64,000 bases of DNA. Origin: Nanobdellota archaeon. GTDB lineage: Archaea; Nanobdellota; Nanobdellia; Pacearchaeales; GW2011-AR1. Made by a program: the position numbers and the translations under genes. The notes beneath the pieces were generated by a model. The model was given only the letters and a program-made list of their open reading frames with translations, was not told the DNA's origin and did no database searches. Location of the stretch: assembly GCA_022561055.1 (NCBI GenBank), contig JADFRY010000001.1, forward strand, positions 57,025-121,024, read 5' to 3'. Shown piece by piece: positions 1 to 64,000 of the stretch (positions within the stretch are counted from its first letter, which is position 1; every line of letters begins with the position of its first letter).

Positions 1-1083
1 ATTTTAGGGTGCTCTATTTTTTTGGATAAAAGACGGTTGAGAAATAAGAGTGCTTTTTTGAATTCTTCTGATTTTACTAAGACTTGAACGCCTTTACTCT
101 TTTTTTCTTCTGCTTGTTTTACAATTCCTTGGAGATATTCTTTTAATCCAGAGAGGGTTTGGGTTTCCAGGAGTTCTATGGCATGAGAGATTTTAATTGC
201 TTGAGCGCAGAGAGACATTCCTGCGAGAACGTTAAAGTTTCTTTGAGATGCTCGGGCCGCTAGTTTTCCTTGGAGTTGGAGAAGAGTTATTTTATTTGCG
301 GGGCCGAAAAGGAGTTTTCTAGATTTTAGTTGCTCTACTTTTTTGTTGAAGATTGTTTTCAGTAATTCACGGATCTCCATAAATTCAGGAGGGAAAGGAA
401 CTTCTATTTTGTTAAACTCTAGGTTTTGAAGATAGGGTTTTACGTCTTTAGAATCTCGAGAACGGATTTCGACTTCTTCTATTGCGAGGTTTTTACAAAT
501 TTGTTTTACTTTATCTTCCTCAGAGCCAGGAGATGCAGTAAGTCCGAGGATTCTTTGTAGTTCTGGTGGTGTTTGTTGTTTATAGAAAGAAACTACTTTT
601 GTGTAATCATAATTTTTTATGCATCTATGTGCTTCATCGATAACTAGAAGAGAGACGTCCTTTGTGTCATATAGATAATTTTTAAGGTCATTAGCTATAC
701 ATTGTGGTGTAGAGAAGATTACTTCTGCTGTTTGCCATATTTTTTGGCGTTGTTTTGGGGGAACTGCGCCGGTGAAAAGCTGGAGGTCTGCGAATAGCTC
801 TGGGAGTTGTTCTTTGAAACTTTGAAAGTGTTGTTCGACTAAAGGTTTTGTTGGAGCTAAAATTAAAATTTTAGAACCTGGATATTTCTTTAGACGTTCT
901 ATTGTTAACAATAATGCAATGAGAGTTTTACCTATTCCTGTTGGTAAGACCACGAGGGTGTTTTTATCTTTTGCTGTTTCGAAGATAGCTTTCTGATAAT
1001 CTCTCGGCTTGATGTTTAACATTATTATGTGAGAAGATTGATGGATAAAAGGTTTTGGGTTGTGATATTTTTTATAGATCATG
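1..1083 (-). CDS. Hef/FANCM-like superfamily-2 helicase, 5' part of gene (C-terminus lies beyond window start); likely true start at Met 1023
   Basis: Minus-strand translation from ATG at 1083 gives MIYKKYHNPK..MLNIKPRDYQ..TGIGKTLIAL (Walker A) ..LVIDEAHR (DEAH box) ..GLTASPG, followed by helical insertion typical of Hef; ORF runs off window edge. Confidence 0.6.
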
Positions 1084-1112
1084 TTTATAAACTAATTACT
1101 TAATGAATTATT

Positions 1113-1457
1113 ATGGTCAGAAATATTCCTAATATAGACGAAGCTGCCGCGTGCATCATAGCTATGAAAATGAGGGAGCGAGCTATTCCCGATAGAGATT
1201 ATCCAGAAGAATATGGATATGCCGCCGCTATTCTTACTGGTGCTATGGAAAGTAATCATGACGATCCTCTTACGGAAGCAAAAAGAATCCTTCCTGAAAG
1301 AGCTAAAGTTTATTGTAGTTTACTCAAGAGACCATTCAATCCTAAACTTTGTAATAGGATGAGTAGATATATAGAAGACTTTGCTAGGCACCTTTTCTTA
1401 GAATTAGGAAGAACTGATTTATTACAACGATATAAATTAATTGATCCTGACAGTTAA
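1113..1457 (+). CDS. hypothetical protein (114 aa)
   Basis: ORF only; no recognisable motif. Confidence 0.35.
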   Translation: MVRNIPNIDEAAACIIAMKMRERAIPDRDYPEEYGYAAAILTGAMESNHDDPLTEAKRILPERAKVYCSLLKRPFNPKLCNRMSRYIEDFARHLFLELGRTDLLQRYKLIDPDS

Positions 1458-2104
1458 ACTAACAATAAAGCATACCCTACAAAAATTAAGGTTATTATTG
1501 CAAGAGTTGTCCATAAAATACGAGAGCCGAAGAATATTTGAGTTCCGTCTAGTTTTGAGAGTGGGATAAGATTCCAGAAAGCGTAGTAAGCCGCGAATCT
1601 TGACAATGGAGATATGCCAGGAATCCAGTAAGCTATGAATGAAACTATTAGGACAGCAACAATTCCTGCTGCGCCGACAAGAGCATTATGCCATTCAGTC
1701 ATTTCTGTGAAACTGTAAAAACCATGTCTTTTCGCAGCTCTTCTTTTCAAGACGGTTGTTTCGTAAGTCAAGATAGTCATGACTTTTATAGCGCCAATAG
1801 AAAATGCGGTAATGACTAATGGAAGTATAATTCCTAAAGGAATTGGTTTTTCTATATGCCATCCTGGTTTTAGACCAAAGCGAGACCAAAGCAATATTTT
1901 ATGTTCTACTCCTGCATCTAAATGGCTGGCCATTATTCTTTTTCCAAATATATTTGCTGTTATTATAACGAAGGCAAATAACAAAGCCAAACCAATTTTT
2001 ATGATGTTAAAATTAATAATTGAATTAAATCCGACAATGATTGCCAATATAAAAATTGCCAAGATTATATGAAGGATTTCAGATTGTTTCATTTTCGAGT
2101 TCAA
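1454..2104 (-). CDS. polytopic membrane protein, site-2-protease (M50)-like NxxPxxxLDG motif but no HExxH
   Basis: Multiple hydrophobic segments; C-terminal 'NLIPLSKLDGTQIF' resembles S2P LDG motif; HExxH not found. Confidence 0.4.
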   Translation of the reverse strand: MNSKMKQSEILHIILAIFILAIIVGFNSIINFNIIKIGLALLFAFVIITANIFGKRIMASHLDAGVEHKILLWSRFGLKPGWHIEKPIPLGIILPLVITAFSIGAIKVMTILTYETTVLKRRAAKRHGFYSFTEMTEWHNALVGAAGIVAVLIVSFIAYWIPGISPLSRFAAYYAFWNLIPLSKLDGTQIFFGSRILWTTLAIITLIFVGYALLLV

Positions 2105-2158
2105 GAGACTAGAATTATATAAAGATTGTTATGGGTAGAAGTAATGTTTATTAATATG

Positions 2159-2418
2159 TCAAGAATTGCTTTTTGTGTAAACTCCCTACTTTAGTTCCTG
2201 AGAGAATAAAAGCAATTCTTGAGCATGCTCAAGACACCAAGAATTCTGAAAATTGAATTCTTGGATGCGCTCAAGAATCTTTGATTCTTGACGACCAAAC
2301 ACGCCACCTATGTCAAGAATGCTCTAAAGATTTTGCATTCTTGAACACTATCAAGAATCTGAACATGTAAAGATTCTTGAAGCTTTAGTGGGGGGGTTCT
2401 TGACAATTAAAATTAATA
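2159..2418. repeat. array of five hairpins sharing stem TCAAGAAT/ATTCTTGA plus G7 string (intergenic, divergent promoter region)
   Basis: Inverted repeats 2159-2222, 2237-2264, 2271-2291 (TCAAGAATCTTTGATTCTTGA), 2313-2344, 2351-2390; GGGGGGG at 2400-2406 then TTCTTGACAATT. Confidence 0.8.
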
Positions 2419-2534
2419 GTTATAATAGGTTTGGCTATTTGTCAAATAAAACTCATTTTTTCAGGTAACCTCATTTTTCAACATGAGTTTTCGATAAACG
2501 CAAAATATAAATACTGAAAGAGTGATTTTTTAAT

Positions 2535-2834
2535 ATGTTAAGAATAAAGAAGATGAGTGAGGCTGTTGGTAAACATGTTTATACTTCTGATGGTGATTAT
2601 TTTGGCCAAATTGAAGATGTGAATTTATTGGACAATAAAATTGATGGATGGAAAATTAAGCTTTCTGGAGGTTTTATGAATTTGCTTGGAGGTGCGAAAG
2701 GAGTTATCATCCCGCAGCAATTTGTCAGAGCTATTGGAGATATTTTTATTGTGAATAAAGCTTCTTTACCTTTGAGAGATGAAGCGGTTGATTTGGCTGC
2801 ACCAGAGCCCTCTGAAGGTTTTGAAACTAGTTAA
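2535..2834 (+). CDS. PRC-barrel domain protein
   Basis: 99 aa, 'VYTSDGDYFGQIEDVNLLDNKIDGWKI' typical PRC barrel pattern. Confidence 0.5.
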   Translation: MLRIKKMSEAVGKHVYTSDGDYFGQIEDVNLLDNKIDGWKIKLSGGFMNLLGGAKGVIIPQQFVRAIGDIFIVNKASLPLRDEAVDLAAPEPSEGFETS

Positions 2835-2877
2835 AGCTCAGGTTTGAGTTATTAGCAAACTTTAAATAGATTATTGA

Positions 2878-3489
2878 TTGTTTTTGATTATGGCTTTAAA
2901 TGTATTAAATGTTTTTAGTGGGTTAGTGAGTTCAGTGACAGATTTGCCAATTAGGTTTATGCAAGCTGGTCCTGTTGCAGATGGAACGATTTTATCGAGT
3001 CCAATTGTTATTAATGTAATTTTACCATTTCTTTTAGTATTTACTGTCATATTTGCTCTTTTGCAAAAATCTAATATTTTAGGTGAGGGAAGAAGACAAA
3101 TCGATGCTATCGTTTCTTTAGTTATAGCATTAATTGTTGTTTCTTTTGGTTACGCTACTGGTATTATAGTTGTATTAATGCCTTTTTTAGCTGTTGCAGT
3201 TGTTATTATCCTTGTATTTTTGATTTTATATGCAATGGTTTTTCAGGGTGAGGAGTTTAAATTACATAAAGGAGTAAAAATAACTTTAGTTGTTCTTATT
3301 GCGGCTGCAGTTGTTATAGCTGTTTTGGTTTCTACAGGAGCTTGGGATTATATAGAATATGAATTCTTTTATGGCTCTGATAGTTCTGCTATTGTTACTA
3401 ATGTTATCTTTTTGATTATCATTGCTATTGCAGTTATTGCTGTGGTTGTTCCAGGAAAAAGGCGTACTACACCTTCTGAGTCTAAGTAG
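2878..3489 (+). CDS. integral membrane protein (paralog of 4160..4744)
   Basis: N-terminus LPIRFMQAGP..ILPFLLVFTVIFALL aligns with LPVWFMQSYS..ILPFLLIFAVIFGVL of 4160..4744; 5-6 TM segments. Confidence 0.5.
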   Translation: MFLIMALNVLNVFSGLVSSVTDLPIRFMQAGPVADGTILSSPIVINVILPFLLVFTVIFALLQKSNILGEGRRQIDAIVSLVIALIVVSFGYATGIIVVLMPFLAVAVVIILVFLILYAMVFQGEEFKLHKGVKITLVVLIAAAVVIAVLVSTGAWDYIEYEFFYGSDSSAIVTNVIFLIIIAIAVIAVVVPGKRRTTPSESK

Positions 3490-3516
3490 TTTTAGGAAAG
3501 TTTAAATAAGGTTTCT

Positions 3517-4125
3517 TTGCGTAGATTAGAAATGGAAAAGGATATTTTTGAGAAAATATACAAGAAACATTCTAGGTTTTTGAAACATAAAAAAGTCCGC
3601 AGCAATAAGAAGTTAATTATTTGTTTTTCCGGAATTCCTGGTTCTGGAAAGACTAGTCTTGCGAAGATTTTAGAAAAAAGATACAAGGGAGTTAGGATTA
3701 ATAGTCATCGCATAGGTGAGATTATGCAAGAATTAGTAAGCAAAGGAGTTATAAATGAAAATATTGCTGGCAGGAAGCTTCAGGTTGATTATCAAATTTG
3801 GTTATTGGAAGCACATTTATTTACTAATAATTTGATTATTCTAGATAGTGGTATTGATAGGAAATATAATGAAGTGTTTGAGATTGCTAGGAGGAAAGGT
3901 TATGAGATTTTTATTATTAGATTGAATGTTTCTGAAAAAAATCTTAGGAAAAGGATTCTAATAAGAAATAAAGAAAATGCAAGAAATTATTTTAAGAGCT
4001 TTAATAAGTGGAAAAGAGAGTTTAAGGAATTTGGAAAAAAAGTTAACTCTAATATTATTTTAGAGAATGAGGGGGAAGTAGATTTAGTACTCCTTTTTAA
4101 GAAACTTGATAGACTAGCTAGGTAG
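3517..4125 (+). CDS. P-loop NTPase / small kinase-like protein
   Basis: Walker A 'FSGIPGSGKTSLAKIL'; size ~200 aa like nucleotide/gluconate-kinase or zeta-toxin-like kinases. Confidence 0.5.
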   Translation: MRRLEMEKDIFEKIYKKHSRFLKHKKVRSNKKLIICFSGIPGSGKTSLAKILEKRYKGVRINSHRIGEIMQELVSKGVINENIAGRKLQVDYQIWLLEAHLFTNNLIILDSGIDRKYNEVFEIARRKGYEIFIIRLNVSEKNLRKRILIRNKENARNYFKSFNKWKREFKEFGKKVNSNIILENEGEVDLVLLFKKLDRLAR

Positions 4126-4159
4126 AAACATATTTAAATAAGTTTTAGTTGGTTAAGTT

Positions 4160-4744
4160 ATGGTGTTTAATTTAGGGGATTTACCAGTTTGGTTTATGCA
4201 GTCTTATTCTTTTCAACGTGTGATGGATCAGTTGACAGATTTGGGATTATTTGATTTTATCTTGCCTTTCTTATTGATTTTTGCAGTTATTTTCGGGGTT
4301 CTTTCTTATATGAAAATGTTTGGTGATAATAGAGGAGTTAATGTGCTTATTGCTTTGGTTATTGGATTGTTAGCAGTTAGATGGCAGGTTTACACTGATT
4401 TTTTGAATATTATTTCTCCTAAATTGGGAATAGGTTTGGTTATTTTACTAATTTTAGTTATTTTGATTGGATTATTTGTTCCTAAGGGAGCAAAGGCTAC
4501 AGTAGGATGGATTCTTGTTTCAATTGGATTTATCATCTTCTTGGTTATTATGGCTCAGACTTATGAGATTTTGAGTCCAGGTTATGGTGGGGGTTTCCTT
4601 ACTGAGGATCTTGCAGGATATCTTATCCTTGTTGCTTTGTTGGTAGGAGTTGTTGTAGCCGTAGTTGTCGGCGGCGGGTCAAAATCTGGAAAGAGCACTG
4701 GAAAGAAAATAGGAAATATGCTTGAAGGGTTGTGGGAGAGATAA
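4160..4744 (+). CDS. integral membrane protein (paralog of 2878..3489)
   Basis: see 2878..3489; Gly-rich C-terminal tail. Confidence 0.5.
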   Translation: MVFNLGDLPVWFMQSYSFQRVMDQLTDLGLFDFILPFLLIFAVIFGVLSYMKMFGDNRGVNVLIALVIGLLAVRWQVYTDFLNIISPKLGIGLVILLILVILIGLFVPKGAKATVGWILVSIGFIIFLVIMAQTYEILSPGYGGGFLTEDLAGYLILVALLVGVVVAVVVGGGSKSGKSTGKKIGNMLEGLWER

Positions 4745-4821
4745 TTATTTGTTATTATTAGTTTTGCAGTGTTGGTTAGTTATGGTTTAATTAAGTTTGG
4801 GAAGTAGCCTATTTTAGTGAT

Positions 4822-5667
4822 TTATTTCTTTTTCCTGGTTCTTTTTCGTGTTGGAGTTTTATGAGTTGTGTGATGTACTGGTTTATGAATTTGTCTTTTC
4901 ATTTCTGGGAGTAGTTTTGTAAATGATTTTTGAGTTTCAATTAGTTCTTTTTTCATATCTTCAATGTTTATTACATAGTCACCGACTTTTCTCAAGACAG
5001 AGGATTGAAGAGAGCCTATAATTTTTTCAATTCTTTTCAATCTTTCGTCTACAGATTCTATTTTAGATTCTACAGTTGTTTTGAAGTCAAGAACTTTTTC
5101 AAGATGTTTTCGCATGTCTGACATTTTTTCCGAGACTACTTGTTCAGAGATTTCTGTTATTGTGTCAGAGCTTATTCCTGCTGGTTGATATTCATATTCT
5201 GAATAGCCTAATTCTTGCTGAGGATAACCTGGATATTGGGGTGCATATTCTTCTGTTGGGTATTCTTGTGAAGAAGGGATAGGAGAGTATTCTGGAGTTT
5301 CTGATGTTGGTGTTGGGGTTCCCAAATATTCTTGGGTTGGTTGTTGTGGTTGAGATTGCATTATTGATTCTTGCATTCCTGGAATTTCTTTAGTGGCAGG
5401 TTTTATAGTTTGTCCGGTGGTTTGTATTTGGGTCAGTTGTTGTTTTGAGTCAGGGATTGGTATTTCTGCTTGAGGTGTTTGTTGTGCTGTGGGTGCAGGC
5501 ACTTTAGGTTCTGATGCAGGTTCTTCTACTGCAGTTTTAATTTTTGTTTGGGAGAGCGCCTCAGAAATATTTTTGTAAGGTATTCCCTTTTCTCTTAGAT
5601 TTTTTATTATTTCTTCTTCAGAGAGACCTTCCTGTTGCATTCTTTTTACTTCATCAAGCTCGCTCAT
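4822..5667 (-). CDS. coiled-coil protein with N-terminal small helical domain, Pro/Gln-rich linker and C-terminal coiled coil
   Basis: MSELDEVKRMQQEGLSEEEIIKNLREKGIP.. then low-complexity P/Q/T-rich ~130 aa, then heptad-like C-terminal region; basic tail. Confidence 0.4.
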   Translation of the reverse strand: MSELDEVKRMQQEGLSEEEIIKNLREKGIPYKNISEALSQTKIKTAVEEPASEPKVPAPTAQQTPQAEIPIPDSKQQLTQIQTTGQTIKPATKEIPGMQESIMQSQPQQPTQEYLGTPTPTSETPEYSPIPSSQEYPTEEYAPQYPGYPQQELGYSEYEYQPAGISSDTITEISEQVVSEKMSDMRKHLEKVLDFKTTVESKIESVDERLKRIEKIIGSLQSSVLRKVGDYVINIEDMKKELIETQKSFTKLLPEMKRQIHKPVHHTTHKTPTRKRTRKKK

Positions 5668-5669
5668 TT

Positions 5670-6062
5670 TTATCTTTTTATTAATTTAAGGTTTGGTTTG
5701 AACATATCAAATTGTCTTTGTAAAATCATTAGCTCTTCTTTTCTGGCAAATTCAGAGATTTGTTCTGACATTCTTTGAATAAATTCTTTCATTTTAATAT
5801 TTTCTTCTTTTAATTTTAGTATTTCTTTTTTCATTTCTTGCATTTCTCTGAAAGTACTCTCGCGCTCTTCAACTAAGTTTTGTCCAATTAGAAGAGTTCT
5901 GTCTTTCAAGAGTCTTTGCTTCTCTTCAATATCTCTCAATCTTGTGTTTGGGTCTGAGAAATATTGTTGGCTGGCAGGGTATTCTTCTGGCATGGTTATC
6001 ATAGGTGAAAGGAGTTTATAAGATTTCCGAGAAAATCTTAAGCCTTCACTTGTAGAGGACAA
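5670..6062 (-). CDS. coiled-coil protein (130 aa), translationally coupled to 4822..5667
   Basis: Stop at 5670 three nt from downstream start 5667; heptad-rich sequence. Confidence 0.4.
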   Translation of the reverse strand: MSSTSEGLRFSRKSYKLLSPMITMPEEYPASQQYFSDPNTRLRDIEEKQRLLKDRTLLIGQNLVEERESTFREMQEMKKEILKLKEENIKMKEFIQRMSEQISEFARKEELMILQRQFDMFKPNLKLIKR

Positions 6063-6086
6063 GCTTCAGGTTAAAATAGTTTTGTA

Positions 6087-6893
6087 TTACTTGTAGTTTG
6101 TTTTCTTTTTAAATAAATATTCTACGAAGAAGTAAAAAGAAAAAATTCCAAAGCCAAAGGGGATATATCCTAAATAACCGAATAAAGGCATTTCAAAAAT
6201 ATGAAGAAAGTTAATAAACGGTATAGTATAAATCCATTTCACACTAGCCCAAAAATTCCAAAATTCCCATAGAAAGCCAAGAGTGAGGGATGAGATAATA
6301 AGATAAATTATAGATTTTTGTCTTGTTTTTAACATATAAATTATACTCGGTTGTTTATTAGCATAATTTATCGGGTCAAGAATAAAAAACATAAAAATCC
6401 ATATTAAAGGAAAAAAGTATTTTGGCCATATTAGAGGTAATATAAACATTAATGTGCCAAGAATAATAAAGATAAGAAATGTATTTTTAGTTATTTTATC
6501 TTTCGGCGTAGCTTTTTTAAAATTGATATTGAATAATTTGAGTGTCACAAAAAATGCAGGAATAACTGTTGCGAAAGAGATAAATGCGAACAAATCTCCG
6601 TAAGGACCGAAAAATTCTGTTCCGATATAATGCCAATTATTTACTCTAAGATTAACATATTCAAAGATTTTCCAAAACGGAGCAGAAATAATAAACATTC
6701 CAATTAACATCGGCAGATTATTTTTAATAAGGGATTTTCCTTTTATTTTATAAGCCAGAGAATCTATAAATAAAATATATCCAAGCCAAATAATAGGAAA
6801 ATAGAATTTTTCAAATGGCTGTATTTTTAGAAAAAAATTTACTTCGGAGAATATTATTAATAATAATCCAATTATTCCATAGATTTGTATCAT
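6087..6893 (-). CDS. polytopic membrane protein (8 predicted TM, Cys-free)
   Basis: Highly hydrophobic 268 aa, Trp/Phe-rich; no catalytic motif recognised. Confidence 0.4.
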   Translation of the reverse strand: MIQIYGIIGLLLIIFSEVNFFLKIQPFEKFYFPIIWLGYILFIDSLAYKIKGKSLIKNNLPMLIGMFIISAPFWKIFEYVNLRVNNWHYIGTEFFGPYGDLFAFISFATVIPAFFVTLKLFNINFKKATPKDKITKNTFLIFIILGTLMFILPLIWPKYFFPLIWIFMFFILDPINYANKQPSIIYMLKTRQKSIIYLIISSLTLGFLWEFWNFWASVKWIYTIPFINFLHIFEMPLFGYLGYIPFGFGIFSFYFFVEYLFKKKTNYK

Positions 6894-6983
6894 ATAATGG
6901 AACGGACTGTTATGCTTTAAATATCATGAGTTTGGCAATGTCAAGGCGTTTCGCGATAATAGAAATTTATTTAATCTTAATTT

Positions 6984-9293
6984 GTGGTTTATATTCAACT
7001 AAAAGAGGAAAAAATGATTTTTCAGATGAATTCCCCGCTTTATGCTGTCGAAGTAGAAAGAAAAGAAGGTGAGAATCTAATGTATGTTAATTTTTTAGGA
7101 GCTTCCTTTACACCTTCTATTGCTGATTTTCCAGAAGTAATGGCGAGAACAATAGATTTATTAATTGAAAATCCAAATGTTTCTAGGATTATTTTTGTTC
7201 AACAAAGAAATTATCATTATCCCTTTGAGCAAGTTTCTATTTTGAGTGATATTGCACAACTCTATAATTTCTTAATGCGGCAGGAAAGAGTTTTATCAAC
7301 TGAGAAATTAAGTTTGTTAGCTAATGTCAGTGTCGCGCACGGTGAATTAAGTTATTTGATGACCTTATTAAGGCAAGACCCTGTTGCATGTTATCTTGAA
7401 CTAAACAAGAAAATTAAGGGATATGAAGAAGACATAAGTTCTGGTACGGTTGTTGGCGGAGATAGTTCTAGACTCATGAATTATATTAGATTATTGAAAA
7501 GAGTTAAAGGGCTGTTGGAGAATACAAAGTTAATAAAATCTGTTTTAGATGTTATAGATACTTATAGTGCTGGCGATAGGACAGTTTATAAGTCTATTTT
7601 TAGACCAGACATTTTGCCCAATTTTACTTTCACTAGGTTAGTTGCGCAACTGCCGGAGAATGCAGAGTTAATCGACCAATATAAAATTGAGGCGGACAAC
7701 GAGAGCATTACTGTTACAATTCTGAAGAGAAAGGATGATTCAAGATATCTTTATCATATCATGCCGCCGGAATATTCTCTGAACGAAGAGCACCACATGT
7801 TACTGAATTTAGGAAGAAATGTTTTACTCGAGCATGAGCCAAAAGCAGAGGAGTTTACTGACCCAGAAAGAATAAGAGAGGTTTTTTTTAATGTTACTAG
7901 GGATTTATTAAATGAGCTTGCACAAAGTAAAAATATACCTCTTACTTATAGGGAATTAAATAGGTTAGCTAAGATACTTGTTAGGCAGACTATTGGTTTT
8001 GGTTTGATAGAGGTTTTACTAATGGATGATAAATTGCAGGATGTTTTCTTGAATGCGCCGATAGGACAAAATCCTATTTTTGTTAAACATTCTGTTTATG
8101 ATGAGTGTGTCACAAATATTATGCCGAGTTATGAAGATGCTGATTCTTGGGCTGCTAAATTAAGGTTGCAGTCTGGCAGACCTTTGGATGAAGCAAATCC
8201 TGTTTTGGATACAGATTTGGTTTTTGGCAAAGTAAGAGCGAGAGTTGCAGCAATTCAGAGACCTTTGTCACCATATGGTATTGCTTATGCTTTGAGAAGA
8301 CACAGAGACGAGCCATGGACATTACCTTTGTTTATCGACAATAAAATGGTTAATTCTTTTACTTCTGGACTATTAAGTTTTATGATTGACGGATCCAGGA
8401 CTTTGCTTATTGCTGGAACAAGGAGTTCTGGTAAGACTTCATTATTGGGTAGCTTGATGTTGGAGATAATGCCGAAAATTAGGACTATTGTTATTGAGGA
8501 CACTCTCGAGCTTCCAGTTGATTCGTTGAGAAAGATTGGTTATAACATACAAAGAATGAAAGTTAGGAGTGCTTTGCTTGAAACGACTACAGAGGTCGAG
8601 GCTTCTGAGGGTATTAGAGCTAGTTTGCGTTTGGGAGATTCTGCCTTGATTGTTGGTGAGGTGAGAAGCTCAGAAGCAAAAGCTTTGTATGAAGCTATGC
8701 GTGTAGGAGCCTTAGCAAATGTTGTTGCAGGAACGATTCATGGTGCTTCGCCTTATGGAGTTTTCGATAGAGTTGTTAATGATTTAGGAGTGCCTATAAC
8801 GAGTTTTAAGGCGACTGATTTGATTTTAATTGCAAATCCTATAAAAACTCCTGACGGGCTTCATGAACTTAAGAGAGTTGTTCAGCTTACAGAAGTTAGG
8901 AAACAATGGACTAAAGATCCTTTAGAAGAAAAGGGGTTTGTTGATCTTTTGAAGTATAATGTTGAAAAAGACGAATTGGAGCCTACAGATGAGTTGATTA
9001 ATGGAGATTCAGAAGTGATAAAGCAAATTGCAGGCAGTGTTAAGGGGTGGGCTGGGAACTGGGATGCAGTTTATGACAACATAATTTTGAGAGGAAAAAT
9101 AAAACAAGAGATAGTTAATATATCGAGAAAATTGAAAATTCCTGAATTGATGGAAGCCAAATTTGGCTCGTTGTCTAATGATGCTTTTCATAGAATAAGT
9201 GATGAAATTACGAGGGAAGTAGGTTTGCCAATTTCTGAAAGAGTTTTTCCTGAATGGAAAAAGTGGTTTATGGTAAAAGTTAAGAAGAAGTAA
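6984..9293 (+). CDS. type IV pilus / archaellum-family secretion ATPase (FlaI/PilB/VirB11 superfamily) with ~400-aa N-terminal extension
   Basis: Walker A 'GTRSSGKTSLLGS', Asp box 'IVIEDTLEL', 'VGEVRSSEAKAL' His-box region; adjacent platform protein and pilins. Confidence 0.8.
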   Translation: MVYIQLKEEKMIFQMNSPLYAVEVERKEGENLMYVNFLGASFTPSIADFPEVMARTIDLLIENPNVSRIIFVQQRNYHYPFEQVSILSDIAQLYNFLMRQERVLSTEKLSLLANVSVAHGELSYLMTLLRQDPVACYLELNKKIKGYEEDISSGTVVGGDSSRLMNYIRLLKRVKGLLENTKLIKSVLDVIDTYSAGDRTVYKSIFRPDILPNFTFTRLVAQLPENAELIDQYKIEADNESITVTILKRKDDSRYLYHIMPPEYSLNEEHHMLLNLGRNVLLEHEPKAEEFTDPERIREVFFNVTRDLLNELAQSKNIPLTYRELNRLAKILVRQTIGFGLIEVLLMDDKLQDVFLNAPIGQNPIFVKHSVYDECVTNIMPSYEDADSWAAKLRLQSGRPLDEANPVLDTDLVFGKVRARVAAIQRPLSPYGIAYALRRHRDEPWTLPLFIDNKMVNSFTSGLLSFMIDGSRTLLIAGTRSSGKTSLLGSLMLEIMPKIRTIVIEDTLELPVDSLRKIGYNIQRMKVRSALLETTTEVEASEGIRASLRLGDSALIVGEVRSSEAKALYEAMRVGALANVVAGTIHGASPYGVFDRVVNDLGVPITSFKATDLILIANPIKTPDGLHELKRVVQLTEVRKQWTKDPLEEKGFVDLLKYNVEKDELEPTDELINGDSEVIKQIAGSVKGWAGNWDAVYDNIILRGKIKQEIVNISRKLKIPELMEAKFGSLSNDAFHRISDEITREVGLPISERVFPEWKKWFMVKVKKK

Positions 9294-9354
9294 TTTTTAT
9301 ACAGAGAATTGAAAACAATTATTTAATTTAACAATCATATTTAAAACTTTTTTA

Positions 9355-10326
9355 TTACAATCTGACTCTACTAAGCTTATCCATTTCTGTTATAAGCTTT
9401 TTTTCTGTTTCTTTATCAGAAGCACTATGTCCTCCTAGAGTAAAATATAACTTCGAACCTTTGATTCTTTCATGTAATGCATATGCTGATAAAGGACTAC
9501 ATACGCAATCATATCTTCCATGGACTATTGATACGGGTATTTTATTAAGCTTAGGCGCATTTTTTAAAATATAATCCTTGGGTAAGAAACATTTATGAAC
9601 TAAGTAATGAAGTTCGATTGAGGAAAACGCTTCGTATTTGATTTCTTTTAACCATTTTTTAATTTTTTTGTCAGATGGAGAGAGACATGATACTGAAAAC
9701 TCATATTCTGCCCAGGCACGCGTGAACTTTTTACGGGTTTTTTTATTTTTAGCTTTTATCATTTTGTAATAATATTCTTCTATAAGCCTTTTTTTAATAT
9801 ATTTTTTTGGGATTATAGATGTAAATTTTTTCCATGCTTCCGGAAAGATATTTCTAGATTCATAGATAAAATAATCGTTTTCTTGTTTTGATGCTAGGAA
9901 GATTCCTCCTATAACTATGCCTGCTATAGTTTTAGGATAGTTGATTGCATAAACTAACGAGAGAGTAGAGCCCCAGCTTCCTCCAAAGAGAAAGGTTTTT
10001 TTAATTTTAAGATGGTCGAGAAGTTTTTTTATATCTTTAATTAATTTTTGAGTTGTGTTATTTTTTAAAGATGCAAATGGTTTGCTTTTTCCAGATCCTC
10101 TTTGGTCAAAAGTTATAATGTTAAATACTTTCGGATTAAAAAATCTTTTATGTTTTTGGCTAAAACCTCCTCCAGGGCCACCATGGATAAAGAACACTGG
10201 CTTTCCCTTTGGATTACCGCTTAGTTCATAATAAATTTTGTGTCTGTCGCCAACATTAAGATATCCTTTTTTGTAAGTTTTTATATTTTTGTAAACCATA
10301 TTAGCCGGCAATTCCTCCGAGGGCAA
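9355..10326 (-). CDS. pip: proline iminopeptidase-like alpha/beta hydrolase (S33)
   Basis: 'FFIHGGPGGG' and nucleophile elbow 'GGSWGSTL' (GxSxG). Confidence 0.7.
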   Translation of the reverse strand: MPSEELPANMVYKNIKTYKKGYLNVGDRHKIYYELSGNPKGKPVFFIHGGPGGGFSQKHKRFFNPKVFNIITFDQRGSGKSKPFASLKNNTTQKLIKDIKKLLDHLKIKKTFLFGGSWGSTLSLVYAINYPKTIAGIVIGGIFLASKQENDYFIYESRNIFPEAWKKFTSIIPKKYIKKRLIEEYYYKMIKAKNKKTRKKFTRAWAEYEFSVSCLSPSDKKIKKWLKEIKYEAFSSIELHYLVHKCFLPKDYILKNAPKLNKIPVSIVHGRYDCVCSPLSAYALHERIKGSKLYFTLGGHSASDKETEKKLITEMDKLSRVRL

Positions 10327-12457
10327 CTCCTGCTAAGATAGAAAGAGTGAGAATTGATAATAATGCTGTTGCTATGTAAAGTAGGATTCCTCTTTTTAAG
10401 TTTCGGGATAGTTCGTATTTTTCTCTTAGTTTGTCTTTTCCGGCATCTACTGTAACTAATGTTGCTGTCAGTATGAAAATTATTTCAACAATGTAAATTC
10501 CTATCGATACTTGTATGAAATAAGGAGGAATCATTTCTGTTATGTTGAATATATTTGTGATGTTTGCTATTGAGCCGAAGCCTGCTAATTCTTGGCCTCC
10601 TAGTCCTGCGGTTGTCAGGCCTTGTAATCTATTTAGAATCATCGTAATCATCGCTGATAGACCAACTACAATTCCTGCTAGTAAAGGTGCGAGGAAGACC
10701 ATGTTTGATTTCATGTCTGAGACTACTTCTGCCAGTAAATCACGGAGTCTTTCATTGATTTTTTGGATGTTTTTTACATACTCAGAGATTGACATTAGAC
10801 TTCTTGCCGCTATTTGAAGACCTTTTTTAACAGACTCTACTAAAATCCTCATGCTTGTTGCAATTAAGGCAGAAGGATAGTAAATTATTGCGCCTCTTCT
10901 CGGATGGAATATTGCTTTTTCTAAAGACATGCCTCGTTGTTGTATGTTTTGGCTGACTAGACTGAAGAAAGTTTGAGTTCTTTGTCCTTGAGTTAATTGA
11001 GCAATTTTTGAAAATGCGATTTCTGCAGGAGTTCCGTCGCCCAGTCTGTTTCCCAACTGGAATAATGAATTTGTGAATTCACTTTCAAGTTCTATTGTTT
11101 TATTTCTTGCTTTTATCAAGTCTCTGGTTTTCATTTTGTATGTTATTGAGAAAAATAAAGCGATTGATAAGGGGATGAAGAGACTCAGTAAGATTGCTAT
11201 TATTCCAAAAGGTCCTACCACATCGCCGTTTTGTAGTTGTTTAAAGTCAAATATTTTTAAATCTTGAAAAAATGGAAGACCGAGTTCACTGAAAGTATAA
11301 TCGCTTTGCAGGCCTAACGGGCCAGTTATAAAATCTATTTGGAATATGAATGGTAGAAATCCTAAAATTAGTAGAGGTAAGGCTATTGAGAAAGCGACAA
11401 ACCAAGGTTTTCTGGATTTGAATTTATAATATTGTGGATTTAATTCTAAGATTGAAGTTTCGCCGTAACCACCGGGTCTTTTTAGCAAGACTTCCGAAGT
11501 CATGTAAAATACGAGAAATGGTATGATTAAATTGAAGAAGATGAAGATGTGGTGCCATTGTATTAATCCGCCGAGAAGAGTCGATGCCAATGGTAAGAGA
11601 GCAAGACCGAGTGTTGGGAGAATAATTCCGAGCATGTATAAATTTGTTAGAGGACTTCTAATTTCTCTCGAATAACGGAGCATTTTTTCGTAGACGCCAT
11701 CGAGGATTACTTGTAATGCTTTTTCTAAAATCTGCACTCTTCTTGTTTCTGATGGCTCGTAAAGACTCGATTCAATTAAATGGAAGGATTCGATAAATTC
11801 TGGTGCATAATCGCGCCATGTTTCTAAGTAGTTATCGAGAGATTGTTTTATGCTTGAGAATTTGCCGACTTCAACGTCGTAAAATACTTTTTTGAAATCC
11901 AGAGAAAGCGGGGTTGGGAGATGTTGTGAGGCAAAATCTATTGCTCTTTCTAAATTTGAGGTGTGTTTCATATATACTACAAGATATAAGATTGCAGGAA
12001 CCATTTGAGAGGAGGCTTTTAGGCGCCAGGAGTTTGCCAATCTTCGCGGCATTGTATATATATAATAGAAAACAAAGAGGCTTGCTAATATCCCGAGGAA
12101 GGCGAATAAGAGTTGAATTGTTCCGGTGACTAGATATATTGCCATGGTGATTAAAATAATGCCAAAGAAAATTAGCAATAAAGAAAATACTGCGAGAGTT
12201 AGAGCTTGACTCGGAGTGACTTCTAAGTGAGCTATATCCAGATATTTTTGTACTTTTTCTTTTTCTTTTTTTGAGATTTTTATTTTTACTAAGTTTCCTA
12301 AAGTTTGAGCCCATCTTCTATAGCGCGACATTTCTGGAAGCATTTCTTGTTTGAATGTGATATACTCGCGAGAATATCTTTGGTCAGCAGAAGAAGAACG
12401 CATTTCAGTCTCTATTTTTTTACTATATTTTCTGAGAATTTCATCTGTTGTCGGCAT
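10301..12457 (-). CDS. type IV pilus platform membrane protein (FlaJ/TadC/PilC-like, T2SS-F domains)
   Basis: 718 aa, two blocks of TM helices separated by cytoplasmic domains; sits between ATPase and pilin genes. Confidence 0.6.
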   Translation of the reverse strand: MPTTDEILRKYSKKIETEMRSSSADQRYSREYITFKQEMLPEMSRYRRWAQTLGNLVKIKISKKEKEKVQKYLDIAHLEVTPSQALTLAVFSLLLIFFGIILITMAIYLVTGTIQLLFAFLGILASLFVFYYIYTMPRRLANSWRLKASSQMVPAILYLVVYMKHTSNLERAIDFASQHLPTPLSLDFKKVFYDVEVGKFSSIKQSLDNYLETWRDYAPEFIESFHLIESSLYEPSETRRVQILEKALQVILDGVYEKMLRYSREIRSPLTNLYMLGIILPTLGLALLPLASTLLGGLIQWHHIFIFFNLIIPFLVFYMTSEVLLKRPGGYGETSILELNPQYYKFKSRKPWFVAFSIALPLLILGFLPFIFQIDFITGPLGLQSDYTFSELGLPFFQDLKIFDFKQLQNGDVVGPFGIIAILLSLFIPLSIALFFSITYKMKTRDLIKARNKTIELESEFTNSLFQLGNRLGDGTPAEIAFSKIAQLTQGQRTQTFFSLVSQNIQQRGMSLEKAIFHPRRGAIIYYPSALIATSMRILVESVKKGLQIAARSLMSISEYVKNIQKINERLRDLLAEVVSDMKSNMVFLAPLLAGIVVGLSAMITMILNRLQGLTTAGLGGQELAGFGSIANITNIFNITEMIPPYFIQVSIGIYIVEIIFILTATLVTVDAGKDKLREKYELSRNLKRGILLYIATALLSILTLSILAGVALGGIAG

Positions 12458-12597
12458 CTACAAACCTCTTTTTTATTTATTTAGTAATGAAAAGGAAAGT
12501 TATAAAGATTGCTAACGAGTTTTGTTGGAGTTTTATTGGAAATGAATGTTTTGCAGGAATGATTAGATTTATAATAATTGGATTATTTTATTATCAC

Positions 12598-12753
12598 ATG
12601 AAGAAAAAAGGGATAATTGTTGCGCAGAGTATGATTGTTTGGTGGATTCTTGCAATTCTCGGTTTAGTTGTGTTACTTATTTTGTATATGGTTTTTAGTG
12701 GGAAAGGCCAGGAGCTGATTGAGTTTTTTGAGAATGTAAGGAGGTTTAGATGA
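12598..12753 (+). CDS. mini pilin-like protein (51 aa) with class III signal peptide
   Basis: Internal start MKKKG|IIVAQSMIVWWILAILGLVVLLIL inside listed ORF 12448..12753; stop overlaps next gene start (ATGA). Confidence 0.35.
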   Translation: MKKKGIIVAQSMIVWWILAILGLVVLLILYMVFSGKGQELIEFFENVRRFR

Positions 12754-13559
12754 ATAAACGGGCAATTGCAGGAATAGCTGTTGTTAGTATAATTTTAGTG
12801 GCATTTGCGTTGATTTTAGGTACAGTGATTATTTGGAAATCTTATGGTGGTTCTGGAGGTTTTATTAATATATTTAAGATTATTATTCCGAGTTTTGGGG
12901 GAGAGCAGCCGAGGGCTGAAGAAATTGTAATAATACGTTATGGTATTTTAGATGATAATGTGCAGTATTCTGAAGACGGTAGAAACTGGTTTGATTTTCC
13001 AGAATTACTCGTGGTAGATGATAAGGAATTTAAAGGAAAAGATTTAAGACAGGATTTTGAGGGTTATTATTATGGTGAAGGGAGACAGAATGAATTGCCT
13101 GTTGATATAAAACTAAGTCCAAAAGCACAGTCTGAATTTTATCCAAAGAATTTTGAAATTCCCTTTCTTAATGCCGAGATTGAAAGATTTTGCAAAGAAA
13201 AAGATGATATTAGATGTAAGCTTGGTGGTAAGAGTGTGGGTCCTTATTTTGTAAGAGTTCTTTTGAAGAATTATGCTGGAGAAAAACTTACAGATGAAAG
13301 ACCTGGAACAGATTATGGTGATTTTTTAGTAAGCCTTGATGGAAAGATTTTCTTTAGAGAATCCGGTAAGTCTGGTTCTGGAAGGAGTGAGGTTACTAAG
13401 TTAACTGATAGTCATAGGACAATTATTAATGCAGTTAGTAGTTGGAGAGAGAGTGTTTTTGAAAAGCCTATTACTATCTCAGGTTTTGGCGATTTCGAAA
13501 CTGAGAAGATCGATGATTATATTGTGGTAAATTTGAATGAACTGTTTAAGTTAAAATGA
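12750..13559 (+). CDS. pilin-like protein with N-terminal class III signal/TM
   Basis: MNKRAIAG|IAVVSIILVAFALILG then soluble domain. Confidence 0.55.
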   Translation: MNKRAIAGIAVVSIILVAFALILGTVIIWKSYGGSGGFINIFKIIIPSFGGEQPRAEEIVIIRYGILDDNVQYSEDGRNWFDFPELLVVDDKEFKGKDLRQDFEGYYYGEGRQNELPVDIKLSPKAQSEFYPKNFEIPFLNAEIERFCKEKDDIRCKLGGKSVGPYFVRVLLKNYAGEKLTDERPGTDYGDFLVSLDGKIFFRESGKSGSGRSEVTKLTDSHRTIINAVSSWRESVFEKPITISGFGDFETEKIDDYIVVNLNELFKLK

Positions 13560-13668
13560 AAAAAGGTCTAACTGGAGAGTCTATGACTTCAATCTTGGTA
13601 TGGATTATATTTTTTGCTTTAGCTGTGGCTGCAGTTGTTTTTTTGTTGTTGAGGAGACTCGCTTCGTA
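13556..13668 (+). CDS. mini pilin-like protein (37 aa), not in ORF track
   Basis: ATG 13556 overlaps stop of upstream gene (ATGA); MKKG|LTGESMTSILVWIIFFALAVAAVVFLLLRRLAS = canonical archaeal prepilin signal KKG + hydrophobic helix. Confidence 0.45.
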
Positions 13669-13700
13669 ATTGTTATAAACTCTGTATTATTTTAGTTCTT

Positions 13701-14732
13701 ATGGATTTTAGCAAAAAGGGGGAGCTGACATCTACGCAGATTATTGGAATCGTTTTGGCGATAGCTGGTTTCATAGTTGTTTTGATTTTTTTAGCTATTA
13801 TTTTCAAGGATAAGGGAGAAACTAATAGAGAGCTTTGTCTTCTTTCTGTTATTACGAGAGCGACAGCGCCAGATGTATTACAATATAAAATTCCTCTGAA
13901 ATGCACGACTGATAAGATTTGTATGACTAGCAAGCTATTCGGAGGAAAATGTAAGCAATTTGCAGGAGAGGAAAATGTGAGGGTTGTTAAGCTGAAAGGT
14001 AATGTTAAAGAAAAAGCAAGGATTATTGAAAGAGAATCTGCTAATGCGATGTTTGATTGTTGGAGCATGATGGGAGAAGGAAAAGTAGATTTGTTTCATA
14101 ATTTGCCTGAGAAATTTATTGGCAGTTCAGGAGAGCCAACTTGCGTTATTTGCAGTAGGGTAGCAGTGTCGGATGATGTCGATGAATTAATTCTTAAGGA
14201 AGTGGATTTAGGCGAGTATTTAAGAAAAAATCAAGTTCCTGGCTCGAGTTTAACTTACTTACAAACTTTTACTGATAGGAGTGTGAATGCTTATGCTTCT
14301 GAAGAAGGTGTTAATTTTGAGAGTCCGAATGAGAAGAATAAAGCTCCAAAAGAAATTAGGGGTTTAAGTGATAATCAAATTGCTTTTGTTTTTTCGCAGG
14401 TTAAGACTGAGAAGGTTGGAGATGTTTTGACAAGTTTGGGAGGTGCTGTTGTTGGAACCGCATTTGTGATTCCAGGGAATTTGAAAATTGCAAGAGCGCT
14501 TTTTCTTGGTCCCCAAGCTATCGTAACTGTTCTTGTTGTTGGAGGAGTAGCAGCAGCTGTTGGATTTAATGCTTATTCGGGAAGAACAGCTGCGGCTGGC
14601 TATTGCGGAAATTTTGTTAGTAATGTGGAAGAAGGCAAAGTTAGATCTGGATGTTCTTTAGTACAAGCAGTTAATTACAATGTTCAGGATATTAATGCGT
14701 TGTGTCCGAGCAATGTACAGGGAAGTCCTTAG
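13701..14732 (+). CDS. pilin-like surface protein (class III signal peptide), Cys-containing
   Basis: MDFSKKGE|LTSTQIIGIVLAIAGFIVVLIF. Confidence 0.55.
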   Translation: MDFSKKGELTSTQIIGIVLAIAGFIVVLIFLAIIFKDKGETNRELCLLSVITRATAPDVLQYKIPLKCTTDKICMTSKLFGGKCKQFAGEENVRVVKLKGNVKEKARIIERESANAMFDCWSMMGEGKVDLFHNLPEKFIGSSGEPTCVICSRVAVSDDVDELILKEVDLGEYLRKNQVPGSSLTYLQTFTDRSVNAYASEEGVNFESPNEKNKAPKEIRGLSDNQIAFVFSQVKTEKVGDVLTSLGGAVVGTAFVIPGNLKIARALFLGPQAIVTVLVVGGVAAAVGFNAYSGRTAAAGYCGNFVSNVEEGKVRSGCSLVQAVNYNVQDINALCPSNVQGSP

Positions 14733-14737
14733 TTAAG

Positions 14738-15349
14738 ATGAGAAAAAAAGGAATTTTAATAAAAAACGTGATGGCGTTGGTTATCGCAGTCATCGGTCTT
14801 TTGATACTTTCTGTAGTGGTTGTTAGATTATATCAGATTAATGTAAATCAAGAGCAAGAAAATGCACGAAAGACGATTGATAATATTATGGGAAAAATTG
14901 TGCTTTTAGAGGACGGCGAGATAGGAAGGTTTGCGATTCAGGGTTTTAAAGGTTCTAAAAATTGGTATTTGGTTGGATGGGATAAAAGATTTGAAGATAG
15001 GCCTGATAAATGCTTTTTGGACAATTGTATTTGTATTTGTAAGGGGAATACCCCAACTGCTTGTCAAAGTACGGGTTTTTGTAGAAATGTAAAAAATGAG
15101 GAGGTCTTTGTTTATTCTGAATTAGTAGTTTCTGGTGTTCCGCCTGCTGGGGAGATTAGGTATCCGGCATGCATAAGTTTCTTTCCTAGTTTACAAGAGA
15201 TCCAAGTATACAAAAATATTTCTCATTTAACTATCTTCTCAGAGACAGGAGGAAGAGGTTCATGTAAAGTGATAGAAAAAAGAGGTTATTTTCCTCATTA
15301 CAGGTTTCAGTTACCTTTATATTTATTGAATTATTTTCATTTATTATGA
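14738..15349 (+). CDS. pilin-like protein (class III signal peptide), Cys-rich
   Basis: Start moved to MRKKG|ILIKNVMALVIAVIGLLIL (listed ORF starts 14702 inside upstream gene). Confidence 0.55.
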   Translation: MRKKGILIKNVMALVIAVIGLLILSVVVVRLYQINVNQEQENARKTIDNIMGKIVLLEDGEIGRFAIQGFKGSKNWYLVGWDKRFEDRPDKCFLDNCICICKGNTPTACQSTGFCRNVKNEEVFVYSELVVSGVPPAGEIRYPACISFFPSLQEIQVYKNISHLTIFSETGGRGSCKVIEKRGYFPHYRFQLPLYLLNYFHLL

Positions 15350-15789
15350 ACAAAAGAGGAGAAAGCGCAGGAGATAATATTCTTTTCAATAATTTGATTT
15401 ATATGATTTTATTTATCCTATTTTTCTTGGGTATGTTTTATTATGTTTTAGGATTTCAAAATGGAGCTGCTTTATTGGAGGATTTTTATGCAAAAGAAAT
15501 TAGCAGGATGATTAACGCAGCCGAGCTAGGAACAGAAACAGAAGTTTCTTTAGACGTGACAAAGGCCACCGAAATTGCTTTTAAGAAAGGAGTCAGGAGG
15601 AGTGATATTTTTAATTTTGATAATGTCAATAATAAAGTCATAGTAAGTTTGAGACTCAATGGAGGAACCTCCTTTAATTTTTTTAATGATGTCGATGTTG
15701 TAGATTGGGATATTAAATTAGTTTCTGGAGGTATTGAAACGAATAGACTTTATTTTAAAATTGTGGAAAAGCAGAGGGAGTCAGAATAA
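15346..15789 (+). CDS. pilin-like protein (class III signal peptide)
   Basis: MNKRGESAGDN|ILFNNLIYMILFILFFLG; ATGA overlap with upstream stop. Confidence 0.55.
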   Translation: MNKRGESAGDNILFNNLIYMILFILFFLGMFYYVLGFQNGAALLEDFYAKEISRMINAAELGTETEVSLDVTKATEIAFKKGVRRSDIFNFDNVNNKVIVSLRLNGGTSFNFFNDVDVVDWDIKLVSGGIETNRLYFKIVEKQRESE

Positions 15790-15790
15790 A

Positions 15791-16255
15791 ATGAATAGGA
15801 GTATGAATAGAAAGGGAGATGCTGGGGATTCGTTGATGTTTTTTGCATTTTTCTTTTTAATGATTATTATTGGTGGGGGTATATCTTTAGGCTTGTATGC
15901 TTTTTATGGACAAGGCCATGATTTTCGTCAAGCAGAAGCAGATGTTTTAGGAAAGAGAGTCGAGGATTGCTTCATGAAAAATGATTTTTTCGAGGCAGGA
16001 TTTAATGAAACTATTTATAAAAAGTGCGGATTTAATAAAGGAGTTATTGAAAAAGACCATCTTATTTATGTAAGAAATCAAGTGGGAAATGAGTTTTTTA
16101 TCGGCGTTTTGGATTATAAAAATCAGTGTTTTTTTAAAGGTGCTGAAAAAAATAAGAATTTTCCCAGATGTGCGAAGTTCACAATCACAAAGAGCGGACA
16201 AGAATTTGAAGTCATAGTCGGAAGTAATCAAAATTCGAGGAGCATAATATTATGA
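15791..16255 (+). CDS. pilin-like protein (class III signal peptide)
   Basis: Start moved to MNRSMNRKGDAGDS|LMFFAFFFLMIIIGG. Confidence 0.5.
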   Translation: MNRSMNRKGDAGDSLMFFAFFFLMIIIGGGISLGLYAFYGQGHDFRQAEADVLGKRVEDCFMKNDFFEAGFNETIYKKCGFNKGVIEKDHLIYVRNQVGNEFFIGVLDYKNQCFFKGAEKNKNFPRCAKFTITKSGQEFEVIVGSNQNSRSIIL

Positions 16256-16839
16256 GAACTAAAAAAGGACAAATTGGGCAAATTATAACAAGTTTACCAG
16301 TTATAATTTTAGTATTTATTTTAATGCTTGTTTTTGTTATTGTTTCTGCAGCTGTTTTCGGAGTTAAAGGAGATACGGTAAAATCTGAACCTTCTTTGTC
16401 GAGTAGTTTGTTGTTAAAAGAAATTGAGATCGATGGAGAAAATATTTTTGTTTTTGATGCGATTAAGAATTTTGGGGTAATCTATTCTAAAGAAGGAGTT
16501 GAAAAAAAGGATATTTTTGAGAAAGAGCTGATGAAACTTGTTGATGAAAATAAAGATTGTCTCGTTCTGTTTAAGACTGATAAAAGAAAAGATATTTTGA
16601 GTGCGTTAAGAAAAGAGAACTTTTATTCTACGAGTCTTTTTATCATGGAATATATTGATGAAGAGGCAGTGCGTTCTTCTATTTTATCTTGGACTGACGC
16701 AGAGGATAAACTTAGATATCTCGGAAACAAATTTGGTTGGCCAGGTTCATTTAACGAAGTTTCTTATGTAAAAGATGAAAAACGTTTTTTTATTTATTCA
16801 TACTATGGAAGGTGTAAGAATGGAGCTACGAATGAATAA
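16252..16839 (+). CDS. pilin-like protein (class III signal peptide)
   Basis: MRTKKGQ|IGQIITSLPVIILVFILMLVFVIV; ATGA overlap. Confidence 0.6.
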   Translation: MRTKKGQIGQIITSLPVIILVFILMLVFVIVSAAVFGVKGDTVKSEPSLSSSLLLKEIEIDGENIFVFDAIKNFGVIYSKEGVEKKDIFEKELMKLVDENKDCLVLFKTDKRKDILSALRKENFYSTSLFIMEYIDEEAVRSSILSWTDAEDKLRYLGNKFGWPGSFNEVSYVKDEKRFFIYSYYGRCKNGATNE

Positions 16840-17299
16840 AAGAGGCCATATACCGACAATAATGCTTTTTTTTGGAGCTTTGATTTTGGTAATTGTAACT
16901 TTGTTTTCTTTTACTAACGTGAAAAATGAATTAGGAGGAGAGTCAGAGGATTTTAATATTTTAGTTCAGGAGATTGACTTCAAGAAGAAATATATTTCTG
17001 CTGTTTTTGAAAAGATAGTTGAGGAAGCAGTCGAGAGTACAGATAAATTAAAATTTGAGGAAAGTTTTAGTGTGACTTTTGAAAAAATAAGTGATAGAAG
17101 GGATCCGAAGGATGGCAGTTTTGGTAATTTTTTTGGCAGAATAAGAAACGAGAAATATACTATAAATAAGGAAAATGGGATTTATACTTTAACTATAGAA
17201 GATGTTTTTGTTAGCTCTAATGTCGAAAAGAATGAAATGAAAAGAACTTTTCCTCTGTCAATTAGATTTAATAAAGAAGGACTGATACAGAGGAATTGA
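16832..17299 (+). CDS. pilin-like protein (class III signal peptide)
   Basis: Start moved to MNKRGH|IPTIMLFFGALILVIVTLF. Confidence 0.5.
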   Translation: MNKRGHIPTIMLFFGALILVIVTLFSFTNVKNELGGESEDFNILVQEIDFKKKYISAVFEKIVEEAVESTDKLKFEESFSVTFEKISDRRDPKDGSFGNFFGRIRNEKYTINKENGIYTLTIEDVFVSSNVEKNEMKRTFPLSIRFNKEGLIQRN

Positions 17300-17333
17300 T
17301 TTTTGGTTGTTATCAATTCTCTGTCCTTCAACT

Positions 17334-17392
17334 TCAAGAATGCTGACAATTGCATTCTTGACAGCCGTCAAGAATCTTTGATTCTTGAGGGG
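17334..17392. repeat. two TCAAGAAT-stem hairpins followed by GGGG-TCCAAACAAACACGC
   Basis: TCAAGAATGC-TGACAATT-GCATTCTTGA (17334-17361) and TCAAGAATCTTTGATTCTTGA (17368-17388, identical to 2271-2291). Confidence 0.8.
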
Positions 17393-17459
17393 TCCAAACA
17401 AACACGCAAGAACTTTGAGGTTTCATAAGATTTATAAATAAGGGGAGTTTGTTTAGTAT

Positions 17460-18089
17460 ATGTTTGAAAAGAGGTTGAATAAGAAAGGGCAGGAAGGTTT
17501 GACTCTGACCACTTTATTGTTGATAGTTTTAGGAATTGTCGTAGTTGTTGTCATAATTTTGGGAGCGACAGGTATATTTGGAGATATTTTTGGTAAGAGA
17601 GAAGCGTTTCCTAAAGCTTTAGAGGCAGTTACGCAATCGTGTAAACTTGCAGCACAGGTAAGTTTAATTGCAGATTATTGTTATGAGTTTAAGAAAATTA
17701 GCGATAATGAGTATATTAATTGTGAAGATCCGAGGGTTCAGAGTAGTTTGAGTGAGCAAGGGATTATAGTTGGGTTTAGTTGTGAACCTAGTCTTACGAA
17801 GGACGCAAAGAAAGGAGTCTGTTTGGATTTTAGTGCTGCTAAGCAGAAAGAGGTAAGGGTTGGTGGAAGATTCTGTTCTGACATTATAGGAAATGTTAAG
17901 TGTGATGATATTGCTATAGAGGTTCCCAATGATAATCCTAAAACGGATTCACAGTGGAGAGTGCAGGGAGCTTGCATAAAGTTAGGGCCTTCAGATTTAA
18001 ACAAATATGATGATGTAACTTATTTAGTTACTGATTTTACTGGTAGATCCAATGAAAATGATGTTTGTTGTAAGGTTACAGAACTTTAA
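17460..18089 (+). CDS. pilin-like protein (class III signal peptide), Cys-rich C-domain
   Basis: MFEKRLNKKGQ|EGLTLTTLLLIVLGIVVVVVIIL. Confidence 0.6.
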   Translation: MFEKRLNKKGQEGLTLTTLLLIVLGIVVVVVIILGATGIFGDIFGKREAFPKALEAVTQSCKLAAQVSLIADYCYEFKKISDNEYINCEDPRVQSSLSEQGIIVGFSCEPSLTKDAKKGVCLDFSAAKQKEVRVGGRFCSDIIGNVKCDDIAIEVPNDNPKTDSQWRVQGACIKLGPSDLNKYDDVTYLVTDFTGRSNENDVCCKVTEL

Positions 18090-18378
18090 TTTCTTTACAA
18101 ACCAATTTAAACTCTTATTTCTATTTTTATTTCATGGGAAATGATTATGGGTATCCTGAGAGAAGGAAGACTAAGAAAGATAAAAAGATGAAGCGCCGTC
18201 GTAGGGTTTATAAGAAAGGTGGGAAGTTTAGGGTGACAAAGATAAGAGAAGGATCTGAAGATTAGCTCATCCATTAGTTCTTTATTATTGTGTTATCTTT
18301 GAATGTTGGGTTAATGGTAGTAATTAGAGATATTGATTATTAATAACTTTAATAAAGCATTTTTGTTTTAATTGATGT

Positions 18379-19206
18379 ATGGAAGAATATTATTTTTTGT
18401 TTGGGTTAGCTTTTGTTTGGATAGTTTTTGCAGTTGTGCAGGATTTGAGAACAAAAGAAATCTCAAACTGGTTGAATTTTTCTTTGATTGCTTTTGTTTT
18501 GGCTTATAGAGCTTTTTATAGTGTTTTTGTGAAAGATGTTATGTTTTTTGTTTATGGTTTTTTAGGAGTTTTATTATTTGTTGTTTTAGCGTATTCGTTT
18601 TATTATGGAAGGATTTTTGCAGGTGGAGATGCAAAGTTGTTGATGGGTTTGGGAGGTATTTTTCCTTATCAAAATTTTTATGATTATTTATATATTGGTT
18701 TTGGATTTATTTTTTTGCTTTTTACTGTTGGCGCATTTTATTCTTTAACTTACAGCCTTTTTTTAGTTAGTAAGAAAAGGAAAGTTTTTGCCAGAGAATT
18801 TAAGAAGGAGTTTATTAAAATAAAGAATTGGTTTTATTTTGCAATTATTTTAGCAGTTGTTTTCGGTGTGTTTTTTCGGTTTAATGAATTTGGAATTTTT
18901 AGTTTGAGTTTTTTGATTATTATTATTTTACCTTTTTTATATGCTTATGCCAAAGCTGTTGAGGTGGCTTGTATGATTAAACTCATTTCTCCCGGAAAAT
19001 TGAGAGAAGGCGATTGGTTGGAAAAGAATGTAAAAGTTGGGAGGAAAGTGATTAAGAAATCTGTTCATGGTTTGGCTTGGCAAGATATTGATGTATTAAG
19101 AAAAGCTAAGAAAAAAGTTTGGATAAAAGATGGTGTGCCTTTCACACCAGCATTTTTGTTTGCCTTTGTACTTTTTATCTATATTTATTTAAGGTATTTT
19201 GTGTGA
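18379..19206 (+). CDS. prepilin (preflagellin) peptidase, A24 family (PibD/FlaK-like)
   Basis: Polytopic membrane protein with 'VVQDLRTKEI' (first catalytic Asp region) and 'FAGGDAKLLMGLGG' (GGD-x-KL second Asp motif). Confidence 0.7.
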   Translation: MEEYYFLFGLAFVWIVFAVVQDLRTKEISNWLNFSLIAFVLAYRAFYSVFVKDVMFFVYGFLGVLLFVVLAYSFYYGRIFAGGDAKLLMGLGGIFPYQNFYDYLYIGFGFIFLLFTVGAFYSLTYSLFLVSKKRKVFAREFKKEFIKIKNWFYFAIILAVVFGVFFRFNEFGIFSLSFLIIIILPFLYAYAKAVEVACMIKLISPGKLREGDWLEKNVKVGRKVIKKSVHGLAWQDIDVLRKAKKKVWIKDGVPFTPAFLFAFVLFIYIYLRYFV

Positions 19207-19378
19207 TTACCCACCCAACCCGCCCTTTGCTATCATAATATATCCCTTACTATCATATACATCCCTTATTATCACAATACACATTTTGTTATCGCTATTA
19301 TCACAATATTTAGAATGGAGTTATGTAATTAATAGAGGAAGATTTAATATAGAAATTTAATATAGAATAATATAAAAT

Positions 19379-19990
19379 TTAAGGTATTTTTCTTTTTAGT
19401 TTTATTATTTTGGATTTTTCGGTTTTATTTTTTTTAATTTTGATAATTTCTAGTTTTTTCTCTTCTTTTAATTTTTGTAATACTTCTTTTAATTCTTGCT
19501 CATTTGCTTCGTGTCTTGGGGAATTTATGTTAAGAGGTTCGTCGTAAACAGGAATTATATTTATTATTACCTCGTTGAATTTGGATTCTGTTTGGATTTC
19601 TGTGTTTTTTGCTTTTAGTTTTGATATTATTTTTTTAGAAATTTGTTTTGCTAATGTGAAAGCTTGCTCTGGAATTTGGTTTGTGTTTTTGGCTGGTTTT
19701 TTTGGAATAATTATTGTGTGACCTTTTGATATTGGTCTTATATCGAGAACAGCAATTGCGTCGTTATTTTCGTCAATTTTTTTTGAAGGTATATTCCCTT
19801 TTATAATTAGTCTGAAGACTTTTGCATTCTGCATTTGTTTTTGCTGTTGTTTCAACATTAGTTCTAATGCTTCCGCAGACATCGAATCTATTTGTTTTTC
19901 GGCTTGTTGACGTTGTTCTAGAGGAAGATGTTGGATTTGCTCAGAAAGCTGTTTTTTTAGTTCTTCGATTTGGGTGGGTGTGAGTGGCAT
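19379..19990 (-). CDS. HIT-like domain protein with N-terminal coiled-coil/Gln-rich region
   Basis: 'DAIAVLDIRPISKGHTIIIPKK' matches HIT fold substrate region; histidine triad itself degenerate. Confidence 0.35.
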   Translation of the reverse strand: MPLTPTQIEELKKQLSEQIQHLPLEQRQQAEKQIDSMSAEALELMLKQQQKQMQNAKVFRLIIKGNIPSKKIDENNDAIAVLDIRPISKGHTIIIPKKPAKNTNQIPEQAFTLAKQISKKIISKLKAKNTEIQTESKFNEVIINIIPVYDEPLNINSPRHEANEQELKEVLQKLKEEKKLEIIKIKKNKTEKSKIIKLKRKIP

Positions 19991-20059
19991 TTTTAACCAA
20001 AAGCTTTCTTCCCATTTGTATTCGTTATCATTTTTAAAATACTCTCATCCAAAACTATA

Positions 20060-20140
20060 ACTTTGGAAAACCTCAAGAACTTTTAGTTCTTGGGGCCCAG
20101 AAAACTGATAAGTTTTCTGGGTTTGTAGGAGTCAAACCTA
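20060..20140. repeat. twin-hairpin element, copy 1 (paralog of 58343-58425)
   Basis: CTCAAGAAC-TTTTA-GTTCTTGGGG (20074-20092) and CCCAGAAAACT-GATA-AGTTTTCTGGG (20096-20121) then GGAGTCAAACC. Confidence 0.75.
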
Positions 20141-20413
20141 ACCAAAAGCCCTCCGATAATCTTCTATTTTTACAGATGAGACATTTTCTAGTTGATTCAG
20201 TTTTGATTCTATAATATCTGTGGATTTTTCTTCCGGCCAAGCCATTTTTAGCATTATCGCTTTAAGGCCGAAGGCAATTTCTTTTTCTTCGAAAGAAATA
20301 TTTTTTGCCCCTTGTTCTTCCATAGATTGTTTTGCTTTTTGCTCAATTTGTTTGAGATTCGTGTCTGGAGAAGAGGGCATTATTTTTACTATTACTGCTG
20401 CTATTCCCGGCAT
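20138..20413 (-). CDS. ef1b: translation elongation factor aEF-1 beta
   Basis: 91 aa; 'KIMPSSPDTNL..' and 'EEKEIAFGLKAIMLKMAWPE' match aEF-1beta family. Confidence 0.8.
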   Translation of the reverse strand: MPGIAAVIVKIMPSSPDTNLKQIEQKAKQSMEEQGAKNISFEEKEIAFGLKAIMLKMAWPEEKSTDIIESKLNQLENVSSVKIEDYRRAFG

Positions 20414-20531
20414 GATTTTGTGTATATTGGAAAGTTTTTAAAGATATGTTTGGCTTTCCTGTTTATATCTCTTATTGTATATGTCGTTTTTGTATCATAA
20501 TTCTTTTAAATGGCGGACGTTTTTGAGTGTT

Positions 20532-21425
20532 ATGGATAATTATGATAAGTTGGTTGAGAGGATTTCTAAGTCGTCGGGGATTTCTTTGGAAGAAATTGAG
20601 AGGAAGATTGAGGCTAAGCGTGCGAAACTTTCTGGTTTGATTTCGAAAGAAGGGGCTGCACAAATAGTTGCAGCCGAGTTGGGAATTAGTTTTGATAATG
20701 AAAGATTGAAGATTTCTGAGCTGGTCCATGGGATGAAGAGGATTAATGTTGTCGGTCAGGTAACTAAAATCTTTCCTGTCAGGGAGTTTAATAAAAACGG
20801 AAGAGAAGGAAAAATAGGAAGTTTTCTTTTTGGGGACGATACGTCCAATGTGAGAGTTGTTTTGTGGGATATTAATCATATAGGACTAATAGAAAAGGGA
20901 GAGTTAAAAGAAGGAGATTTTTTTGAGATAACCAATGCTAGTGTTAGGAATGGGGAAATACATTTATCTGGTTTTTCAGATATTAAGTCTAGCAATGAGA
21001 AAATTGAAAATGTTAGAAGAGATAGAGTATTTTCTTTTGGAAAATTAAAAGATGCAAGCCCTGGCCAGAGAATGAGTGTGAGGGCCGTGATAGTTCAAGT
21101 TTTTGAGCCAAAATATTTTAGTCCTAAACAGGAAGGAAGTGAAGAAAAAACCAGAGCTTTGTTGAATTTAGTCTTAGACGATGGAACCGAAACAATTAGG
21201 GCTGTTTTATTCGGGGAGCAGATTAATAAATTAAATCTGACAGATGAAGAGATTTTTTCTTTGGAAAAGTTTAATGAAAAAAAAACAGGTTTGTTAGGTG
21301 AAGAGAAATTCTTTTCAGGGAATTTCAGGACAAATACTTTTTTTAATAATTTAGAAATGGCTATTGAAGAGGTTAAGGATATTGAGGTTGATGAGTTGGT
21401 TAAGGAATTAGAGGCTAAGGCATAG
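20532..21425 (+). CDS. rpa: replication protein A (ssDNA-binding, OB folds)
   Basis: N-terminus MDNYDKLVERISKSSGISLEEIERKIEAK..GAAQIVAAELGI typical archaeal RPA; two OB-like blocks; start moved to Met 20532. Confidence 0.6.
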   Translation: MDNYDKLVERISKSSGISLEEIERKIEAKRAKLSGLISKEGAAQIVAAELGISFDNERLKISELVHGMKRINVVGQVTKIFPVREFNKNGREGKIGSFLFGDDTSNVRVVLWDINHIGLIEKGELKEGDFFEITNASVRNGEIHLSGFSDIKSSNEKIENVRRDRVFSFGKLKDASPGQRMSVRAVIVQVFEPKYFSPKQEGSEEKTRALLNLVLDDGTETIRAVLFGEQINKLNLTDEEIFSLEKFNEKKTGLLGEEKFFSGNFRTNTFFNNLEMAIEEVKDIEVDELVKELEAKA

Positions 21426-21478
21426 ATTTATATTTTCTTTTTTCTTTTTGTTAAACTCTTAAATTTGAGGAAATTCCA

Positions 21479-21928
21479 ATGTTAATGAAAACCCATCTTG
21501 TGATAGGTGCTTTTGCTGTAGTTTTTTTCCTGCCTTATGTTAGTCATAAACTTATTTTTGTTCCTGTTGTTTTGATAGCGAGCCTTTTGCCAGATATAGA
21601 TTCTGGTTTTTCTACTCTTGGCAGGAGAAAAATTTTTAGGCCTTTACAGTTTTTGACTAAACATAGAGGGATTATCCATAGTTTTACTTTTTGCATCGCG
21701 GTTTCTGTTTTGCTTGCTTTTTACTTTCCACTCATAGCTTTTCCTTTCTTCTTAGGCTATGCTTTGCATTTACTCGCTGATTCTTGGACTATTGAGGGAA
21801 TAAGACCATTTTGGCCCTTGAAAGATATTTCCCGCGGAAAGATTAGAGTCGGCGGCACCATGGAGGAGACTGTTTTTATTGTTTTTATTATTCTGGACGC
21901 TATATTTTTGATTTTTTTGTTTATTTAG
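21479..21928 (+). CDS. membrane-bound metal-dependent hydrolase-like protein (DUF457/YdjM-like)
   Basis: 4 TM, conserved His-rich pattern HLVIGA..HRGIIHSFT..HLLADS. Confidence 0.4.
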   Translation: MLMKTHLVIGAFAVVFFLPYVSHKLIFVPVVLIASLLPDIDSGFSTLGRRKIFRPLQFLTKHRGIIHSFTFCIAVSVLLAFYFPLIAFPFFLGYALHLLADSWTIEGIRPFWPLKDISRGKIRVGGTMEETVFIVFIILDAIFLIFLFI

Positions 21929-21961
21929 TATATCCTCAAGCACTAAAATATTTATAAATCA

Positions 21962-22957
21962 ATGACTTGTTTGAATATTATGGCAAAGGAGAAAGAAGAG
22001 AAGGGAGAGAAAGAATACAAATTGACTGATATTCCTGGGATAGGCCCTGGTATTGCCGTGAAATTAGAAGCTTCCGGGATTTATGATTTAATGGGGCTTG
22101 CGGTTATATCTCCGAGTGACTTGGCAGAGTTAGCAGGAGTTGGTACGGCTGTTGCACGAAAGGCGATACAAGCGGCAAGAGGGATGATGAAGCTTGGGTT
22201 TACTGATGGAGCTGAATTTGACAGGAAGAGAAAAGATATAATTTATATTACGACTGGCAGTAAGAATTTTAATGATCTTCTTGGGGGAAAGGGTATTGAA
22301 TCGAAGTCTATGACAGAGGCTTATGGAGCGTTTGGGTCTGGCAAAACACAGCTTGGTTTAACATTAGCAGTTAATGTACAACTGCCTAAAGATAAGGGAG
22401 GAGCAAATGGAAAGGCAGTTTATGTTGATACTGAGGGAACTTTTAGACCCGATAGGATTAGGCAGATTGCAGAAGGAATCGGTGCCAATCCTGAAAAAGT
22501 TTTGAAAAATATTTTAATTGCTAGAGCATTTAACTCAGACCATCAGATTTTATTGATTGATAAAATAACTGAATTAATTAAAAACGGTGAGCCAATAAAA
22601 TTGGTCGTGATAGATTCTTTGACAGCTCATTTTAGAGCAGAGTTTTCTGGCAGAGGACAGTTAGCAGACAGGCAACAGAGATTGAATAGATATTTGCATC
22701 AGTTAATGAAATTAGCAGAGCAGCATAATTTAGCAGTTTATGTTACGAATCAGGTTATGTCAAATCCTGCAATGATGTTTGGAGACCCGACGACTGCTAT
22801 AGGTGGGCATATAGTTGGTCATGCTTCAACTTATAGAATTTATTTGAGGAGAGGAAAAGCTGGGAGCAGGGTTGCGAAGATGATAGATAGTCCGAATTTG
22901 CCTGAGAATGAAGCCCAGTTTTTTGTGACAGGAGCAGGTATTAGGGATGAGGGCTGA
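21962..22957 (+). CDS. radA: DNA repair and recombination protein RadA
   Basis: HhH 'LTDIPGIGPGIAVKLEASGI', Walker A 'GAFGSGKTQ', 'VYVDTEGTFRPDRI', 'LVVIDSLTAHFRAEF'. Confidence 0.9.
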   Translation: MTCLNIMAKEKEEKGEKEYKLTDIPGIGPGIAVKLEASGIYDLMGLAVISPSDLAELAGVGTAVARKAIQAARGMMKLGFTDGAEFDRKRKDIIYITTGSKNFNDLLGGKGIESKSMTEAYGAFGSGKTQLGLTLAVNVQLPKDKGGANGKAVYVDTEGTFRPDRIRQIAEGIGANPEKVLKNILIARAFNSDHQILLIDKITELIKNGEPIKLVVIDSLTAHFRAEFSGRGQLADRQQRLNRYLHQLMKLAEQHNLAVYVTNQVMSNPAMMFGDPTTAIGGHIVGHASTYRIYLRRGKAGSRVAKMIDSPNLPENEAQFFVTGAGIRDEG

Positions 22958-23082
22958 TGTCCCCACGGAGAATTGAACTCCGGTCTTAACCTATTCGCGA
23001 GTTCACTTCTTATGGTAGAGTTCATTACTAAAATGAGCTCCCTCACCGCAAGGTTATGTTCTATCCACTAAACTATGGGGAC
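22958..23082 (-). tRNA. tRNA-Arg (anticodon GCG) with ~53-nt intron at 37/38
   Basis: GTCCCCATAGTTTAGTGGATAGAACA-TAACC-TTGCGG..[intron]..A-GGTTA-AGAC-CGGAGTTCAATTCTCCG-TGGGGAC-A; acceptor and T arm canonical. Confidence 0.75.
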
Positions 23083-23289
23083 TTACAACCCTTAGGATAA
23101 AAAAAATTAGAATATAAATGTTTTTAATTAATTATTCTGATTTTGTCTCTTTACTTAGTAGACTTCTTCTCATGTCCAAATATCTTTCTCTTGCGCCTTC
23201 CACTATTCTATCCATTAGATCATATGCTGTTTGATGGTCTTGTGTTAGTTTTGGCCCTTCTTCTACTTTTAGAACTTTGGCTAAACCCG

Positions 23290-23559
23290 CTAGTGCCCAT
23301 ATAATTTAACATCCTCTTTTTTTATTCCTTGGTTTAGGGTAACAGGAATCATTAACTCTCTTCTTGTCTGTTCAGAGAAAAGGCCACATTCCTTTGCTCG
23401 GATGCTATAAAATTCTCTAATTCCTTGAATAGCTTTTGTTATTTTTCCTCTTTCTGATAAGGGATCTATTTCTTTTCCTTTAAATTTGAGAATTCTTTCT
23501 ACTTCACTTAAGGTTTCTAATGCTTTTGTGTAAAGTTTTCCTCTTTCTTTTTCATTCAT
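23290..23559 (-). CDS. hypothetical small protein (89 aa), co-oriented and adjacent to ndk
   Basis: ORF; helical, Lys/Glu-rich; family not recognised. Confidence 0.35.
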   Translation of the reverse strand: MNEKERGKLYTKALETLSEVERILKFKGKEIDPLSERGKITKAIQGIREFYSIRAKECGLFSEQTRRELMIPVTLNQGIKKEDVKLYGH

Positions 23560-23561
23560 TG

Positions 23562-24128
23562 TTAAAAGTGTTTGTCTAGTTCTTTTTGGTAGTCGTGTAG
23601 TTCTTCTGGTTTAAACCAGAGAGATATCTCTCTTTCCGCGGTTTTTGGAGAGTCTGATGCGTGTATAAGGTTTCTTAGAACTCTTTTATTTTTATCAGAT
23701 AGTTCATAGGATTCTGTCATTGCGAAGTCTCCACGGATTGTCCCTGGTGGGGATTGTCTTGGTTCTGTTGTTCCGACAATTTTTCTTACAATTTCTATTG
23801 CATGAGGTCCTTCGGCAACTATTGCAATGATAGGACCTTCCCTCAAGAAGTTAATATTCCAGGATTGTATTAGTGAGCCGAATTCCATATGGTTTTTATG
23901 CGGGAAAGGCTTTCCTTCTCTTTCATGGGTTTTTTTTGTTGTTTCAAATGATTTTCTAGCCCATTCTTCGTCTAAGGTATAATGGTTTCTTGCTAGATCC
24001 TCGTTTGCCCACACCATTTTCATTCCAATTACTTTTAATCCAATGTTTTCAATGCGAGTTAGTATTTTTCCTATGAGGCTGCGGACCACTCCATCATGTT
24101 TTATTAGGATGAGGGTTTTTTCTTGCAT
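23562..24128 (-). CDS. ndk: nucleoside diphosphate kinase (with ~35-aa internal insertion)
   Basis: 'LILIKHDGV', 'NLIHASDS' active-site His motif, 'GTIRGDFA'. Confidence 0.85.
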   Translation of the reverse strand: MQEKTLILIKHDGVVRSLIGKILTRIENIGLKVIGMKMVWANEDLARNHYTLDEEWARKSFETTKKTHEREGKPFPHKNHMEFGSLIQSWNINFLREGPIIAIVAEGPHAIEIVRKIVGTTEPRQSPPGTIRGDFAMTESYELSDKNKRVLRNLIHASDSPKTAEREISLWFKPEELHDYQKELDKHF

Positions 24129-24246
24129 TAGGTATTTTAGAAAAAATCTGTTTATAAATATATATATATAATCTTTAGGACAAGTGCTGGTGTTATCTAT
24201 TGCTTATTTGCTAAATTATTAAAAAGTCGCCCCTTCTCAATTAGTT

Positions 24247-25473
24247 ATGGAAGTTATTGCTGATTTACAAATTCATTCTAAGTATGCGCGGGCGACTTCT
24301 AGTAATTTGAGCATTGACAACTTGGAAAAATACGGAAGGATGAAGGGTCTTGATTTAATGGGTGTCGGTGATTTTCAACACCCCTTACATAGGAAAGAAA
24401 TTGACGAAAAGCTGACAGAGGACGATAAAGGAATTTTAAGAACGAAGAATGGTTTTGCATTTTTATGGCAGACAGAAGTCAGCCTTATGTATGGTCAAGG
24501 AGGAAAAAGAAGAGCTGTTCATTTGTTAATTTTTGCTCCTAATACAAAACTTGCTGATGAGATTACTAAATATCTGGGAAGTAAAGGTCGTTTGGATTAT
24601 GATGGAAGGCCAATTTTTGGTATGTCATGTAGGGACCTTGTGAAAGATTTGAAAGAGATAGATGATAAAATAGAGATTATTCCTGCACATTGTATGACGC
24701 CTTGGTTTGGACTGTATGGAAGTAAGAGCGGGTTTGATTCTTTGGCTGAGTGTTTTCAAGATCAAGTAGATAAAATTTATGCGATTGAGTCAGGAATGAG
24801 TGCTGATCCTGGAATGCTTTGGAGGTTTGAAGAAGTTGCGAGCGGAAAGGTAAATGTGGTTAGCTTTAGTGATGCGCATAGTTTCTGGCCTTGGCGTATT
24901 GGTCGGGAAGCTACAATTTTTGAAATTCCTGATTTGAGTTATGATAATATTATCAAAGCAATAAGGACTGGTGAGGGTTTAAAAGCCACTATTGAAACGC
25001 CGCCTGCTTACGGCAAATATCATTGGGATGGACATAGAAATTGTAATTTTTCATGTTCACCTTCTGAGAGTAAGAAGTTGAATGGAATTTGTCCGAAATG
25101 CAATAAGCCACTGACGATTGGTGTTGATTATAGAGTTGAGGAAATTGCAAAAGAGCCAGAGGGATATAAACCAGAAAATGCTAAACATTATTATTTGTTG
25201 TTGCCATTGCATGAGCTGATTGCTTTGCATTTTGGTACATCTTTGAGTTCAAAGAAATCTTGGGAGATTTACAATTTTTTGATTAATGATTTTGATAATG
25301 AGTTTAATATTTTGTTGAATATTAGTAATGAAGAAATGATTAGAAAAAAAGTTGATGAGAAACTTGTTGAATTAATTTTATTGAATAGAGAAGGGCGATT
25401 GGAAGTCAAGCCTGGTTATGATGGGGAATATGGTGTCGTGCAACTTCCTGAGAAACAGAAGAAGTTGTTTTAG
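24247..25473 (+). CDS. PHP-domain nuclease, EndoQ-like (TIGR00375 family) with C-terminal Zn ribbon
   Basis: 'ADLQIHSKYARA' PHP His pair at N-terminus, 'FSDAHS', C-terminal 'CPKCNKPL'. Confidence 0.45.
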   Translation: MEVIADLQIHSKYARATSSNLSIDNLEKYGRMKGLDLMGVGDFQHPLHRKEIDEKLTEDDKGILRTKNGFAFLWQTEVSLMYGQGGKRRAVHLLIFAPNTKLADEITKYLGSKGRLDYDGRPIFGMSCRDLVKDLKEIDDKIEIIPAHCMTPWFGLYGSKSGFDSLAECFQDQVDKIYAIESGMSADPGMLWRFEEVASGKVNVVSFSDAHSFWPWRIGREATIFEIPDLSYDNIIKAIRTGEGLKATIETPPAYGKYHWDGHRNCNFSCSPSESKKLNGICPKCNKPLTIGVDYRVEEIAKEPEGYKPENAKHYYLLLPLHELIALHFGTSLSSKKSWEIYNFLINDFDNEFNILLNISNEEMIRKKVDEKLVELILLNREGRLEVKPGYDGEYGVVQLPEKQKKLF

Positions 25474-25596
25474 TTTTTAGGAGCATCTCTGATTTTGATG
25501 AATTTATAATGTGCTTCTTCTGTTTTTTCATTATTAATGGTTTTTTTCAAAGTGTAGATTTTCTTTTTGTTTTTTAGATAAAAGCGGAGTTTCATT

Positions 25597-26430
25597 TTAT
25601 TTTGTTTGTTTATGAAGATCTTTTTTAATTTTTGTTCCGATTAGTTCGAAAACTGCGTAGGGTATTATGACCAGGGCTATCCAGCCTAGGAATAACACCA
25701 TTATAGGTATTTCTAAGAAAGTTATGCTTTGGAAGGGGAAGTTCATATATTGCCATTCTTTTGCAAAAATATTTGGAAATTCATGAATGATCCCTTGTGT
25801 ATATGCAACAACGAGAATTAAAATCCCATATTTTAGAGATTTTGTTACAAATCTCTCTAACAGGTTGTCTTCCTTTACCCTTAGAATTAACTGATTAACT
25901 AAACCGTATCCTCCCCACACTACAAAGAAATAAATAAAAAAACCTTTGAAGGGTATATTCAGTGTGAGCGAGATTATGAGTCCTATTAAGCCTGTAATAA
26001 AAATCACTTTTGTAATAGATAGTGAGCGTTGGTGAGCCCACCTTCTTGCCCTTGGCTTTTCAATAAATATAGATTCTAAGAGGGCAAAAGAATAAACCAT
26101 TGTTAATCCACCCAAAGGATAGATGAATAAGTATAGGATTATGTAGTTGATTAGCGTATAACTTGGGTAGCTCCATAGTTTTGTGACCCATATTCCTAGT
26201 ATGAGGTCTGCAATAATCCCTAAGATAAAAAAAGCAAGGTAGATATTTAAAAAATATCTAAAATTAATTAATTCTTTTTTGTTAATTATTCTGAAAGTTC
26301 CTTTCAACATTAAGAAGATTCCGAGTAATAAAAATAAATAGAATTTATTGTAGTGGTAAATGAAAGCCATGATATTCGCTACAAAAAAAACAATAAATCC
26401 CAAGACTATCTGAATGACGGCTTTTTTCAT
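25597..26430 (-). CDS. polytopic membrane protein
   Basis: ~9 hydrophobic segments; no motif recognised. Confidence 0.4.
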   Translation of the reverse strand: MKKAVIQIVLGFIVFFVANIMAFIYHYNKFYLFLLLGIFLMLKGTFRIINKKELINFRYFLNIYLAFFILGIIADLILGIWVTKLWSYPSYTLINYIILYLFIYPLGGLTMVYSFALLESIFIEKPRARRWAHQRSLSITKVIFITGLIGLIISLTLNIPFKGFFIYFFVVWGGYGLVNQLILRVKEDNLLERFVTKSLKYGILILVVAYTQGIIHEFPNIFAKEWQYMNFPFQSITFLEIPIMVLFLGWIALVIIPYAVFELIGTKIKKDLHKQTK

Positions 26431-26445
26431 TTAAACTCTTTATAT

Positions 26446-27171
26446 TTATTTTACTTCCAATTGAACTTTGAGTTTTTTAGCTTTTTCTTTTATTTCTTCT
26501 AGAACTTTTTCCATGATAGAGTTTGCTATTTTGTAATCCTTTGCTTTTACTAATATTGAGAATTTTGAGGAACCCAGATATCTTATTTCTGCTTTATCTG
26601 TTTTTAATATTTTTTTTATGTCATCAAGTCCAGATTCTGAATTTGTTTTTAATTTTATTATTTCTTTTACTTCTTTTTCTTTATAGTGCTTTACAGAAAA
26701 GAATATTTTTTTTAGTTCTTCTAGTTTAGATTTAGGCACGAATTTTTTAATAATTTCAATAGTTTTGGGAGATTCACGGACCTCCTCTACGAAGTCTGCT
26801 AATTCATATTTCTCCTTTATTTTTTCTAATATATCAGGAGTTTTTTCTTTTAGGATTGGTTTTATCATGTTCGTTAGAATTTTTTCTTTTTTGTATCTTT
26901 CTAATACCTCTTTTCTTTCTTTGGCCGTTACTCTACGCAAACTTAATTCGATATTTCCTGGTTTTATTCTCAATACTTTACAAACAATTTTTTTGTTGGG
27001 AACTACGAAGTCTCTTATATTTCTTATTCTTCCAGGAGAGACTTCTGAGAAAATCATGTTTCCTTGTCCATTTTCTTCTATTTCTAAAAATACAGTAGTG
27101 CCCTCTACTCTTTTCACGGTGCATAAAACAACGTCGTCTTCTTTTAAGTTTAAAGGATTTTCAGATTCCAT
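26446..27171 (-). CDS. eif2a: translation initiation factor aIF-2 alpha subunit
   Basis: S1 domain 'DDVVLCTVKRVEGTTVFLEI', 'ELSLRRVTAKERKEV'. Confidence 0.8.
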   Translation of the reverse strand: MESENPLNLKEDDVVLCTVKRVEGTTVFLEIEENGQGNMIFSEVSPGRIRNIRDFVVPNKKIVCKVLRIKPGNIELSLRRVTAKERKEVLERYKKEKILTNMIKPILKEKTPDILEKIKEKYELADFVEEVRESPKTIEIIKKFVPKSKLEELKKIFFSVKHYKEKEVKEIIKLKTNSESGLDDIKKILKTDKAEIRYLGSSKFSILVKAKDYKIANSIMEKVLEEIKEKAKKLKVQLEVK

Positions 27172-27205
27172 ATTATACTGGTAATTAGATGATTTTTAAA
27201 TATAA

Positions 27206-28015
27206 CTAGGAGGTCCCAGACCTCTTTGAACATAAAAAGAAACCCCTTTTCATGTTATCTGTAAAGTATCCTGTTTGTTTGATTTCGTCTTCTACTTTTT
27301 GTTTTATTACTTCCATTGCATGAGTCCATTCTTTTTCAGATGAGGGATTAAAGAAATTCTTGATTGAATTTAGCGTCTCCATATATATTTTTGAATCTTT
27401 TATTATTATTTCTCTTTCATAGATGAATGTATTATCTACTCTGAATACTTTTTCTAGCTGTCTTTTTCCGTTTCTTAAATTGAATTTAGAGCTGAATTTT
27501 GGGAAGGGTTCTGACTTTATTATTTTTTCTACTTCTTTTCTGAATTTTTTGTGTTTTGCTCTGTTTTCTTGGCTACTTGTGGAGATTATTAATTTTCCTT
27601 CAATTTTGAGTACTCTGTTCCATTCATGTAGCGTTTTTTGTATATTTGGCATGTGATATAACATGAAAAATGCTATTATTATATCAATTGATTTATCAGG
27701 GAAAGATAGCTTATCGGCTCCCCCAACTATGAATTCAATTCCTTCTTGCTTATTTTTGTGGAACATTTTTTCATTTGTGTCTAAACCAGCTAATTTTCCT
27801 TTGTGCCCGCTTGCTTTTATGTGCGAGAGAAAATTTCCGTCTCCGCAACCAATATCTAAGATAGTCTCATTTCCTTTTAGATCTAATTTGTTAATTGCTT
27901 CTTGAATTAGATTGGTTTTTGGTGAGGTGTATTCGTAAATATTCCATCTTGCTTTTACCTTTTCAGGAGTTGAATATTGGTCTTTTAATTGAGATTTTTC
28001 AAGTGTTGAACTCAT
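27206..28015 (-). CDS. class I SAM-dependent methyltransferase
   Basis: Motif I 'ILDIGCGDGNF', motif post-I 'LAGLD'. Confidence 0.7.
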   Translation of the reverse strand: MSSTLEKSQLKDQYSTPEKVKARWNIYEYTSPKTNLIQEAINKLDLKGNETILDIGCGDGNFLSHIKASGHKGKLAGLDTNEKMFHKNKQEGIEFIVGGADKLSFPDKSIDIIIAFFMLYHMPNIQKTLHEWNRVLKIEGKLIISTSSQENRAKHKKFRKEVEKIIKSEPFPKFSSKFNLRNGKRQLEKVFRVDNTFIYEREIIIKDSKIYMETLNSIKNFFNPSSEKEWTHAMEVIKQKVEDEIKQTGYFTDNMKRGFFLCSKRSGTS

Positions 28016-28191
28016 TATATTACTCTTTTTATTTGAGCTTTTATCTTAGCTTTGCCTCCCCTTGGTTTGATTAGGAGTTTATTACACGAGCGACATTTGA
28101 CTCTTATAGAAGCTTTGCCAAATGTTATTTGTAGATAGTTACATCTAGGACATTTTATTTTTATGAACTTACTTTCTATTGTTTTTATCAT
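28015..28191 (-). CDS. rps27e: ribosomal protein S27e (58 aa), not in ORF track
   Basis: Minus-strand ORF MIKTIESKFIKIKCPRCNYLQITFGKASIRVKCRSCNKLLIKPRGGKAKIKAQIKRVI; C4 zinc ribbon CPxC..CxxC and 'PRGGKAK' signature; TAATG overlap with downstream methyltransferase start. Confidence 0.8.
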   Translation of the reverse strand: MIKTIESKFIKIKCPRCNYLQITFGKASIRVKCRSCNKLLIKPRGGKAKIKAQIKRVI

Positions 28192-28215
28192 AGAATTCTG
28201 TAAGTAAACAGTTTT

Positions 28216-29535
28216 TTAAACCTTTATAAGCTCTACGTCAAGAATGTTTTTTAGGTTGTCTATGAAATCTTGTTCTTGGTCTTTTTGAATAATGCAGCCG
28301 GCTGCGTTTGGGTGTCCTCCTACTTCTCCAGATAGAGGCATGACTGCTCTGGCCAGGATTTCTCTTACGTTTCTTCCATTTCTGCCTGCTACTCTCGCCG
28401 ACACTTTTATTTTAGTTGTATCACAGTCAGCCATTGTTATAATAATCATTCCCTTTGGACACGAGGGCGAGAAGGACATTATCGATGCTATTGTTCCTAT
28501 CATTGTATCTTTTATTTTGTCTTGAGCATTAATTATTGTATAGTTTTTTCCTGATATTTTTTTCATTTGTGAAATTCGTCCGAGTGCCGATGATAGGCTT
28601 TGTCTGTATTTCGTGTATACTTTTTCTGCGTCTTTTTTTAACTTTTTATTTCCTAAGCAAAAGCCGAGAGATAATTCTGGGTAGTCCATTCTGCTGCATG
28701 CGTTTATCATTGCAGATAATTCTCTTGCATCTTCTATTCTATTGAAGAATTTTGTTAAGTATATGTTTCCTATAATTTCAGAATGATATTTTTCTCCGGA
28801 TTTTTTTAACATTATGGCTGTTAGGAGGGAGGACATTTCTTTTTCCGTTAGTTCTGCCAGAGATTTGAAACTCTTTGGCCCTCTTTCTATTCCTGACTCT
28901 CTTAATATTTCCAGGACACCCTTGAATGAACCAGTTACTCCTGGTATATGAAAGCCTAAAGAATTTTCTAGTACCCTGTCTAAAGGTCTCGTTGCTGGGT
29001 AGAGCAGAATCCCTTTCTTTATTAGAACTTCTGCATCTTTTAGTATTTTATCATAGATTTTTCCTATGTTTTTTTCTAAGACGTCTCCTATCATTCCAAT
29101 GACTGCGAGATTTGCCAAGTCTTTATTTTGTTCAGATAATTCGCGAGCAAATAAGTAGCAAAGAGCAGAAGAAGATATATTTTCTTCTTTGAAAAGTACC
29201 GGGTTGATTATTGTTATGTTAGAAGGAATTGATTGCATAATTTCGTGATGGTCTAAAATAAATATTTCTGTATTTTTTTTCTCTAGGTAGGGTAAACTTC
29301 CTGAAGCAAGGTCTAGAAAGATTAGTACATGGTTTTCTGGTAGATTTTCTATGAATTCCTTTTCAAGATTTTTAACTATTTGTAAAGAAAATTTTTTGTT
29401 CCATCTTTGCAACGCTCTTGAAAAAATAGCTGCTGAAGTAATGCCATCGGTGTCGTTGTGGCTGATTATTTTTATTGGTTTTTCTTTTGATAGTGTGTTG
29501 ATTTTTTCAATTAGTTCTTTTATTGCTTTTTGCAT
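28216..29535 (-). CDS. DHH-family phosphoesterase (RecJ/GAN-like or nanoRNase-like) with DHHA1 domain
   Basis: 'IISHNDTDGITSAAI', 'ILDHHE', C-terminal 'GGHPNAAG'. Confidence 0.7.
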   Translation of the reverse strand: MQKAIKELIEKINTLSKEKPIKIISHNDTDGITSAAIFSRALQRWNKKFSLQIVKNLEKEFIENLPENHVLIFLDLASGSLPYLEKKNTEIFILDHHEIMQSIPSNITIINPVLFKEENISSSALCYLFARELSEQNKDLANLAVIGMIGDVLEKNIGKIYDKILKDAEVLIKKGILLYPATRPLDRVLENSLGFHIPGVTGSFKGVLEILRESGIERGPKSFKSLAELTEKEMSSLLTAIMLKKSGEKYHSEIIGNIYLTKFFNRIEDARELSAMINACSRMDYPELSLGFCLGNKKLKKDAEKVYTKYRQSLSSALGRISQMKKISGKNYTIINAQDKIKDTMIGTIASIMSFSPSCPKGMIIITMADCDTTKIKVSARVAGRNGRNVREILARAVMPLSGEVGGHPNAAGCIIQKDQEQDFIDNLKNILDVELIKV

Positions 29536-29598
29536 CCTATAAACTTGATTGTCTTTATGAAGTATAAGACAACAATCTAAACCTCTTTTAAGTAATTA

Positions 29599-29934
29599 TT
29601 ATTTATTTGCTAACTTTTTTAATTTATTGAGTCTTGCTGTATATTTTACAAGCGACCTTTTGCTTGTGTAGTCATGTTTGTTTTTCTCAAGGTGTTTTCT
29701 TAGGGCAATTATTTTTTTGTTTGCGTTATTGTATTCACTATCTTCCCATAAACCAGCCCTTTCTAATATTTTTTTAGTTTTTGTGCCGAATATTTTGACT
29801 TTTGGTATTCCGTGTTGGTCTCTTATTATGAGTCCGATTTTTTCTGGAGGGGTGCCTTTTTTTGCTAATTCAATTATTTCTTTCTCTATTTCTTCTGGTT
29901 TTGTCTTTACCCAATCTGTTTTTTGTTGCTGCAT
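29599..29934 (-). CDS. rps15: ribosomal protein S15 (uS15/S13e family), short form
   Basis: 'IIALRKHLEKNKHDYTSKRSLVKYTARLNKLKKL' matches uS15 C-terminal signature. Confidence 0.65.
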   Translation of the reverse strand: MQQQKTDWVKTKPEEIEKEIIELAKKGTPPEKIGLIIRDQHGIPKVKIFGTKTKKILERAGLWEDSEYNNANKKIIALRKHLEKNKHDYTSKRSLVKYTARLNKLKKLANK

Positions 29935-29986
29935 GTTTAAGAGTGTTGTGGTGAAGGTTTAAAAAGATAACTGCAAGGGTTTTTTC

Positions 29987-30511
29987 ATGGAAGAAGTTAG
30001 GAGTGGAATTTTTAGGCTGGAAGATGGAATTGTAAATCCTAGTGAGAAGCAGTTGGTAGTAGTACATCCTTGGTATGAAGATAATCATGGGAGTAGGAGC
30101 AAGGATTATTTATTGAATATTGAGAGATTGCTTAATGATTATGATGGGCAGGTTATTGTTTTGGAAGAGGATAGAAATTTAGAGTCTACAGTGGAGAGAT
30201 TTTTGGGATTTGATAGAACAGATGGAAGATATTTTGTCTTTACGGAGGAGGATGACGCGGAATCGGCAGATGATATCGCTTCGGAAGAATTTGAATTGAT
30301 AAATACGGATTGGGAAGAACTTGCGGATTTTATCAGGCCAATGGGAAAGGAAGTAAGATATGCCGGAGGATTTTTCTGGGGAAATGTTAAGCCTCATCCT
30401 GCCATTGCCGAAGCAACATGGAGAAATCATAATGGATGTTTGGGTAATGCATATGAAGAGCTCAAGAGTAGAGGAATAACTGGAGAAGCGGTTCCAGGTT
30501 GTGTGTTTTGA
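29987..30511 (+). CDS. hypothetical protein (174 aa)
   Basis: ORF only. Confidence 0.35.
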   Translation: MEEVRSGIFRLEDGIVNPSEKQLVVVHPWYEDNHGSRSKDYLLNIERLLNDYDGQVIVLEEDRNLESTVERFLGFDRTDGRYFVFTEEDDAESADDIASEEFELINTDWEELADFIRPMGKEVRYAGGFFWGNVKPHPAIAEATWRNHNGCLGNAYEELKSRGITGEAVPGCVF

Positions 30512-30518
30512 GAAATCC

Positions 30519-30526
30519 TTATAAAG
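30519..30526 (+). promoter_or_regulatory. TATA box (TTATAAAG) ~25-30 nt upstream of tRNA-Gln
   Basis: AT-rich TATA-like octamer at expected archaeal promoter distance. Confidence 0.45.
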
Positions 30527-30548
30527 CTAGTTTTTTATCATGAAATAT

Positions 30549-30621
30549 AGCCCTATAGTCTAGTGGTCAAGGACGCGGCCCCTTGGAGGCCGAAACCCCG
30601 GTTCGAATCCGGGTGGGGCTA
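30549..30621 (+). tRNA. tRNA-Gln (anticodon TTG); C at position 33; alternative reading Pro-TGG not excluded
   Basis: AGCCCTA..TGGGGCT acceptor with A1:U72 (archaeal Gln hallmark), T arm CCCGG-TTCGAAT-CCGGG, anticodon stem CGGCC/GGCCG, loop CCTTGGA. Confidence 0.65.
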
Positions 30622-30650
30622 TTTTTATAAACTCTTTTTTCTTATAATAA

Positions 30651-30865
30651 GTATGGTAATGGCGTACGGCTCTAAGAGGGTTGGCGATATTAGGAATGAA
30701 CCCTCTTATCGGGATCCCAGTAGGGTTTTGTTTGGTTTAAGAATGGATCGAGTTATAGACCAACTTGAGGAGGATGGTCGCCGGAGGATAGAGCAGGGTT
30801 TAGAGGATGTTGATGGAGCAAAGAGGAAGACATATAAGATTTTAGGTTTGAGGGTTGTTATTTAA
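30651..30865 (+). CDS. questionable small ORF (71 aa) in locally GC-rich block with atypical codons; may instead be structured RNA
   Basis: Listed ORF 30563..30865 overlaps tRNA; trimmed to Met 30651; codons CGG/CGC/CCC rare elsewhere in window. Confidence 0.25.
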
Positions 30866-31578
30866 TATTGCGTTTTATATCTTCCTCGAGATTCTACTTT
30901 TTTTAATCTAACTAGGACTTGGGAGTAATTTTTTGAGCTTTTGTAGCCTTGCAGGATTGCCTTAAAGCAGGCTTCATGGATTTTAGAGTGTTTTGCTTCT
31001 AACGCCTGAGAGATTAGATGTAGGTCGACGGCTTTGTCTTCGATTCTATCGCTATGGAATCCTAAACCGAAGTCGATGAAGAATACATTTGGTATTTTGG
31101 AATTGGAACTAACCCTCCCACCCATCCCTTTGTTATCTATTAAACTACTGTCTTTGTTATGGGATAATTTGGATTTGTGTTGATTTGAGGGACTTGATGT
31201 AGAAGAGAGAATCATATTACTAGTAGTTAAATCTCCATGGATGATTCCGGCATCGTGTAGTTTTGCGATGTTTTTTCCGATTTGTTTAGAGACCGCTATT
31301 TTATTTGGTAGTTTGTCGAGGTGTTTCGAGAGTTTTTTGCCTGATATGAAATCCATTGTTATTTCAAAATTGTCTGAGCCTAAGATTTTAGGAGAGGGAA
31401 TAATAGATGATATTTTTTTTAGTATTTTAGTTTCTGAGCGAGTTCTTCTAGTTCTTAACTTTTTATCTAGTTCTGGATGGCGGTAGCCTTTTTCTACGCG
31501 AGTTTTTAGGACTTTGTTTCCTATTTTAGAGATTACGGCTTCTGCGCCTCGGGCGATGATTTTACTTTTAAGACTCAT
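30862..31578 (-). CDS. bud32: KEOPS complex kinase Bud32 (with Ser-rich insertion)
   Basis: 'IARGAEAVI', 'YRHPELDKKLRTRRTRSE', 'IIHGDLTTSNMIL', 'FFIDFGLG'. Confidence 0.8.
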   Translation of the reverse strand: MSLKSKIIARGAEAVISKIGNKVLKTRVEKGYRHPELDKKLRTRRTRSETKILKKISSIIPSPKILGSDNFEITMDFISGKKLSKHLDKLPNKIAVSKQIGKNIAKLHDAGIIHGDLTTSNMILSSTSSPSNQHKSKLSHNKDSSLIDNKGMGGRVSSNSKIPNVFFIDFGLGFHSDRIEDKAVDLHLISQALEAKHSKIHEACFKAILQGYKSSKNYSQVLVRLKKVESRGRYKTQY

Positions 31579-31616
31579 AATTTATTTACAATAATAATGT
31601 TTTTAAAGCTATTACA

Positions 31617-32240
31617 GTGTTCTTTTTTATGAAATTTGATCCTGTTTTGGAAGCAGAACGTGTTAAGAGGCTTAATGATTTAGTCGGGGGCGTTGAGAAC
31701 TATGATATTTTTGTTAGTACTGATGTAGATTCTTATAGCGAAGTGAGAGCTAAGTCAGGATTATTTGATGCATTGGAAAATTTATGTGAGGAGTTAGGAC
31801 ATAAACCTTTCATGCCCCATCATTTTGCTTTTGATGATAATGGAAGAGAAACTTTGGAGGCTAGGGACTTATATGTTTTAGTTAATGAGCTAATGGTTCC
31901 TAAATGCGATTTGTTTCTTGGTTATTTAGGTATTATGTCTACAGGAGTTGGCATGATGGTTGGGAAAGCTATGTTAGAGAGGAAAGATATTATATTTTTT
32001 CATGAAAAAGGAAATAAGTTAGAAACAGTTTCAGATGTCAGAAAACTGGTCAGAGGAACTTCTATGGATTCATTGACAGATCCAGAAATTCTTAATAGTC
32101 CACGTATTTTTTACCATCATGATCACCCACATGGGCCATTGATTCCATATCCTCATTTGAGAGGGGTTGTTAGATTTGATGGTGTTAGTGAATGTGTTGA
32201 TAAACTTAGGGTAGAGATAAAGAGATACGCTGAGGGATGA
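31617..32240 (+). CDS. hypothetical protein, possibly nucleoside 2-deoxyribosyltransferase-like / SLOG-like Rossmann fold
   Basis: 'YDIFVSTDVD' first strand, 'LGIMSTGVGMMVGKAMLERKDIIFF' resembles NDT-family C-terminal motif but lacks Glu nucleophile. Confidence 0.3.
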   Translation: MFFFMKFDPVLEAERVKRLNDLVGGVENYDIFVSTDVDSYSEVRAKSGLFDALENLCEELGHKPFMPHHFAFDDNGRETLEARDLYVLVNELMVPKCDLFLGYLGIMSTGVGMMVGKAMLERKDIIFFHEKGNKLETVSDVRKLVRGTSMDSLTDPEILNSPRIFYHHDHPHGPLIPYPHLRGVVRFDGVSECVDKLRVEIKRYAEG

Positions 32241-32321
32241 GTTTTAAGGGTTTTTGGGGAAGGTATTTAACTCAGAAATTGCTTTGTTAGTGAGAGCTTG
32301 AATGCTTTTCTGGTTTAGATA

Positions 32322-32639
32322 TCATGCTGCTAACCTATCCATTTTTCTTAGTGGGCGGATATTATAGCCAACTCTTGAAGAGGCATAGGCATCTGTTTTG
32401 CATTCGTCTATTAATCCTTGTGCATGTCCGCTTTCGTGATGATAGACAAATTGTCGGTCGTGTTCTGAGATATCACTTGCAACATAGATTGTATGAGTGA
32501 TTGAATCATACATTCCTAAGACTCCTGGCGGGAGTTGAGAAGAAGGGACTTCTATTATTTTAGCTCCAGAGTTATAATCTATTTCTAGTTTTCTTTCTAA
32601 TTCAGAGGGTGTTTCTGTATTGTGAGGTCTTTGTTTCAT
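32322..32639 (-). CDS. minimal zinc metallopeptidase-like protein (HExxH)
   Basis: 105 aa; 'VYHHESGHAQGLIDE' = HExxH + downstream Glu. Confidence 0.45.
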   Translation of the reverse strand: MKQRPHNTETPSELERKLEIDYNSGAKIIEVPSSQLPPGVLGMYDSITHTIYVASDISEHDRQFVYHHESGHAQGLIDECKTDAYASSRVGYNIRPLRKMDRLAA

Positions 32640-32714
32640 TAAACTAAGAGATGAGTAGAGGTTAAAAGGGTTTTGGGAAGTATGGTGGCTAAAGCTTAAA
32701 TACTTGAGAGAGGA

Positions 32715-33449
32715 TTGGGTTTTATGGAAATTTTATTTATAGACGAATCCGAATTTAATAAAAAAATGAAAAAAGACTGCTTTATACTTGGAGGGGTTTC
32801 TATTGCGGAAGAAAATTTGATAAATTTTGAGCAAAAAATAGATTCCTTGAAGTCTGAGCTAAAGGTTAAGAATCTCAAAGAATTTAGAGACACAACCAAG
32901 ATAAAAAGGAAAGAAAAACTTAAAATAACTGAGACAATAGTTTCTATATTGAAGGAGTGTAATGTTTCAGTATCCTCCGTTATTTTTGGAGATTTAGAGG
33001 AAAATTACTGGGAAAATTATTCTAACGCTTTATATTTCATATTGGAAAGATTTTTCCTTAGACTTCATAGAAATAAACAGTTTGGATTAGTAATATGTGA
33101 CTCTCTTTCTAAGGAAAGAGAGTTTCTAATAGCTTCAAAAATGATTTTAGAGATAAAAAATTGTAATGTGATTTTGAAAGGGGATGATAAGGGTAAAATG
33201 AGCGCTCACGTTTATCCTTCAATTTTATTCCAAATGGACGAGTTCTGTAATGCGTTGCAAGTTGCAGATCTTATTTGCTCATCTTTACAGTTAGCTGTTA
33301 GAGAGTTTAAGGCTAGCAATCCTGGAATTACTATAAAAGGTAACGAGCATGTTTTGAAAGAACTCAGTCCTTATTTAGAGTTATATTACCCTCTTTTTGA
33401 GAAGGGTCCCTTTGGCATAAGGGGTTGGGGAATAAAAGTTTGGGATTAA
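32715..33449 (+). CDS. DUF3800-like protein
   Basis: N-terminal 'ILFIDESEF' matches the (I/L)YIDESG signature of DUF3800. Confidence 0.45.
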   Translation: MGFMEILFIDESEFNKKMKKDCFILGGVSIAEENLINFEQKIDSLKSELKVKNLKEFRDTTKIKRKEKLKITETIVSILKECNVSVSSVIFGDLEENYWENYSNALYFILERFFLRLHRNKQFGLVICDSLSKEREFLIASKMILEIKNCNVILKGDDKGKMSAHVYPSILFQMDEFCNALQVADLICSSLQLAVREFKASNPGITIKGNEHVLKELSPYLELYYPLFEKGPFGIRGWGIKVWD

Positions 33450-33460
33450 CTATTTTCTTC

Positions 33461-34822
33461 CTAGAACCCTCTCTTCATCTTCTTCCCGCCGAGCTTCTTG
33501 GCCATTTTCATAAGAGTTTTTTGGTCTATTTTTCCTTCCGCCATGTCGCTTTGCGATTTAACCATTTCTTGAATCATTTTGTATTGTTTAAGCATCATTC
33601 TAATTTCACTAGTTGTCGTTCCGGAACCCTTTGCAATTCTTTGTATCCTTGCTGTTTGTTTTTCTAATAGCTCGGGGTCGTTTTTTTCTTCTTCAGTCAT
33701 TGATTGTTTTATATAATCCCATCTTTTTAGTTTGTCCAAGTCAGTTTTTGCAGATTCGGGCACTTTAATTTTTCCTAAGCCTGGTATCATGGACATTATC
33801 TTATCTATACTTCCTATATCCCCCATACCTTTTGCTTGCTCTATGAAATCTTCTAAGTTTAATTTGCCTTCTTCCAGTCTTTTTTGAGTTTCTTCTAGTT
33901 TTTTAGGGTCTGCTGCGGATTTTACTTTTTCGATAAGTGATTCCAAGTCTCCCATGCCGAGAAGACGCGATAGGAATGAATTCGGATTAAAATGTTCTAG
34001 GTCTACTGGCTTTTCTCCTGTTCCTATGAAGACGACCGGAACTTTAATTTCGGCGCAAGCTGTTAAAGCTCCCCCGGCTTTCGCCGTGGAGTCCATTCTC
34101 GTTATGATTACGCCGGTTATTTTTACAGCTTCTTTGAAAGTTTCTGCCTGGGTTTTCGCAGCCTGACCTATGTCTGCAGGCATTACGAGGAAAGTTTCTG
34201 TTGGATCGACTATGCGAGAAATTGATTTTATTTCGGTAATTAAGTCTTTGTTGAGAGCATCTCTTCCTGCAGTATCGACGAGGACGAGATTATATTTTGA
34301 TGTTTCTTTTTCATATTTTTTCCATATTTTTAAAGGGTCTTTTTCTTTCGAGTCTATGAAAGCAGGTATATTTAGTTTGTCGCATAACTGTTTTAATTGT
34401 TCTGAGGCTGCGGGCCTGTGAACGTCTAGACCAACGGCGCAGACTTTCTTTCCTCTTTTACTATAATATAGAGCTAGCTTCGAGATCGTTGTGGTTTTTC
34501 CTGCTCCATAGAGTCCGAGCATCAAGAAGACATTTCTTTTTCCTAGTTTGATTTGTTTTTCTTCTCCTAAAATTGTTAGTAGTTCGTTGTGGAGGAGTTT
34601 GATTATATGCTCTTTTTTTTCAATTCCTTTAATCCTTTCATCTAAAGCTGCTTTTTTTATTTTATTAGAGAGATCCAGGACTAATTGGACATTGACGTCT
34701 GCTTCTATCAACGCTCTTTGCAAGTCTTTTACGATTGAGTCTACGAGGTTTTTGTCTAGAAAGATAGCATTCGCTATTTTGTCTGTTGCTTTTTTTAACG
34801 CGTTTGATAGTTTGTCTAACAT
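33461..34822 (-). CDS. srp54: signal recognition particle protein SRP54
   Basis: 'LGLYGAGKTTTISKLA', 'LVDTAGR', Met-rich M domain 'MGDIGSIDKIMSMIPG'. Confidence 0.9.
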   Translation of the reverse strand: MLDKLSNALKKATDKIANAIFLDKNLVDSIVKDLQRALIEADVNVQLVLDLSNKIKKAALDERIKGIEKKEHIIKLLHNELLTILGEEKQIKLGKRNVFLMLGLYGAGKTTTISKLALYYSKRGKKVCAVGLDVHRPAASEQLKQLCDKLNIPAFIDSKEKDPLKIWKKYEKETSKYNLVLVDTAGRDALNKDLITEIKSISRIVDPTETFLVMPADIGQAAKTQAETFKEAVKITGVIITRMDSTAKAGGALTACAEIKVPVVFIGTGEKPVDLEHFNPNSFLSRLLGMGDLESLIEKVKSAADPKKLEETQKRLEEGKLNLEDFIEQAKGMGDIGSIDKIMSMIPGLGKIKVPESAKTDLDKLKRWDYIKQSMTEEEKNDPELLEKQTARIQRIAKGSGTTTSEIRMMLKQYKMIQEMVKSQSDMAEGKIDQKTLMKMAKKLGGKKMKRGF

Positions 34823-34875
34823 GAAAAAGAGAGAAAAAGAGGAGTATTAAAGGTTTTCCCTAAATGCAATTTGAA

Positions 34876-35508
34876 TTATTTGTCGTTTTCGTTAGGAGTT
34901 GGATTGTATATAGATTCTAATCTAGCTTTTCTTTTATCTATTAGCTCTTGTCTCGTAGTTTCAGTTTGATCGGTTAATTCTGATAGGCCTGATTCTGTTA
35001 TTCTGTCGAATGGAACATATTCGCTTGTTGGTGTTTGAATATAAGGATGTTTTGTGCCGTCGCTTCTTTCGACTAAGACTCCTCTGTCGTTAGGGGTTTC
35101 GAATGGAATTAATCGAGTTTCTCTTCCACTATGATATCCAATTGTAATGCCGAAAATTATTGTTCCATAGACAGCTAATCCTGAAACAGCTCCGATCATA
35201 GGATTACGAGGACGTAGATGATGAGCACCACCAGCACCAGCAACAATAGCATTACCAACACCAACAGCACCAACAGCAGCAGCAGCACCAACAATAGCAG
35301 CACCAACAATAGCACCAGTACCAGCACCAGTACCAGCAACAGCACCAGCAGCATAAACAACAATAACACCAACAGCAGCACCAACAGCACCAACAGCACC
35401 AACAGCAGCACCAACAGCAGCAGTACCAGCAGCAACCTTAAGACCACCCTCCATATCATGTTTGTTAGTAGTGTCTTGAATTTCTTGGTCTGTTTTTTCT
35501 TCTGGCAT
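34876..35508 (-). CDS. Ala/Val/Gly-repeat membrane-like protein with unique N- and C-terminal segments
   Basis: ~115 aa of AGV repeats encoded by CAC/CAG/CAA-rich microsatellite, flanked by non-repetitive sequence. Confidence 0.4.
   Translation of the reverse strand: MPEEKTDQEIQDTTNKHDMEGGLKVAAGTAAVGAAVGAVGAVGAAVGVIVVYAAGAVAGTGAGTGAIVGAAIVGAAAAVGAVGVGNAIVAGAGGAHHLRPRNPMIGAVSGLAVYGTIIFGITIGYHSGRETRLIPFETPNDRGVLVERSDGTKHPYIQTPTSEYVPFDRITESGLSELTDQTETTRQELIDKRKARLESIYNPTPNENDK
35215..35450. repeat. imperfect trinucleotide microsatellite (CAC CAG CAA CAG ...) inside CDS
   Basis: accagcaccagcaacaatagc..caccaacagcagcaccaacagcagcag tract visible in sequence. Confidence 0.8.
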
Positions 35509-35650
35509 GGTTTTTTAGATTTAGGGGAGTTTATAAAGTTTTCTATTGATGTAATTGTGTAGTGGTGTTTTATTTTTAAAAGAGGATGGTAATAAAGTTA
35601 TGGTTTAGTGCAGTAAGGTTTATTAAGGGATTTTTGTTTTATGAGTTATT

Positions 35651-36028
35651 ATGGTAGGTGATCATGATATTGGATGTCCTATTTCTATTCACGAAGCAGT
35701 CTATACTGGTAGCTATGTTTGTTTTAGGGATGGTAATCGAAATTTAAGTATTCCTGTAAATGATTGTTCTCTTGAATATCTGTCTCCTGTTTCTTCTAGT
35801 TATTTTGACCATGCTAGTGGCGCATTTAGAGATAGAACTTATCCTGAAGCACGTGCTATTGCGATTGAAAGAGGAGCAAGTATTATAGCTAGGTCACCCC
35901 GGGGAGGTCCAACACCGAGTGGGAATTATCCTTTGTTTAAATGGGTTGATAGAGAGACTGAAAGTGCTGTTGAAGAAAGAGAGCCATTTGAAGAGCGGGT
36001 GCCTGTAGAGGTTTTCGCTTTAGCTTAG
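35651..36028 (+). CDS. hypothetical protein (125 aa)
   Basis: ORF only; 3' end overlaps ftsY 3' end. Confidence 0.3.
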   Translation: MVGDHDIGCPISIHEAVYTGSYVCFRDGNRNLSIPVNDCSLEYLSPVSSSYFDHASGAFRDRTYPEARAIAIERGASIIARSPRGGPTPSGNYPLFKWVDRETESAVEEREPFEERVPVEVFALA

Positions 36029-37027
36029 ACCCAAGTTCTTAAGGACTTCTGCTTTCTTGAAATCTTTTAAATCATTCATTCCCTGGCCAGTGCCTAAGAA
36101 GAAGATTGGTTTTTGAGTTATGTAAGAAACTGATAAAGCAGTTCCGCCTTTTTCATCTACATCTGCTTTGCTTAAGATTATACCGTCTATTCCGACAGCT
36201 TTATCAAATGTGCGGGCTTGTTCTGTCGCATCATTTCCCGTGATTGACTCTCCGACGAAGATTTTTAAATCAGGTTTGGAGACGCGAATTATTTTTTCCA
36301 TTTGTTTTAAGAGATTTTCTTTAGTATACATACGGCCTGCAGTATCTATGAGAACACATTTGATATGATTTTTTTCTGCATATTTTTTAGCATCGAATGC
36401 AACTGCTGCCGGGTCAGAACCATATTGATGTTTTATGACTTTTATTTTGAGATTAGTTGCGTGTTTTTCGAGTTGTTCTATAGAGGCTGCTCTGAATGTG
36501 TCTGATGCTGCCAAGACGCAAGAAATTTTTTCTTGTTTTAATTTGTAGGCAAGTTTTGCCATAGATGTTGTTTTTCCAGAACCGTTGATACCGAAGAAAA
36601 TTATTGTAAATGGATTTTTAGAAGAATTTTTTATTTGTTTTATTAAGTCTGGAGGCTCTATCAATACATTCGATATAGATTCTTTTAAGCTGTTGGTAAT
36701 TGTTTGTTCTATGTCTCCTTTTTTTGTTTCTATTCCTACGAGGTCTTTTGTTAAATCTTGGCGAATTTTGTCGACTACTTCTAGAGCCACATTGTTTTCT
36801 AAGAGAATTATCTCGAGGTCCTCAAAAATTAAGTCAATATGCTCTTGTGTTAAGGTTATTGTTTTTAATTTTATGGAGAGCTTTGCAAAAAGGCTTTTTT
36901 TCTCTGGCTCTATGAGTATTTTCTTTTTTTCTTTTTTCGGCTTTTCGCTAGGTTTTTTCTTTTCTGGCTTTTCTTTTTCTGATTTACCGAGCCAGGAGCT
37001 GAGTTTTTCTCTTAAGGATTTAAACAT
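36020..37027 (-). CDS. ftsY: signal recognition particle receptor FtsY
   Basis: 'FFGINGSGKTTSMAKLA', 'LIDTAGR', 'ILSKADVDEKGG'. Confidence 0.9.
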   Translation of the reverse strand: MFKSLREKLSSWLGKSEKEKPEKKKPSEKPKKEKKKILIEPEKKSLFAKLSIKLKTITLTQEHIDLIFEDLEIILLENNVALEVVDKIRQDLTKDLVGIETKKGDIEQTITNSLKESISNVLIEPPDLIKQIKNSSKNPFTIIFFGINGSGKTTSMAKLAYKLKQEKISCVLAASDTFRAASIEQLEKHATNLKIKVIKHQYGSDPAAVAFDAKKYAEKNHIKCVLIDTAGRMYTKENLLKQMEKIIRVSKPDLKIFVGESITGNDATEQARTFDKAVGIDGIILSKADVDEKGGTALSVSYITQKPIFFLGTGQGMNDLKDFKKAEVLKNLGLS

Positions 37028-37138
37028 GTTTTTATGAAGAGAGAGAAGGTTTTAAAAGATGTTGTTTTTTTACCCCTTCAAAGTATTTATGCTTTTTACA
37101 CTAACAAACTTTATTAAGTTAAACATGTTCTGAATGGC

Positions 37139-38392
37139 ATGAAAGGAATTTTTGTTGTTCTTGAAGGTGTTGCAGACGAGCCGTGCCAGAGTTTGGGGCA
37201 TATTACTCCTTTGCAGGCTGCTAAGACTCCAAATTTAGACCATTTAGCTAAGAAAAGTAGGATTGATTATTGTTATCCGGTTAAGGAAGGAGCTGTACCT
37301 GAATCGTCGAGTGCAATTGTTTCTTTGTTAGGGTATGATTCTAATTTTGCTCCGCGAGGGCCTTTAGAAGCAAGTGGCGCAGGAATTAAAATTGCTAGAG
37401 GAGATTTAGCTGTTAGGACTAATTTCGGAACGATTGACGGTTTGAGTAATAAGAATTTGCTTGATAGAAGGGCTGGCAGGACTTTAACAGGAAAGGAGAC
37501 GCAGATTTTAGCTAAAGCAATTAATGAAAAAGTAAAGTTACCTTTTAAATTTGAGTTTTATCCTACCTTACATCATAGAGGGGTTTTGGTTTTCAGGGGA
37601 GGGTTTTCAGATAATATTACTAATATTGACCAGAGTTATGGGCGAGGAGTTGCAAATTTGAATTCGACAGGGAAAGTCATTTTTTCAAAACCGATGGATG
37701 ATGAAGACGATAGTAAACTGGCTGCTGATTTGCTTAACAGATTTGCACGAGAGAGTCATGAGGTTTTGGATAAACATCCTTTAAATTTTAACAGGGCTAA
37801 GAAAGGAATGTATTCAGCTAATTTTATACTTTGTAGAGATGCTGGTAATGAGCCGATTCAATTTAAGAAACTTAGAGGAAGATGGAGAGCTCTTGTTTAT
37901 GCCCCTTTAGAAATAGGAATTGCTCAAGCTGCGAAAATGGACGTGTTTAAATTTTCCTATCCAAAAATGAAAGGAACCGATGTATATTCAAATCTTTATT
38001 CTGGGTTGAGGAAGGCGATTAAACACGCAATTAAAATGATAAAAAAGAGCAAGGACAAGTATGATTATTTTTATGTTCATTTTAAAGAGACTGATGTTCC
38101 TGGGCACGACAATAGGCCCTTGGATAAAGTAAAGATGATTGAATTGATTGATAAAAGATTTTTATCGTATTTGAGAAGATGTGTGGAAAAGAGTGGTTCT
38201 AAGCTAGTTATTACTGCAGACCATATTACTTCTTGTAGATTGAAATCACATTCTTCTGGTCCTGTTCCTGTTTTGTTTTATTCTCCTGAGGATGTTGAAG
38301 AGCAAGAGCAGAGGTTTACCGAGGAGCAAGGAATGAAAGGTAGAAAAATTATGGGCAGGAAGTTGTTAGAGAAGACATTATTTTCTAAGTGA
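37139..38392 (+). CDS. apgM: 2,3-bisphosphoglycerate-independent phosphoglycerate mutase, archaeal type
   Basis: 'FVVLEGVADEPC', 'HFKETDVPGHD', 'ITADHIT' metal-binding motifs of ApgM family. Confidence 0.75.
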   Translation: MKGIFVVLEGVADEPCQSLGHITPLQAAKTPNLDHLAKKSRIDYCYPVKEGAVPESSSAIVSLLGYDSNFAPRGPLEASGAGIKIARGDLAVRTNFGTIDGLSNKNLLDRRAGRTLTGKETQILAKAINEKVKLPFKFEFYPTLHHRGVLVFRGGFSDNITNIDQSYGRGVANLNSTGKVIFSKPMDDEDDSKLAADLLNRFARESHEVLDKHPLNFNRAKKGMYSANFILCRDAGNEPIQFKKLRGRWRALVYAPLEIGIAQAAKMDVFKFSYPKMKGTDVYSNLYSGLRKAIKHAIKMIKKSKDKYDYFYVHFKETDVPGHDNRPLDKVKMIELIDKRFLSYLRRCVEKSGSKLVITADHITSCRLKSHSSGPVPVLFYSPEDVEEQEQRFTEEQGMKGRKIMGRKLLEKTLFSK

Positions 38393-38497
38393 TTTTGGAG
38401 GAAAAGCATACAACTTTAGAAAGGGATTAGCATATTAGATTGTGCTTCATTCCTTCATCATAATAATAATTATAAACTTATTTTAGAGATTCTAGTT

Positions 38498-39055
38498 ATG
38501 TTGAGTTATAATGACCTATTTGAATATTTGCGGAAAGAGAAGTATAGTGAACAGTTACAGCCAGTTCCTAAGAATATTATTACGCAGTTTTCTGAGTATT
38601 TGAAAGAGAAAAAGAAGCAGTTTTCTTCTAGCGAGAGTGATATTTTTACTGACGATATGTTGAGGGAAAAGAAGCAATTTGAAAATGCTATTGTCATATT
38701 TAAGGAATTGATGTTGAGGCGTAAGAAAAAAATTCTGAATTTAGTTTTTGTTGCTGCTGAGACTGGAATTATGAAGAGGGATTTTACAGATATGCTTTCT
38801 TTTGAGCAGGAATTATTTGAGAAACTTGTGAAATCTGTGGAAGAAGGGGAAAATAAAATGAACGAGCTTTTAAATGGGAAAATGTTGAAGAGTGAGAATA
38901 AATTTATTATTATGAAAGAGAGTGTTGAGAATTTTGTTGGTATGTCTGGGGAAATTATAGGACCGTTTAACAAAGGGGAGTTAGTTAATATTGATTTTAA
39001 AATTGCAGATATTTTAGTTTCTGGTAAAAAAGCGATGTTTGTCGATGAGGAGTGA
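38498..39055 (+). CDS. GINS subunit-like protein (Gins51/Gins15 family candidate)
   Basis: N-terminal 'LFEYLRKEKYSEQLQPVPKNIITQFSEYL' resembles archaeal GINS A-domain. Confidence 0.35.
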   Translation: MLSYNDLFEYLRKEKYSEQLQPVPKNIITQFSEYLKEKKKQFSSSESDIFTDDMLREKKQFENAIVIFKELMLRRKKKILNLVFVAAETGIMKRDFTDMLSFEQELFEKLVKSVEEGENKMNELLNGKMLKSENKFIIMKESVENFVGMSGEIIGPFNKGELVNIDFKIADILVSGKKAMFVDEE

Positions 39056-39146
39056 AAATAACTATATTTATAAATTAAACTCCTTTGATGATTAATGGTA
39101 AAGTGGTTGGAGAATATTGCTATTGCGATGAGTTATTTGGAGGTAA

Positions 39147-40274
39147 TTGTTGATGAGAGGAAATTTAGTTAAAAAAGGAATTATATCTGTTTTTTTGGTT
39201 GTATTTATAATATACTTTATTCCAGGGGTAATTGCACCTTGTCCTGTAATTGTGGCTCCTCCACAAAAATTTATTGATCTTGATGATAATAATCGCGCAT
39301 TAATAGTTTTTAATGAAAAAGAAAATAAAGAAATTACAGTTATTGAACCAACTTTTCATGGAAATGCTCAAGATTTTGGAATGATAATTCCATTTCCTGA
39401 TAGACCAGAACTATCAGAAGCTGATGAAAATCTTTTTAATGAGCTTGAAGATTTAACAAATCCAATTATTGCTGGAGAGCTTGGCATTACCTCAACTGGT
39501 AGTAGTTTTAAAGATGTGGAGATTATTGAAGTGAAAGATGTTGGAGATTTTACAGCCACGGTTTTGACAGCTGAAAATACACTCGGTTTAATAAAATGGT
39601 TGAATGATAATAACTATGCCTTTCGGACAGGCGATATTGAGAATTTGGAATATTATGTAGATGAAGGAGGGTACTTTTTTGTTGTTTTAAAAGTAAATGT
39701 AGAAAAAGCAAAAGTAGATGAGAATGGAAATATTAATGGAAGACTTAGTCCAATTGAGTTCAGCTATAATTCTGATAAACCAATGTTGCGTATTAGAGTT
39801 ATGAGAAGCGATATGGAAGGTATGGGAGTCACACTTTATACACTTTCTGATTCACCATATTATGTTCCTGGAACAAAAATACTGTTTAGTAGGAAGCTGA
39901 CAGAATTTGATTTTGATGTGGCACCTACTTTAAAAAAATATGCTGTTTCTGGTGATTGGTTACTTAGAAGCGATATTAGATTTGATCCTCCAAATATAGA
40001 AAAAGATTCTTTCTTAAAAAAAGGAAATAATAATTTAATTATTGAGAGTCCTGATAAATTCAAAATTGTTGATCCTCATTTATTAACTAAAGAAAGAGGG
40101 ATATTGATTGCCAATGGTCCTATTTTATATCTTGAGGAAGAGGAAATAGGAGATTATTTCGATTATCTTAAAAGGGAAAAGTATGGGTTAATGGTCTTCT
40201 TGAATGGTCTTCTTTTTGGTATAATAATTGTTTTGATAGTTTTATTTATTAGGGGAAAGGATAGATATAAATGA
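39147..40274 (+). CDS. secreted protein with pilin-like N-terminal signal (LVKKG|IISVFLVVF) and C-terminal TM anchor
   Basis: N-terminal KKG + hydrophobic helix; C-terminal 'LLFGIIIVLIVLFIRGKDRYK'. Confidence 0.4.
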   Translation: MLMRGNLVKKGIISVFLVVFIIYFIPGVIAPCPVIVAPPQKFIDLDDNNRALIVFNEKENKEITVIEPTFHGNAQDFGMIIPFPDRPELSEADENLFNELEDLTNPIIAGELGITSTGSSFKDVEIIEVKDVGDFTATVLTAENTLGLIKWLNDNNYAFRTGDIENLEYYVDEGGYFFVVLKVNVEKAKVDENGNINGRLSPIEFSYNSDKPMLRIRVMRSDMEGMGVTLYTLSDSPYYVPGTKILFSRKLTEFDFDVAPTLKKYAVSGDWLLRSDIRFDPPNIEKDSFLKKGNNNLIIESPDKFKIVDPHLLTKERGILIANGPILYLEEEEIGDYFDYLKREKYGLMVFLNGLLFGIIIVLIVLFIRGKDRYK

Positions 40275-40349
40275 GGACTTATTTAATGCAATAGATGACG
40301 CTCTAAATCTTCTTAGTAGGTCCCTCTAACAAGATTTTCAATCTTGATA

Positions 40350-40449
40350 AGCCTGCAGAGGGAGTTGAACCCCCGACCTACTGCTCTCTTTTGAAGCTGA
40401 ATTTTGCTTTCAGTACAAGGCAGCCGCTCTACCACTGAGCTATGCAGGC
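40350..40449 (-). tRNA. tRNA-Thr (anticodon TGT) with 28-nt intron
   Basis: GCCTGCA-TA-GCTC-AGTGGTA-GAGC-G-GCTGC-CTTGTA[intron CTGAAAGCAAAATTCAGCTTCAAAAGAG]A-GCAGT..GGGGG-TTCAACT-CCCTC-TGCAGGC-T. Confidence 0.75.
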
Positions 40450-40494
40450 TTGATGTTATGAGAAAAAACAGGTATAAAAAACTTCTTGCGTGTT

Positions 40495-41136
40495 TTATTT
40501 TTTGTCTTCTTTTTGAGAAGTTTTATCAGAAGACTTTTCTTCTTTTTCTTTGTTGTTTTCTTTATTGGCTTTTTTTAAAGGCTTTTCTATTTTTTCCTTT
40601 ACTTTTATGAATCTAATTTCACATAATGCGAGAGGATATATTTTTTTTATTTTTAATGAGAGTGCTCTTTGCAATTTGTTTGTCATGATTTCAGAGAATA
40701 GTTCTTCGGAGTTTCTTATTCTTATGTAAGTGGTTAAATATTTTCTTGCTGTTTCTCTTATTGTTTTTCTGATTGCGCGCGAGACTTTTTTTCTTGTAAT
40801 CATGAATGGTTTTATTTGGAGTTTGGCATCTTTACATGTTACTTCAAATGAATCTTCAACATAGTCAGTACCACGCCTCATGACTCTTTTTATGTAAGAT
40901 GGCATTAGTTGTAAACTAGTTAAGTCTCCAGTTAGTTTTTCCCCTTTTAGTTTAACTTTTGCTCTTAATTCCAAGCTTTTTCCTCTTAGGCTTTTTGTTA
41001 AATCTAATTTAATTACACAACCTTCTAAATCTTCTGGAGAGTATCCATAGAGATGGATTTTTGTCGCAGTTAATGGTATCTTAACTTCAAAGAATTTTTT
41101 TCTGGCTCCTCTTTTTATTTTCTTTTTTATGACCAT
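40495..41136 (-). CDS. rps3ae: ribosomal protein S3Ae
   Basis: C-terminal 'SLKIKKIYPLALCEIRFIKV' (KKIYPL..EIR signature) and overall basic ~200 aa. Confidence 0.7.
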   Translation of the reverse strand: MVIKKKIKRGARKKFFEVKIPLTATKIHLYGYSPEDLEGCVIKLDLTKSLRGKSLELRAKVKLKGEKLTGDLTSLQLMPSYIKRVMRRGTDYVEDSFEVTCKDAKLQIKPFMITRKKVSRAIRKTIRETARKYLTTYIRIRNSEELFSEIMTNKLQRALSLKIKKIYPLALCEIRFIKVKEKIEKPLKKANKENNKEKEEKSSDKTSQKEDKK

Positions 41137-41137
41137 T

Positions 41138-41470
41138 TTACTTTGCTACTTTTTCTCCGATTTCTATGCGTGAAGTGCGGATTGCTTTTTTAATTCCTTT
41201 TGATTTTTTGCAGACTTTGCACGTGTATAAGATAGTTAGCCTTTTTGTCGATTTTGATTTTCTTTTCCATTTTGATATTGGAGGTCTGCTTCCCCATCTT
41301 CCTTTATTTCCATAACCTGAACGCACCCCTCTGGATTTGGCTCTTTTCATTGAACCCCATGATAATGGGTGTGCTGCAGAACGAGATTTCTGCTTTGCTA
41401 CGCTAATTTTTTGTCGAGTCATTAAGCGACAATACGGACAGTATCTATTTACTTCTGTTGGAAATTTCAT
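41138..41470 (-). CDS. rpl44e: ribosomal protein L44e
   Basis: 'MKFPTEVNRYCPYCRLMTRQKI' and C-terminal 'YTCKVCKKSKG' zinc ribbon; listed ORF extends 20 aa upstream to 41530. Confidence 0.65.
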   Translation of the reverse strand: MKFPTEVNRYCPYCRLMTRQKISVAKQKSRSAAHPLSWGSMKRAKSRGVRSGYGNKGRWGSRPPISKWKRKSKSTKRLTILYTCKVCKKSKGIKKAIRTSRIEIGEKVAK

Positions 41471-41714
41471 GAATTCACTCTGTTCATTTCTGATGTCCTC
41501 ACAATCTTTTAGGATTGCTAAGGGTTTCATAAATTATGGTGAGAGAATTTGGTTTAAAAAGTTATTGTTGATAGTTAGGTTTAATTTAAAGAATTATGTA
41601 GTAAATTCTTGAGATTATTTTTAGTTTATTATAGATAAATATTAAAAAGGGTGGAAATGTTTATAAAGAAATAAATATTATTTATCTATAATATATTTAT
41701 CATAAAGAGGAAAT

Positions 41715-43736
41715 ATGAATAAACAAGCAAAGAATGCGTTGTTGGGTGTTTTGATATTTGGAGTAACTTTATCTATTTTATTTTTGATGAGTTTTGTTTT
41801 AGCTGATTTTGCTAGTTGGTCAGCTGTTGCAGACGAAGGAAATATTACAACATTTAATGAAGATACACCTACTCTTTTAAACTTCACTGTAAATAATACA
41901 GGCACAGCCCACAATATTACATCGGTTAATATTACTCTTCCCACTAGTAGTTTGTCATTCAGCGATGGTTTTTTAATGAATCTTATTGCAACAGGTAATG
42001 TGCATTTAATAGTTAACACTTCATTTGATGTTTCAACTGCAAGTGCAAATTGGTCAAATAATACTAATGAGGGTTTTGGGGACCTTATTCCAAATTTAAC
42101 AAGTGCGGAATTCCAAATTAATATTTCTGGCACAGCTCCGGGTAAATATAATATTAGCGTTAAGATAACAGATGATGCTGGCGCCCAAACAGAGCGTAAT
42201 TTAACTATTCATGTAAATGACACAACTACACCATATTCAGTTACTTTTATGCCAACAAGTCCTGCTCAAACTGCAAATCTTTCAGTGAGAGAGGTTACAA
42301 TTAATGTTTCAGCGAATGATACGCACAGCGGGATTGGATCATTTAATATATCTTTATATCTTACAAATGAAAGTTCTACTGCTAATGGTGCAGCAAATTC
42401 AAGCATAATACATTCTGGAGGAGCTTTAAATGATACAGGGTATGTAAATTTCTCTGGGTCTCATTTAGTAGATGGGTTTTATATAATTAATATAACGAGT
42501 ATCAATGATAATCCTGATCTTATAAATTTAGGAACCAATAACACAAATTCTACAGGAGTTCAAAGGAATATAACTATAGATGCGACTCCTCCAACTACTG
42601 TTATTTTTAACTCTGACACAGATTCTGGAAATTTCTCAAAAAGAGAAGTTATAATTAATGCTTCTGCTAATGCAACTTACACAGGTATAGATACATTCAA
42701 CATATCCTTATACCTAACTAATGGAAGCAGTGTTGCAAATACAAGCATGGTAGAAGCTAATCATGCTCTTAACGCTTCAGGATATGTGAACTTCTCGGGA
42801 AGCCATTTAGTAGATGGGTTTTATTTGATAAATGTAACAGGAATTAATGATACTGCAAATAATGTTAATGTAACAGGAGTTCAACTAAATATCACAATAG
42901 ATACAGTAGCCCCATCAATTACTTTAGCTAAATCAAGCAGTTCTGATAAAAATAAACTAGTTATAGATATTGCAATAACTGATTCAACTAGCGGGGTTAA
43001 TGGAATAGCCTGTACTGCAACTGGAGGAGGCACAGGAAACATAGCTATTGGAGGGGGTTCTGACACCAGCCAGACAGCTACTCAAGAAGGGTTAAGCTGT
43101 AGTAGTTCTAATGTTTATACGATAAAATGTAAAGACCACGCTGGAAATACAGGAAGCAAAGAAGGAACATTTAGTACGGATAGTTGCAGTGGTGGTGGAA
43201 GTCCTGGCGGTAGCGGACCTGGCCCTGGAGGCTCTGAGTGGATAACTACTTTTATTGAAGATGATGAACCACTTGAGACAAGAGGAAGTATTACTAAAGA
43301 ATTAGCTGAAAGACATAGAGTTAAGATTAATGTGGTTGGAGTAGTACATTATATAGGTATTATAGCCGATGGATTAACTGGAACTAGTGCAACAATACAA
43401 GTTTCATCTAGTCATGAGCAAGAATCAACATTAAATATTGGAGAAACAGCAAAGGTTGATGTAAGTGATCCTATTGATAACGTGTATGACTTAAGTATTA
43501 CATTAAACTCAATTGAGAGTAATAAAGCATCTGTTACTGTTTTACCACTACAAGAATCATATCAAGCAGGAGAGCCATCGATAACACCATCTCCGCCAGA
43601 GGAGGAAGAAGAGATTGTTCCTGGAGAATTAGCTGGAGCAGCTAGAAGCTTGGCTTGGCTATGGATCTTAATCGTAGTTATTGGGATAGTAGTTGTAGTT
43701 TGGGTTGTTGTTAGAAAGAGGCAAAAAGCTGGATAA
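41715..43736 (+). CDS. surface (S-layer-like) glycoprotein paralog 1: signal peptide, N-x-S/T-rich, C-terminal TM anchor
   Basis: Signal MNKQAKNALLGVLIFGVTLSILFLMSFVLA; >40 NxS/T sequons; C-terminal 'LAWLWILIVVIGIVVVVWVVVRKRQ'. Confidence 0.6.
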   Translation: MNKQAKNALLGVLIFGVTLSILFLMSFVLADFASWSAVADEGNITTFNEDTPTLLNFTVNNTGTAHNITSVNITLPTSSLSFSDGFLMNLIATGNVHLIVNTSFDVSTASANWSNNTNEGFGDLIPNLTSAEFQINISGTAPGKYNISVKITDDAGAQTERNLTIHVNDTTTPYSVTFMPTSPAQTANLSVREVTINVSANDTHSGIGSFNISLYLTNESSTANGAANSSIIHSGGALNDTGYVNFSGSHLVDGFYIINITSINDNPDLINLGTNNTNSTGVQRNITIDATPPTTVIFNSDTDSGNFSKREVIINASANATYTGIDTFNISLYLTNGSSVANTSMVEANHALNASGYVNFSGSHLVDGFYLINVTGINDTANNVNVTGVQLNITIDTVAPSITLAKSSSSDKNKLVIDIAITDSTSGVNGIACTATGGGTGNIAIGGGSDTSQTATQEGLSCSSSNVYTIKCKDHAGNTGSKEGTFSTDSCSGGGSPGGSGPGPGGSEWITTFIEDDEPLETRGSITKELAERHRVKINVVGVVHYIGIIADGLTGTSATIQVSSSHEQESTLNIGETAKVDVSDPIDNVYDLSITLNSIESNKASVTVLPLQESYQAGEPSITPSPPEEEEEIVPGELAGAARSLAWLWILIVVIGIVVVVWVVVRKRQKAG

Positions 43737-43939
43737 GAGTTTTATTAATATATTAAAATACCAATAGATAAATTGGATTTGGAACAACAAGAATCAAAAA
43801 CTTTTTGGAAATATAAAGATTGTATTGCTGCATAATGGAGTAAAGAAAGATTTATAAATAAAAGATTTCTAATTACTATTATAAACATTAGGAATAAAAG
43901 AGGATCAAACGATTGATGATACATACAAAAAAATTAGTG

Positions 43940-45649
43940 ATGAATAAACAAGCAAAGAATGCGTTGTTGGGTGTTTTGATATTTGGAGTAACTTTATCTA
44001 TTTTATTTTTGATGAGTTTTGTTTTAGCTGTTCATCAAGTTTCCTTTGAGGATTGGAGAGCAGATGTAGATATTTCCGCTTTCGGCATAGATGAAGATAC
44101 TTATGTAGTGATTAATGTAACAGTTAATGATACGGACACTGGCTCTTTGGCCAACATAACGCAGGTAAACATCACTTTCCCTGCCGGGTTTATAATCGCT
44201 TCAACTTTTGACCTTAATTCAAATAATACTGATGCCGTAGCTGTAAATACTAAGACAGTTGGAATTAGTTTCACTAATACAACTCTTGGTGGAAGGTTTG
44301 TCTTTAGTTGGGAGAACCTTACTGGAGGAGTAATACAGAATTCAACTAGCTTAACTCACTTTTTGTTTAACGTGACCTCTGCTAAACCTGGCAAGTTTAA
44401 CATTACTGTTAGAACACTGAATTTCTCGACTTTCATAGAGACTAACCTTACTATTGTAATCAATGATACAACTATTCCAGCTAACAAAACATTTGAAAGT
44501 GCTCGTTCGTTTGGTGCAGGCTCTAACAATTCTCTAAATCACATATCTATTAACCTTAGTGTTGGAGATAATGCTTTTGCAGATACTGTGAGGTTCTTCT
44601 TGTGGAACTCTACTAATGATGTTATAAATCAAACTAATATTACTGTTGATGGGAGAGGAAGATTTGCTTGGATTAACATTTCCACAGTATCAGACAACAG
44701 TTCTCAAGGTATTAGTGACGGCACTTATAGAATAAATGCAACTGCAAACGACACTACCGGAAATGACAATGTAACTAGTGTGAACGGCGTTTCTAGAACA
44801 ATAATTATAGATACAGTAGCCCCAGAAATTACTTTAACTAAATCAAGCAGTTCTGATAAGAATAAACTAGTTATAGATATTGCAATAACTGATTCAACTA
44901 GCGGGGTTAATGGAATAGCCTGTACTGCAACTGGAGGAGGCACAGGAAACATAGCTATTGGAGGGGGTTCTGACACCAGCCAGACAGCTACTCAAGAAGG
45001 GTTAAGCTGTAGTAGTTCTAATGTTTATACGATAAAATGTAAAGACCACGCTGGAAATACAGGAAGCAAAGAAGGAACATTTAGTACGGATAGTTGCAGT
45101 GGTGGTGGAAGTCCTGGCGGTAGCGGACCTGGCCCTGGAGGCTCTCAGTGGATAACTACTTTTATTGAAGATGATGAACCACTTGAGACAAGAGGAAGTA
45201 TTACTAAAGAATTAGCTGAAAGACATAGAGTTAAGATTAATGTGGTTGGAGTAGTACATTATGTAGGTATTCTAGCTGATGGATTAACTGGAACTAGTGT
45301 AACAATACAAGTTTCATCTAGTCACGAGCAAGAATCAACATTAAATATTGGAGAAACAGCAAAGGTTGATGTAAGTGATCCTATTGATAACGTATATGAC
45401 TTAAGTGTTACATTAAACTCAATTGAGAGTAATAAAGCATCTATTACTATTTTACCAATACAAGAATCATATACTCTTGAAGAGGAAGAAGCAGCACCAG
45501 AAGAGGTGGAAGAAGGACCTCCTGCCCTTGGTCCTGAAGAATTAGCTGCTGCACCTAGAAGCTTGGCTTGGCTATGGATATTAATCGTAGTTATTGGGAT
45601 AGTAGTTGTAGTTTGGGTTGTTGTTAGAAAGAGGCAAGTAGCTAAATAA
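43940..45649 (+). CDS. surface glycoprotein paralog 2 (identical signal peptide and near-identical C-terminal 290 aa to paralog 1)
   Basis: Start moved to ATG 43940 (MNKQAKN..); C-terminal block from TVAP.ITL.KSSSSDKNKLVIDIAITD onward ~95% identical. Confidence 0.6.
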   Translation: MNKQAKNALLGVLIFGVTLSILFLMSFVLAVHQVSFEDWRADVDISAFGIDEDTYVVINVTVNDTDTGSLANITQVNITFPAGFIIASTFDLNSNNTDAVAVNTKTVGISFTNTTLGGRFVFSWENLTGGVIQNSTSLTHFLFNVTSAKPGKFNITVRTLNFSTFIETNLTIVINDTTIPANKTFESARSFGAGSNNSLNHISINLSVGDNAFADTVRFFLWNSTNDVINQTNITVDGRGRFAWINISTVSDNSSQGISDGTYRINATANDTTGNDNVTSVNGVSRTIIIDTVAPEITLTKSSSSDKNKLVIDIAITDSTSGVNGIACTATGGGTGNIAIGGGSDTSQTATQEGLSCSSSNVYTIKCKDHAGNTGSKEGTFSTDSCSGGGSPGGSGPGPGGSQWITTFIEDDEPLETRGSITKELAERHRVKINVVGVVHYVGILADGLTGTSVTIQVSSSHEQESTLNIGETAKVDVSDPIDNVYDLSVTLNSIESNKASITILPIQESYTLEEEEAAPEEVEEGPPALGPEELAAAPRSLAWLWILIVVIGIVVVVWVVVRKRQVAK

Positions 45650-45740
45650 GATATGCGCTAGATAAGTTTGTTATTTGGTTTAAAAAGTTATTGTTAGTAG
45701 TTATGTAAATTATTAAATAGTATGGGATGTTTTTTTCTTT

Positions 45741-46004
45741 ATGAATGAAGTAAGTGATGAAAGGAAAGAGGGTTTTGAGGATGGAAGAAAGTTTAGTGAA
45801 TTATGTAGAAATATTGTTGATTTAGATAGAATGATGGAGGAAGAAGCGCCTGTTTATGGAGAAAGAATTACATTTCTTTTGAGAGATGTTAATGAGTATT
45901 TAAGTCTTGCTCAGAAATATGGGATTGAGGAATCTAGAGAGATGACAAAGATTTTGGTAATAAAGAAAAGGCGCTTTGATTCAAGGGGGAATTCTTCTAA
46001 TTAG
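45741..46004 (+). CDS. hypothetical small protein
   Basis: ORF only. Confidence 0.3.
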   Translation: MNEVSDERKEGFEDGRKFSELCRNIVDLDRMMEEEAPVYGERITFLLRDVNEYLSLAQKYGIEESREMTKILVIKKRRFDSRGNSSN

Positions 46005-46272
46005 TTTTATTTCCTATCGAGAAATTTAGAATGTTTTTTAGGAAATCTGGGATGAACTGTTGGTTGTTAAGGTATCTGAATCCTATGTAAATTAAGAGTA
46101 TTATTATTGCGAATATAATCAAATTTTTCCATTTTATTCCTCTTTTTCTGTGTCGTTGTTGAAAAGAATAACCGCAGTTAGTGCAATATGTATCAGTAAT
46201 TTCTAATATTGCGCCACAGACAGGACAAAACTTGTTCTTTTTATGGGCTCGCCTCTTTTTGAATCTCACCAT
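45997..46272 (-). CDS. zinc-ribbon membrane protein
   Basis: 'CPVCGAIL..CTNCG' then TM helix. Confidence 0.4.
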   Translation of the reverse strand: MVRFKKRRAHKKNKFCPVCGAILEITDTYCTNCGYSFQQRHRKRGIKWKNLIIFAIIILLIYIGFRYLNNQQFIPDFLKNILNFSIGNKTN

Positions 46273-46312
46273 TATTTTAAGAGGCGAGGGATGTTTAAAA
46301 AGATTGGTAAAA

Positions 46313-46320
46313 CTTATATA
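46313..46320 (+). promoter_or_regulatory. TATA box (TTATATAA) ~28 nt upstream of tRNA-Val
   Basis: TATA-like octamer at canonical archaeal distance. Confidence 0.45.
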
Positions 46321-46347
46321 ATTGACGCGTTGTTATTATGTCAATTA

Positions 46348-46418
46348 GGCCTTGTAGTCTAGTGGTAAAATATTCCCTTGACGTGGGAAAGTCCGCAGTT
46401 CAATTCTGCGCAGGGCCA
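46348..46418 (+). tRNA. tRNA-Val (anticodon GAC)
   Basis: GGCCTTG acceptor pairs CAGGGCC; anticodon stem TTCCC/GGGAA loop TTGACGT; T arm CGCAG-TTCAATT-CTGCG. Confidence 0.8.
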
Positions 46419-46675
46419 TTTATCATTTAAGTCTAATTCAATCAGTGGTGGGCTATATTTTCTTAATTTTATAGTCTCTTAGTTACTAACTAACTTACTT
46501 AGTAATTTAGTAAGAAAGATTTATATATATGTACTTGGTTTCTCTATCCGGAGAGGTCTAATGAAGAAATACTTACTTCTGATAGAGGATGAGAAACTTT
46601 GGGTGAAGTTTAAGTCTATTATAAAAAAAGATATTAATACAGAGCTTATTGAGATGATAAGGAAAAAGACTAAAG

Positions 46676-48565
46676 ATGGGGGTAAGAAGAATGATTAGAT
46701 CGTTTTGGAGTAGGAAAGGACAAATTAGTTTTTTTATAATTCTTGCTATTGTAATAGTTGCGGCAGTAGTCATCTTCTTTGCTTTGAGGACAAATATTTT
46801 TGTTACAGGGATTGACCCTGAGTTTGTGCCTATTTATAATTTGTATGGGGAATGTGTGAAGCAGGAAACTGAAAATGCTCTGAATTTGTTAGGGACCCAA
46901 GGAGGCAAGATTGATGTTGGAGAGTATGTTCCTGGAAGTGAGTATGCTCCTTTTTCATCGCATTTGAATTTCTTAGGTTTTCCTATACCTTACTGGTATT
47001 ATGTTTCTGGAAACAATTTAATTAAAGAAAATGTTCCTTCAAGAAATGATATGGAGCAAGAGATTTCAGAGTTTTTAGAAGAGAGAATAAACGAGTGTGA
47101 TTTTAGTAATTTTTATGAGCAGGGATTTTTTATTGAGTTAGATGAAAGTCCAAGAGTTAAAACTAAAATAGAAGATAATAAGGTTAGTGTTGATGTTAGT
47201 GCTAGTGTTGTTGTTTTCAGAGAAGATAAAAGCGCGAGGAAAAATTTGCACCGAGTTGTGGTAGAAAGCAAGATTGGTAAGTTTCACAAAATTGCAAGAG
47301 AGATTTATGACAAGGAAAAAAACGAGGCGTTTTTGGAAGAGTATGCTGTCGATGTTTTAAGACTTTACGCTCCCGTTGACGGTGTTGAAGTTCAGTGCAG
47401 TCCGAAAATTTGGAAGACGCAAGAGGTTGTTAATAATTTACAAGAAGGATTAGAAGCAAACATTAGGGCATTAAAACTTAAAGGAAAATATTATAATTTA
47501 AATGAGAAAGAGGATGAGTATTTTGTAATTGACCATAATGTTGACGAGTCAGTTAATTTTTTATATTTAAGAAATTGGCCAAGTAAAATTGAAATTACTC
47601 CTGCTAATGAGGAATTAATGATTGCAGAACCAATTGGAAACCAACAAGGTTTAGGAATTTTAGGTTTTTGTTATGTTCCTTATCATTTTGTTTACGACGT
47701 AAGCTTTCCTGTTTTGATACAAATACATGATGGATTAGAAATTTTTCAGTTCCCTATTTCTGTGATTATTGATAATAATCTGCCTAGAGAAGCAGAACTT
47801 TTGAGTTTTGCAGAGGAAGAGGATATTGATATATGTAGTTTTAAGGAAGGGAATGTGCAGGTTTATACTTTTGATAGTAATTTGAATCCTGTCGAGGCTG
47901 AAATAAGTTATAAGTGCTTTGATAGTATTTGCAGGCTTGGAGAAACAGAGAGCTCTGGGGGAGATGCTGTTCTTAATACAAATATTCCTTTATGTGTTAA
48001 TGGTTATATAATTGCCAAAGCCGAGGGATTTGTAGAGAAGAAGCAGTTGTTTTCATCCAATTCTGAAATAATTGCCGACGTTATCCTTGATAGAGAATAT
48101 GAAGTTGAGGTTGAATTAAGAGTCGCTGGGAAAGAGAAAAAAAATACAACTGCGATTGTTCATTTTAGCGGAGAAGACGGAACAGCAAGTGTAGTTTTGC
48201 CTGAAAATAATAAAGTTAAGTTGAAAGAAGGGCTATATGATATAGATGTTTTTGTTTATGGAGATTCGAGTGTTGTGATTCCAAGTTCTAGGAAAAGGCA
48301 ATGTTTTGAAGTGTCAAAAGGAGGTTTGTTTAGCTTTTTTGGGGCAACTAAAGAAGAGTGTATTGATATTGAAATCCCTGAAGTAAGAATAGATTACGCG
48401 TTGACAGGAGGAGGAAAAACAAATACTTATATTCTGGAATCTGAGTTGAAAAAAGGCAGAGTGGTTATAGATGTTAGTGAATTGCCTAAACCAAATTCAC
48501 TTGAACAGTTGCAATATAATTACGAAATATTTAATAGTCTAGGAGTTGAGATGGTGTTTATATGA
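46676..48565 (+). CDS. large extracellular protein with pilin-like class III signal (SRKGQ|ISFFIILAIVIV)
   Basis: 629 aa; N-terminal KGQ + hydrophobic helix; ATGA overlap with downstream giant ORF. Confidence 0.5.
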   Translation: MGVRRMIRSFWSRKGQISFFIILAIVIVAAVVIFFALRTNIFVTGIDPEFVPIYNLYGECVKQETENALNLLGTQGGKIDVGEYVPGSEYAPFSSHLNFLGFPIPYWYYVSGNNLIKENVPSRNDMEQEISEFLEERINECDFSNFYEQGFFIELDESPRVKTKIEDNKVSVDVSASVVVFREDKSARKNLHRVVVESKIGKFHKIAREIYDKEKNEAFLEEYAVDVLRLYAPVDGVEVQCSPKIWKTQEVVNNLQEGLEANIRALKLKGKYYNLNEKEDEYFVIDHNVDESVNFLYLRNWPSKIEITPANEELMIAEPIGNQQGLGILGFCYVPYHFVYDVSFPVLIQIHDGLEIFQFPISVIIDNNLPREAELLSFAEEEDIDICSFKEGNVQVYTFDSNLNPVEAEISYKCFDSICRLGETESSGGDAVLNTNIPLCVNGYIIAKAEGFVEKKQLFSSNSEIIADVILDREYEVEVELRVAGKEKKNTTAIVHFSGEDGTASVVLPENNKVKLKEGLYDIDVFVYGDSSVVIPSSRKRQCFEVSKGGLFSFFGATKEECIDIEIPEVRIDYALTGGGKTNTYILESELKKGRVVIDVSELPKPNSLEQLQYNYEIFNSLGVEMVFI

Positions 48566-51500
48566 TAAAGAAAAGGTTTGGAGAATTGTTTTTGGTTGTT
48601 GGAATTTTGATTTTTATAATTGCAGGTTTGGAATTTAGTGTTGCGCAGGTTGGTTCAGGTTATTCTTATTCTGATAAGGAATTTTCTGGGAGTAATAGAG
48701 GCAGTGCAAGTTTTGTCAATTATGGTGCACCTCCTGATTTTCAGAAATATTACTCTTCAGAGGGCAGACTCAGTACTTATTTTCCAGTTTTAGCCGATAG
48801 AGATAGTTGTTTTGCGAGGCAGGATATTTTATTACAAGTTGCTCCTGTCGGTTGTCAGCCAGCTGTTGTAAGAAGCGATTTATTAGCAGAGCAAAATGTT
48901 CCGGTATTTTGTCAGCTTGATGCTATAAAAGTGAATCCTTTGTTAGATATTAAGCAGATAAGGAGTATAAGGTTTAGGGGAGATTACCCTAAGGAAGTTG
49001 TCGGAGTTGGTTTTCATCCTGCGAGAGCTGCTTTGAGGACAAGAGATAAACTTTTAGGCAGTCCATTAATAAATAATATTGGATATGTCGTTGTTGTTTT
49101 GAAGAGAAACCCAAATGAAGAAGAATTGCCGAATTTTATTAATTTTACCTTAAGTGCGAGACTCGATTATTATTCTGGAAATGCTTTAGGAATTGGAAAA
49201 AGTGAGTTTTTGCTTAGGGAAGTTACAGACGCTGAATGGAAGTCTGAAAGGAATAGACAAAGTTTCTTTAAAGGACAATATTTTGCGAGGCTTATCGATG
49301 CAGACCCTAATTTTGCAACTATTGCTATTTATCATGGAGAAAGGAAAATTTCGACAACAAGAGTTCAAAGGGGAAAGTCTTCAGAAGATATTTATGTGCC
49401 TGGCCAATATTGCCAGGTAGCTTTGAAGCTTTCTTATGATGGTTTTGTTTCTGCAGACAAGATTGCTAAGATTCGGATTGATGATGAGATCATTGATGTT
49501 TATCGAGGAAGCAGGTTTCTGAATGGCAAATGTCAAGTAAAAAGTATAAATGGGGATAGTACGAATGGAACCGTAGAAATTTCTTGTGGCGGTTCAAGAT
49601 CATTTACTTTAGGATTACAAGCAAGATTCTTGAAAGTTGGAGACCTTGTTAATTACACGAAAGGAGATAGAGATTTATGGGAGATTACAGAAATTAATGA
49701 AAAGGAGAGACAATATAATATAACAAAATATTCTAATGAAGGTGTAATAGAAAGTAAGGTTGTCAATATTAGTGATGTTTTTCCAGAGGTTTCTGATGTT
49801 TTATTTGAGGCAAGATATACTGGCGAGACAAAAGAATATTTCAAAAAGGCAATTGATAGTTATGAGGAAGTAGTCGATAGTTATGCGCGTGAAAAAAAAT
49901 CTGAGGCACGTGATATTGAAGGAACACCAACTTATGGAGAGCTAGCTTTGGGAAAAGCAATTGAGCTTGCGTCAGATTTTAAGAAAGAAGCAACCGAAGC
50001 CCGTTTAATAGAGAAATTTATTGATGTTTATCCTGACGCCGATAATAGTTCTTTTTATACTAGCAAATTAAATGAATTATATACGAAAGACAGCAGCTTG
50101 GCAGGAACAGTTATCGATATAGACAATGACTTTAAGACAATTAAGTTGCTGGAGATTAGGATTCCTGCGAAAAGGTCGAGTGCCGAGTTTGTTTTAGGTG
50201 TTGAAAGAATAACTTTGCAGAGTGGAGAGAGTCATTCATTTATTAGTATAGGAGATAAAAATGGCTTAGTCATTATTGAAAAGGTAGAGTTTGATAAGGT
50301 TAAGGTAACTTCTTATTGTGGGGAAGATGATAGAGGTAATAGAGAGTGGAGTAAATCAATCAGAATAGGAGAGAGTGAAACTTCTTGCGGGGTTAGTTTG
50401 AGATTGGTCGATGTTAATCTTGAAGAGTTTGCAAGAGTAAAAATTAGCCCTGTCGTTAGAACGACTAGCGAGACTGAGTTTACGGTCGGTGTTGGAATCG
50501 AGAAAAGAGCAATCAAGCTTAGTCCTGACAAGACAAAAGAAAAGATTGAGAATTTGAACAAGAGCATTAAGAAGTGGGAGTCAATTTCAAATAATTTAGG
50601 TGATGTTGTCAGAGGTTTGAAAGGAGCTTGCTTTGCAACTGCCGGAGTTTTAACTGTGAAGAATTTCTTTACAGGATTTAGTGGAGAATCTTTGGCAAGA
50701 CAGAAAGTTATGCGAGGTTCTGACGGCTGGACTGAATGGTGTAAAGATAGACTGAAACCAAGAGGACAGTATGATACTTTAACTCAATGTTATAATGATA
50801 AAGCTTCACAAATAAAAAAAGATGTTGATGCATATGCGAAAGCAATCTCTCAATCAAATAAAAAGATGAAAGCAATTGAGGATGATAGTATAATTTCTAG
50901 TGGAGGATTTTTTGGAGGAGATAGTATTGATATCGATGAAGCTAAGAAAGATTTAGTTAAAGTATTAGAGAGTGAATGTTCGAGTGTTAGTACAGGACTG
51001 GGCGGAGAAAATGGTGATATCGGAAAGTTAATTGCTGGTGTAAAACTAGAAGATTTAGGATATCAACAATTAAGAGACATGTATTTTAATTGTCTTGTCG
51101 TTAAAGGAGGCCAGCTTTCTAGTGGTGGTGTAGGATTGAACAGGGCTAATGAAGACTTGAAGTTAATCGGTGAAAGGATTTTGGAGAGGAAAGAAACTTC
51201 ACAAGTTAGAGAAGGTCTCGGTGAATCATTAAAAAGAACTGGTTTAGAAGGTTTTAGAATTGTGTCTTATGGAGGGGAAAATGCAATAAGAGGCGAGTAT
51301 TATGGGGGGATTTTGAAACCAGGAGATATAAATAATGTTGATATTAATAATAATACACCTGCTCAAGTTATAACTTATGACGGGGATCCTTATCTTATAA
51401 TTTTACAAAAAACTAGTGTGGAGAATTATAGACCAGAGAAGATTTATGCATTGACGCGAGAGAGTAATTATAAAGAGGCCACTCTTGTCGAGGGCGCGCT

Positions 51501-53937
51501 TGCTTCAAAGATTAGGAGAATCCATATTTATAGAAAAATCGATGCTGGTTCTTATAATAATAGATTTGCCAAGGGCGAGGATGTTGTGAGGTATTATGAG
51601 AGAGAGCCATATAAAGGGACGCCGGCAATTGTGCCTATAGATGTTGATGAGGGATGGTATGTTGCAACAAAACAAACATTGCCTGGTTTCGGAAAAATAA
51701 AAGCATTTGAATCGTCAGGAAGACCGGTTAGTTTCTGGGTTTGTAATATCATGCAAGATAAAAAAGTAGGATTTTTCTCTCCTGGTTTTGGCGATGATAA
51801 ATGTGTGCAGTTTAATATGAATACAGGACAGCCTTTGGATAAATTCCCTGGTTTGAGCGAGCGAAAGACAAGACAGTTAGTCGATAGAGCAGTTCAGGCA
51901 TTAGAGGATGCAGCCAAAGAGACAGGGAAGAAAAAGGGAGAGCTTGTTAATATTCTTGGGAGACGTCTTAGTGTTGGAGGTTTTGCTGCGAGTATTCCTG
52001 GAACGCAATGCCAAGATTTTATGAGTCCTGAAGATTGTTTGAAGTTATTTAATGTTTGCGACCCTGTGATATGCCCAAGTTCGAGATGCAATTTGGGTGG
52101 TACATATTATGTTTCAGATGTTATTCAATCTGGCGTCATAGGGAGTGTTTTGTTATGCTTGCCTAATTTTAAAGAAGGTATACTAGTGCCTGTTTGTTTG
52201 ACAGGAATTAAAGCTGGAATCGATGGTTATTTGTCAATTTTGAAATCTCATCAGCAATGTTTGCAAGAGAATTTGGAAACCGGAAGAACAATAGGGATTT
52301 GTGATTTAGTAACTTCTGTTTATACTTGTGAGTTTTTCTGGAGACAGGCGGCGCCAGTCGCAAATGTTTTGTTACCGAAAGCTGTTGAGTTTCTTTACAC
52401 AGGCGGACAAGGACAGGCGAGAGGCGGAGGAGAGTATTTAACTGTTCAGACTGCCTGGGAAAATGCGCAAGACTCTGTTAATTTCTTTACACAAGAATAT
52501 GCAGCTAATTCTTTAGAAGCGTTTAGAGTCAGGTCTATTGCAGAAGCAGGCACAACTTTGTGTAGGGCTTTTGTTTCTGTTAAAGGCCCTAAGTCGTTTG
52601 AAACACTAATTGAGCCAGATTCGCCGCCGCAGTTCCATGCATGGTTTAGTTCAATACCATTTAGCGACGCGACTGTTCCTGCCACGGCTCAGTATAAAGT
52701 ATTTTATCATATTTTTTCAGGGGATGATTCTGGAGTTGCATTTAGCGTTTATTTGAAAGACCCTCCTGAAACTTCATTCTATTACACGACTCCGACGTTA
52801 ATTGTTGCTTCAGGGTTTGCACCGAGAGGACAGTTTGCTACAGAGACGAGAGACTTTACTGCGCCGGAAGGTTATAAGCAGTTATGCGTGAGGATAAATA
52901 ACAAGGAAGAGTGCGGGTTTAAACAAGTATCTTCTAGTTTCGCTCTTAATATTATTAGAGATGAATTTGTGAGTGATGAAATTGAAAGGGGAGATATAAC
53001 AAGAGAGAGTGAATGTATTTCAGGCAAATTGAATGTTGCGGCTTTGTTAAACCCAAATATCCAAGAGGCAGCACAAGAAGCAATTGACCCTGCCGTTTAT
53101 AATAGAGGAGTAGTTAGGATTTGTGCGACTGATAATCCAGGAAAGGGAACAGAGCCAGAGAGGTTTGTGGATGCTGGTTATTGCGATGACCAGAGAGTAA
53201 GATGCTGGGTCGATATGAATAGTGTTGAAAGAGCTCTTACAGTTGATAATATTGGAGAAAAAGAAAAAACTATAGAAAAATTAGAAGCAAGGCAGAAAGA
53301 GCTTTTGCAAGAAGGAAAGGAAAAAGAGTTTTATAGTGAGACGAAAGCTAGTGAGGTTAGTGAAAGGTTAAGAAGAGAGAAACTTTTCAGAGTCAGCAAG
53401 GATAATGTCGAAGGTAGAATTGATGAGATTGATAATGATTTAGAAAAAGTATTTTTTAATTATCAGAGGGCAGAGTTTCTTTTGTTGAAAGGAGATGTTT
53501 ATGCTAAGGTTGCTAAGAATTTATTGACAAAATTGCAGGGAGTTTTGGAGATAGATCCTTCTGGGGGAGTCGAGGATAAAAAAGAAAAAGAAGAAAATAT
53601 AGAATTGCTTTTTTCTGAGAGATTTAGTCTTAGAAATAGTGAAGATGATTTAATTATACGTTATAAAAAGTATCAGGATAGTACATTAGATAATACAGAG
53701 CTATTTGTTCCTAAGGATACTAAAGTTTTGGTTTATAAGACTAAGAATAATGTTGTTGCAGATTTGAGTAGAACAATTGATTTTTCTGGAAAAGGGGAGT
53801 CTGTCATAGCTGTGAAAGAAAATTCGATGTATTTACGGATTTTGGATGATTTTGATTTAGTTAGGTTAGACAATGCGAAGATTTTATTTAGCGAAGATGG
53901 TAGTCTTAGCCTAAAGTTTGATGGTTCTGGTAACTAA
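48562..53937 (+). CDS. giant extracellular/cell-surface protein (1791 aa), N-terminal signal-anchor, Cys-rich segment, C-terminal coiled coil
   Basis: Uninterrupted 5.4-kb ORF; N-terminal 'LFLVVGILIFIIAGLEF'; 'CDPVICPSSRCNLGG' Cys cluster. Confidence 0.6.
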   Translation: MIKKRFGELFLVVGILIFIIAGLEFSVAQVGSGYSYSDKEFSGSNRGSASFVNYGAPPDFQKYYSSEGRLSTYFPVLADRDSCFARQDILLQVAPVGCQPAVVRSDLLAEQNVPVFCQLDAIKVNPLLDIKQIRSIRFRGDYPKEVVGVGFHPARAALRTRDKLLGSPLINNIGYVVVVLKRNPNEEELPNFINFTLSARLDYYSGNALGIGKSEFLLREVTDAEWKSERNRQSFFKGQYFARLIDADPNFATIAIYHGERKISTTRVQRGKSSEDIYVPGQYCQVALKLSYDGFVSADKIAKIRIDDEIIDVYRGSRFLNGKCQVKSINGDSTNGTVEISCGGSRSFTLGLQARFLKVGDLVNYTKGDRDLWEITEINEKERQYNITKYSNEGVIESKVVNISDVFPEVSDVLFEARYTGETKEYFKKAIDSYEEVVDSYAREKKSEARDIEGTPTYGELALGKAIELASDFKKEATEARLIEKFIDVYPDADNSSFYTSKLNELYTKDSSLAGTVIDIDNDFKTIKLLEIRIPAKRSSAEFVLGVERITLQSGESHSFISIGDKNGLVIIEKVEFDKVKVTSYCGEDDRGNREWSKSIRIGESETSCGVSLRLVDVNLEEFARVKISPVVRTTSETEFTVGVGIEKRAIKLSPDKTKEKIENLNKSIKKWESISNNLGDVVRGLKGACFATAGVLTVKNFFTGFSGESLARQKVMRGSDGWTEWCKDRLKPRGQYDTLTQCYNDKASQIKKDVDAYAKAISQSNKKMKAIEDDSIISSGGFFGGDSIDIDEAKKDLVKVLESECSSVSTGLGGENGDIGKLIAGVKLEDLGYQQLRDMYFNCLVVKGGQLSSGGVGLNRANEDLKLIGERILERKETSQVREGLGESLKRTGLEGFRIVSYGGENAIRGEYYGGILKPGDINNVDINNNTPAQVITYDGDPYLIILQKTSVENYRPEKIYALTRESNYKEATLVEGALASKIRRIHIYRKIDAGSYNNRFAKGEDVVRYYEREPYKGTPAIVPIDVDEGWYVATKQTLPGFGKIKAFESSGRPVSFWVCNIMQDKKVGFFSPGFGDDKCVQFNMNTGQPLDKFPGLSERKTRQLVDRAVQALEDAAKETGKKKGELVNILGRRLSVGGFAASIPGTQCQDFMSPEDCLKLFNVCDPVICPSSRCNLGGTYYVSDVIQSGVIGSVLLCLPNFKEGILVPVCLTGIKAGIDGYLSILKSHQQCLQENLETGRTIGICDLVTSVYTCEFFWRQAAPVANVLLPKAVEFLYTGGQGQARGGGEYLTVQTAWENAQDSVNFFTQEYAANSLEAFRVRSIAEAGTTLCRAFVSVKGPKSFETLIEPDSPPQFHAWFSSIPFSDATVPATAQYKVFYHIFSGDDSGVAFSVYLKDPPETSFYYTTPTLIVASGFAPRGQFATETRDFTAPEGYKQLCVRINNKEECGFKQVSSSFALNIIRDEFVSDEIERGDITRESECISGKLNVAALLNPNIQEAAQEAIDPAVYNRGVVRICATDNPGKGTEPERFVDAGYCDDQRVRCWVDMNSVERALTVDNIGEKEKTIEKLEARQKELLQEGKEKEFYSETKASEVSERLRREKLFRVSKDNVEGRIDEIDNDLEKVFFNYQRAEFLLLKGDVYAKVAKNLLTKLQGVLEIDPSGGVEDKKEKEENIELLFSERFSLRNSEDDLIIRYKKYQDSTLDNTELFVPKDTKVLVYKTKNNVVADLSRTIDFSGKGESVIAVKENSMYLRILDDFDLVRLDNAKILFSEDGSLSLKFDGSGN

Positions 53938-54043
53938 TGAGTGCGGGGACTAAGTTTTATAGCGGAAGTTAAAAGCGGGGAGAATTGTCTGGGTTTTTTT
54001 GTTTAGGAAATAAATATAAATAACTCTAAGTTAAAGGTTTGAT

Positions 54044-54931
54044 ATGGATATAAGAAAAATAGGCGTTCATAACGGGTATTTTCATGCTGATGATGTTTTT
54101 GCAGTAGCAGTACTAAAATTAATTTATCCCAAAGCGAAAGTTGTTCGAAGTAGGGACCTGGGTATTTTAAAAAAATGTGATGTTCGTATTGACGTTGGTA
54201 TGAAGTATGATCCTAAAAAAGGAGATTTTGATCACCACCAAGGAAATATGAAAGAATCAAGGGAGAATGGAGTTCCCTATGCTTCGTTCGGTTTAGTATG
54301 GAAACATTTTGGAAAAAAACTTGTAGGTAACAACGAAGTCTGGGAGTATATTGACAAAAGATTTGTTCAACCAATTGATGCAAATGATACCGGTCACAAT
54401 ATATATGAGGCACAGATTGATCCACATACTACTTCAAAGGTCGTTGATGTGTTTAATCCTAGCTGGTTACAACAAGACGAAAAATTATATGATGAAGGGT
54501 TTTTTGAGATCTTACCCTTTGCTATGACACTTGTACAAAAAGAAATACAAAAAGCGGATGGAATCGTGAAGGCAAGAAGCATAGTTAGAGAAAAAATAAA
54601 AGAACAGGATGCAGAAAAGAAAGGTTTTTTATTTTTAGAAAAACATATTCCATGGAAAGAAGTTGTTATTAATGAGACAAGTGATGTCAAATATGTTGTT
54701 TCTTATCATGAAGGATATAGCACATGGGGTGTTGAAGCAGTTCGAAAAGAATTAGTCAGCTTTGAGAATCGAAAAGATTTACCCAAAGAGTGGGGTGGAT
54801 TAGCAAATGAAAAACTTGCCAGCGTTACTGGAATCAAAGATGCAGTGTTTTGTCATAAATCCCTTTTCGTTATTTCGGCGCGAAGTAAGGAAAGCGCTCT
54901 AAAATTAGTAAAAAAAGCCTTAAAAGACTAA
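54044..54931 (+). CDS. MYG1/UPF0160 family metal-dependent hydrolase
   Basis: 'GVHNGYFHADDVFAVAVL' and 'GDFDHHQG' signature. Confidence 0.6.
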   Translation: MDIRKIGVHNGYFHADDVFAVAVLKLIYPKAKVVRSRDLGILKKCDVRIDVGMKYDPKKGDFDHHQGNMKESRENGVPYASFGLVWKHFGKKLVGNNEVWEYIDKRFVQPIDANDTGHNIYEAQIDPHTTSKVVDVFNPSWLQQDEKLYDEGFFEILPFAMTLVQKEIQKADGIVKARSIVREKIKEQDAEKKGFLFLEKHIPWKEVVINETSDVKYVVSYHEGYSTWGVEAVRKELVSFENRKDLPKEWGGLANEKLASVTGIKDAVFCHKSLFVISARSKESALKLVKKALKD

Positions 54932-55128
54932 ATAATCACACGATTATTTATTTCAAAGATCGTACCGCATTACCCCCCATAGTTAAAAGCGGTCTGAGTG
55001 CGGGGACTAGGATCCTAAATACAAACTTTTTAGAAAAAAGTTTCTATGAGTTCAAAAACTATACTTGGAACTTCGTTCTTATTAGCAAGCTACAAAATAG
55101 TCCAGCAATATTGCTTTGCAATATTGAA

Positions 55129-55213
55129 TGCGGGAACTAGGATTCGAACCTAGGTAGGCACTAAGCACACTGCGGCCTAAACGCAGCCCGTTTGACCACT
55201 CCGGCATCCCCGC
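55129..55213 (-). tRNA. tRNA-Leu (anticodon TAG), class II long variable arm
   Basis: GCGGGGA..TTCCCGC acceptor, anticodon stem CTGCG/CGCAG loop TTTAGGC, variable arm ~15 nt, T arm CTAGG-TTCGAAT-CCTAG. Confidence 0.8.
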
Positions 55214-55256
55214 CTGCTTAGAAATAGAATTGAAATTGGAGTTATAAGCGTTTTGG

Positions 55257-55898
55257 TTATCCTTTAACTATGCTTTTAATAAAACCCAAACTAATTCGTT
55301 CAGGTCTAGTAGTGCTACCTAGTTTGTTATATTTTAGAGTCATATTTGCTTCAAAATATCCTTCTAAGGTATTTTCACAAACTATTGTAAATTCAGTATT
55401 TATGTTTGGCTCCATCATTTTGTTGAAATCTTTTTTACCACAATTAGTTATCTCAATGTTTTTTAACTCTAGATCTCCTTCTCCTGCTTGCACCACCTCA
55501 AGAGTTATTTGATTTTTACTTACAGTAAAGGCATTAACATAGAAAGGCGGACCTATGACTGCTAGATTTCCGAAAAGTTTTCCATTTTTACTGATGAATG
55601 GATATCCTTCTAGCATTTCTCCTTTTTTATTGATTATTGCTGTTAGTTCTTTTGAAACTCCAACAGTACATACAATTTCCCAATAATTTCCATCTAGATT
55701 AGGTATTTTAGTTATTGTTGAGTTTGAAGGGTCTTCACATGTTTCATAGAGGGAGTTTAATTCTCTCGGCTCTGATTCAATATATTCTTGAACGTCAGAT
55801 ATTTCTTCCAGGTTAGTTGAGCCAGTTAATAGGAAATAACCTACGACACCTAAAATTAGTAATAGAATAATAACAAAAATGATTATCACCTTTTCCAT
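55257..55898 (-). CDS. secreted hypothetical protein with N-terminal signal anchor
   Basis: 'IIIFVIILLLILGVVGYFLL' then soluble domain. Confidence 0.4.
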   Translation of the reverse strand: MEKVIIIFVIILLLILGVVGYFLLTGSTNLEEISDVQEYIESEPRELNSLYETCEDPSNSTITKIPNLDGNYWEIVCTVGVSKELTAIINKKGEMLEGYPFISKNGKLFGNLAVIGPPFYVNAFTVSKNQITLEVVQAGEGDLELKNIEITNCGKKDFNKMMEPNINTEFTIVCENTLEGYFEANMTLKYNKLGSTTRPERISLGFIKSIVKG

Positions 55899-55933
55899 TA
55901 TTTAGAAATGTGAAGAGAATATTTAAGGTTTTC

Positions 55934-56866
55934 TTAGGAGGTCTTAGCCTTTCCTTTTGCCTCTATCTCTTTGAGCTTATCTTCAATTTCTAACTTTTCT
56001 ATGAGTTCTTTGTACCTGTTTCTGATTGTGACTTCTGTTATTCCTGCGACATCTGCGACTTCTCTCTGGGTTTTCTTTTCACTGTTAAGGAGGGCAGCAA
56101 CATATAGAGCGGCAGCCGCAATTCCAGCAGGACCTCTCCCTGATGTTAGTTCTGAAACGTCTGCTTTTTTTAATATTCTAAGGGCTTCATTTTGGGCTTT
56201 TGGAGATAGATGCAAGATTGAAGAGAACCTTGAGATGTAGTCTTTTGGTGAAGATGGTTTTACTTTTATTCCGAGTTTTCTTATGATAAACCTGTATGTT
56301 CTGCCAATTTCTTTTCTTGGAACGTCAGATGCTGTAGCGATTTCATCTAGAGTTCTTGGGATATTGTATGAACGACAAGCTGCGTAGATGCAAGCAGCAA
56401 TAACAGATTCCATTGAGCGTCCTCGGACAAGACCTCTTTGCAAAACAAAGTTGTAGACTCTGGCAGATTCATCTCTTACGACAGAAGGCAAGTTGAGGAA
56501 AGAGGCGACTCTTCTTAATTCAGCCATTGCAAGTCTTAAGTTTCTTTCTATTGATGTAGAGACTCTTTCTTGCCATTTTTTTAGTCTTAGAAATTTGCGA
56601 GTTTGACCAGATTCTAATTTGTAAATATCAGAGATTTCGCCGACGTTTGTTGTGAGTCCCTTATCAAATTTTTGTATTGATAGTGGTGCTCCGCCGCGTC
56701 CTTTTTTTTCATTTTTGTCAAATTGGCCACCACCTTCTTGGCCAGTGTCAACCATTTTTTCTTCAATAAGAAGACCGCATTCATTACAGATTATTTCGCC
56801 CCTTTGCTCATCGTGAGTAAGATGTATGCTTTCGCATTCCGGGCATCTTTTTATATAGTCGCTCAT
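55934..56866 (-). CDS. tfb: transcription initiation factor IIB (TFB)
   Basis: N-terminal Zn ribbon 'CPECES..CNECG', two cyclin-fold repeats, C-terminal HTH. Confidence 0.9.
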   Translation of the reverse strand: MSDYIKRCPECESIHLTHDEQRGEIICNECGLLIEEKMVDTGQEGGGQFDKNEKKGRGGAPLSIQKFDKGLTTNVGEISDIYKLESGQTRKFLRLKKWQERVSTSIERNLRLAMAELRRVASFLNLPSVVRDESARVYNFVLQRGLVRGRSMESVIAACIYAACRSYNIPRTLDEIATASDVPRKEIGRTYRFIIRKLGIKVKPSSPKDYISRFSSILHLSPKAQNEALRILKKADVSELTSGRGPAGIAAAALYVAALLNSEKKTQREVADVAGITEVTIRNRYKELIEKLEIEDKLKEIEAKGKAKTS

Positions 56867-56964
56867 TTTCTATACATCTAATAGAAAGCTTTATAAATCT
56901 TTTCTTTTTCTGAGTATTTAAATCTTTCGTTTTAGAATTTTATTGATGTAACCAGGGAGGCACA

Positions 56965-57924
56965 TTAATAACTAGGAAGGCACATTAATTCGCCGGTAAA
57001 ACAAGAAGTGCAAGTTTGTTTGCTTTCTTGATCTTCAATATATTCACAATAAGAAGAGTCTTTTTTTATTATTGCTAGATTTCTGTAACAATCTGCTGAT
57101 ATAATCCCTGTAGTTATTTGTTCACATAGTTCTGGGTTTTCAGTCTTTTTTGCTATGAATCCTACACATATTTCTTGACTTTCTTTATATTTTAGTTCTT
57201 TACATTCCTCTACATTGAGTTTTCTTTTTGCTGTTATCTCACTTCTTTGGACTCTTTCTAAGTCTAGGTAGCAGGCCATTTGATCGATCTCCGTATTATT
57301 ATGGCAGTAAGATGGTCCAGCTAAGAGTATACTTACTTTTTTTGTGCAAAATGTTTTTTCTCTTTCATTATTTATCTTATAACAAAGATCGATTTCATGA
57401 GACCTCAAGGCTACTAAGAGATAACAACCGTCTTTTCTACCAGTATATTCTATTAATTCACATATCTCTGGATCTTCTAAATGTCGTGCTATGTGTTGGT
57501 AGCATATTTCTTTTAATGCATAAGGGTCATGTTCTAGTCCATCTTCTATTTTGTTGCAAGCACGATAATCTCTTGTCTTTTTTCCTATTTCTTCATAACA
57601 GAGGGATTGAGAACCAATTTTAAGCTGTTCACATTTCTTTAGATCTTGAGAGTTGATAGCAGAGTATATTTTACAGAGCTCTATCGACCATTGATCTTCA
57701 GAAAAGCCTTCACACTCTTCGAAAGAAATTTGGAGATCCTCAGAATCTATTGTTTCTAGATAACAAATTTCTTTTTCTCCAAGAGGCAGGGAATTACATT
57801 CAGCTTCTAGGTATTCAGATGCCGAATTGCTTATACCTATATTGTTGCTGATTAGAAAGAAAGATGTTAATCCTATGGCTAACAATCCCACTAATACTAG
57901 GATAATTATTAGTATACCTTTCAT
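56965..57924 (-). CDS. secreted cysteine-rich tandem-repeat protein
   Basis: Signal anchor then ~10 repeats of ~28 aa with spacing C..ICY/CY..I..D pattern. Confidence 0.45.
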   Translation of the reverse strand: MKGILIIILVLVGLLAIGLTSFFLISNNIGISNSASEYLEAECNSLPLGEKEICYLETIDSEDLQISFEECEGFSEDQWSIELCKIYSAINSQDLKKCEQLKIGSQSLCYEEIGKKTRDYRACNKIEDGLEHDPYALKEICYQHIARHLEDPEICELIEYTGRKDGCYLLVALRSHEIDLCYKINNEREKTFCTKKVSILLAGPSYCHNNTEIDQMACYLDLERVQRSEITAKRKLNVEECKELKYKESQEICVGFIAKKTENPELCEQITTGIISADCYRNLAIIKKDSSYCEYIEDQESKQTCTSCFTGELMCLPSY

Positions 57925-57972
57925 TAGTTTGTTTTAGAGTGAGAGGTATTTAATAGTTGATAGTTGAGCTTT

Positions 57973-58332
57973 TTATTCTATCAAAACAGCATTCACGCAA
58001 CCTTCTCTCGAAGGGCGGTTTGTTATTGTTGCTTTGCCCATGGAAGTTTCAATTAGAACTCCCTTTATTAATCTATTTTGTCTGGCAAGGAATTTATTCT
58101 GGGGGGTTTCAAGAACTTTTTTTATTTCAGCTTTTTTCATGCCTTCAGAGGCAGCCACATTTACGATATTTGTGCTGAGTAAGATTGTTTTTTTTGTTCC
58201 CCCTTTAACTCTGATTGTTTTTCTTTTTAGTTCACCGAGTACGACTATCTTTTCTTGACTGGTTTTTTCATAAAACTTTTTCTTTCTATTTGCGTGATAT
58301 TTTCCGCCAGTAATTTTTCTTCCTTTATTCAT
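57973..58332 (-). CDS. rps8e: ribosomal protein S8e
   Basis: 'MNKGRKITGGK' and C-terminal 'GCVNAVLIE'; listed ORF uses upstream TTG at 58356. Confidence 0.7.
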   Translation of the reverse strand: MNKGRKITGGKYHANRKKKFYEKTSQEKIVVLGELKRKTIRVKGGTKKTILLSTNIVNVAASEGMKKAEIKKVLETPQNKFLARQNRLIKGVLIETSMGKATITNRPSREGCVNAVLIE

Positions 58333-58342
58333 TTTACAACCT

Positions 58343-58425
58343 TTCAAAAACCTCAAGAATTTTTAATTCTTGGGGCCCAGAAAACTTATTAGTTTTCTAG
58401 GGGTTCTAGGAGTCCAAACGGATCC
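58343..58425. repeat. twin-hairpin element, copy 2 (paralog of 20060-20140), immediately upstream of rps8e
   Basis: CTCAAGAAT-TTTTA-ATTCTTGGGG and CCCAGAAAACT-TATT-AGTTTTCTAGGGG then GGAGTCCAAAC. Confidence 0.75.
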
Positions 58426-58547
58426 TTTACCTTTACAATCTTTCAAAAATTTGGTTTATATAGTTTTTGTTTTAATAAAATCTTTGTTAAGTTTGCATAA
58501 CAACAATCTACAACAATGTTTAAATACTCTAAATCTAAAAAGCACAT

Positions 58548-58784
58548 ATGGGAAATGGAATAGAGAGACCACTTGATCTTTTGAATGCGTCTAAAGGCAA
58601 GGAAGTTATTATTCAACTGAAGAACGATAAGCAATTCGTCGGTATTTTAAAGGCATTTGATATTCATATAAATGTTGTTCTGGATAATACAAAAGAGATG
58701 ATTAATGGAGAAGTAAAGAAAAGTTTTGGCCTGACATTTTTGAGAGGAGATACTATTATATTTATTTCTCCTTCTTCAACTTAA
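58548..58784 (+). CDS. Sm-like archaeal protein (LSm)
   Basis: 'PLDLLNASKGKEVIIQLKNDKQFVGILKAFDIHINVVL' Sm1/Sm2 motifs. Confidence 0.8.
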   Translation: MGNGIERPLDLLNASKGKEVIIQLKNDKQFVGILKAFDIHINVVLDNTKEMINGEVKKSFGLTFLRGDTIIFISPSST

Positions 58785-58847
58785 TTAGAAAGTTAGAGCT
58801 TCGCAAGAAATCTGTTTGTTTTAGTCGACAATAAATTGGTATTTGTT

Positions 58848-59744
58848 TTAAACAATTATTTTATCAAAATCTTTTGCAACATGGGTGGCTTTGAAAACCT
58901 TTTTTGCTTCGTCTAGGATAAGTTTTGTGTTATGTTCATTTTTGTGAGAGAGGTGGGTAAGAATTAATTTTTTAACTTTTGCTTTTTTTGCGATTGTTGC
59001 TGCTTGTTTTGCTGTTAAGTGACAGTATTCCCTTGCTTTTTCTTCTTCTTTTGATGAGTAGCTTGATTCACATATTAAAATATCAGAATTTTTAGCTAGT
59101 TTTATAGAGTTGTTACTCATTGCGCTGTCTAAGACAAATGTTATTTTCTTTCCTTTTTGTAAATATGTCATGTTTTTAGCTTTGAGCTTTTTACCTTTGA
59201 AGGTTACATCTTTGCCTTGTTGCAGTTTTCCTAATAGCGGAGAACTTGGAAGTTTTAGTTTTTTTAGAATGTCTTTGCGTAAGCGTAATTTGTCTTTTAT
59301 TATTAAAGCGTATGCATTGGTTGGCATTTTGTGTGGCACAGGTTTTGTTTCAATTAGGAATTCTTTTTCATCTATTAGTATTCCAGAAGAAACTTCATGG
59401 ATTTCTGGGTTTATTCTAAATTTTCCATATATTTTTTCAAGTAACCTAATTTTTTCTTTTGTTCCTTTTGGACCATAGATATATAATGTTTTTGAGTAAT
59501 CAGACATATCCAGTGTTTTTAAAAGGCCTGGAATACCTAAGGCATGGTCTGCGTGCCAGTGGGTTAATAAAATTCTGGTTAGTTTGCAGGGATTTAGTTT
59601 TGCAATTTTGAATTGTCTTTGGGTTCCTTCACCGCAGTCAATTAATATGTTTTCAGCGCCATAGTTAATTAAAATTGCAGTATGATTTCTTTTAGCAGTT
59701 GGTATTGCACTTCCAGTTCCGAGGAAAGTTATTTCTATCTTCAT
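58848..59744 (-). CDS. rnz: ribonuclease Z (tRNA 3' processing, metallo-beta-lactamase fold)
   Basis: 'ILLTHWHADHALGIPGLL' HxHxDH motif, ~300 aa. Confidence 0.8.
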   Translation of the reverse strand: MKIEITFLGTGSAIPTAKRNHTAILINYGAENILIDCGEGTQRQFKIAKLNPCKLTRILLTHWHADHALGIPGLLKTLDMSDYSKTLYIYGPKGTKEKIRLLEKIYGKFRINPEIHEVSSGILIDEKEFLIETKPVPHKMPTNAYALIIKDKLRLRKDILKKLKLPSSPLLGKLQQGKDVTFKGKKLKAKNMTYLQKGKKITFVLDSAMSNNSIKLAKNSDILICESSYSSKEEEKAREYCHLTAKQAATIAKKAKVKKLILTHLSHKNEHNTKLILDEAKKVFKATHVAKDFDKIIV

Positions 59745-59963
59745 GTTTTTTTATATGAAAGTTGTTTTATATAAGTTATTGTGAGTCTTATTAATCTAAA
59801 AAATAGATTTTTAGAATAAAGTAATTATTTTAGGTAATATTATAATATTTTATAAATCCATAGTATGAAAGAAGTTTATTATGTGTAGGAGGGTTTTATT
59901 ACTTGTTGGTTTATTGGGCTTGAATTAAGCAATCTTTATAAAATATAGTCTTTTTAATGTATC

Positions 59964-62567
59964 ATGCATAAAAAAAAGGTGATTCAGTTTTTTGTTTTAT
60001 TGTTTGTTTTTGCAGGTTTGTTAGCCATGACTCAATTTTCATATTTTGAGGGCATCGGTATTACTGGGTTTGCTATTTTTGAGGATTTTGGGAATAGTTT
60101 TAATAACGGCACCTTTGAGAACACAGTATATAATGGTTCTTCAGTGGTTTTATCTGGAAGTAATTTGAGTGGAAATTATACTAGTCAGGTTTTTGATGCT
60201 ACACAACTTGCGACTTGGAATAATATTAGTTTGGTTAGGAAGATTCCTAAATTTGATTATTTATATGTTTTTGATAATGATAAAGATGTATGGAGATCAT
60301 CTGACGATGGAACTAGTTGGGTTGAAATAAACAATAGTTATTTTTCTTTAGATATATATGGAATAACGTCAACTTCAGATGGGTTGTTTGTAATTAAAAA
60401 GGATGGGCAAGTTCATAAATCAACAGATTCTGGTGTTACATGGTCATTAGTAAACAGTGGAGATATAACTCAAGAGCCAAGAGGATTAACTTCTGACTCG
60501 AGTGATAATTTATATGTCGTTGCTAAATCTAAACAAATATATCAGTCGATAAATGCAGGAGCAAGTTGGACGTTAGTAAATAATTCTTATACGGTTACGA
60601 ATAATGCTAATCAGTATGGGATTGGAGAAGAATTAGTAAAAACTAATTTAACTTATCAATATAGGAATTGTTCTTTGGCTAATTGTGGCGGTGAAAGTTT
60701 TATCGGTCCCGACGGCACCGGAGATAGTTTTTTTACAGAGACGGTTAGGGACATTAGTTTGACAAGTCAGTATTTTCAGTATAAAGTTTATTTTAGTAGT
60801 GATTCCCCTGATGTTTCTCCTTATTTAGAAAGTGTGACTATTGATTATTCTTTATTGAGTTCTGGAAATGCAACTGTTCCGACAGTTAATATAGATTATC
60901 CTTCATATAGCTCAACATACGGTGATAATGAAAGCTTAACATTAAACTTTTCTGTTATTTCTGATAATTTGGATTCATGTTGGTATACTTTAAATAATGG
61001 TGAAACAAATGAAACAATAGTTAATTGTGAGAATACAACTTTTAGTGTTGCTGAAGATGGAGTTTATAATATTTCTGTTTATGCTAATGAAACTGTTTTA
61101 GGCTTAGAGGGTTCTGATAGTTTGCTATTTTATGTGAACATCGGAAAACCTAGTGTTCATCTTACGTCTCCCCAGCATAATTATTATATTAATGCAACAG
61201 AAGTTAATTTTATTTATATTCCGTCTTCTGGTGTGGCTTTAGATAGATGTAAGCTCTGGGGAGATTTTACTAGTAATTATTCTTTAAATCAAACAAATTC
61301 AAATGTTATTTCTGGAGAGCAAAGTTCTTTCATATTGAATTTAAGTGAAGGTACTTATTTATGGGCTATTTATTGCTCAGATAATATAAATTCAGCTATT
61401 ACTGGCAACAGGACTCTTATAGTAGATATTACTCCTCCTGTAGTTGATATTACTGAACCAACAGGCACATATTCTAGTTTTGACATACCTCTCGATTTCG
61501 ATGTTAATGATTCTAGCCCTGTCGGACCGTGTGTTTATAATATTAGTGCTTCAGGAAGCGGGGTTAGTATAGAGATTATTATAATTGATCCTCAATGTGA
61601 TGATGAGATTATTAGTGTAATAACTGTAGCGACTGATTATGATTTGACTTTGACAGCAGATGATTCAGCAGGAAATTCTGGTTCTGACCAAACTAGTTTT
61701 TCAGTTTCTGGCGGAGGTTCTAGCGGTGGAGGTTCTAGCAGTAGTGGAGGTTCTCCAGGTTTAACAGGTCCTGCAGAAATTAGTTTTTCTGAATTAGGGG
61801 AAATTAATATGAGAAGAGGGCAGAGTGAATTTATTGCACTAGAAGTTTTAAATTCAGGCTCTAGATTTTTAAATAATTGTAAGCTTTTGGCAGAAGGTAT
61901 TATGGAAAGTTGGGTTTCTAACAAGCAAGTTGAATCTTTGAGTTCAGGACAAAAAGTAGAATATATATTCAGTTTGAACGTGCCTGTTGATGTCGAGCCA
62001 GGAAAATATTCTTCTATTCTTACAGTTAGTTGTAATGAAGTTAGTGTTAGTACTTCCTTGAACGTAAATGTTATTGTAGGAGATTTTGATTTTGTTGTTT
62101 TGAGTTCTCAGAAAGAGGGAACTAAACTTATTGTTAGTTATAGTTTGGAAGAACTTTTTGGAAAAGATCAAGATATAACTTTGAGTTATAAATTAGTTAA
62201 CGCTAATGAATTTGTTTTACTTGAAGGAGAAGAAGTTATTTTTATTGAAGCAGGGAAGAAGAGTAATTTGAAACTTAGCTTTGAACTTCCAAAGAATGCA
62301 GTTGGAGAGCTAAAGTTAATTATGTCTGCTTCTAACGGGAGAGAGAATATTGTTATTGAGCAAGATGTTATTTTAGAGGCTGGAAGGGGTTTAGCTGGTT
62401 TCGTAATCTCGGAAGCTAATCGAAGGACGCTTTCTATTGCAGCCATTGCTATATTTGTTTTATTGTCTTTGTATTTTGTTTTGAAGTTTATTTATAAACA
62501 TCATGAAAGGATAACTAAGCATGGAGAGAGAGGAAGGCACTTTATTAAAATTAAATTGAAGGAGTAA
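59964..62567 (+). CDS. large surface glycoprotein (867 aa) with signal peptide, NxS/T-rich, Gly/Ser linker, C-terminal TM anchor
   Basis: Signal 'VIQFFVLLFVFAGLLA', many sequons, 'GGGSSGGGSSSSGGSPG', C-terminal 'IAAIAIFVLLSLYFVLKFIY'. Confidence 0.55.
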   Translation: MHKKKVIQFFVLLFVFAGLLAMTQFSYFEGIGITGFAIFEDFGNSFNNGTFENTVYNGSSVVLSGSNLSGNYTSQVFDATQLATWNNISLVRKIPKFDYLYVFDNDKDVWRSSDDGTSWVEINNSYFSLDIYGITSTSDGLFVIKKDGQVHKSTDSGVTWSLVNSGDITQEPRGLTSDSSDNLYVVAKSKQIYQSINAGASWTLVNNSYTVTNNANQYGIGEELVKTNLTYQYRNCSLANCGGESFIGPDGTGDSFFTETVRDISLTSQYFQYKVYFSSDSPDVSPYLESVTIDYSLLSSGNATVPTVNIDYPSYSSTYGDNESLTLNFSVISDNLDSCWYTLNNGETNETIVNCENTTFSVAEDGVYNISVYANETVLGLEGSDSLLFYVNIGKPSVHLTSPQHNYYINATEVNFIYIPSSGVALDRCKLWGDFTSNYSLNQTNSNVISGEQSSFILNLSEGTYLWAIYCSDNINSAITGNRTLIVDITPPVVDITEPTGTYSSFDIPLDFDVNDSSPVGPCVYNISASGSGVSIEIIIIDPQCDDEIISVITVATDYDLTLTADDSAGNSGSDQTSFSVSGGGSSGGGSSSSGGSPGLTGPAEISFSELGEINMRRGQSEFIALEVLNSGSRFLNNCKLLAEGIMESWVSNKQVESLSSGQKVEYIFSLNVPVDVEPGKYSSILTVSCNEVSVSTSLNVNVIVGDFDFVVLSSQKEGTKLIVSYSLEELFGKDQDITLSYKLVNANEFVLLEGEEVIFIEAGKKSNLKLSFELPKNAVGELKLIMSASNGRENIVIEQDVILEAGRGLAGFVISEANRRTLSIAAIAIFVLLSLYFVLKFIYKHHERITKHGERGRHFIKIKLKE

Positions 62568-62600
62568 ATTTAAATAATGAGTTTATGTATTTTTTATTAT

Positions 62601-62699
62601 GCTCCCGTAGCTCAGTCTGGATAGAGCAACAGACTTCTAATATTGTGCTTTGTAAAGGGAGAAATCTGTGGGTCGCAGGTTCAAATCCTGTCGGGGGCA
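62601..62699 (+). tRNA. tRNA-Arg (anticodon TCT) with ~25-nt intron
   Basis: GCTCCCG-TA-GCTC-AGTCTGGATA-GAGC-A-ACAGA-CTTCTA[intron]A-TCTGT..GCAGG-TTCAAAT-CCTGT-CGGGGGC-A. Confidence 0.75.
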
Positions 62700-62760
62700 T
62701 TTTTGTAGAAATATATATTCCTAAATCTTTAAAAGTCTTTAAGATGTTGATATATTTCAT

Positions 62761-62832
62761 GCGCGGGTAGCCAAGTGGTAAGGCAGGGGCCTGCAGAGCC
62801 TCGATGCGAGGGTTCGAATCCCTCTCCGCGCT
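62761..62832 (+). tRNA. tRNA-Cys (anticodon GCA), discriminator U73
   Basis: GCGCGGG acceptor, anticodon stem GGGGC/GCCTC loop CTGCAGA, T arm GAGGG-TTCGAAT-CCCTC, 3' ..CCGCGC-T. Confidence 0.8.
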
Positions 62833-63005
62833 TTTTCTAGATTCGAACAGTTTGGGGGGTTTGAATCATCAGAGAATTGAAGATTCTCTGAGCCTCTTCG
62901 TGCTCTCTGGGCGCTTTGGAGTCCCTGTAAAATACCATATTTCTAAACAGGAAAATGCTCTAAAATAGAATATTAGAAAAAGTCCGTTTAATCTATTTAA
63001 TCGCT

Positions 63006-63980
63006 TTATTTTTTAGCAATAATAGCTGTATGTGGTCCTAGTAAAGGTAAAATTCTGATGTCTTTGAAGTTGCATTCTGTAAGCCACGCTTTAATTTCTT
63101 CCTCGGTGTATGAAGAACCTTTAGTTTCTAAAAACATTACTAGAGAAAACAATGCTGGAAAAACCGGACTTGTTTTATCTGAATTTAGTAAAAATTCATT
63201 AATTATAATTAAACCATCTTGTGGTAAGATGTCATAGATTTTCTTAAGCAATTCTTTACACTCTGTAACGCTATGTGAATGTAAAATTTGTGATAGCAGT
63301 ACAATATCAAAACCTTGCAGAAGTTCGTCTTCCAAATAATCACCAGACAGAGTATTAATTCTAGATTTATCTCCTAACTTTTGTATATATTCATTTGCCA
63401 CTTCACATACTTTTGGCAATTCGAGAATAGTTGCTTTTAGATTTTTGTTTTTGTTAGTGAGTATTATAGAATATGCTCCAGAACCACCACCAAGATCTAA
63501 TAAATTTTTATAACTTGATAAATCTAATTCTTCAGATAACACATTTGCCGGATCTAGTGCACTATTATGCATAGCTCTCGTAAAAATAGGATCTTCAAAA
63601 TTTACTCTTGTGTGCTCTAGCGGTTCACCCTTCAGTATGCTTTCCTTAAGATGATCCCAGTTCTTATCTAATTTGTCGCACAGGAGTATATAATCTCCAT
63701 AAAAACTAGGGCTTTCTTTTACCAACAATTTTTCAGATGAGGGAGTATTCTTATAAATCTCTCCTTCTTTTTCAAGAAAACCAAGAGCCACACAAGCGTT
63801 AAGCAGCCTCTCGATAGGTTTAATATTGGTATTCAATTCTTCTGCTATTTTTTGTACAGTATCTATCCCTTTTTGGATTTTTGCAAATATTTCTAATTCT
63901 ACTGCAACAACAAGAGTCTTTCTAGTCCATGTATTAGTAGTTATATTTAGTAACGAATCTTTTGACAATTCTTTAGACAT
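63006..63980 (-). CDS. O-methyltransferase (class I SAM MTase with N-terminal winged-helix dimerisation domain)
   Basis: 'LLDLGGGSGAYSIIL' motif I, 'DIVLLSQILH' ; N-terminal HTH-like dimerisation region. Confidence 0.7.
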   Translation of the reverse strand: MSKELSKDSLLNITTNTWTRKTLVVAVELEIFAKIQKGIDTVQKIAEELNTNIKPIERLLNACVALGFLEKEGEIYKNTPSSEKLLVKESPSFYGDYILLCDKLDKNWDHLKESILKGEPLEHTRVNFEDPIFTRAMHNSALDPANVLSEELDLSSYKNLLDLGGGSGAYSIILTNKNKNLKATILELPKVCEVANEYIQKLGDKSRINTLSGDYLEDELLQGFDIVLLSQILHSHSVTECKELLKKIYDILPQDGLIIINEFLLNSDKTSPVFPALFSLVMFLETKGSSYTEEEIKAWLTECNFKDIRILPLLGPHTAIIAKK

Positions 63981-64000
63981 GCTATTTAATATATCTCATT

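Follow-up and report, generated by a model that had tools for sequence, protein, structure and literature searches.

Results

Gene organization of the locus

Two long open reading frames lie one after the other on the forward strand of the window, by which we mean the whole 64-kb stretch of DNA that was analysed: P1 (46676..48565, 629 aa; the NCBI start is Met6 at 46691, giving 624 aa) and P2 (48562..53937, 1791 aa), joined by a 4-nt ATGA overlap. P1 is predicted to be an extracellular, type IV pilin-like protein with a class III signal and five disulfides, and P2 a giant, Sec-secreted extracellular protein without a membrane anchor of its own. A previous interpretation of the window made from its letters alone, hereafter the sequence-only reading, had described a two-gene operon; the two ORFs and their overlap stand, but the extent of the unit does not, since a conserved 45-aa ORF and a palindromic operator precede P1. 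The small ORF (46561..46698, forward strand; MKKYLLLIEDEKLWVKFKSIIKKDINTELIEMIRKK followed by a basic tail) overlaps the P1 start and, in this clade, opens the cassette. A BRE/TATA-like element, AAGAAAGA-TTTATATATA (46512..46529, forward strand), lies 32-41 nt upstream of its ATG and, read from the sequence, is the presumed promoter; an SD-like GGAGAGGT follows at 46550-46557 on the same strand, and in related loci A-rich and TTTATATA/TTTAAATA elements are found at about equal distance. At the other end, a T7 tract (53994..54000, forward strand) is a candidate archaeal terminator closing the operon, and beyond it lie a TATA-like element and MYG1 (54044-54931), an unrelated gene. The attribution of the DNA to a DPANN archaeon agrees with the presence of TFIIB and with the 100% identity of P2 to a hypothetical protein of an NCBI "Nanoarchaeota archaeon".

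P1 signal, helix and ectodomain

P1 carries a predicted class III (prepilin-type) signal, and this is a property of the whole family. The leader occupies residues 1-15 (ending in SRKG; 46676..46720, forward strand); the predicted prepilin-peptidase cut falls between G15 and Q16, and the leader runs directly into a hydrophobic helix of residues 16-37 (QISFFIILAIVIVAAVVIFFAL; 46721..46786, forward strand), a putative pilin-type anchor or assembly helix and the only hydrophobic segment of the protein. A FlaFind-like motif abuts this helix in 104 of 120 homologs, and in those 104 the -2 position is always K or R, the -1 position is G (90) or A (14) and nothing else, and the +1 position is Q in all but one (103/104), with leaders ranging from 4 to 40 aa across the family. 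The FlaFind check proposed by the sequence-only reading thus came out in favour of P1, the strict pattern being found in 102/120 near and 70/83 distant homologs; the window's own copy (RKG/QISFF, the slash marking the predicted cut) misses it only at +4, a Phe. G15 is conserved at 88% and Q16 at 99%, and Q16, I22 and A24 of the helix are conserved at 96% or more. Mean column entropy is 1.31 bits in the helix, 1.51 in the P1 ectodomain and 2.23 in the P2 signal peptide; the P1 helix is more constrained than the ectodomain, as expected of a segment that would be retained in the mature protein.

The ectodomain (46826..48562, forward strand) comprises an alpha/beta N-terminal half (residues ~51-370) and tandem beta-sandwich domains (~390-629), and all ten cysteines of P1 are invariant. 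The AF2 model has a mean pLDDT of 85.4 and begins with a helix at 13-41; helices 13-41 and 51-74 are followed by four short strands at 96-118, an order that a canonical pilin fold (a long alpha1 helix packed on an antiparallel beta-sheet) would allow. Foldseek against the PDB gave weak, generic beta-sandwich matches alone (TM at most 0.16), including Gram-positive pilins and SlaB. No type IV pilin was among the top matches, so that past the N-terminal helix a pilin fold is conjectural; nor did this search return a substrate-binding-protein fold. P1, whole and in sub-regions, had no match in Pfam or NCBIfam, and a profile search against PDB sequences gave nothing significant.

P2 signal peptide, scaffold and tail

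P2 starts with a predicted Sec-type signal peptide (residues 1-28; 48562..48645, forward strand), with a likely signal peptidase I site, SVA/Q, at 26-29. Inspection of the N-termini of 120 + 40 homologs shows an n-h-c layout with small-x-small residues before Q, A or S (e.g. ...FVSA/Q, ...LASA/Q), whereas the class III motif appears in 2/120 by the relaxed pattern (abutting the helix) and in 5/120 by the strict one, the KKRFG/E string being peculiar to the window's copy. Conservation along P2 is also lowest at the N-terminus (22% identity, entropy 2.23 bits), as expected if the signal peptide is discarded. The sequence-only reading had seen pilin-like signals on both proteins: this stands for P1 (SRKG/QISFF, conserved family-wide) and fails for P2, which carries a predicted Sec signal peptide of the ordinary kind, the refuting outcome that the reading had named beforehand. 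The extracellular location that it gave both proteins is supported.

Three conserved blocks follow on the forward strand. Block 1 (residues ~60-330; 48739..49551) has 45-75% mean identity per 50-aa bin and 6 invariant cysteines; block 2 (~640-760; 50479..50841) has 51-72% identity and is modelled by AF2 as long helices (pLDDT 70-90); and block 3 (~1010-1560; 51589..53241) has 59-78% identity and dozens of invariant columns, and is still 34% identical to the sister clade (E=3e-78). Within block 3 lies the Cys-rich hydrophobic core (residues 1150-1256; 52009-52329, forward strand), and its 10 invariant cysteines bear out the Cys-rich block noticed earlier; over the whole protein 30 of 32 cysteines are invariant. 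AF2 confidence is low (<50) at ~1170-1345, where conservation peaks. Block 3 ends in the boundary motif CWVDMNSV (53203-53226, forward strand), present in 115/120 homologs, past which comes a variable C-terminal tail (residues 1556-1791; 53227..53934, forward strand) made of a helical stalk and a ~130-aa beta-rich module. The stalk (~1564-1661), modelled as helices by AF2, corresponds to the C-terminal coiled coil that had been predicted. In the tail, identity drops to 8-27%, with large insertions, and tail length varies across the family from 129 to 925 aa. By these alignments P2 is a conserved scaffold of ~1550 aa followed by a helical stalk and a hypervariable tail.

Searches of P2, whole and in sub-regions, against Pfam and NCBIfam and by profile against PDB sequences gave nothing significant, and Foldseek of residues 620-1791 against the PDB and the BFVD viral structures returned no match with an E-value under 0.02, which leaves a viral-fusogen-like or known-adhesin fold for this region unsupported. 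The fold search suggested at the outset (adhesin, Ig-like or beta-helix) hence produced generic beta-sandwich matches for P1 and none below that threshold for P2 620-1791.

No Pfam domain was found in the tail of the window's P2. The tails of its homologs bear SLT, M23, NlpC/P60, M15, trypsin, metalloprotease (M10), GDSL and PT-HINT domains, and every enzyme domain is located past the CW.D..S boundary. SLT (lytic transglycosylase, PF01464) occurs in 9/31 tails of the sister clade, as well as in the homologs P0396-P0399, and in 0/61 tails of the window's clade; pretoxin-HINT occurs in one homolog. Judged by this distribution, SLT is accessory C-terminal cargo and not the conserved core of the P2 superfamily.

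Conservation and genomic context

The cassette is found in at least 570 species genomes of Woese-/Pacearchaeota (6354 P1 clusters), is universal in the lineage and is set among housekeeping genes. P2 lies directly downstream of P1 at 76/76 near and 59/59 distant loci, 135/135 in all, and the ATGA overlap recurs at 53/78 near and 43/62 distant loci. Across 110 loci the identities of P1 and of the P2 core rise and fall together (r=0.945). Between the same two genomes P1 and P2 are 55% and 50% identical, phosphoglycerate mutase 50% and an MBL-fold protein 55%, and BLAST finds no match between the syntenic 867- and 817-aa surface proteins of those genomes. Sequons are depleted in P1 (1 versus 3.7 expected) and in P2 (8 versus 10.1 expected); the adjacent Ig-like proteins of 673 and 578 aa, which have C-terminal TM anchors, contain 37 and 24. 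On these comparisons P1-P2 belongs to the vertically inherited core of Woese-/Pacearchaeota (Nanobdellota) genomes. The picture of a typical variable giant adhesin does not hold: the first ~1550 aa of P2 are 50-55% identical, like housekeeping enzymes, and just the last ~240 aa vary.

The A24 prepilin peptidase that had been proposed as the processing enzyme is indeed present (18379..19206, forward strand; Pfam Peptidase_A24 PF01478, E=4.8e-11), in a pilus locus 27 kb upstream of the cassette, and has both catalytic Asp contexts, D22 (VQDLRTKEI) and D84 (AGGDAKLL). Nine small ORFs beside it bear [KR][KR]G/x class III signals, the same site type as in P1, and the peptidase could process P1. The window's pilins lie at 13701-18089. 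The suggested link of the P1-P2 pair to a pilus is not borne out by gene neighbourhood, an A24 or ATPase gene lying within 9 kb of the cassette at 0/80 loci. P1 may sit at a pilus tip or may be a plain membrane anchor.

The small ORF and its palindrome

The small ORF is present at 70/81 near-tier loci, where it encodes 42-53 aa with 10 invariant positions, and at only 2/73 loci of the sister clade. Upstream of it an operator-like array of TAGTAA/TTACTA half-sites (46478..46515, forward strand) contains the perfect palindrome TTACTTAGTAA (46495-46505) and a copy with one mismatch (46483-46493). TTACTNAGTAA occurs once in the 64 kb (0.08 expected). Among related loci, 47/70 have the palindrome no more than 200 nt upstream of the small ORF, compared with 3 matches in 1.23 Mb elsewhere (~1300x), and control palindromes gave 0 in the same comparison; it co-occurs with the small ORF (46/68 versus 1/81 loci, Fisher p=2e-20). 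Copies with one mismatch elsewhere in the window are at chance level (6 versus 4.65 expected), so there is no sign that the palindrome controls the pilus locus.

The beta-alpha-alpha pattern of the small ORF resembles ribbon-helix-helix proteins and, together with the co-occurrence of the palindrome, suggests DNA binding; we propose that the 45-aa protein is a putative DNA-binding autoregulator. Membership of the ribbon-helix-helix family itself is statistically unsupported: the best match of a profile search against the PDB was an unrelated designed protein (E=0.044), and Pfam/NCBIfam gave no match, Pfam Arc appearing for 1/34 members at E=0.2.

Discussion

What might a class III-anchored protein and a giant Sec-secreted partner do together? 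We favour, at a probability of roughly 0.55, a surface cassette in which P1, anchored through its class III helix, carries the docked P2 scaffold with its variable tail, and to which this clade has added a 45-aa regulator. In the model that we infer from these patterns, one promoter would give a transcript of small ORF, P1 and P2. The A24 prepilin peptidase would remove the P1 leader after Gly15, and the helix Q16-L37 would be retained, anchoring the ~590-aa disulfide-bonded ectodomain in either the membrane or a type IV filament. P2 would be exported by Sec, lose its signal peptide and, with no anchor, most likely dock on P1 to form an extracellular complex of ~270 kDa, whose exchangeable distal tail would contact or attack neighbouring cells. 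The window's P2 ends in a short module without a known domain. The product of the first gene probably binds TTACTNAGTAA beside the promoter and would in this way regulate the operon. Contact with other cells is a plausible role, given that P2 tails of the sister clade bear peptidoglycan hydrolases, proteases and pretoxin-HINT, and the peptidoglycan hydrolases would point to bacterial targets; with no enzymatic cargo recognisable in the window's clade (SLT in none of its 61 tails), an attack function there is extrapolated from the sister clade.

A more ambitious version of the surface cassette would make P1-P2 the principal lineage-defining host-contact machine, a presentation or delivery device dependent on a type IV filament and likened in function to TcpB-TcpF or CofB-CofJ, with a ~1550-aa scaffold of new fold, the Cys-rich hydrophobic block (1170-1345) serving oligomerisation or envelope penetration, and a target, bacterial cell walls included, set by the exchangeable tip. 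We regard this as doubtful; if true, it would make archaeon-on-bacterium (cross-domain) episymbiosis directly testable.

It is unlikely that the two proteins are co-transcribed and act separately, with P2 released freely as an exoenzyme, toxin or adhesin while P1 serves on its own as a pilin-anchored binding protein of the bindosome kind. P2 does have a normal Sec signal and no anchor, archaeal non-pilin binding proteins also use class III signals (10.64898/2026.04.22.720090), and the P1-P2 interaction is one that we infer; however, adjacency at 135/135 loci, mostly with 4-nt overlaps and in two clades at ~30% identity, goes beyond usual co-regulation, P1 and P2 co-diverge tightly, and enzyme-level conservation of the ~1550-aa scaffold would be puzzling in a carrier that diffuses freely. 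The substrate-binding proteins of the Sulfolobus bindosome are the known archaeal non-pilins with class III signals to be compared here (10.64898/2026.04.22.720090, PMC4858521). P1 is like them a large globular extracellular protein with a prepilin-type signal and a retained helix anchor, encoded away from assembly genes, but it lacks both the substrate-binding-protein fold, which also speaks against separate action, and ABC transporter neighbours, and it is coupled to a giant partner.

The same operon layout, a large secreted protein paired with a smaller anchored beta-sandwich protein, is that of SlaA/SlaB of the Sulfolobales, and could be viewed as a two-component S-layer or envelope scaffold with P2 as lattice and P1 as membrane-anchored stalk. 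The universality of the cassette among housekeeping genes of the lineage would suit such a scaffold, and the beta-sandwich half of P1 matches SlaB weakly (8qox_B, E=1.5e-4, prob 0.94). That match is generic, though, confined to the beta-sandwich at a TM of 0.12-0.15, and Foldseek of P2 620-1791 gave no such match; P1 is anchored by an N-terminal pilin-type helix rather than a C-terminal TM segment. Heavy glycosylation and fast evolution are the rule among S-layer proteins, whereas P1 and P2 are sequon-poor, disulfide-rich and conserved like enzymes, and the adjacent 673- and 578-aa Ig-like proteins are better candidates. A constitutive lattice also sits poorly with a dedicated operator and with a hypervariable tail that bears enzymes or toxins, and we consider an S-layer quite improbable. 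That both proteins are type IV pilin-like, A24-processed pilus-tip adhesins or pseudopilins fits P1, and the window's P2 does have an R-F-G-E string before its hydrophobic segment, but the Sec n-h-c regions of P2 homologs, the rarity of the motif among them and the poorly conserved, apparently discarded P2 N-terminus make it very hard to credit.

Few uncultured archaea are as abundant as the Woese- and Pacearchaeota. The P1-P2 cassette is one of few large surface systems conserved across them, and a giant family previously noticed just for an occasional transglycosylase domain would become a defined apparatus, in which P1 and P2 are always coupled, the transglycosylase is swappable on a fixed scaffold, and a regulator and operator have been added in one clade. 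Cargo typing could predict from genomes whether a lineage targets bacteria. The ~1550-aa P2 scaffold and the N-terminal half of P1, for which the above searches gave no structural relatives, would be good targets for structure determination, and the apparatus is open to study with antibodies, pull-downs, cryo-ET labelling, cleavage assays and EMSA.

How does a surface cassette of this kind compare with other known systems? In CofB-CofJ and in TcpB-TcpF of V. cholerae, a partner exported by Sec is presented by a minor pilin of large size. P2 is comparable as a Sec-secreted protein encoded alongside its putative docking partner, but has ten times the size of CofJ or TcpF. Like the modular type IV (minor) pilins, such as S. 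sanguinis PilB and ETEC CofB (PMC8179133), P1 combines a class III signal and hydrophobic helix with bulky non-pilin domains, the beta-sandwich being shared with CofB; unlike them it is archaeal, unrelated in sequence, without a pilin fold by fold search and encoded outside the pilus operon.

The P2 family is also reminiscent of polymorphic toxins and contact-dependent effectors (Rhs, CdiA), a concept of Zhang, Aravind and colleagues, in that a conserved N-terminal delivery or scaffold region stops at a fixed boundary, past which the C-terminal modules, enzymes or toxins, can be exchanged. It differs in lacking RHS/YD, filamentous-haemagglutinin or other known delivery repeats, and most of its tails hold no recognisable toxin. 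In the window P2 is followed by the T7 tract and MYG1, with no evident immunity gene, and at the sister-clade locus L084 the extra genes downstream of P2 are not conserved.

The closest precedent is the set of large SLT-domain proteins, extracellular and up to ~3000 aa, which Castelle et al. (2021, PMC8204110) describe as specific to Woese-/Pacearchaeota, and which, as cited there, were first noted by Rinke 2013 and Castelle 2015. P2 very probably belongs to these "large SLT-domain proteins" (fam00969), at superfamily level only. The P2 family matches them in size (1433-3220 aa), in extracellular location and in lineage restriction, the named matches all being Pacearchaeota, Woesearchaeota or Nanoarchaeota, and its sister-clade members carry SLT (9/31 tails), whereas the window's P2 and its clade differ in having no SLT domain. 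The part of that paper considered here does not mention a class III partner, its coupling, a scaffold/tail boundary or an operator. What the present comparison would add to the superfamily is an obligate class III partner, a boundary between scaffold and cargo and, in one clade only, a first gene of 45 aa with a palindromic operator specific to this operon.

Results

The genes for the 629-aa protein P1 (46676-48565, +) and the 1791-aa giant protein P2 (48562-53937, +) share a 4-nt ATGA overlap, and the window sequence reproduces exactly the coordinates, sizes and strand assigned to them in the sequence-only reading. In this clade the two genes form a cassette with a preceding 45-aa ORF, and the operon ends in a T7 tract (53994-54000). 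The surroundings are housekeeping genes with conserved synteny: DUF2116, the cassette, TFIIB, then an MBL-fold gene. Since it encodes TFIIB (55934-56866), the window is archaeal, and an NCBI hypothetical protein of a 'Nanoarchaeota archaeon' matches P2 at 100% identity. A tRNA-Val(GAC) gene (46348-46418) separates the DUF2116 zinc-ribbon gene from the cassette operator/promoter. Both families are large, unannotated and restricted to Pacearchaeota, Woesearchaeota and Nanoarchaeota; P1 is encoded in at least 570 species-representative genomes, and its profile matches 6354 clusters (50% identity) at E<=1e-3. One such match, the 1115-aa P0375, carries the P1 C-terminal half (profile positions 265-619) behind an unrelated N-terminal region of ~750 aa that has no obvious class III (prepilin-type) start. 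One MAG (CAZVKQ01) has different P1 copies on two contigs, with 58% and 55% identity to that of the window; either a second, paralogous cassette is present or the bin is mixed.

Do P1 and P2 act together? P2 is directly downstream of P1 in 76/76 close and 59/59 distant loci, an ATGA overlap joins the two genes in 53/78 and 43/62 loci of these tiers, and P1 identity follows P2-core identity across 110 loci (r=0.945). This universal coupling speaks against independent action of the two proteins, which we consider unlikely. Between the window and one Pacearchaeota genome, P1 is 55% and P2 50% identical, comparable to phosphoglycerate mutase (50%) and the MBL-fold protein (55%) of the same genome pair; for marker proteins within the phylum, a median identity of 47.4% is reported (10.64898/2026.05.13.725050). 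The large secreted proteins that hold corresponding syntenic positions in the window (867 aa, 59964-62567) and in the related locus L001 (817 aa, 18797-21250) have no BLAST similarity to each other; this surface protein is fast-evolving, unlike P1 and P2. Cysteines are invariant at 10/10 positions in P1 and 30/32 in P2, and co-occurrence of P2 C806 and C844 in 35% of sequences suggests an accessory disulfide. Each protein has a single hydrophobic segment, at the N-terminus.

Conservation of P2 is modular, with blocks at ~60-330, 640-760 and 1010-1560 (45-78% identity), and identity falls sharply to 8-27% past the motif CW[LIV]D..S[V], found in 115/120 homologs. The tails beyond this boundary (129 to 925 aa) start as a helical stalk, after which they are completely divergent; the 236-aa tail of the window's P2 has no known domain. 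At the sister-clade locus L084, a 678-aa P1-like gene overlaps that of a 2251-aa P2 homolog, whose third block is 34% identical to the window's P2 (E=3e-78) and whose tail contains a lytic transglycosylase of the SLT type (E=1.1e-8). Further divergent homologs have SLT+M23, NlpC/P60+M23 or pretoxin-HINT, in every case downstream of the boundary. Among 31 non-redundant sister-clade tails there are nine SLT domains, one M15_4 carboxypeptidase and one GDSL acylhydrolase, and among 61 tails of the window's clade one metalloprotease, one DUF4347 and no SLT; window-clade homologs from the first search add one trypsin and one TSP_3. SLT is cargo on P2 and not part of its core. Peptidoglycan hydrolases are reported to be prominent in Nanoarchaeota (PMC12352652). 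At L084, the giant gene is followed by two more overlapping genes (388 and 254 aa; 18806-20721), of which the shorter is also found in six distant loci and the longer in none.

Within the window's clade, no other element of the cassette is as conserved as the 45-aa ORF (46561-46698), which overlaps the P1 start (70/81 loci; consensus MKKYLLLIEDEKLWEKFK..I.KDINSEI.ELIKEKV). Upstream of it, adjoining a BRE/TATA-like element, is the palindrome TTACTTAGTAA (46495-46505), single-copy in the 64 kb. In 47/70 related loci the palindrome TTACTNAGTAA (array 46478-46515) is present no more than 200 nt upstream, against three occurrences in 1.23 Mb elsewhere, a ~1300-fold enrichment, and control palindromes had no matches upstream of the cassette in those loci. 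Palindrome and small ORF co-occur (46/68 versus 1/81, p=2e-20; near clade alone 45/66 versus 1/11, p=3e-4), p-values that overstate independence because the loci are phylogenetically related, and neither occurs in the sister clade. The pair resembles a dedicated regulator with its operator, and we infer that the ORF product is a small dimeric DNA-binding autoregulator. Its beta-alpha-alpha pattern suggested a ribbon-helix-helix protein; profile searches with the ORF gave no support for that fold.

A SlaA/SlaB-like S-layer role for P1 and P2 is quite improbable: N-glycosylation sequons are depleted in both, and their conservation, the tail cargo and the regulation of the cassette also speak against it. 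Plausibly better candidates for the S-layer glycoprotein of this organism are two tandem Ig-like paralogs (41715-43736, 673 aa; 43913-45649, 578 aa), because they are sequon-rich (37 and 24 sequons, 3-4x the shuffled expectation) whereas P1 and P2 are sequon-depleted. The signal peptides of the paralogs are almost identical, and both proteins also have a linker rich in Pro, Glu and Ala and a TM anchor at the C-terminus. Another secreted or anchored protein, of 319 aa (56965-57924, -), contains 22 Cys (6.9%) in repeated C-x-x-x motifs and has no family match.

The N-termini were judged across homolog sets and not from the window's single sequences. Leaders in the P1 family differ in length (4 to 40 residues) but lead into a fixed cleavage context, with K/R at -2, either G (90) or A (14) at -1, and Q at +1 in 103/104; the hydrophobic helix directly abuts the site. 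The strict FlaFind pattern is present in 102/120 close homologs and in 70/83 of the much more distant tier; the window's P1 departs from it solely by Phe at +4. The P1 helix (residues 16-37) is more conserved than the ectodomain (entropy 1.31 versus 1.51 bits), which is what retention and a function of the helix would predict. The N-terminus of P2 is its least conserved region (2.23 bits), homologs there having a classic Sec layout ending in ...FVSA|Q, ...LASA|Q or ...FVGA|Q. Just 2-5/120 carry a pilin motif, and the 'RFG|E' of the window's P2 is idiosyncratic to that copy. From these signal motifs, compared across both homolog families, P1 is pilin-like and P2 is not, so that the sequence-only claim of pilin-like signals on both proteins holds for P1 and fails for P2, which has an ordinary Sec signal, an outcome that the sequence-only reading had itself named as refuting; that both are pilins is very improbable indeed.

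A type IV pilus-like locus, described as complete, lies at ~7-19 kb (6984-19206) of the window. It encodes a 769-aa T2SSE ATPase, a 718-aa membrane protein without a Pfam match, nine small ORFs with [KR][KR]G|x plus hydrophobic N-termini (class III signals), and the A24 prepilin peptidase (18379-19206), which is present as first read, with both catalytic Asp contexts (D22 and D84) intact. Several of the small ORFs are Cys-rich and sequon-free. In their class III signals the cleavage site is followed by 5-10 polar residues, whereas in P1 the hydrophobic stretch runs from +2. Pilus genes lie within 9 kb of the cassette in 0/80 loci.

Pfam, NCBIfam and PDB sequence profiles were all negative for P1 and P2. 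The predicted fold of P1 is confident (mean pLDDT 85.4), with an N-terminal helix, an alpha/beta half and tandem beta-sandwiches. The search for adhesin, Ig-like or beta-helix folds proposed at first reading yielded, for P1 against PDB, weak generic beta-sandwich matches (Gram-positive pilins, SlaB, SusC NTE domain; TM<=0.16) and no PDB match to its N-terminal half; for the moderate model of P2 620-1791 (pLDDT 69), PDB and BFVD gave nothing better than a single ApaG/Ig-like sandwich. The Cys-rich stretch at P2 ~1170-1345 (52069-52596) is the most conserved of the protein (70-78% identity), yet has the lowest AlphaFold confidence. With many invariant Gly, Cys and Pro and moderate hydrophobicity, it may serve as an interface for oligomerisation or as an element that switches conformation.

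Discussion

What might a pilin-like protein and a Sec-exported giant do together? We give a probability of roughly 55% to a model in which the A24 peptidase would process P1 and the pilin-type helix of P1 would serve as its anchor, set into the membrane or a type IV filament; P2, exported by Sec and lacking an anchor, would dock on P1, and the complex would present a variable tail on a conserved scaffold towards neighbouring cells. The giant P2 family was known before and is hence not categorically new. Apparently undescribed are its obligate class III partner family, P1; the fixed P2 scaffold/cargo boundary, with one SLT-free clade; two conserved cores without structural relatives; and the small ORF and its operator, confined to one clade. 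The pilin-partner pairs CofB-CofJ and TcpB-TcpF are among the closest functional precedents. The scaffold/cargo logic of P2 has a precedent in polymorphic effector proteins. Modular minor pilins, too, count among the closest functional precedents (PMC8179133).

Follow-up and report, generated by a model that had tools for sequence, protein, structure and literature searches.

Direct repeats of a tRNA-Leu 3' end bracket a MYG1-family gene in a Pacearchaeota-type DPANN archaeon

Organization of the locus

The window, which is the whole 64-kb stretch of DNA analysed here, is core genome of a Pacearchaeota-type DPANN archaeon. The locus under study begins at the stop codon of a giant gene encoding 1791 aa and ends with a tRNA-Leu gene. 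Its features are as follows.

53938..53954: R1a, the echo of the tRNA-Leu 3' end that lies farthest out (TGAGTGCGGGGACTAAG), beginning immediately behind the 1791-aa gene's stop codon and marking the left junction of the insert with MYG1
53959..53978: R2a, ATAG[CGGAAG]TTAAAAGCGG, 4 nt inside the left junction
53993..54043, plus strand: T7 run, then the A/T-rich promoter-like region of MYG1
54044..54931, plus strand: intact MYG1/UPF0160-family hydrolase gene, 295 aa (Pfam PF03690)
54931..54948, plus strand: small hairpin AATAATC-ACAC-GATTATT, then T-rich, just past the MYG1 stop codon (read directly)
54979..54992: R2b, ATAGTTAAAAGCGG, ending 2 nt ahead of R1b, just inside the right junction
54995..55018: R1b, ancestral echo of the tRNA-Leu 3' end that takes in 4 nt of trailer and a portion of the T-loop
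55012..55128: module X, between echo and tRNA
55019-55047: hairpin P_c of X
55068-55078: hairpin P_b of X
55082-55104: conserved block of X, TTAGCAAGCTACAAAATAGTCCA
55106-55126: hairpin P_a of X
55129..55213, minus strand: tRNA-Leu(TAG), source of the repeated 3'-end sequence (ARAGORN; Rfam tRNA, 53.6 bits)

The MYG1 protein matched Pfam PF03690 over its full length (E = 7e-77). The region upstream of the gene is presumably its promoter, and the hairpin after the stop codon is possibly a 3' end signal. The upstream region gave a 28-nt local alignment (score 31) with that of the 69%-identical MYG1 of genome L002, while 300 shuffles gave 16.7 ± 3.0 with a maximum of 33; the promoter-like region travelled with the gene. 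MYG1 is a widespread host-type gene that is common in Pacearchaeota/Nanoarchaeota MAGs, and the closest homologues of this copy lie in unrelated gene contexts without R1 or R2. Its G+C content (0.34–0.35) equals that of its flanks and neighbours, and no composition anomaly of the insert was found.

The original prediction raised the possibility that the gene is the cargo of an integrative-element remnant that lacks an integrase. We found no integrase, transposase or other mobile-element or viral gene in the insert or among the window's 44 large ORFs, which were searched in four Pfam batches, and a PHROG search gave no match. Three scans of viral contigs for the site and the gene were also empty, and a viral or plasmid origin was rejected on this result. 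With its neighbour-like G+C content, its own promoter, and neither mobile-element genes nor a viral match, the cargo looks like a host gene.

Sequence and significance of the repeats

The R1 word GAGTGCGGGGACTARG was present twice, at 53939–53954 and 54996–55011. Extended one base leftward, R1 reads TGAGTGCGGGGACTA[A/G]G (53938–53954 and 54995–55011), and the pair is exact over 15 nt and matches over 17 nt with one mismatch. The R2 word GTTAAAAGCGG was likewise present twice (53968–53978 and 54982–54992); it extends to AGTTAAAAGCGG, an exact match of 12 nt, and further if a 6-nt indel is allowed (53959–53978 versus 54979–54992). The copies follow the order R1-R2-gene-R2-R1, and every copy is direct. 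This nested arrangement agrees with the original prediction, although the matches are slightly longer than it had described.

The prediction had also likened R1 and the bases that follow it to the tRNA 3' end with two mismatches, and this likeness was reproduced: TGCGGGGACTAGGATCC (54999–55015, in R1b) is a 2-mismatch copy of TGCGGGAACTAGGATTC (55129–55145), the 3' end of the minus-strand tRNA-Leu(TAG). Over the longer stretch from 54995 to 55018, 20 of 24 positions are identical to 55125–55148. R1a, R1b and the tRNA-Leu 3' end are in register and direct. R1a and R1b share 16 of 17 positions, and each is less similar to the tRNA than to the other. The tRNA-Leu acceptor stem has a G6-U67 pair in this genome, whereas the echoes and the tRNAs of relatives have G-C. 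R2a continues into GCGGGGA (53974–53980), which is a third copy of the acceptor-strand heptamer. The repeats derive from the tRNA-Leu 3' end.

We compared the matches with chance frequency, as the prediction had proposed. In the window, R1 with up to 3 mismatches gave 4 matches against 0.29 expected, and 4 were reached in 0 of 100 shuffles; the tRNA 3'-end 17-mer gave 2 matches against 0.04 expected. When the two flanks were shuffled 5000 times, a shared exact word of at least 15 nt arose in no shuffle and one of at least 12 nt in 5 shuffles. In addition, R1 is G+C-rich in a genome of 35% G+C, and its match to the neighbouring tRNA has the correct orientation. The result for R2 alone was marginal at the scale of the whole window (3 matches against 0.93 expected; 3 reached in 6 of 100 shuffles), which would fit chance matching in A/T-rich intergenic DNA; R2 is significant because it lies within 2–13 nt of R1 at both sites. 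The shuffle tests and the recurrence of the same pattern in related genomes leave chance a negligible probability, and we rejected it. The repeats are real.

Comparison with orthologous loci

The original prediction proposed looking for an empty site in relatives, and such sites were found in genomes L009, L008, L031 and L019, in which the giant gene, tRNA-Leu and TFB occur, with or without an echo and X, but without MYG1. The giant proteins of these four genomes show 41–62% amino-acid identity (35–62% across all genomes compared). In L009, the order is the giant-gene stop codon, 14 nt, an R1-like echo (ATACGGGGATTAGGTCCTAAA), X, tRNA-Leu and TFB. In L008 and L031, the giant gene is followed after 70 or 21 nt by tRNA-Leu, and in L019 the order is TFB, tRNA-Leu, X, echo and the end of the giant gene. 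Because these related MAGs lack MYG1 at the orthologous locus, we regard MYG1 as an insertion of ~1.04 kb bracketed by R1. The polarity, insertion here as opposed to R1 × R1 deletion in the relatives, is favoured by parsimony over fairly distant genomes.

None of the relatives has a third echo copy at the position of R1a, and a total of three copies occurs elsewhere only in L020. R1a and R2 alone are particular to the insertion of MYG1; R1b is ancestral and forms the outer boundary of the conserved hairpin-rich module X of ~115 nt. The claim that the repeats are integration scars therefore held in part: tRNA-derived repeats do bracket a gene that relatives lack, but R1b did not arise through the insertion of MYG1. 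A gene between tRNA-tail repeats would by itself be a common trace of earlier recombination at a tRNA. To our knowledge, almost nothing is known about gene movement in DPANN archaea, whose genomes are tiny and whose gene order is poorly conserved. The present locus is a clean example from this group: a single gene was inserted, the two junctions are intact, and the sequence before insertion can be inferred.

Echo modules at tRNA 3' flanks

An echo, which copies part of the tRNA-Leu 3' end, was found 86–265 nt downstream of tRNA-Leu in ~10 related genomes, and echoes homologous to R1b were identified in L009, L028, L030, L019, L015, L024, L026, L027 and L020. Echo and X together occur in ~10 genomes with differing neighbourhoods. 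Downstream echoes were detected at 11 of 44 tRNAs, compared with 0 of 44 in each control, and similar echoes also follow tRNA-Ile and tRNA-Cys genes. The repeats at other loci are 13–47 nt long and often include the tRNA trailer, and the small modules measure 49–130 nt. At tRNA-Ile of L028, an identical 47-nt repeat (13 nt of tRNA and 34 nt of trailer) surrounds a 49-nt hairpin module. At tRNA-Cys of L031, an 89-nt unit that starts with the last 13 nt of the tRNA is repeated 2.15 times downstream. The repeats of L027 and L026 (40 and 25 nt) take in the trailer. Echoes also carry lineage-specific tRNA variants (GCGGAGA in L015, GCGGGAA in L020 and GATTAG in L030).

The tRNA-Leu 3' flank is variable among the other genomes (L030, L028, L022 and L020), and the orientation of the tRNA between the same two genes differs among genomes. 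Beyond the echo, L030 carries an AbiEii-like nucleotidyltransferase gene and a wHTH gene, with a degenerate older module 1.7 kb out, and L028 carries a PIF1-WYL helicase gene. In L022, 3.1 kb separate the tRNA from a distal copy, TGCGAGAACTACG, which adjoins the TFB stop codon.

Module X is 88% identical to its counterpart in L028 and ~71% identical to those in L009 and L030. Orthologous proteins of the genomes with 71–88% identity in X are 50–70% identical. Hairpin P_c contains 5 pairs with compensatory changes. GGACTA (55004–55009) can pair with TAGTCC (55098–55103), and this helix becomes GGATTA/TAGTCC in L009 and GGATTA/TAATTC in L030. Hairpin modules at different tRNAs are homologous to one another; copies of a two-hairpin module of ~50 nt adjoin different tRNAs, each just 3' of a T-loop-like TTCRAAT motif.

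Several identities for X were examined and rejected. X is not a dispersed repeat, as its conserved block occurs only once in the window and a search of these 64 kb with nhmmer profiles for the W and C modules gave no further convincing copies. It is not a small-protein ORF, since L027 is frameshifted relative to L026, which marks the module as non-coding. Duplication of the tRNA upstream region holds only in L019 (score 45 versus 13.5 ± 2.2) and fails at nine other loci. The boxes of a C/D or H/ACA guide RNA are not in the right positions by eye, and TGG, the complement of CCA, does not precede the echo as in a primer-binding site of a retroelement. X also matches the 3' end of the TFB coding sequence over 13 nt, probably by coincidence.

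We considered whether R1b, perhaps along with R1a and R2, belongs to functional RNA or regulatory elements instead of being a scar, so that X and its echo would constitute a tRNA-linked small RNA that MYG1 merely adjoins. Such an RNA would be co-transcribed with, or antisense to, the tRNA, and its closing stem and 3' tail would reuse the tRNA 3' sequence. The conservation of X in excess of that of the proteins, the compensatory changes in the hairpins and in the GGACTA/TAGTCC helix, and the homology of hairpin modules across different tRNAs are consistent with this explanation, as is the predicted folding of the modules at tRNA-Leu of L024 and tRNA-Ile of L028 into a closing stem, hairpins and a free 3' tail (z = −3.5 and −4.7). 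In contrast, the fold z-scores of X modules of the window type are weak (−1.4 to −2.2; +0.3 in L030), and the closing stem is missing in L026 and L027. In Rfam 15, the region in the window (E ≤ 10) and the modules of L026, L028 and L031 (E ≤ 5) matched tRNAs alone. A hand count of G-U versus A-C pairs for the transcribed strand gave 5 to 2, which is not significant, and DNA palindromes bound by a protein would covary likewise. Moreover, an RNA leaves unexplained R2 and the presence of R1 at both ends of a gene absent from relatives. We consider this explanation of the locus improbable.

The lineage-wide echo modules are of more interest than the MYG1 insertion itself. They form a recurrent, conserved architecture behind several tRNA genes that is matched by no RNA-family or mobile-element library. 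Each module combines a T-loop-like motif with 1–3 covarying hairpins and repeats the final 13–20 nt of its tRNA. We raise, as a tentative suggestion that is more likely wrong than right, that they form a new lineage-wide system at the tRNA 3' flanks of Pacearchaeota/Woesearchaeota-type DPANN archaea. They may be miniature mobile elements that restore the tRNA, or a conserved decoy landing pad that captures genes such as MYG1, the AbiE-like pair and the PIF1-WYL helicase without damage to the tRNA; a recombination platform or mini-element would explain the scrambling of gene order near tRNA genes in these lineages. Alternatively, the modules may be a class of small RNA that mimics the tRNA tail, which would be a new class of tRNA-associated RNA.

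Proposed mechanism of the insertion

The proposed mechanism builds on what was observed: the repeats and their derivation from the tRNA, the insertion as seen against orthologous loci, and the ancestral state of R1b and X. R1a and R1b are downstream echoes of the last ~13–17 nt of tRNA-Leu(TAG) together with 4 nt of trailer, and the locus before insertion would have read giant-gene stop codon, R1, X, tRNA-Leu. A DNA of ~1.04 kb probably entered exactly at R1, bringing MYG1 with its own promoter and 3' hairpin. Its entry would have left an R1 at each junction; the two copies are identical over 15 nt and then differ by A or G according to the right flank. The units stand in tandem in the order tRNA, X, R1b, MYG1 and R1a.

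The most likely route, to which we assign a probability of about one half, is Campbell-type recombination of a circular DNA at the tRNA-tail-like (att-like) site, which stacked the insert onto an older mini-module. The circle would have carried the site R2-TC-R1-TTTT-R2, with R1 as the crossover core and a recombinase encoded elsewhere as the catalyst. The R2 pair would have flanked the core on the circle, possibly as arm-type binding sites, and would have come to lie just inside both junctions. We infer the circular intermediate, the site-specific catalysis and any role for R2. The original prediction read the nested layout as possible traces of successive events; a single circle with R2-R1-R2 that recombines at R1 leaves the same layout, and two events are therefore not required.

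Some observations fit less well with a classical integrase. Because TGAG, 4 nt of the duplicated 17, is non-tRNA sequence and genome-specific, duplication of the host target fits better than an exogenous attP. The variable length of the echo repeats and the frequent inclusion of trailer are unusual for one integrase with a fixed core, and modules of 49–130 nt are too short for free circular elements. Since 3'-end copies also lie behind tRNA-Ile and tRNA-Cys, some process or function common to the 3' flanks of tRNA genes in this lineage is involved, and the repeats are not proven to be classical integrase scars.

A possible but clearly less probable explanation dispenses with a dedicated recombinase. 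In this lineage, the tRNA 3' end would belong to short tandem-repeat units of 3' end, trailer and hairpins, which gain and lose copies by unequal recombination or template switching. MYG1 would have been taken up by an array of this kind, or its insertion would have duplicated a long target, R1 resembling the tRNA as incidental target sequence. The tRNA-Cys and tRNA-Ile arrays of L031 and L028, the trailer-containing repeats of L027 and L026, the 4 non-tRNA bases of R1 and the failure to find an integrase agree with this explanation, and the lineage-specific tRNA variants in the echoes are what concerted evolution predicts. However, the MYG1 unit has no similarity to X and hence did not arise by duplication of an array unit, the explanation does not account for an R2 at either end of the insert, and target duplications of the transposase type have a fixed, short length. 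Furthermore, repeated insertion at the exact tRNA-tail sequence in several genomes suggests targeting.

Comparison with known systems

Archaeal integrative elements that target tRNA genes are known by the partial copy of the tRNA 3' part found at the distal end of the inserted DNA (PMC9897764). The Pyrococcus yayanosii island PYG1, for example, spans 21.4 kb and is flanked by 44-bp tRNA-Gln repeats (PMC9897764, citing Williams 2002, Reiter 1989). The present locus resembles these attL/attR elements in its complete tRNA at one end, the direct partial 3' copy at the far end of the insert, the empty site in relatives and the stacking of several copies at one tRNA. Direct repeats of tRNA type are present at both ends of the insert, but the outer pair are echoes and the tRNA lies 130 nt further. 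In contrast to those elements, the insert here is only 1.04 kb with one host-like gene, no integrase gene was found within it, the repeat is only 15–17 nt and includes non-tRNA bases, the DNA entered a secondary echo that lies 130 nt away from the tRNA and not the tRNA itself, and the composition is not foreign.

Integrase-less att-flanked elements and tandem accretion at one att site have been described for CIME/ICE of Streptococcus. The present units are similarly bounded by att-like sequences, lack a recombinase gene and stand in tandem beside the target gene. Unlike CIME, X measures only ~115 nt, and its conservation among genomes resembles that of a functional element; we know of no cognate autonomous element or integrase for this lineage.

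PATEs of the IS200/IS605 type are miniature palindromic elements comparable to other MITEs, and the ~50-nt two-hairpin module with related copies beside different tRNAs is similar to them. However, the 64-kb window holds no other copies, a Y1 transposase was not seen in it, and insertions of the IS200/IS605 family do not duplicate 13–47 nt of target. Casposons insert at tRNA 3' ends with target duplications of 14–15 bp, and the locus shares with them the target, its direct duplication and the tandem copies. It differs in its variable repeat length and in the absence of cas1 and polB from the window ORFs. No inverted terminal repeats were found at 53955... / ...54994, and a casposon or MITE with such repeats was rejected. 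In regards to integron cassettes, attC sites have paired inverse-core/core motifs (RYYYAAC ... GTTRRRY); GTTAAAA in R2 is core-like, but 54932–54981 contains no inverse core and no IntI was found, so this candidate was also rejected.

Non-canonical tRNA introns and split tRNA genes occur in archaea such as Nanoarchaeum, Thermoproteales and ARMAN. Like such introns, the two-hairpin module occupies a precise position in a tRNA 3' fragment, the T-loop/T-stem junction, and genomes differ in whether they have it there (L009 as opposed to the window and L028). Unlike in a split or intron-containing tRNA, the fragment lacks the remaining 5' part, a complete intron-less tRNA lies just upstream, and a bulge-helix-bulge motif was not demonstrated; no second tRNA-Leu 5' fragment was found elsewhere in the window. 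A hidden, split or intron-containing tRNA at R1a or R1b was rejected, as ARAGORN and Rfam gave only the annotated tRNA. The tRNA-like sequence at the echoes spans just 13–24 nt.

Repeats derived from the tRNA-Leu tail

The MYG1/UPF0160-family gene (MYG1) of the window is bracketed by direct repeats in the order R1-R2-gene-R2-R1, with the following features around it.

53938-53954: R1a, left copy of R1, beside the gene of a 1791-aa giant protein
54044-54931: MYG1
54995-55011: R1b, right copy of R1
55012-55128: module X
55125-55148, minus strand: 3' end of tRNA-Leu(TAG) and 4 nt of trailer

The repeat coordinates of the original prediction were all correct when read from the sequence, and both repeats were longer than described. 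R1 extends one base leftward to TGAGTGCGGGGACTA[A/G]G, and R2 reads AGTTAAAAGCGG or, with a 6-nt indel allowed, ATAG[CGGAAG]TTAAAAGCGG. A repeat finder placed 53938-53961, 54995-55018 and the tRNA region in register; R1b shares 20 of 24 bases with the tRNA region, and R1a agrees with R1b in 16 of its first 17. The tRNA-Leu 3' end is the source of these repeats. At the right edge of R1, the two copies differ by a single A/G, each base going with the right flank of its own copy. Chance matching, one of the suggested refutations, was tested and is far exceeded (4 hits against 0.29 expected, and 2 against 0.04). In 5000 shuffles, words of at least 15 nt common to both flanks never occurred, and words of at least 12 nt occurred in five.

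MYG1 at orthologous loci

We located orthologous loci in related genomes via the giant protein, a conserved family. In L009 (53% identity), a homologue of R1b with its right flank, ATACGGGGATTAGGTCCTAAA, begins 14 nt behind the giant stop codon; ~175 nt further lie tRNA-Leu(TAG), TFB, S8e, LSM and a metallo-beta-lactamase gene, an order shared with the window. The giant-to-tRNA distance is 70 nt in L008 (62%) and 21 nt in L031 (52%), and L019 has the order TFB, tRNA-Leu, an 86-nt interval with an exact echo (a downstream partial copy of the tRNA 3' end) at its end, and the giant-gene end. The proposed search for empty sites thus found MYG1 absent from all four loci. Removal of 53955-55011 from the window restores the L009 arrangement (stop codon, R1, ATCCTAAA...). 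These results indicate that MYG1 is a ~1.04-kb insertion between copies of a 17-nt duplication; an old resident lost from the relatives through R1 x R1 deletion is the less parsimonious account.

The closest MYG1 homologue (L002, 69% identity) and three others at 51% lie in unrelated neighbourhoods without R1 or R2. The A/T-rich stretch ahead of MYG1 (53994-54022) and the upstream region of the L002 gene are homologous (score 31 against 16.7 ± 3.0 for shuffles), which suggests that the gene arrived together with its own promoter. As originally stated, no integrase was found in the insert or among the 44 window ORFs, and neither was a transposase, Cas1 or viral protein. The insert shows no G+C anomaly, and a search for viral contigs with the site or a MYG1 relative found none. 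The reading of the repeats as integration scars holds insofar as they are tRNA-derived and mark an insertion; R1b is ancestral, however, the cargo is host-like, and the scar itself had been proposed without an enzyme.

Echo and module X behind tRNA-Leu

Species-representative genomes were scanned with a 35-nt conserved tRNA piece (17 loci) and metagenomes with a conserved block of X (1 locus). A partial direct copy of its own 3' end lies 86–265 nt downstream of tRNA-Leu(TAG) in L009, L015, L019, L020 (two copies), L024, L026, L027, L028, L030 and the window. The MYG1 insertion did not produce R1b. The echo often carries the lineage-specific variant of its tRNA: GCGGAGA in L015, GCGGGAA in L020 and GATTAG in L030.

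The interval between echo and tRNA takes two forms. The window, L028, L030 and part of L009 have the W form, which is shortened in L019; the C module (~50 nt, two hairpins; L009, L015, L024, L026, L027) is placed precisely between the CTAGG and the ATTCGAA that belong to the echoed T-arm. Window X is 88% identical to L028 and about 71% to L009 and L030; orthologous proteins of L009 and the window are only 50–70% identical. Hairpin P_c of X (55019-55047) shows compensatory double changes at five base pairs, and the GGACTA/TAGTCC helix is GGATTA/TAGTCC in L009 and GGATTA/TAATTC in L030. Compared with shuffles, the window-type fold has only a modest advantage (z = −1.4 to −2.2). X stays with the tRNA irrespective of the neighbour, be it the giant gene, a PIF1-WYL helicase (L028) or divergent genes (L015, L026). 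X and R1b may well have an RNA or regulatory role; that R1 and R2 are purely elements of this kind is improbable, as it leaves the duplication around a gene lacking in relatives unexplained.

A ~35-nt X piece (GGTTGCTGRACTCATAGAAC...GTTGTA) occurs twice in L019, ending 1 nt 5' of tRNA-Leu in one copy and directly before the echo in the other (1040-1086, 1203-1244). In L029, a similar hairpin and GTAGA lie directly 5' of tRNA-Leu (nhmmer E = 0.03). X (55040-55053) also shares GAACTCATAGAAA with the TFB 3' coding end (K-E-L-I-E-K; 55995-56008, minus strand). The resemblance, seen in L019 too, could be accidental or could go back to an ancient rearrangement that involved the TFB end and the tRNA flank.

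Variability of the tRNA 3' flank

Beyond the echo lie genes for an AbiEii-like nucleotidyltransferase and a wHTH protein in L030 (11473-12865) and for a PIF1-like helicase with a WYL domain in L028 (3441-4994). L030 also has a C-like module, older and degenerate, at a distance of 1.7 kb from its tRNA. A 264-aa gene in this flank is common to L029 and L030. In L022 (4370-7490), 3.1 kb of small unknown ORFs separate the tRNA from the copy TGCGAGAACTACG, which adjoins the TFB stop codon. In every case, convergent giant and TFB genes enclose tRNA-Leu(TAG), which has one orientation in L012, L016, L020 and L022 and the other in the window, L008, L009, L019 and L029–L031. In L016, TFB and the tRNA have an inverted partial copy (AATCCCCGC) between them. 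The pattern points to inversions at tRNA-tail sequence.

Echoes at other tRNAs

For ARAGORN tRNAs in all loci examined, we sought their own last 13 nt 20–320 nt downstream on the same strand, with upstream and opposite-strand downstream controls. An echo with at most two mismatches was found for 11 of 44 tRNAs (seven exact) and for 0 of 44 in each control. The echoes lie 70–270 nt downstream, often with a homologous ~50-nt two-hairpin module between. At the L028 tRNA-Ile (5860-6060, minus strand), a 49-nt homologue of the tRNA-Leu C module lies between two identical 47-nt repeats, each made up of 13 nt of tRNA and 34 nt of trailer, and L031 (13423-13680) has an 89-nt unit repeated 2.15 times behind tRNA-Cys. 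Behind the window tRNA-Cys (62761-62832) come, within 62833-62915, TTTTCTAGATTCGAAC, the T-arm-like motif GGGGGTTTGAATC, a hairpin (CAGAGAAT-TGAAG-ATTCTCTG) and GCCTCTTCGTGCT; the last matches the final 13 nt of the tRNA at 10 positions (62892-62904). The arrangement is the same as at tRNA-Leu.

On the tRNA strand, the L024 and L028 tRNA-Ile modules have a predicted fold with two or three hairpins, a closing stem in which the echo takes part, and an unpaired 3' tail (z = −3.5 and −4.7, respectively). X and the related modules had no match in Rfam. These tRNA-tail echo modules are recurrent and unexplained, and merit a systematic survey. In L018, tRNA-Leu(TAG) (1790-1890) has a ~30-nt insertion beside the anticodon loop, presumably a canonical intron, and a weak C-module profile hit (746-786, E = 0.0016) lies ~1 kb away.

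Proposed history

The data are consistent with a two-layer history. In the older, shared layer, X lies behind tRNA-Leu and ends in the echo; in this genome only, the MYG1 unit would then have entered at the echo and duplicated it. A circular insert would read ...CCCCCC-ATAGTTAAAAGCGG-TC-[R1]-TTTT-ATAG(CGGAAG)TTAAAAGCGG-GGAG..., a core with the same 14-nt motif on either side, and recombination at the core would give exactly R1-R2-gene-R2-R1. The nesting would need only this one event, and the successive integration and excision events previously read from it are not required. The linkage of the A/G difference to the right flanks is expected if the crossover lay to its left. The Campbell picture is classical for tRNA-targeting elements in archaea (PMC9897764); it would apply here too, stacked on an older unit.

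We give Campbell-type recombination of a MYG1 circle at the echo a probability of about 0.5, and not higher because there is no known recombinase, the duplicated 17 nt contain four non-tRNA bases specific to this genome, and repeat lengths vary elsewhere. The repeats at other tRNAs (13–47 nt, with trailer, sometimes true tandem arrays) resemble array recombination more than the work of one integrase, so unequal recombination or template switching in short repeat arrays is a tentative, less probable alternative.

Genomic setting

The window belongs to the core chromosome of a DPANN archaeon of low G+C and is no obvious mobile element; its core genes include archaeal TFB, ribosomal protein S8e, an LSM protein, RadA and SRP54/FtsY. 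The MYG1 and giant proteins both have exact matches in an NCBI MAG labelled 'Nanoarchaeota archaeon', and their relatives carry the names Pacearchaeota, Woesearchaeota or Nanoarchaeota. The giant gene and a 629-aa gene (46676-53937) overlap by 4 nt, apparently as an operon; neither has a Pfam domain, and both are conserved at 35–62% identity in hundreds of Pacearchaeota/Nanoarchaeota assemblies. The giant protein is cysteine-rich with an N-terminal signal-anchor-like segment. Two genes without a family match (55257-55898, 213 aa; 56965-57924, 319 aa, Cys-rich with a signal anchor) break the run tRNA-Leu, TFB, S8e otherwise conserved in L009 and L031, and lineage-specific genes pile up across the whole tRNA-Leu/TFB neighbourhood.
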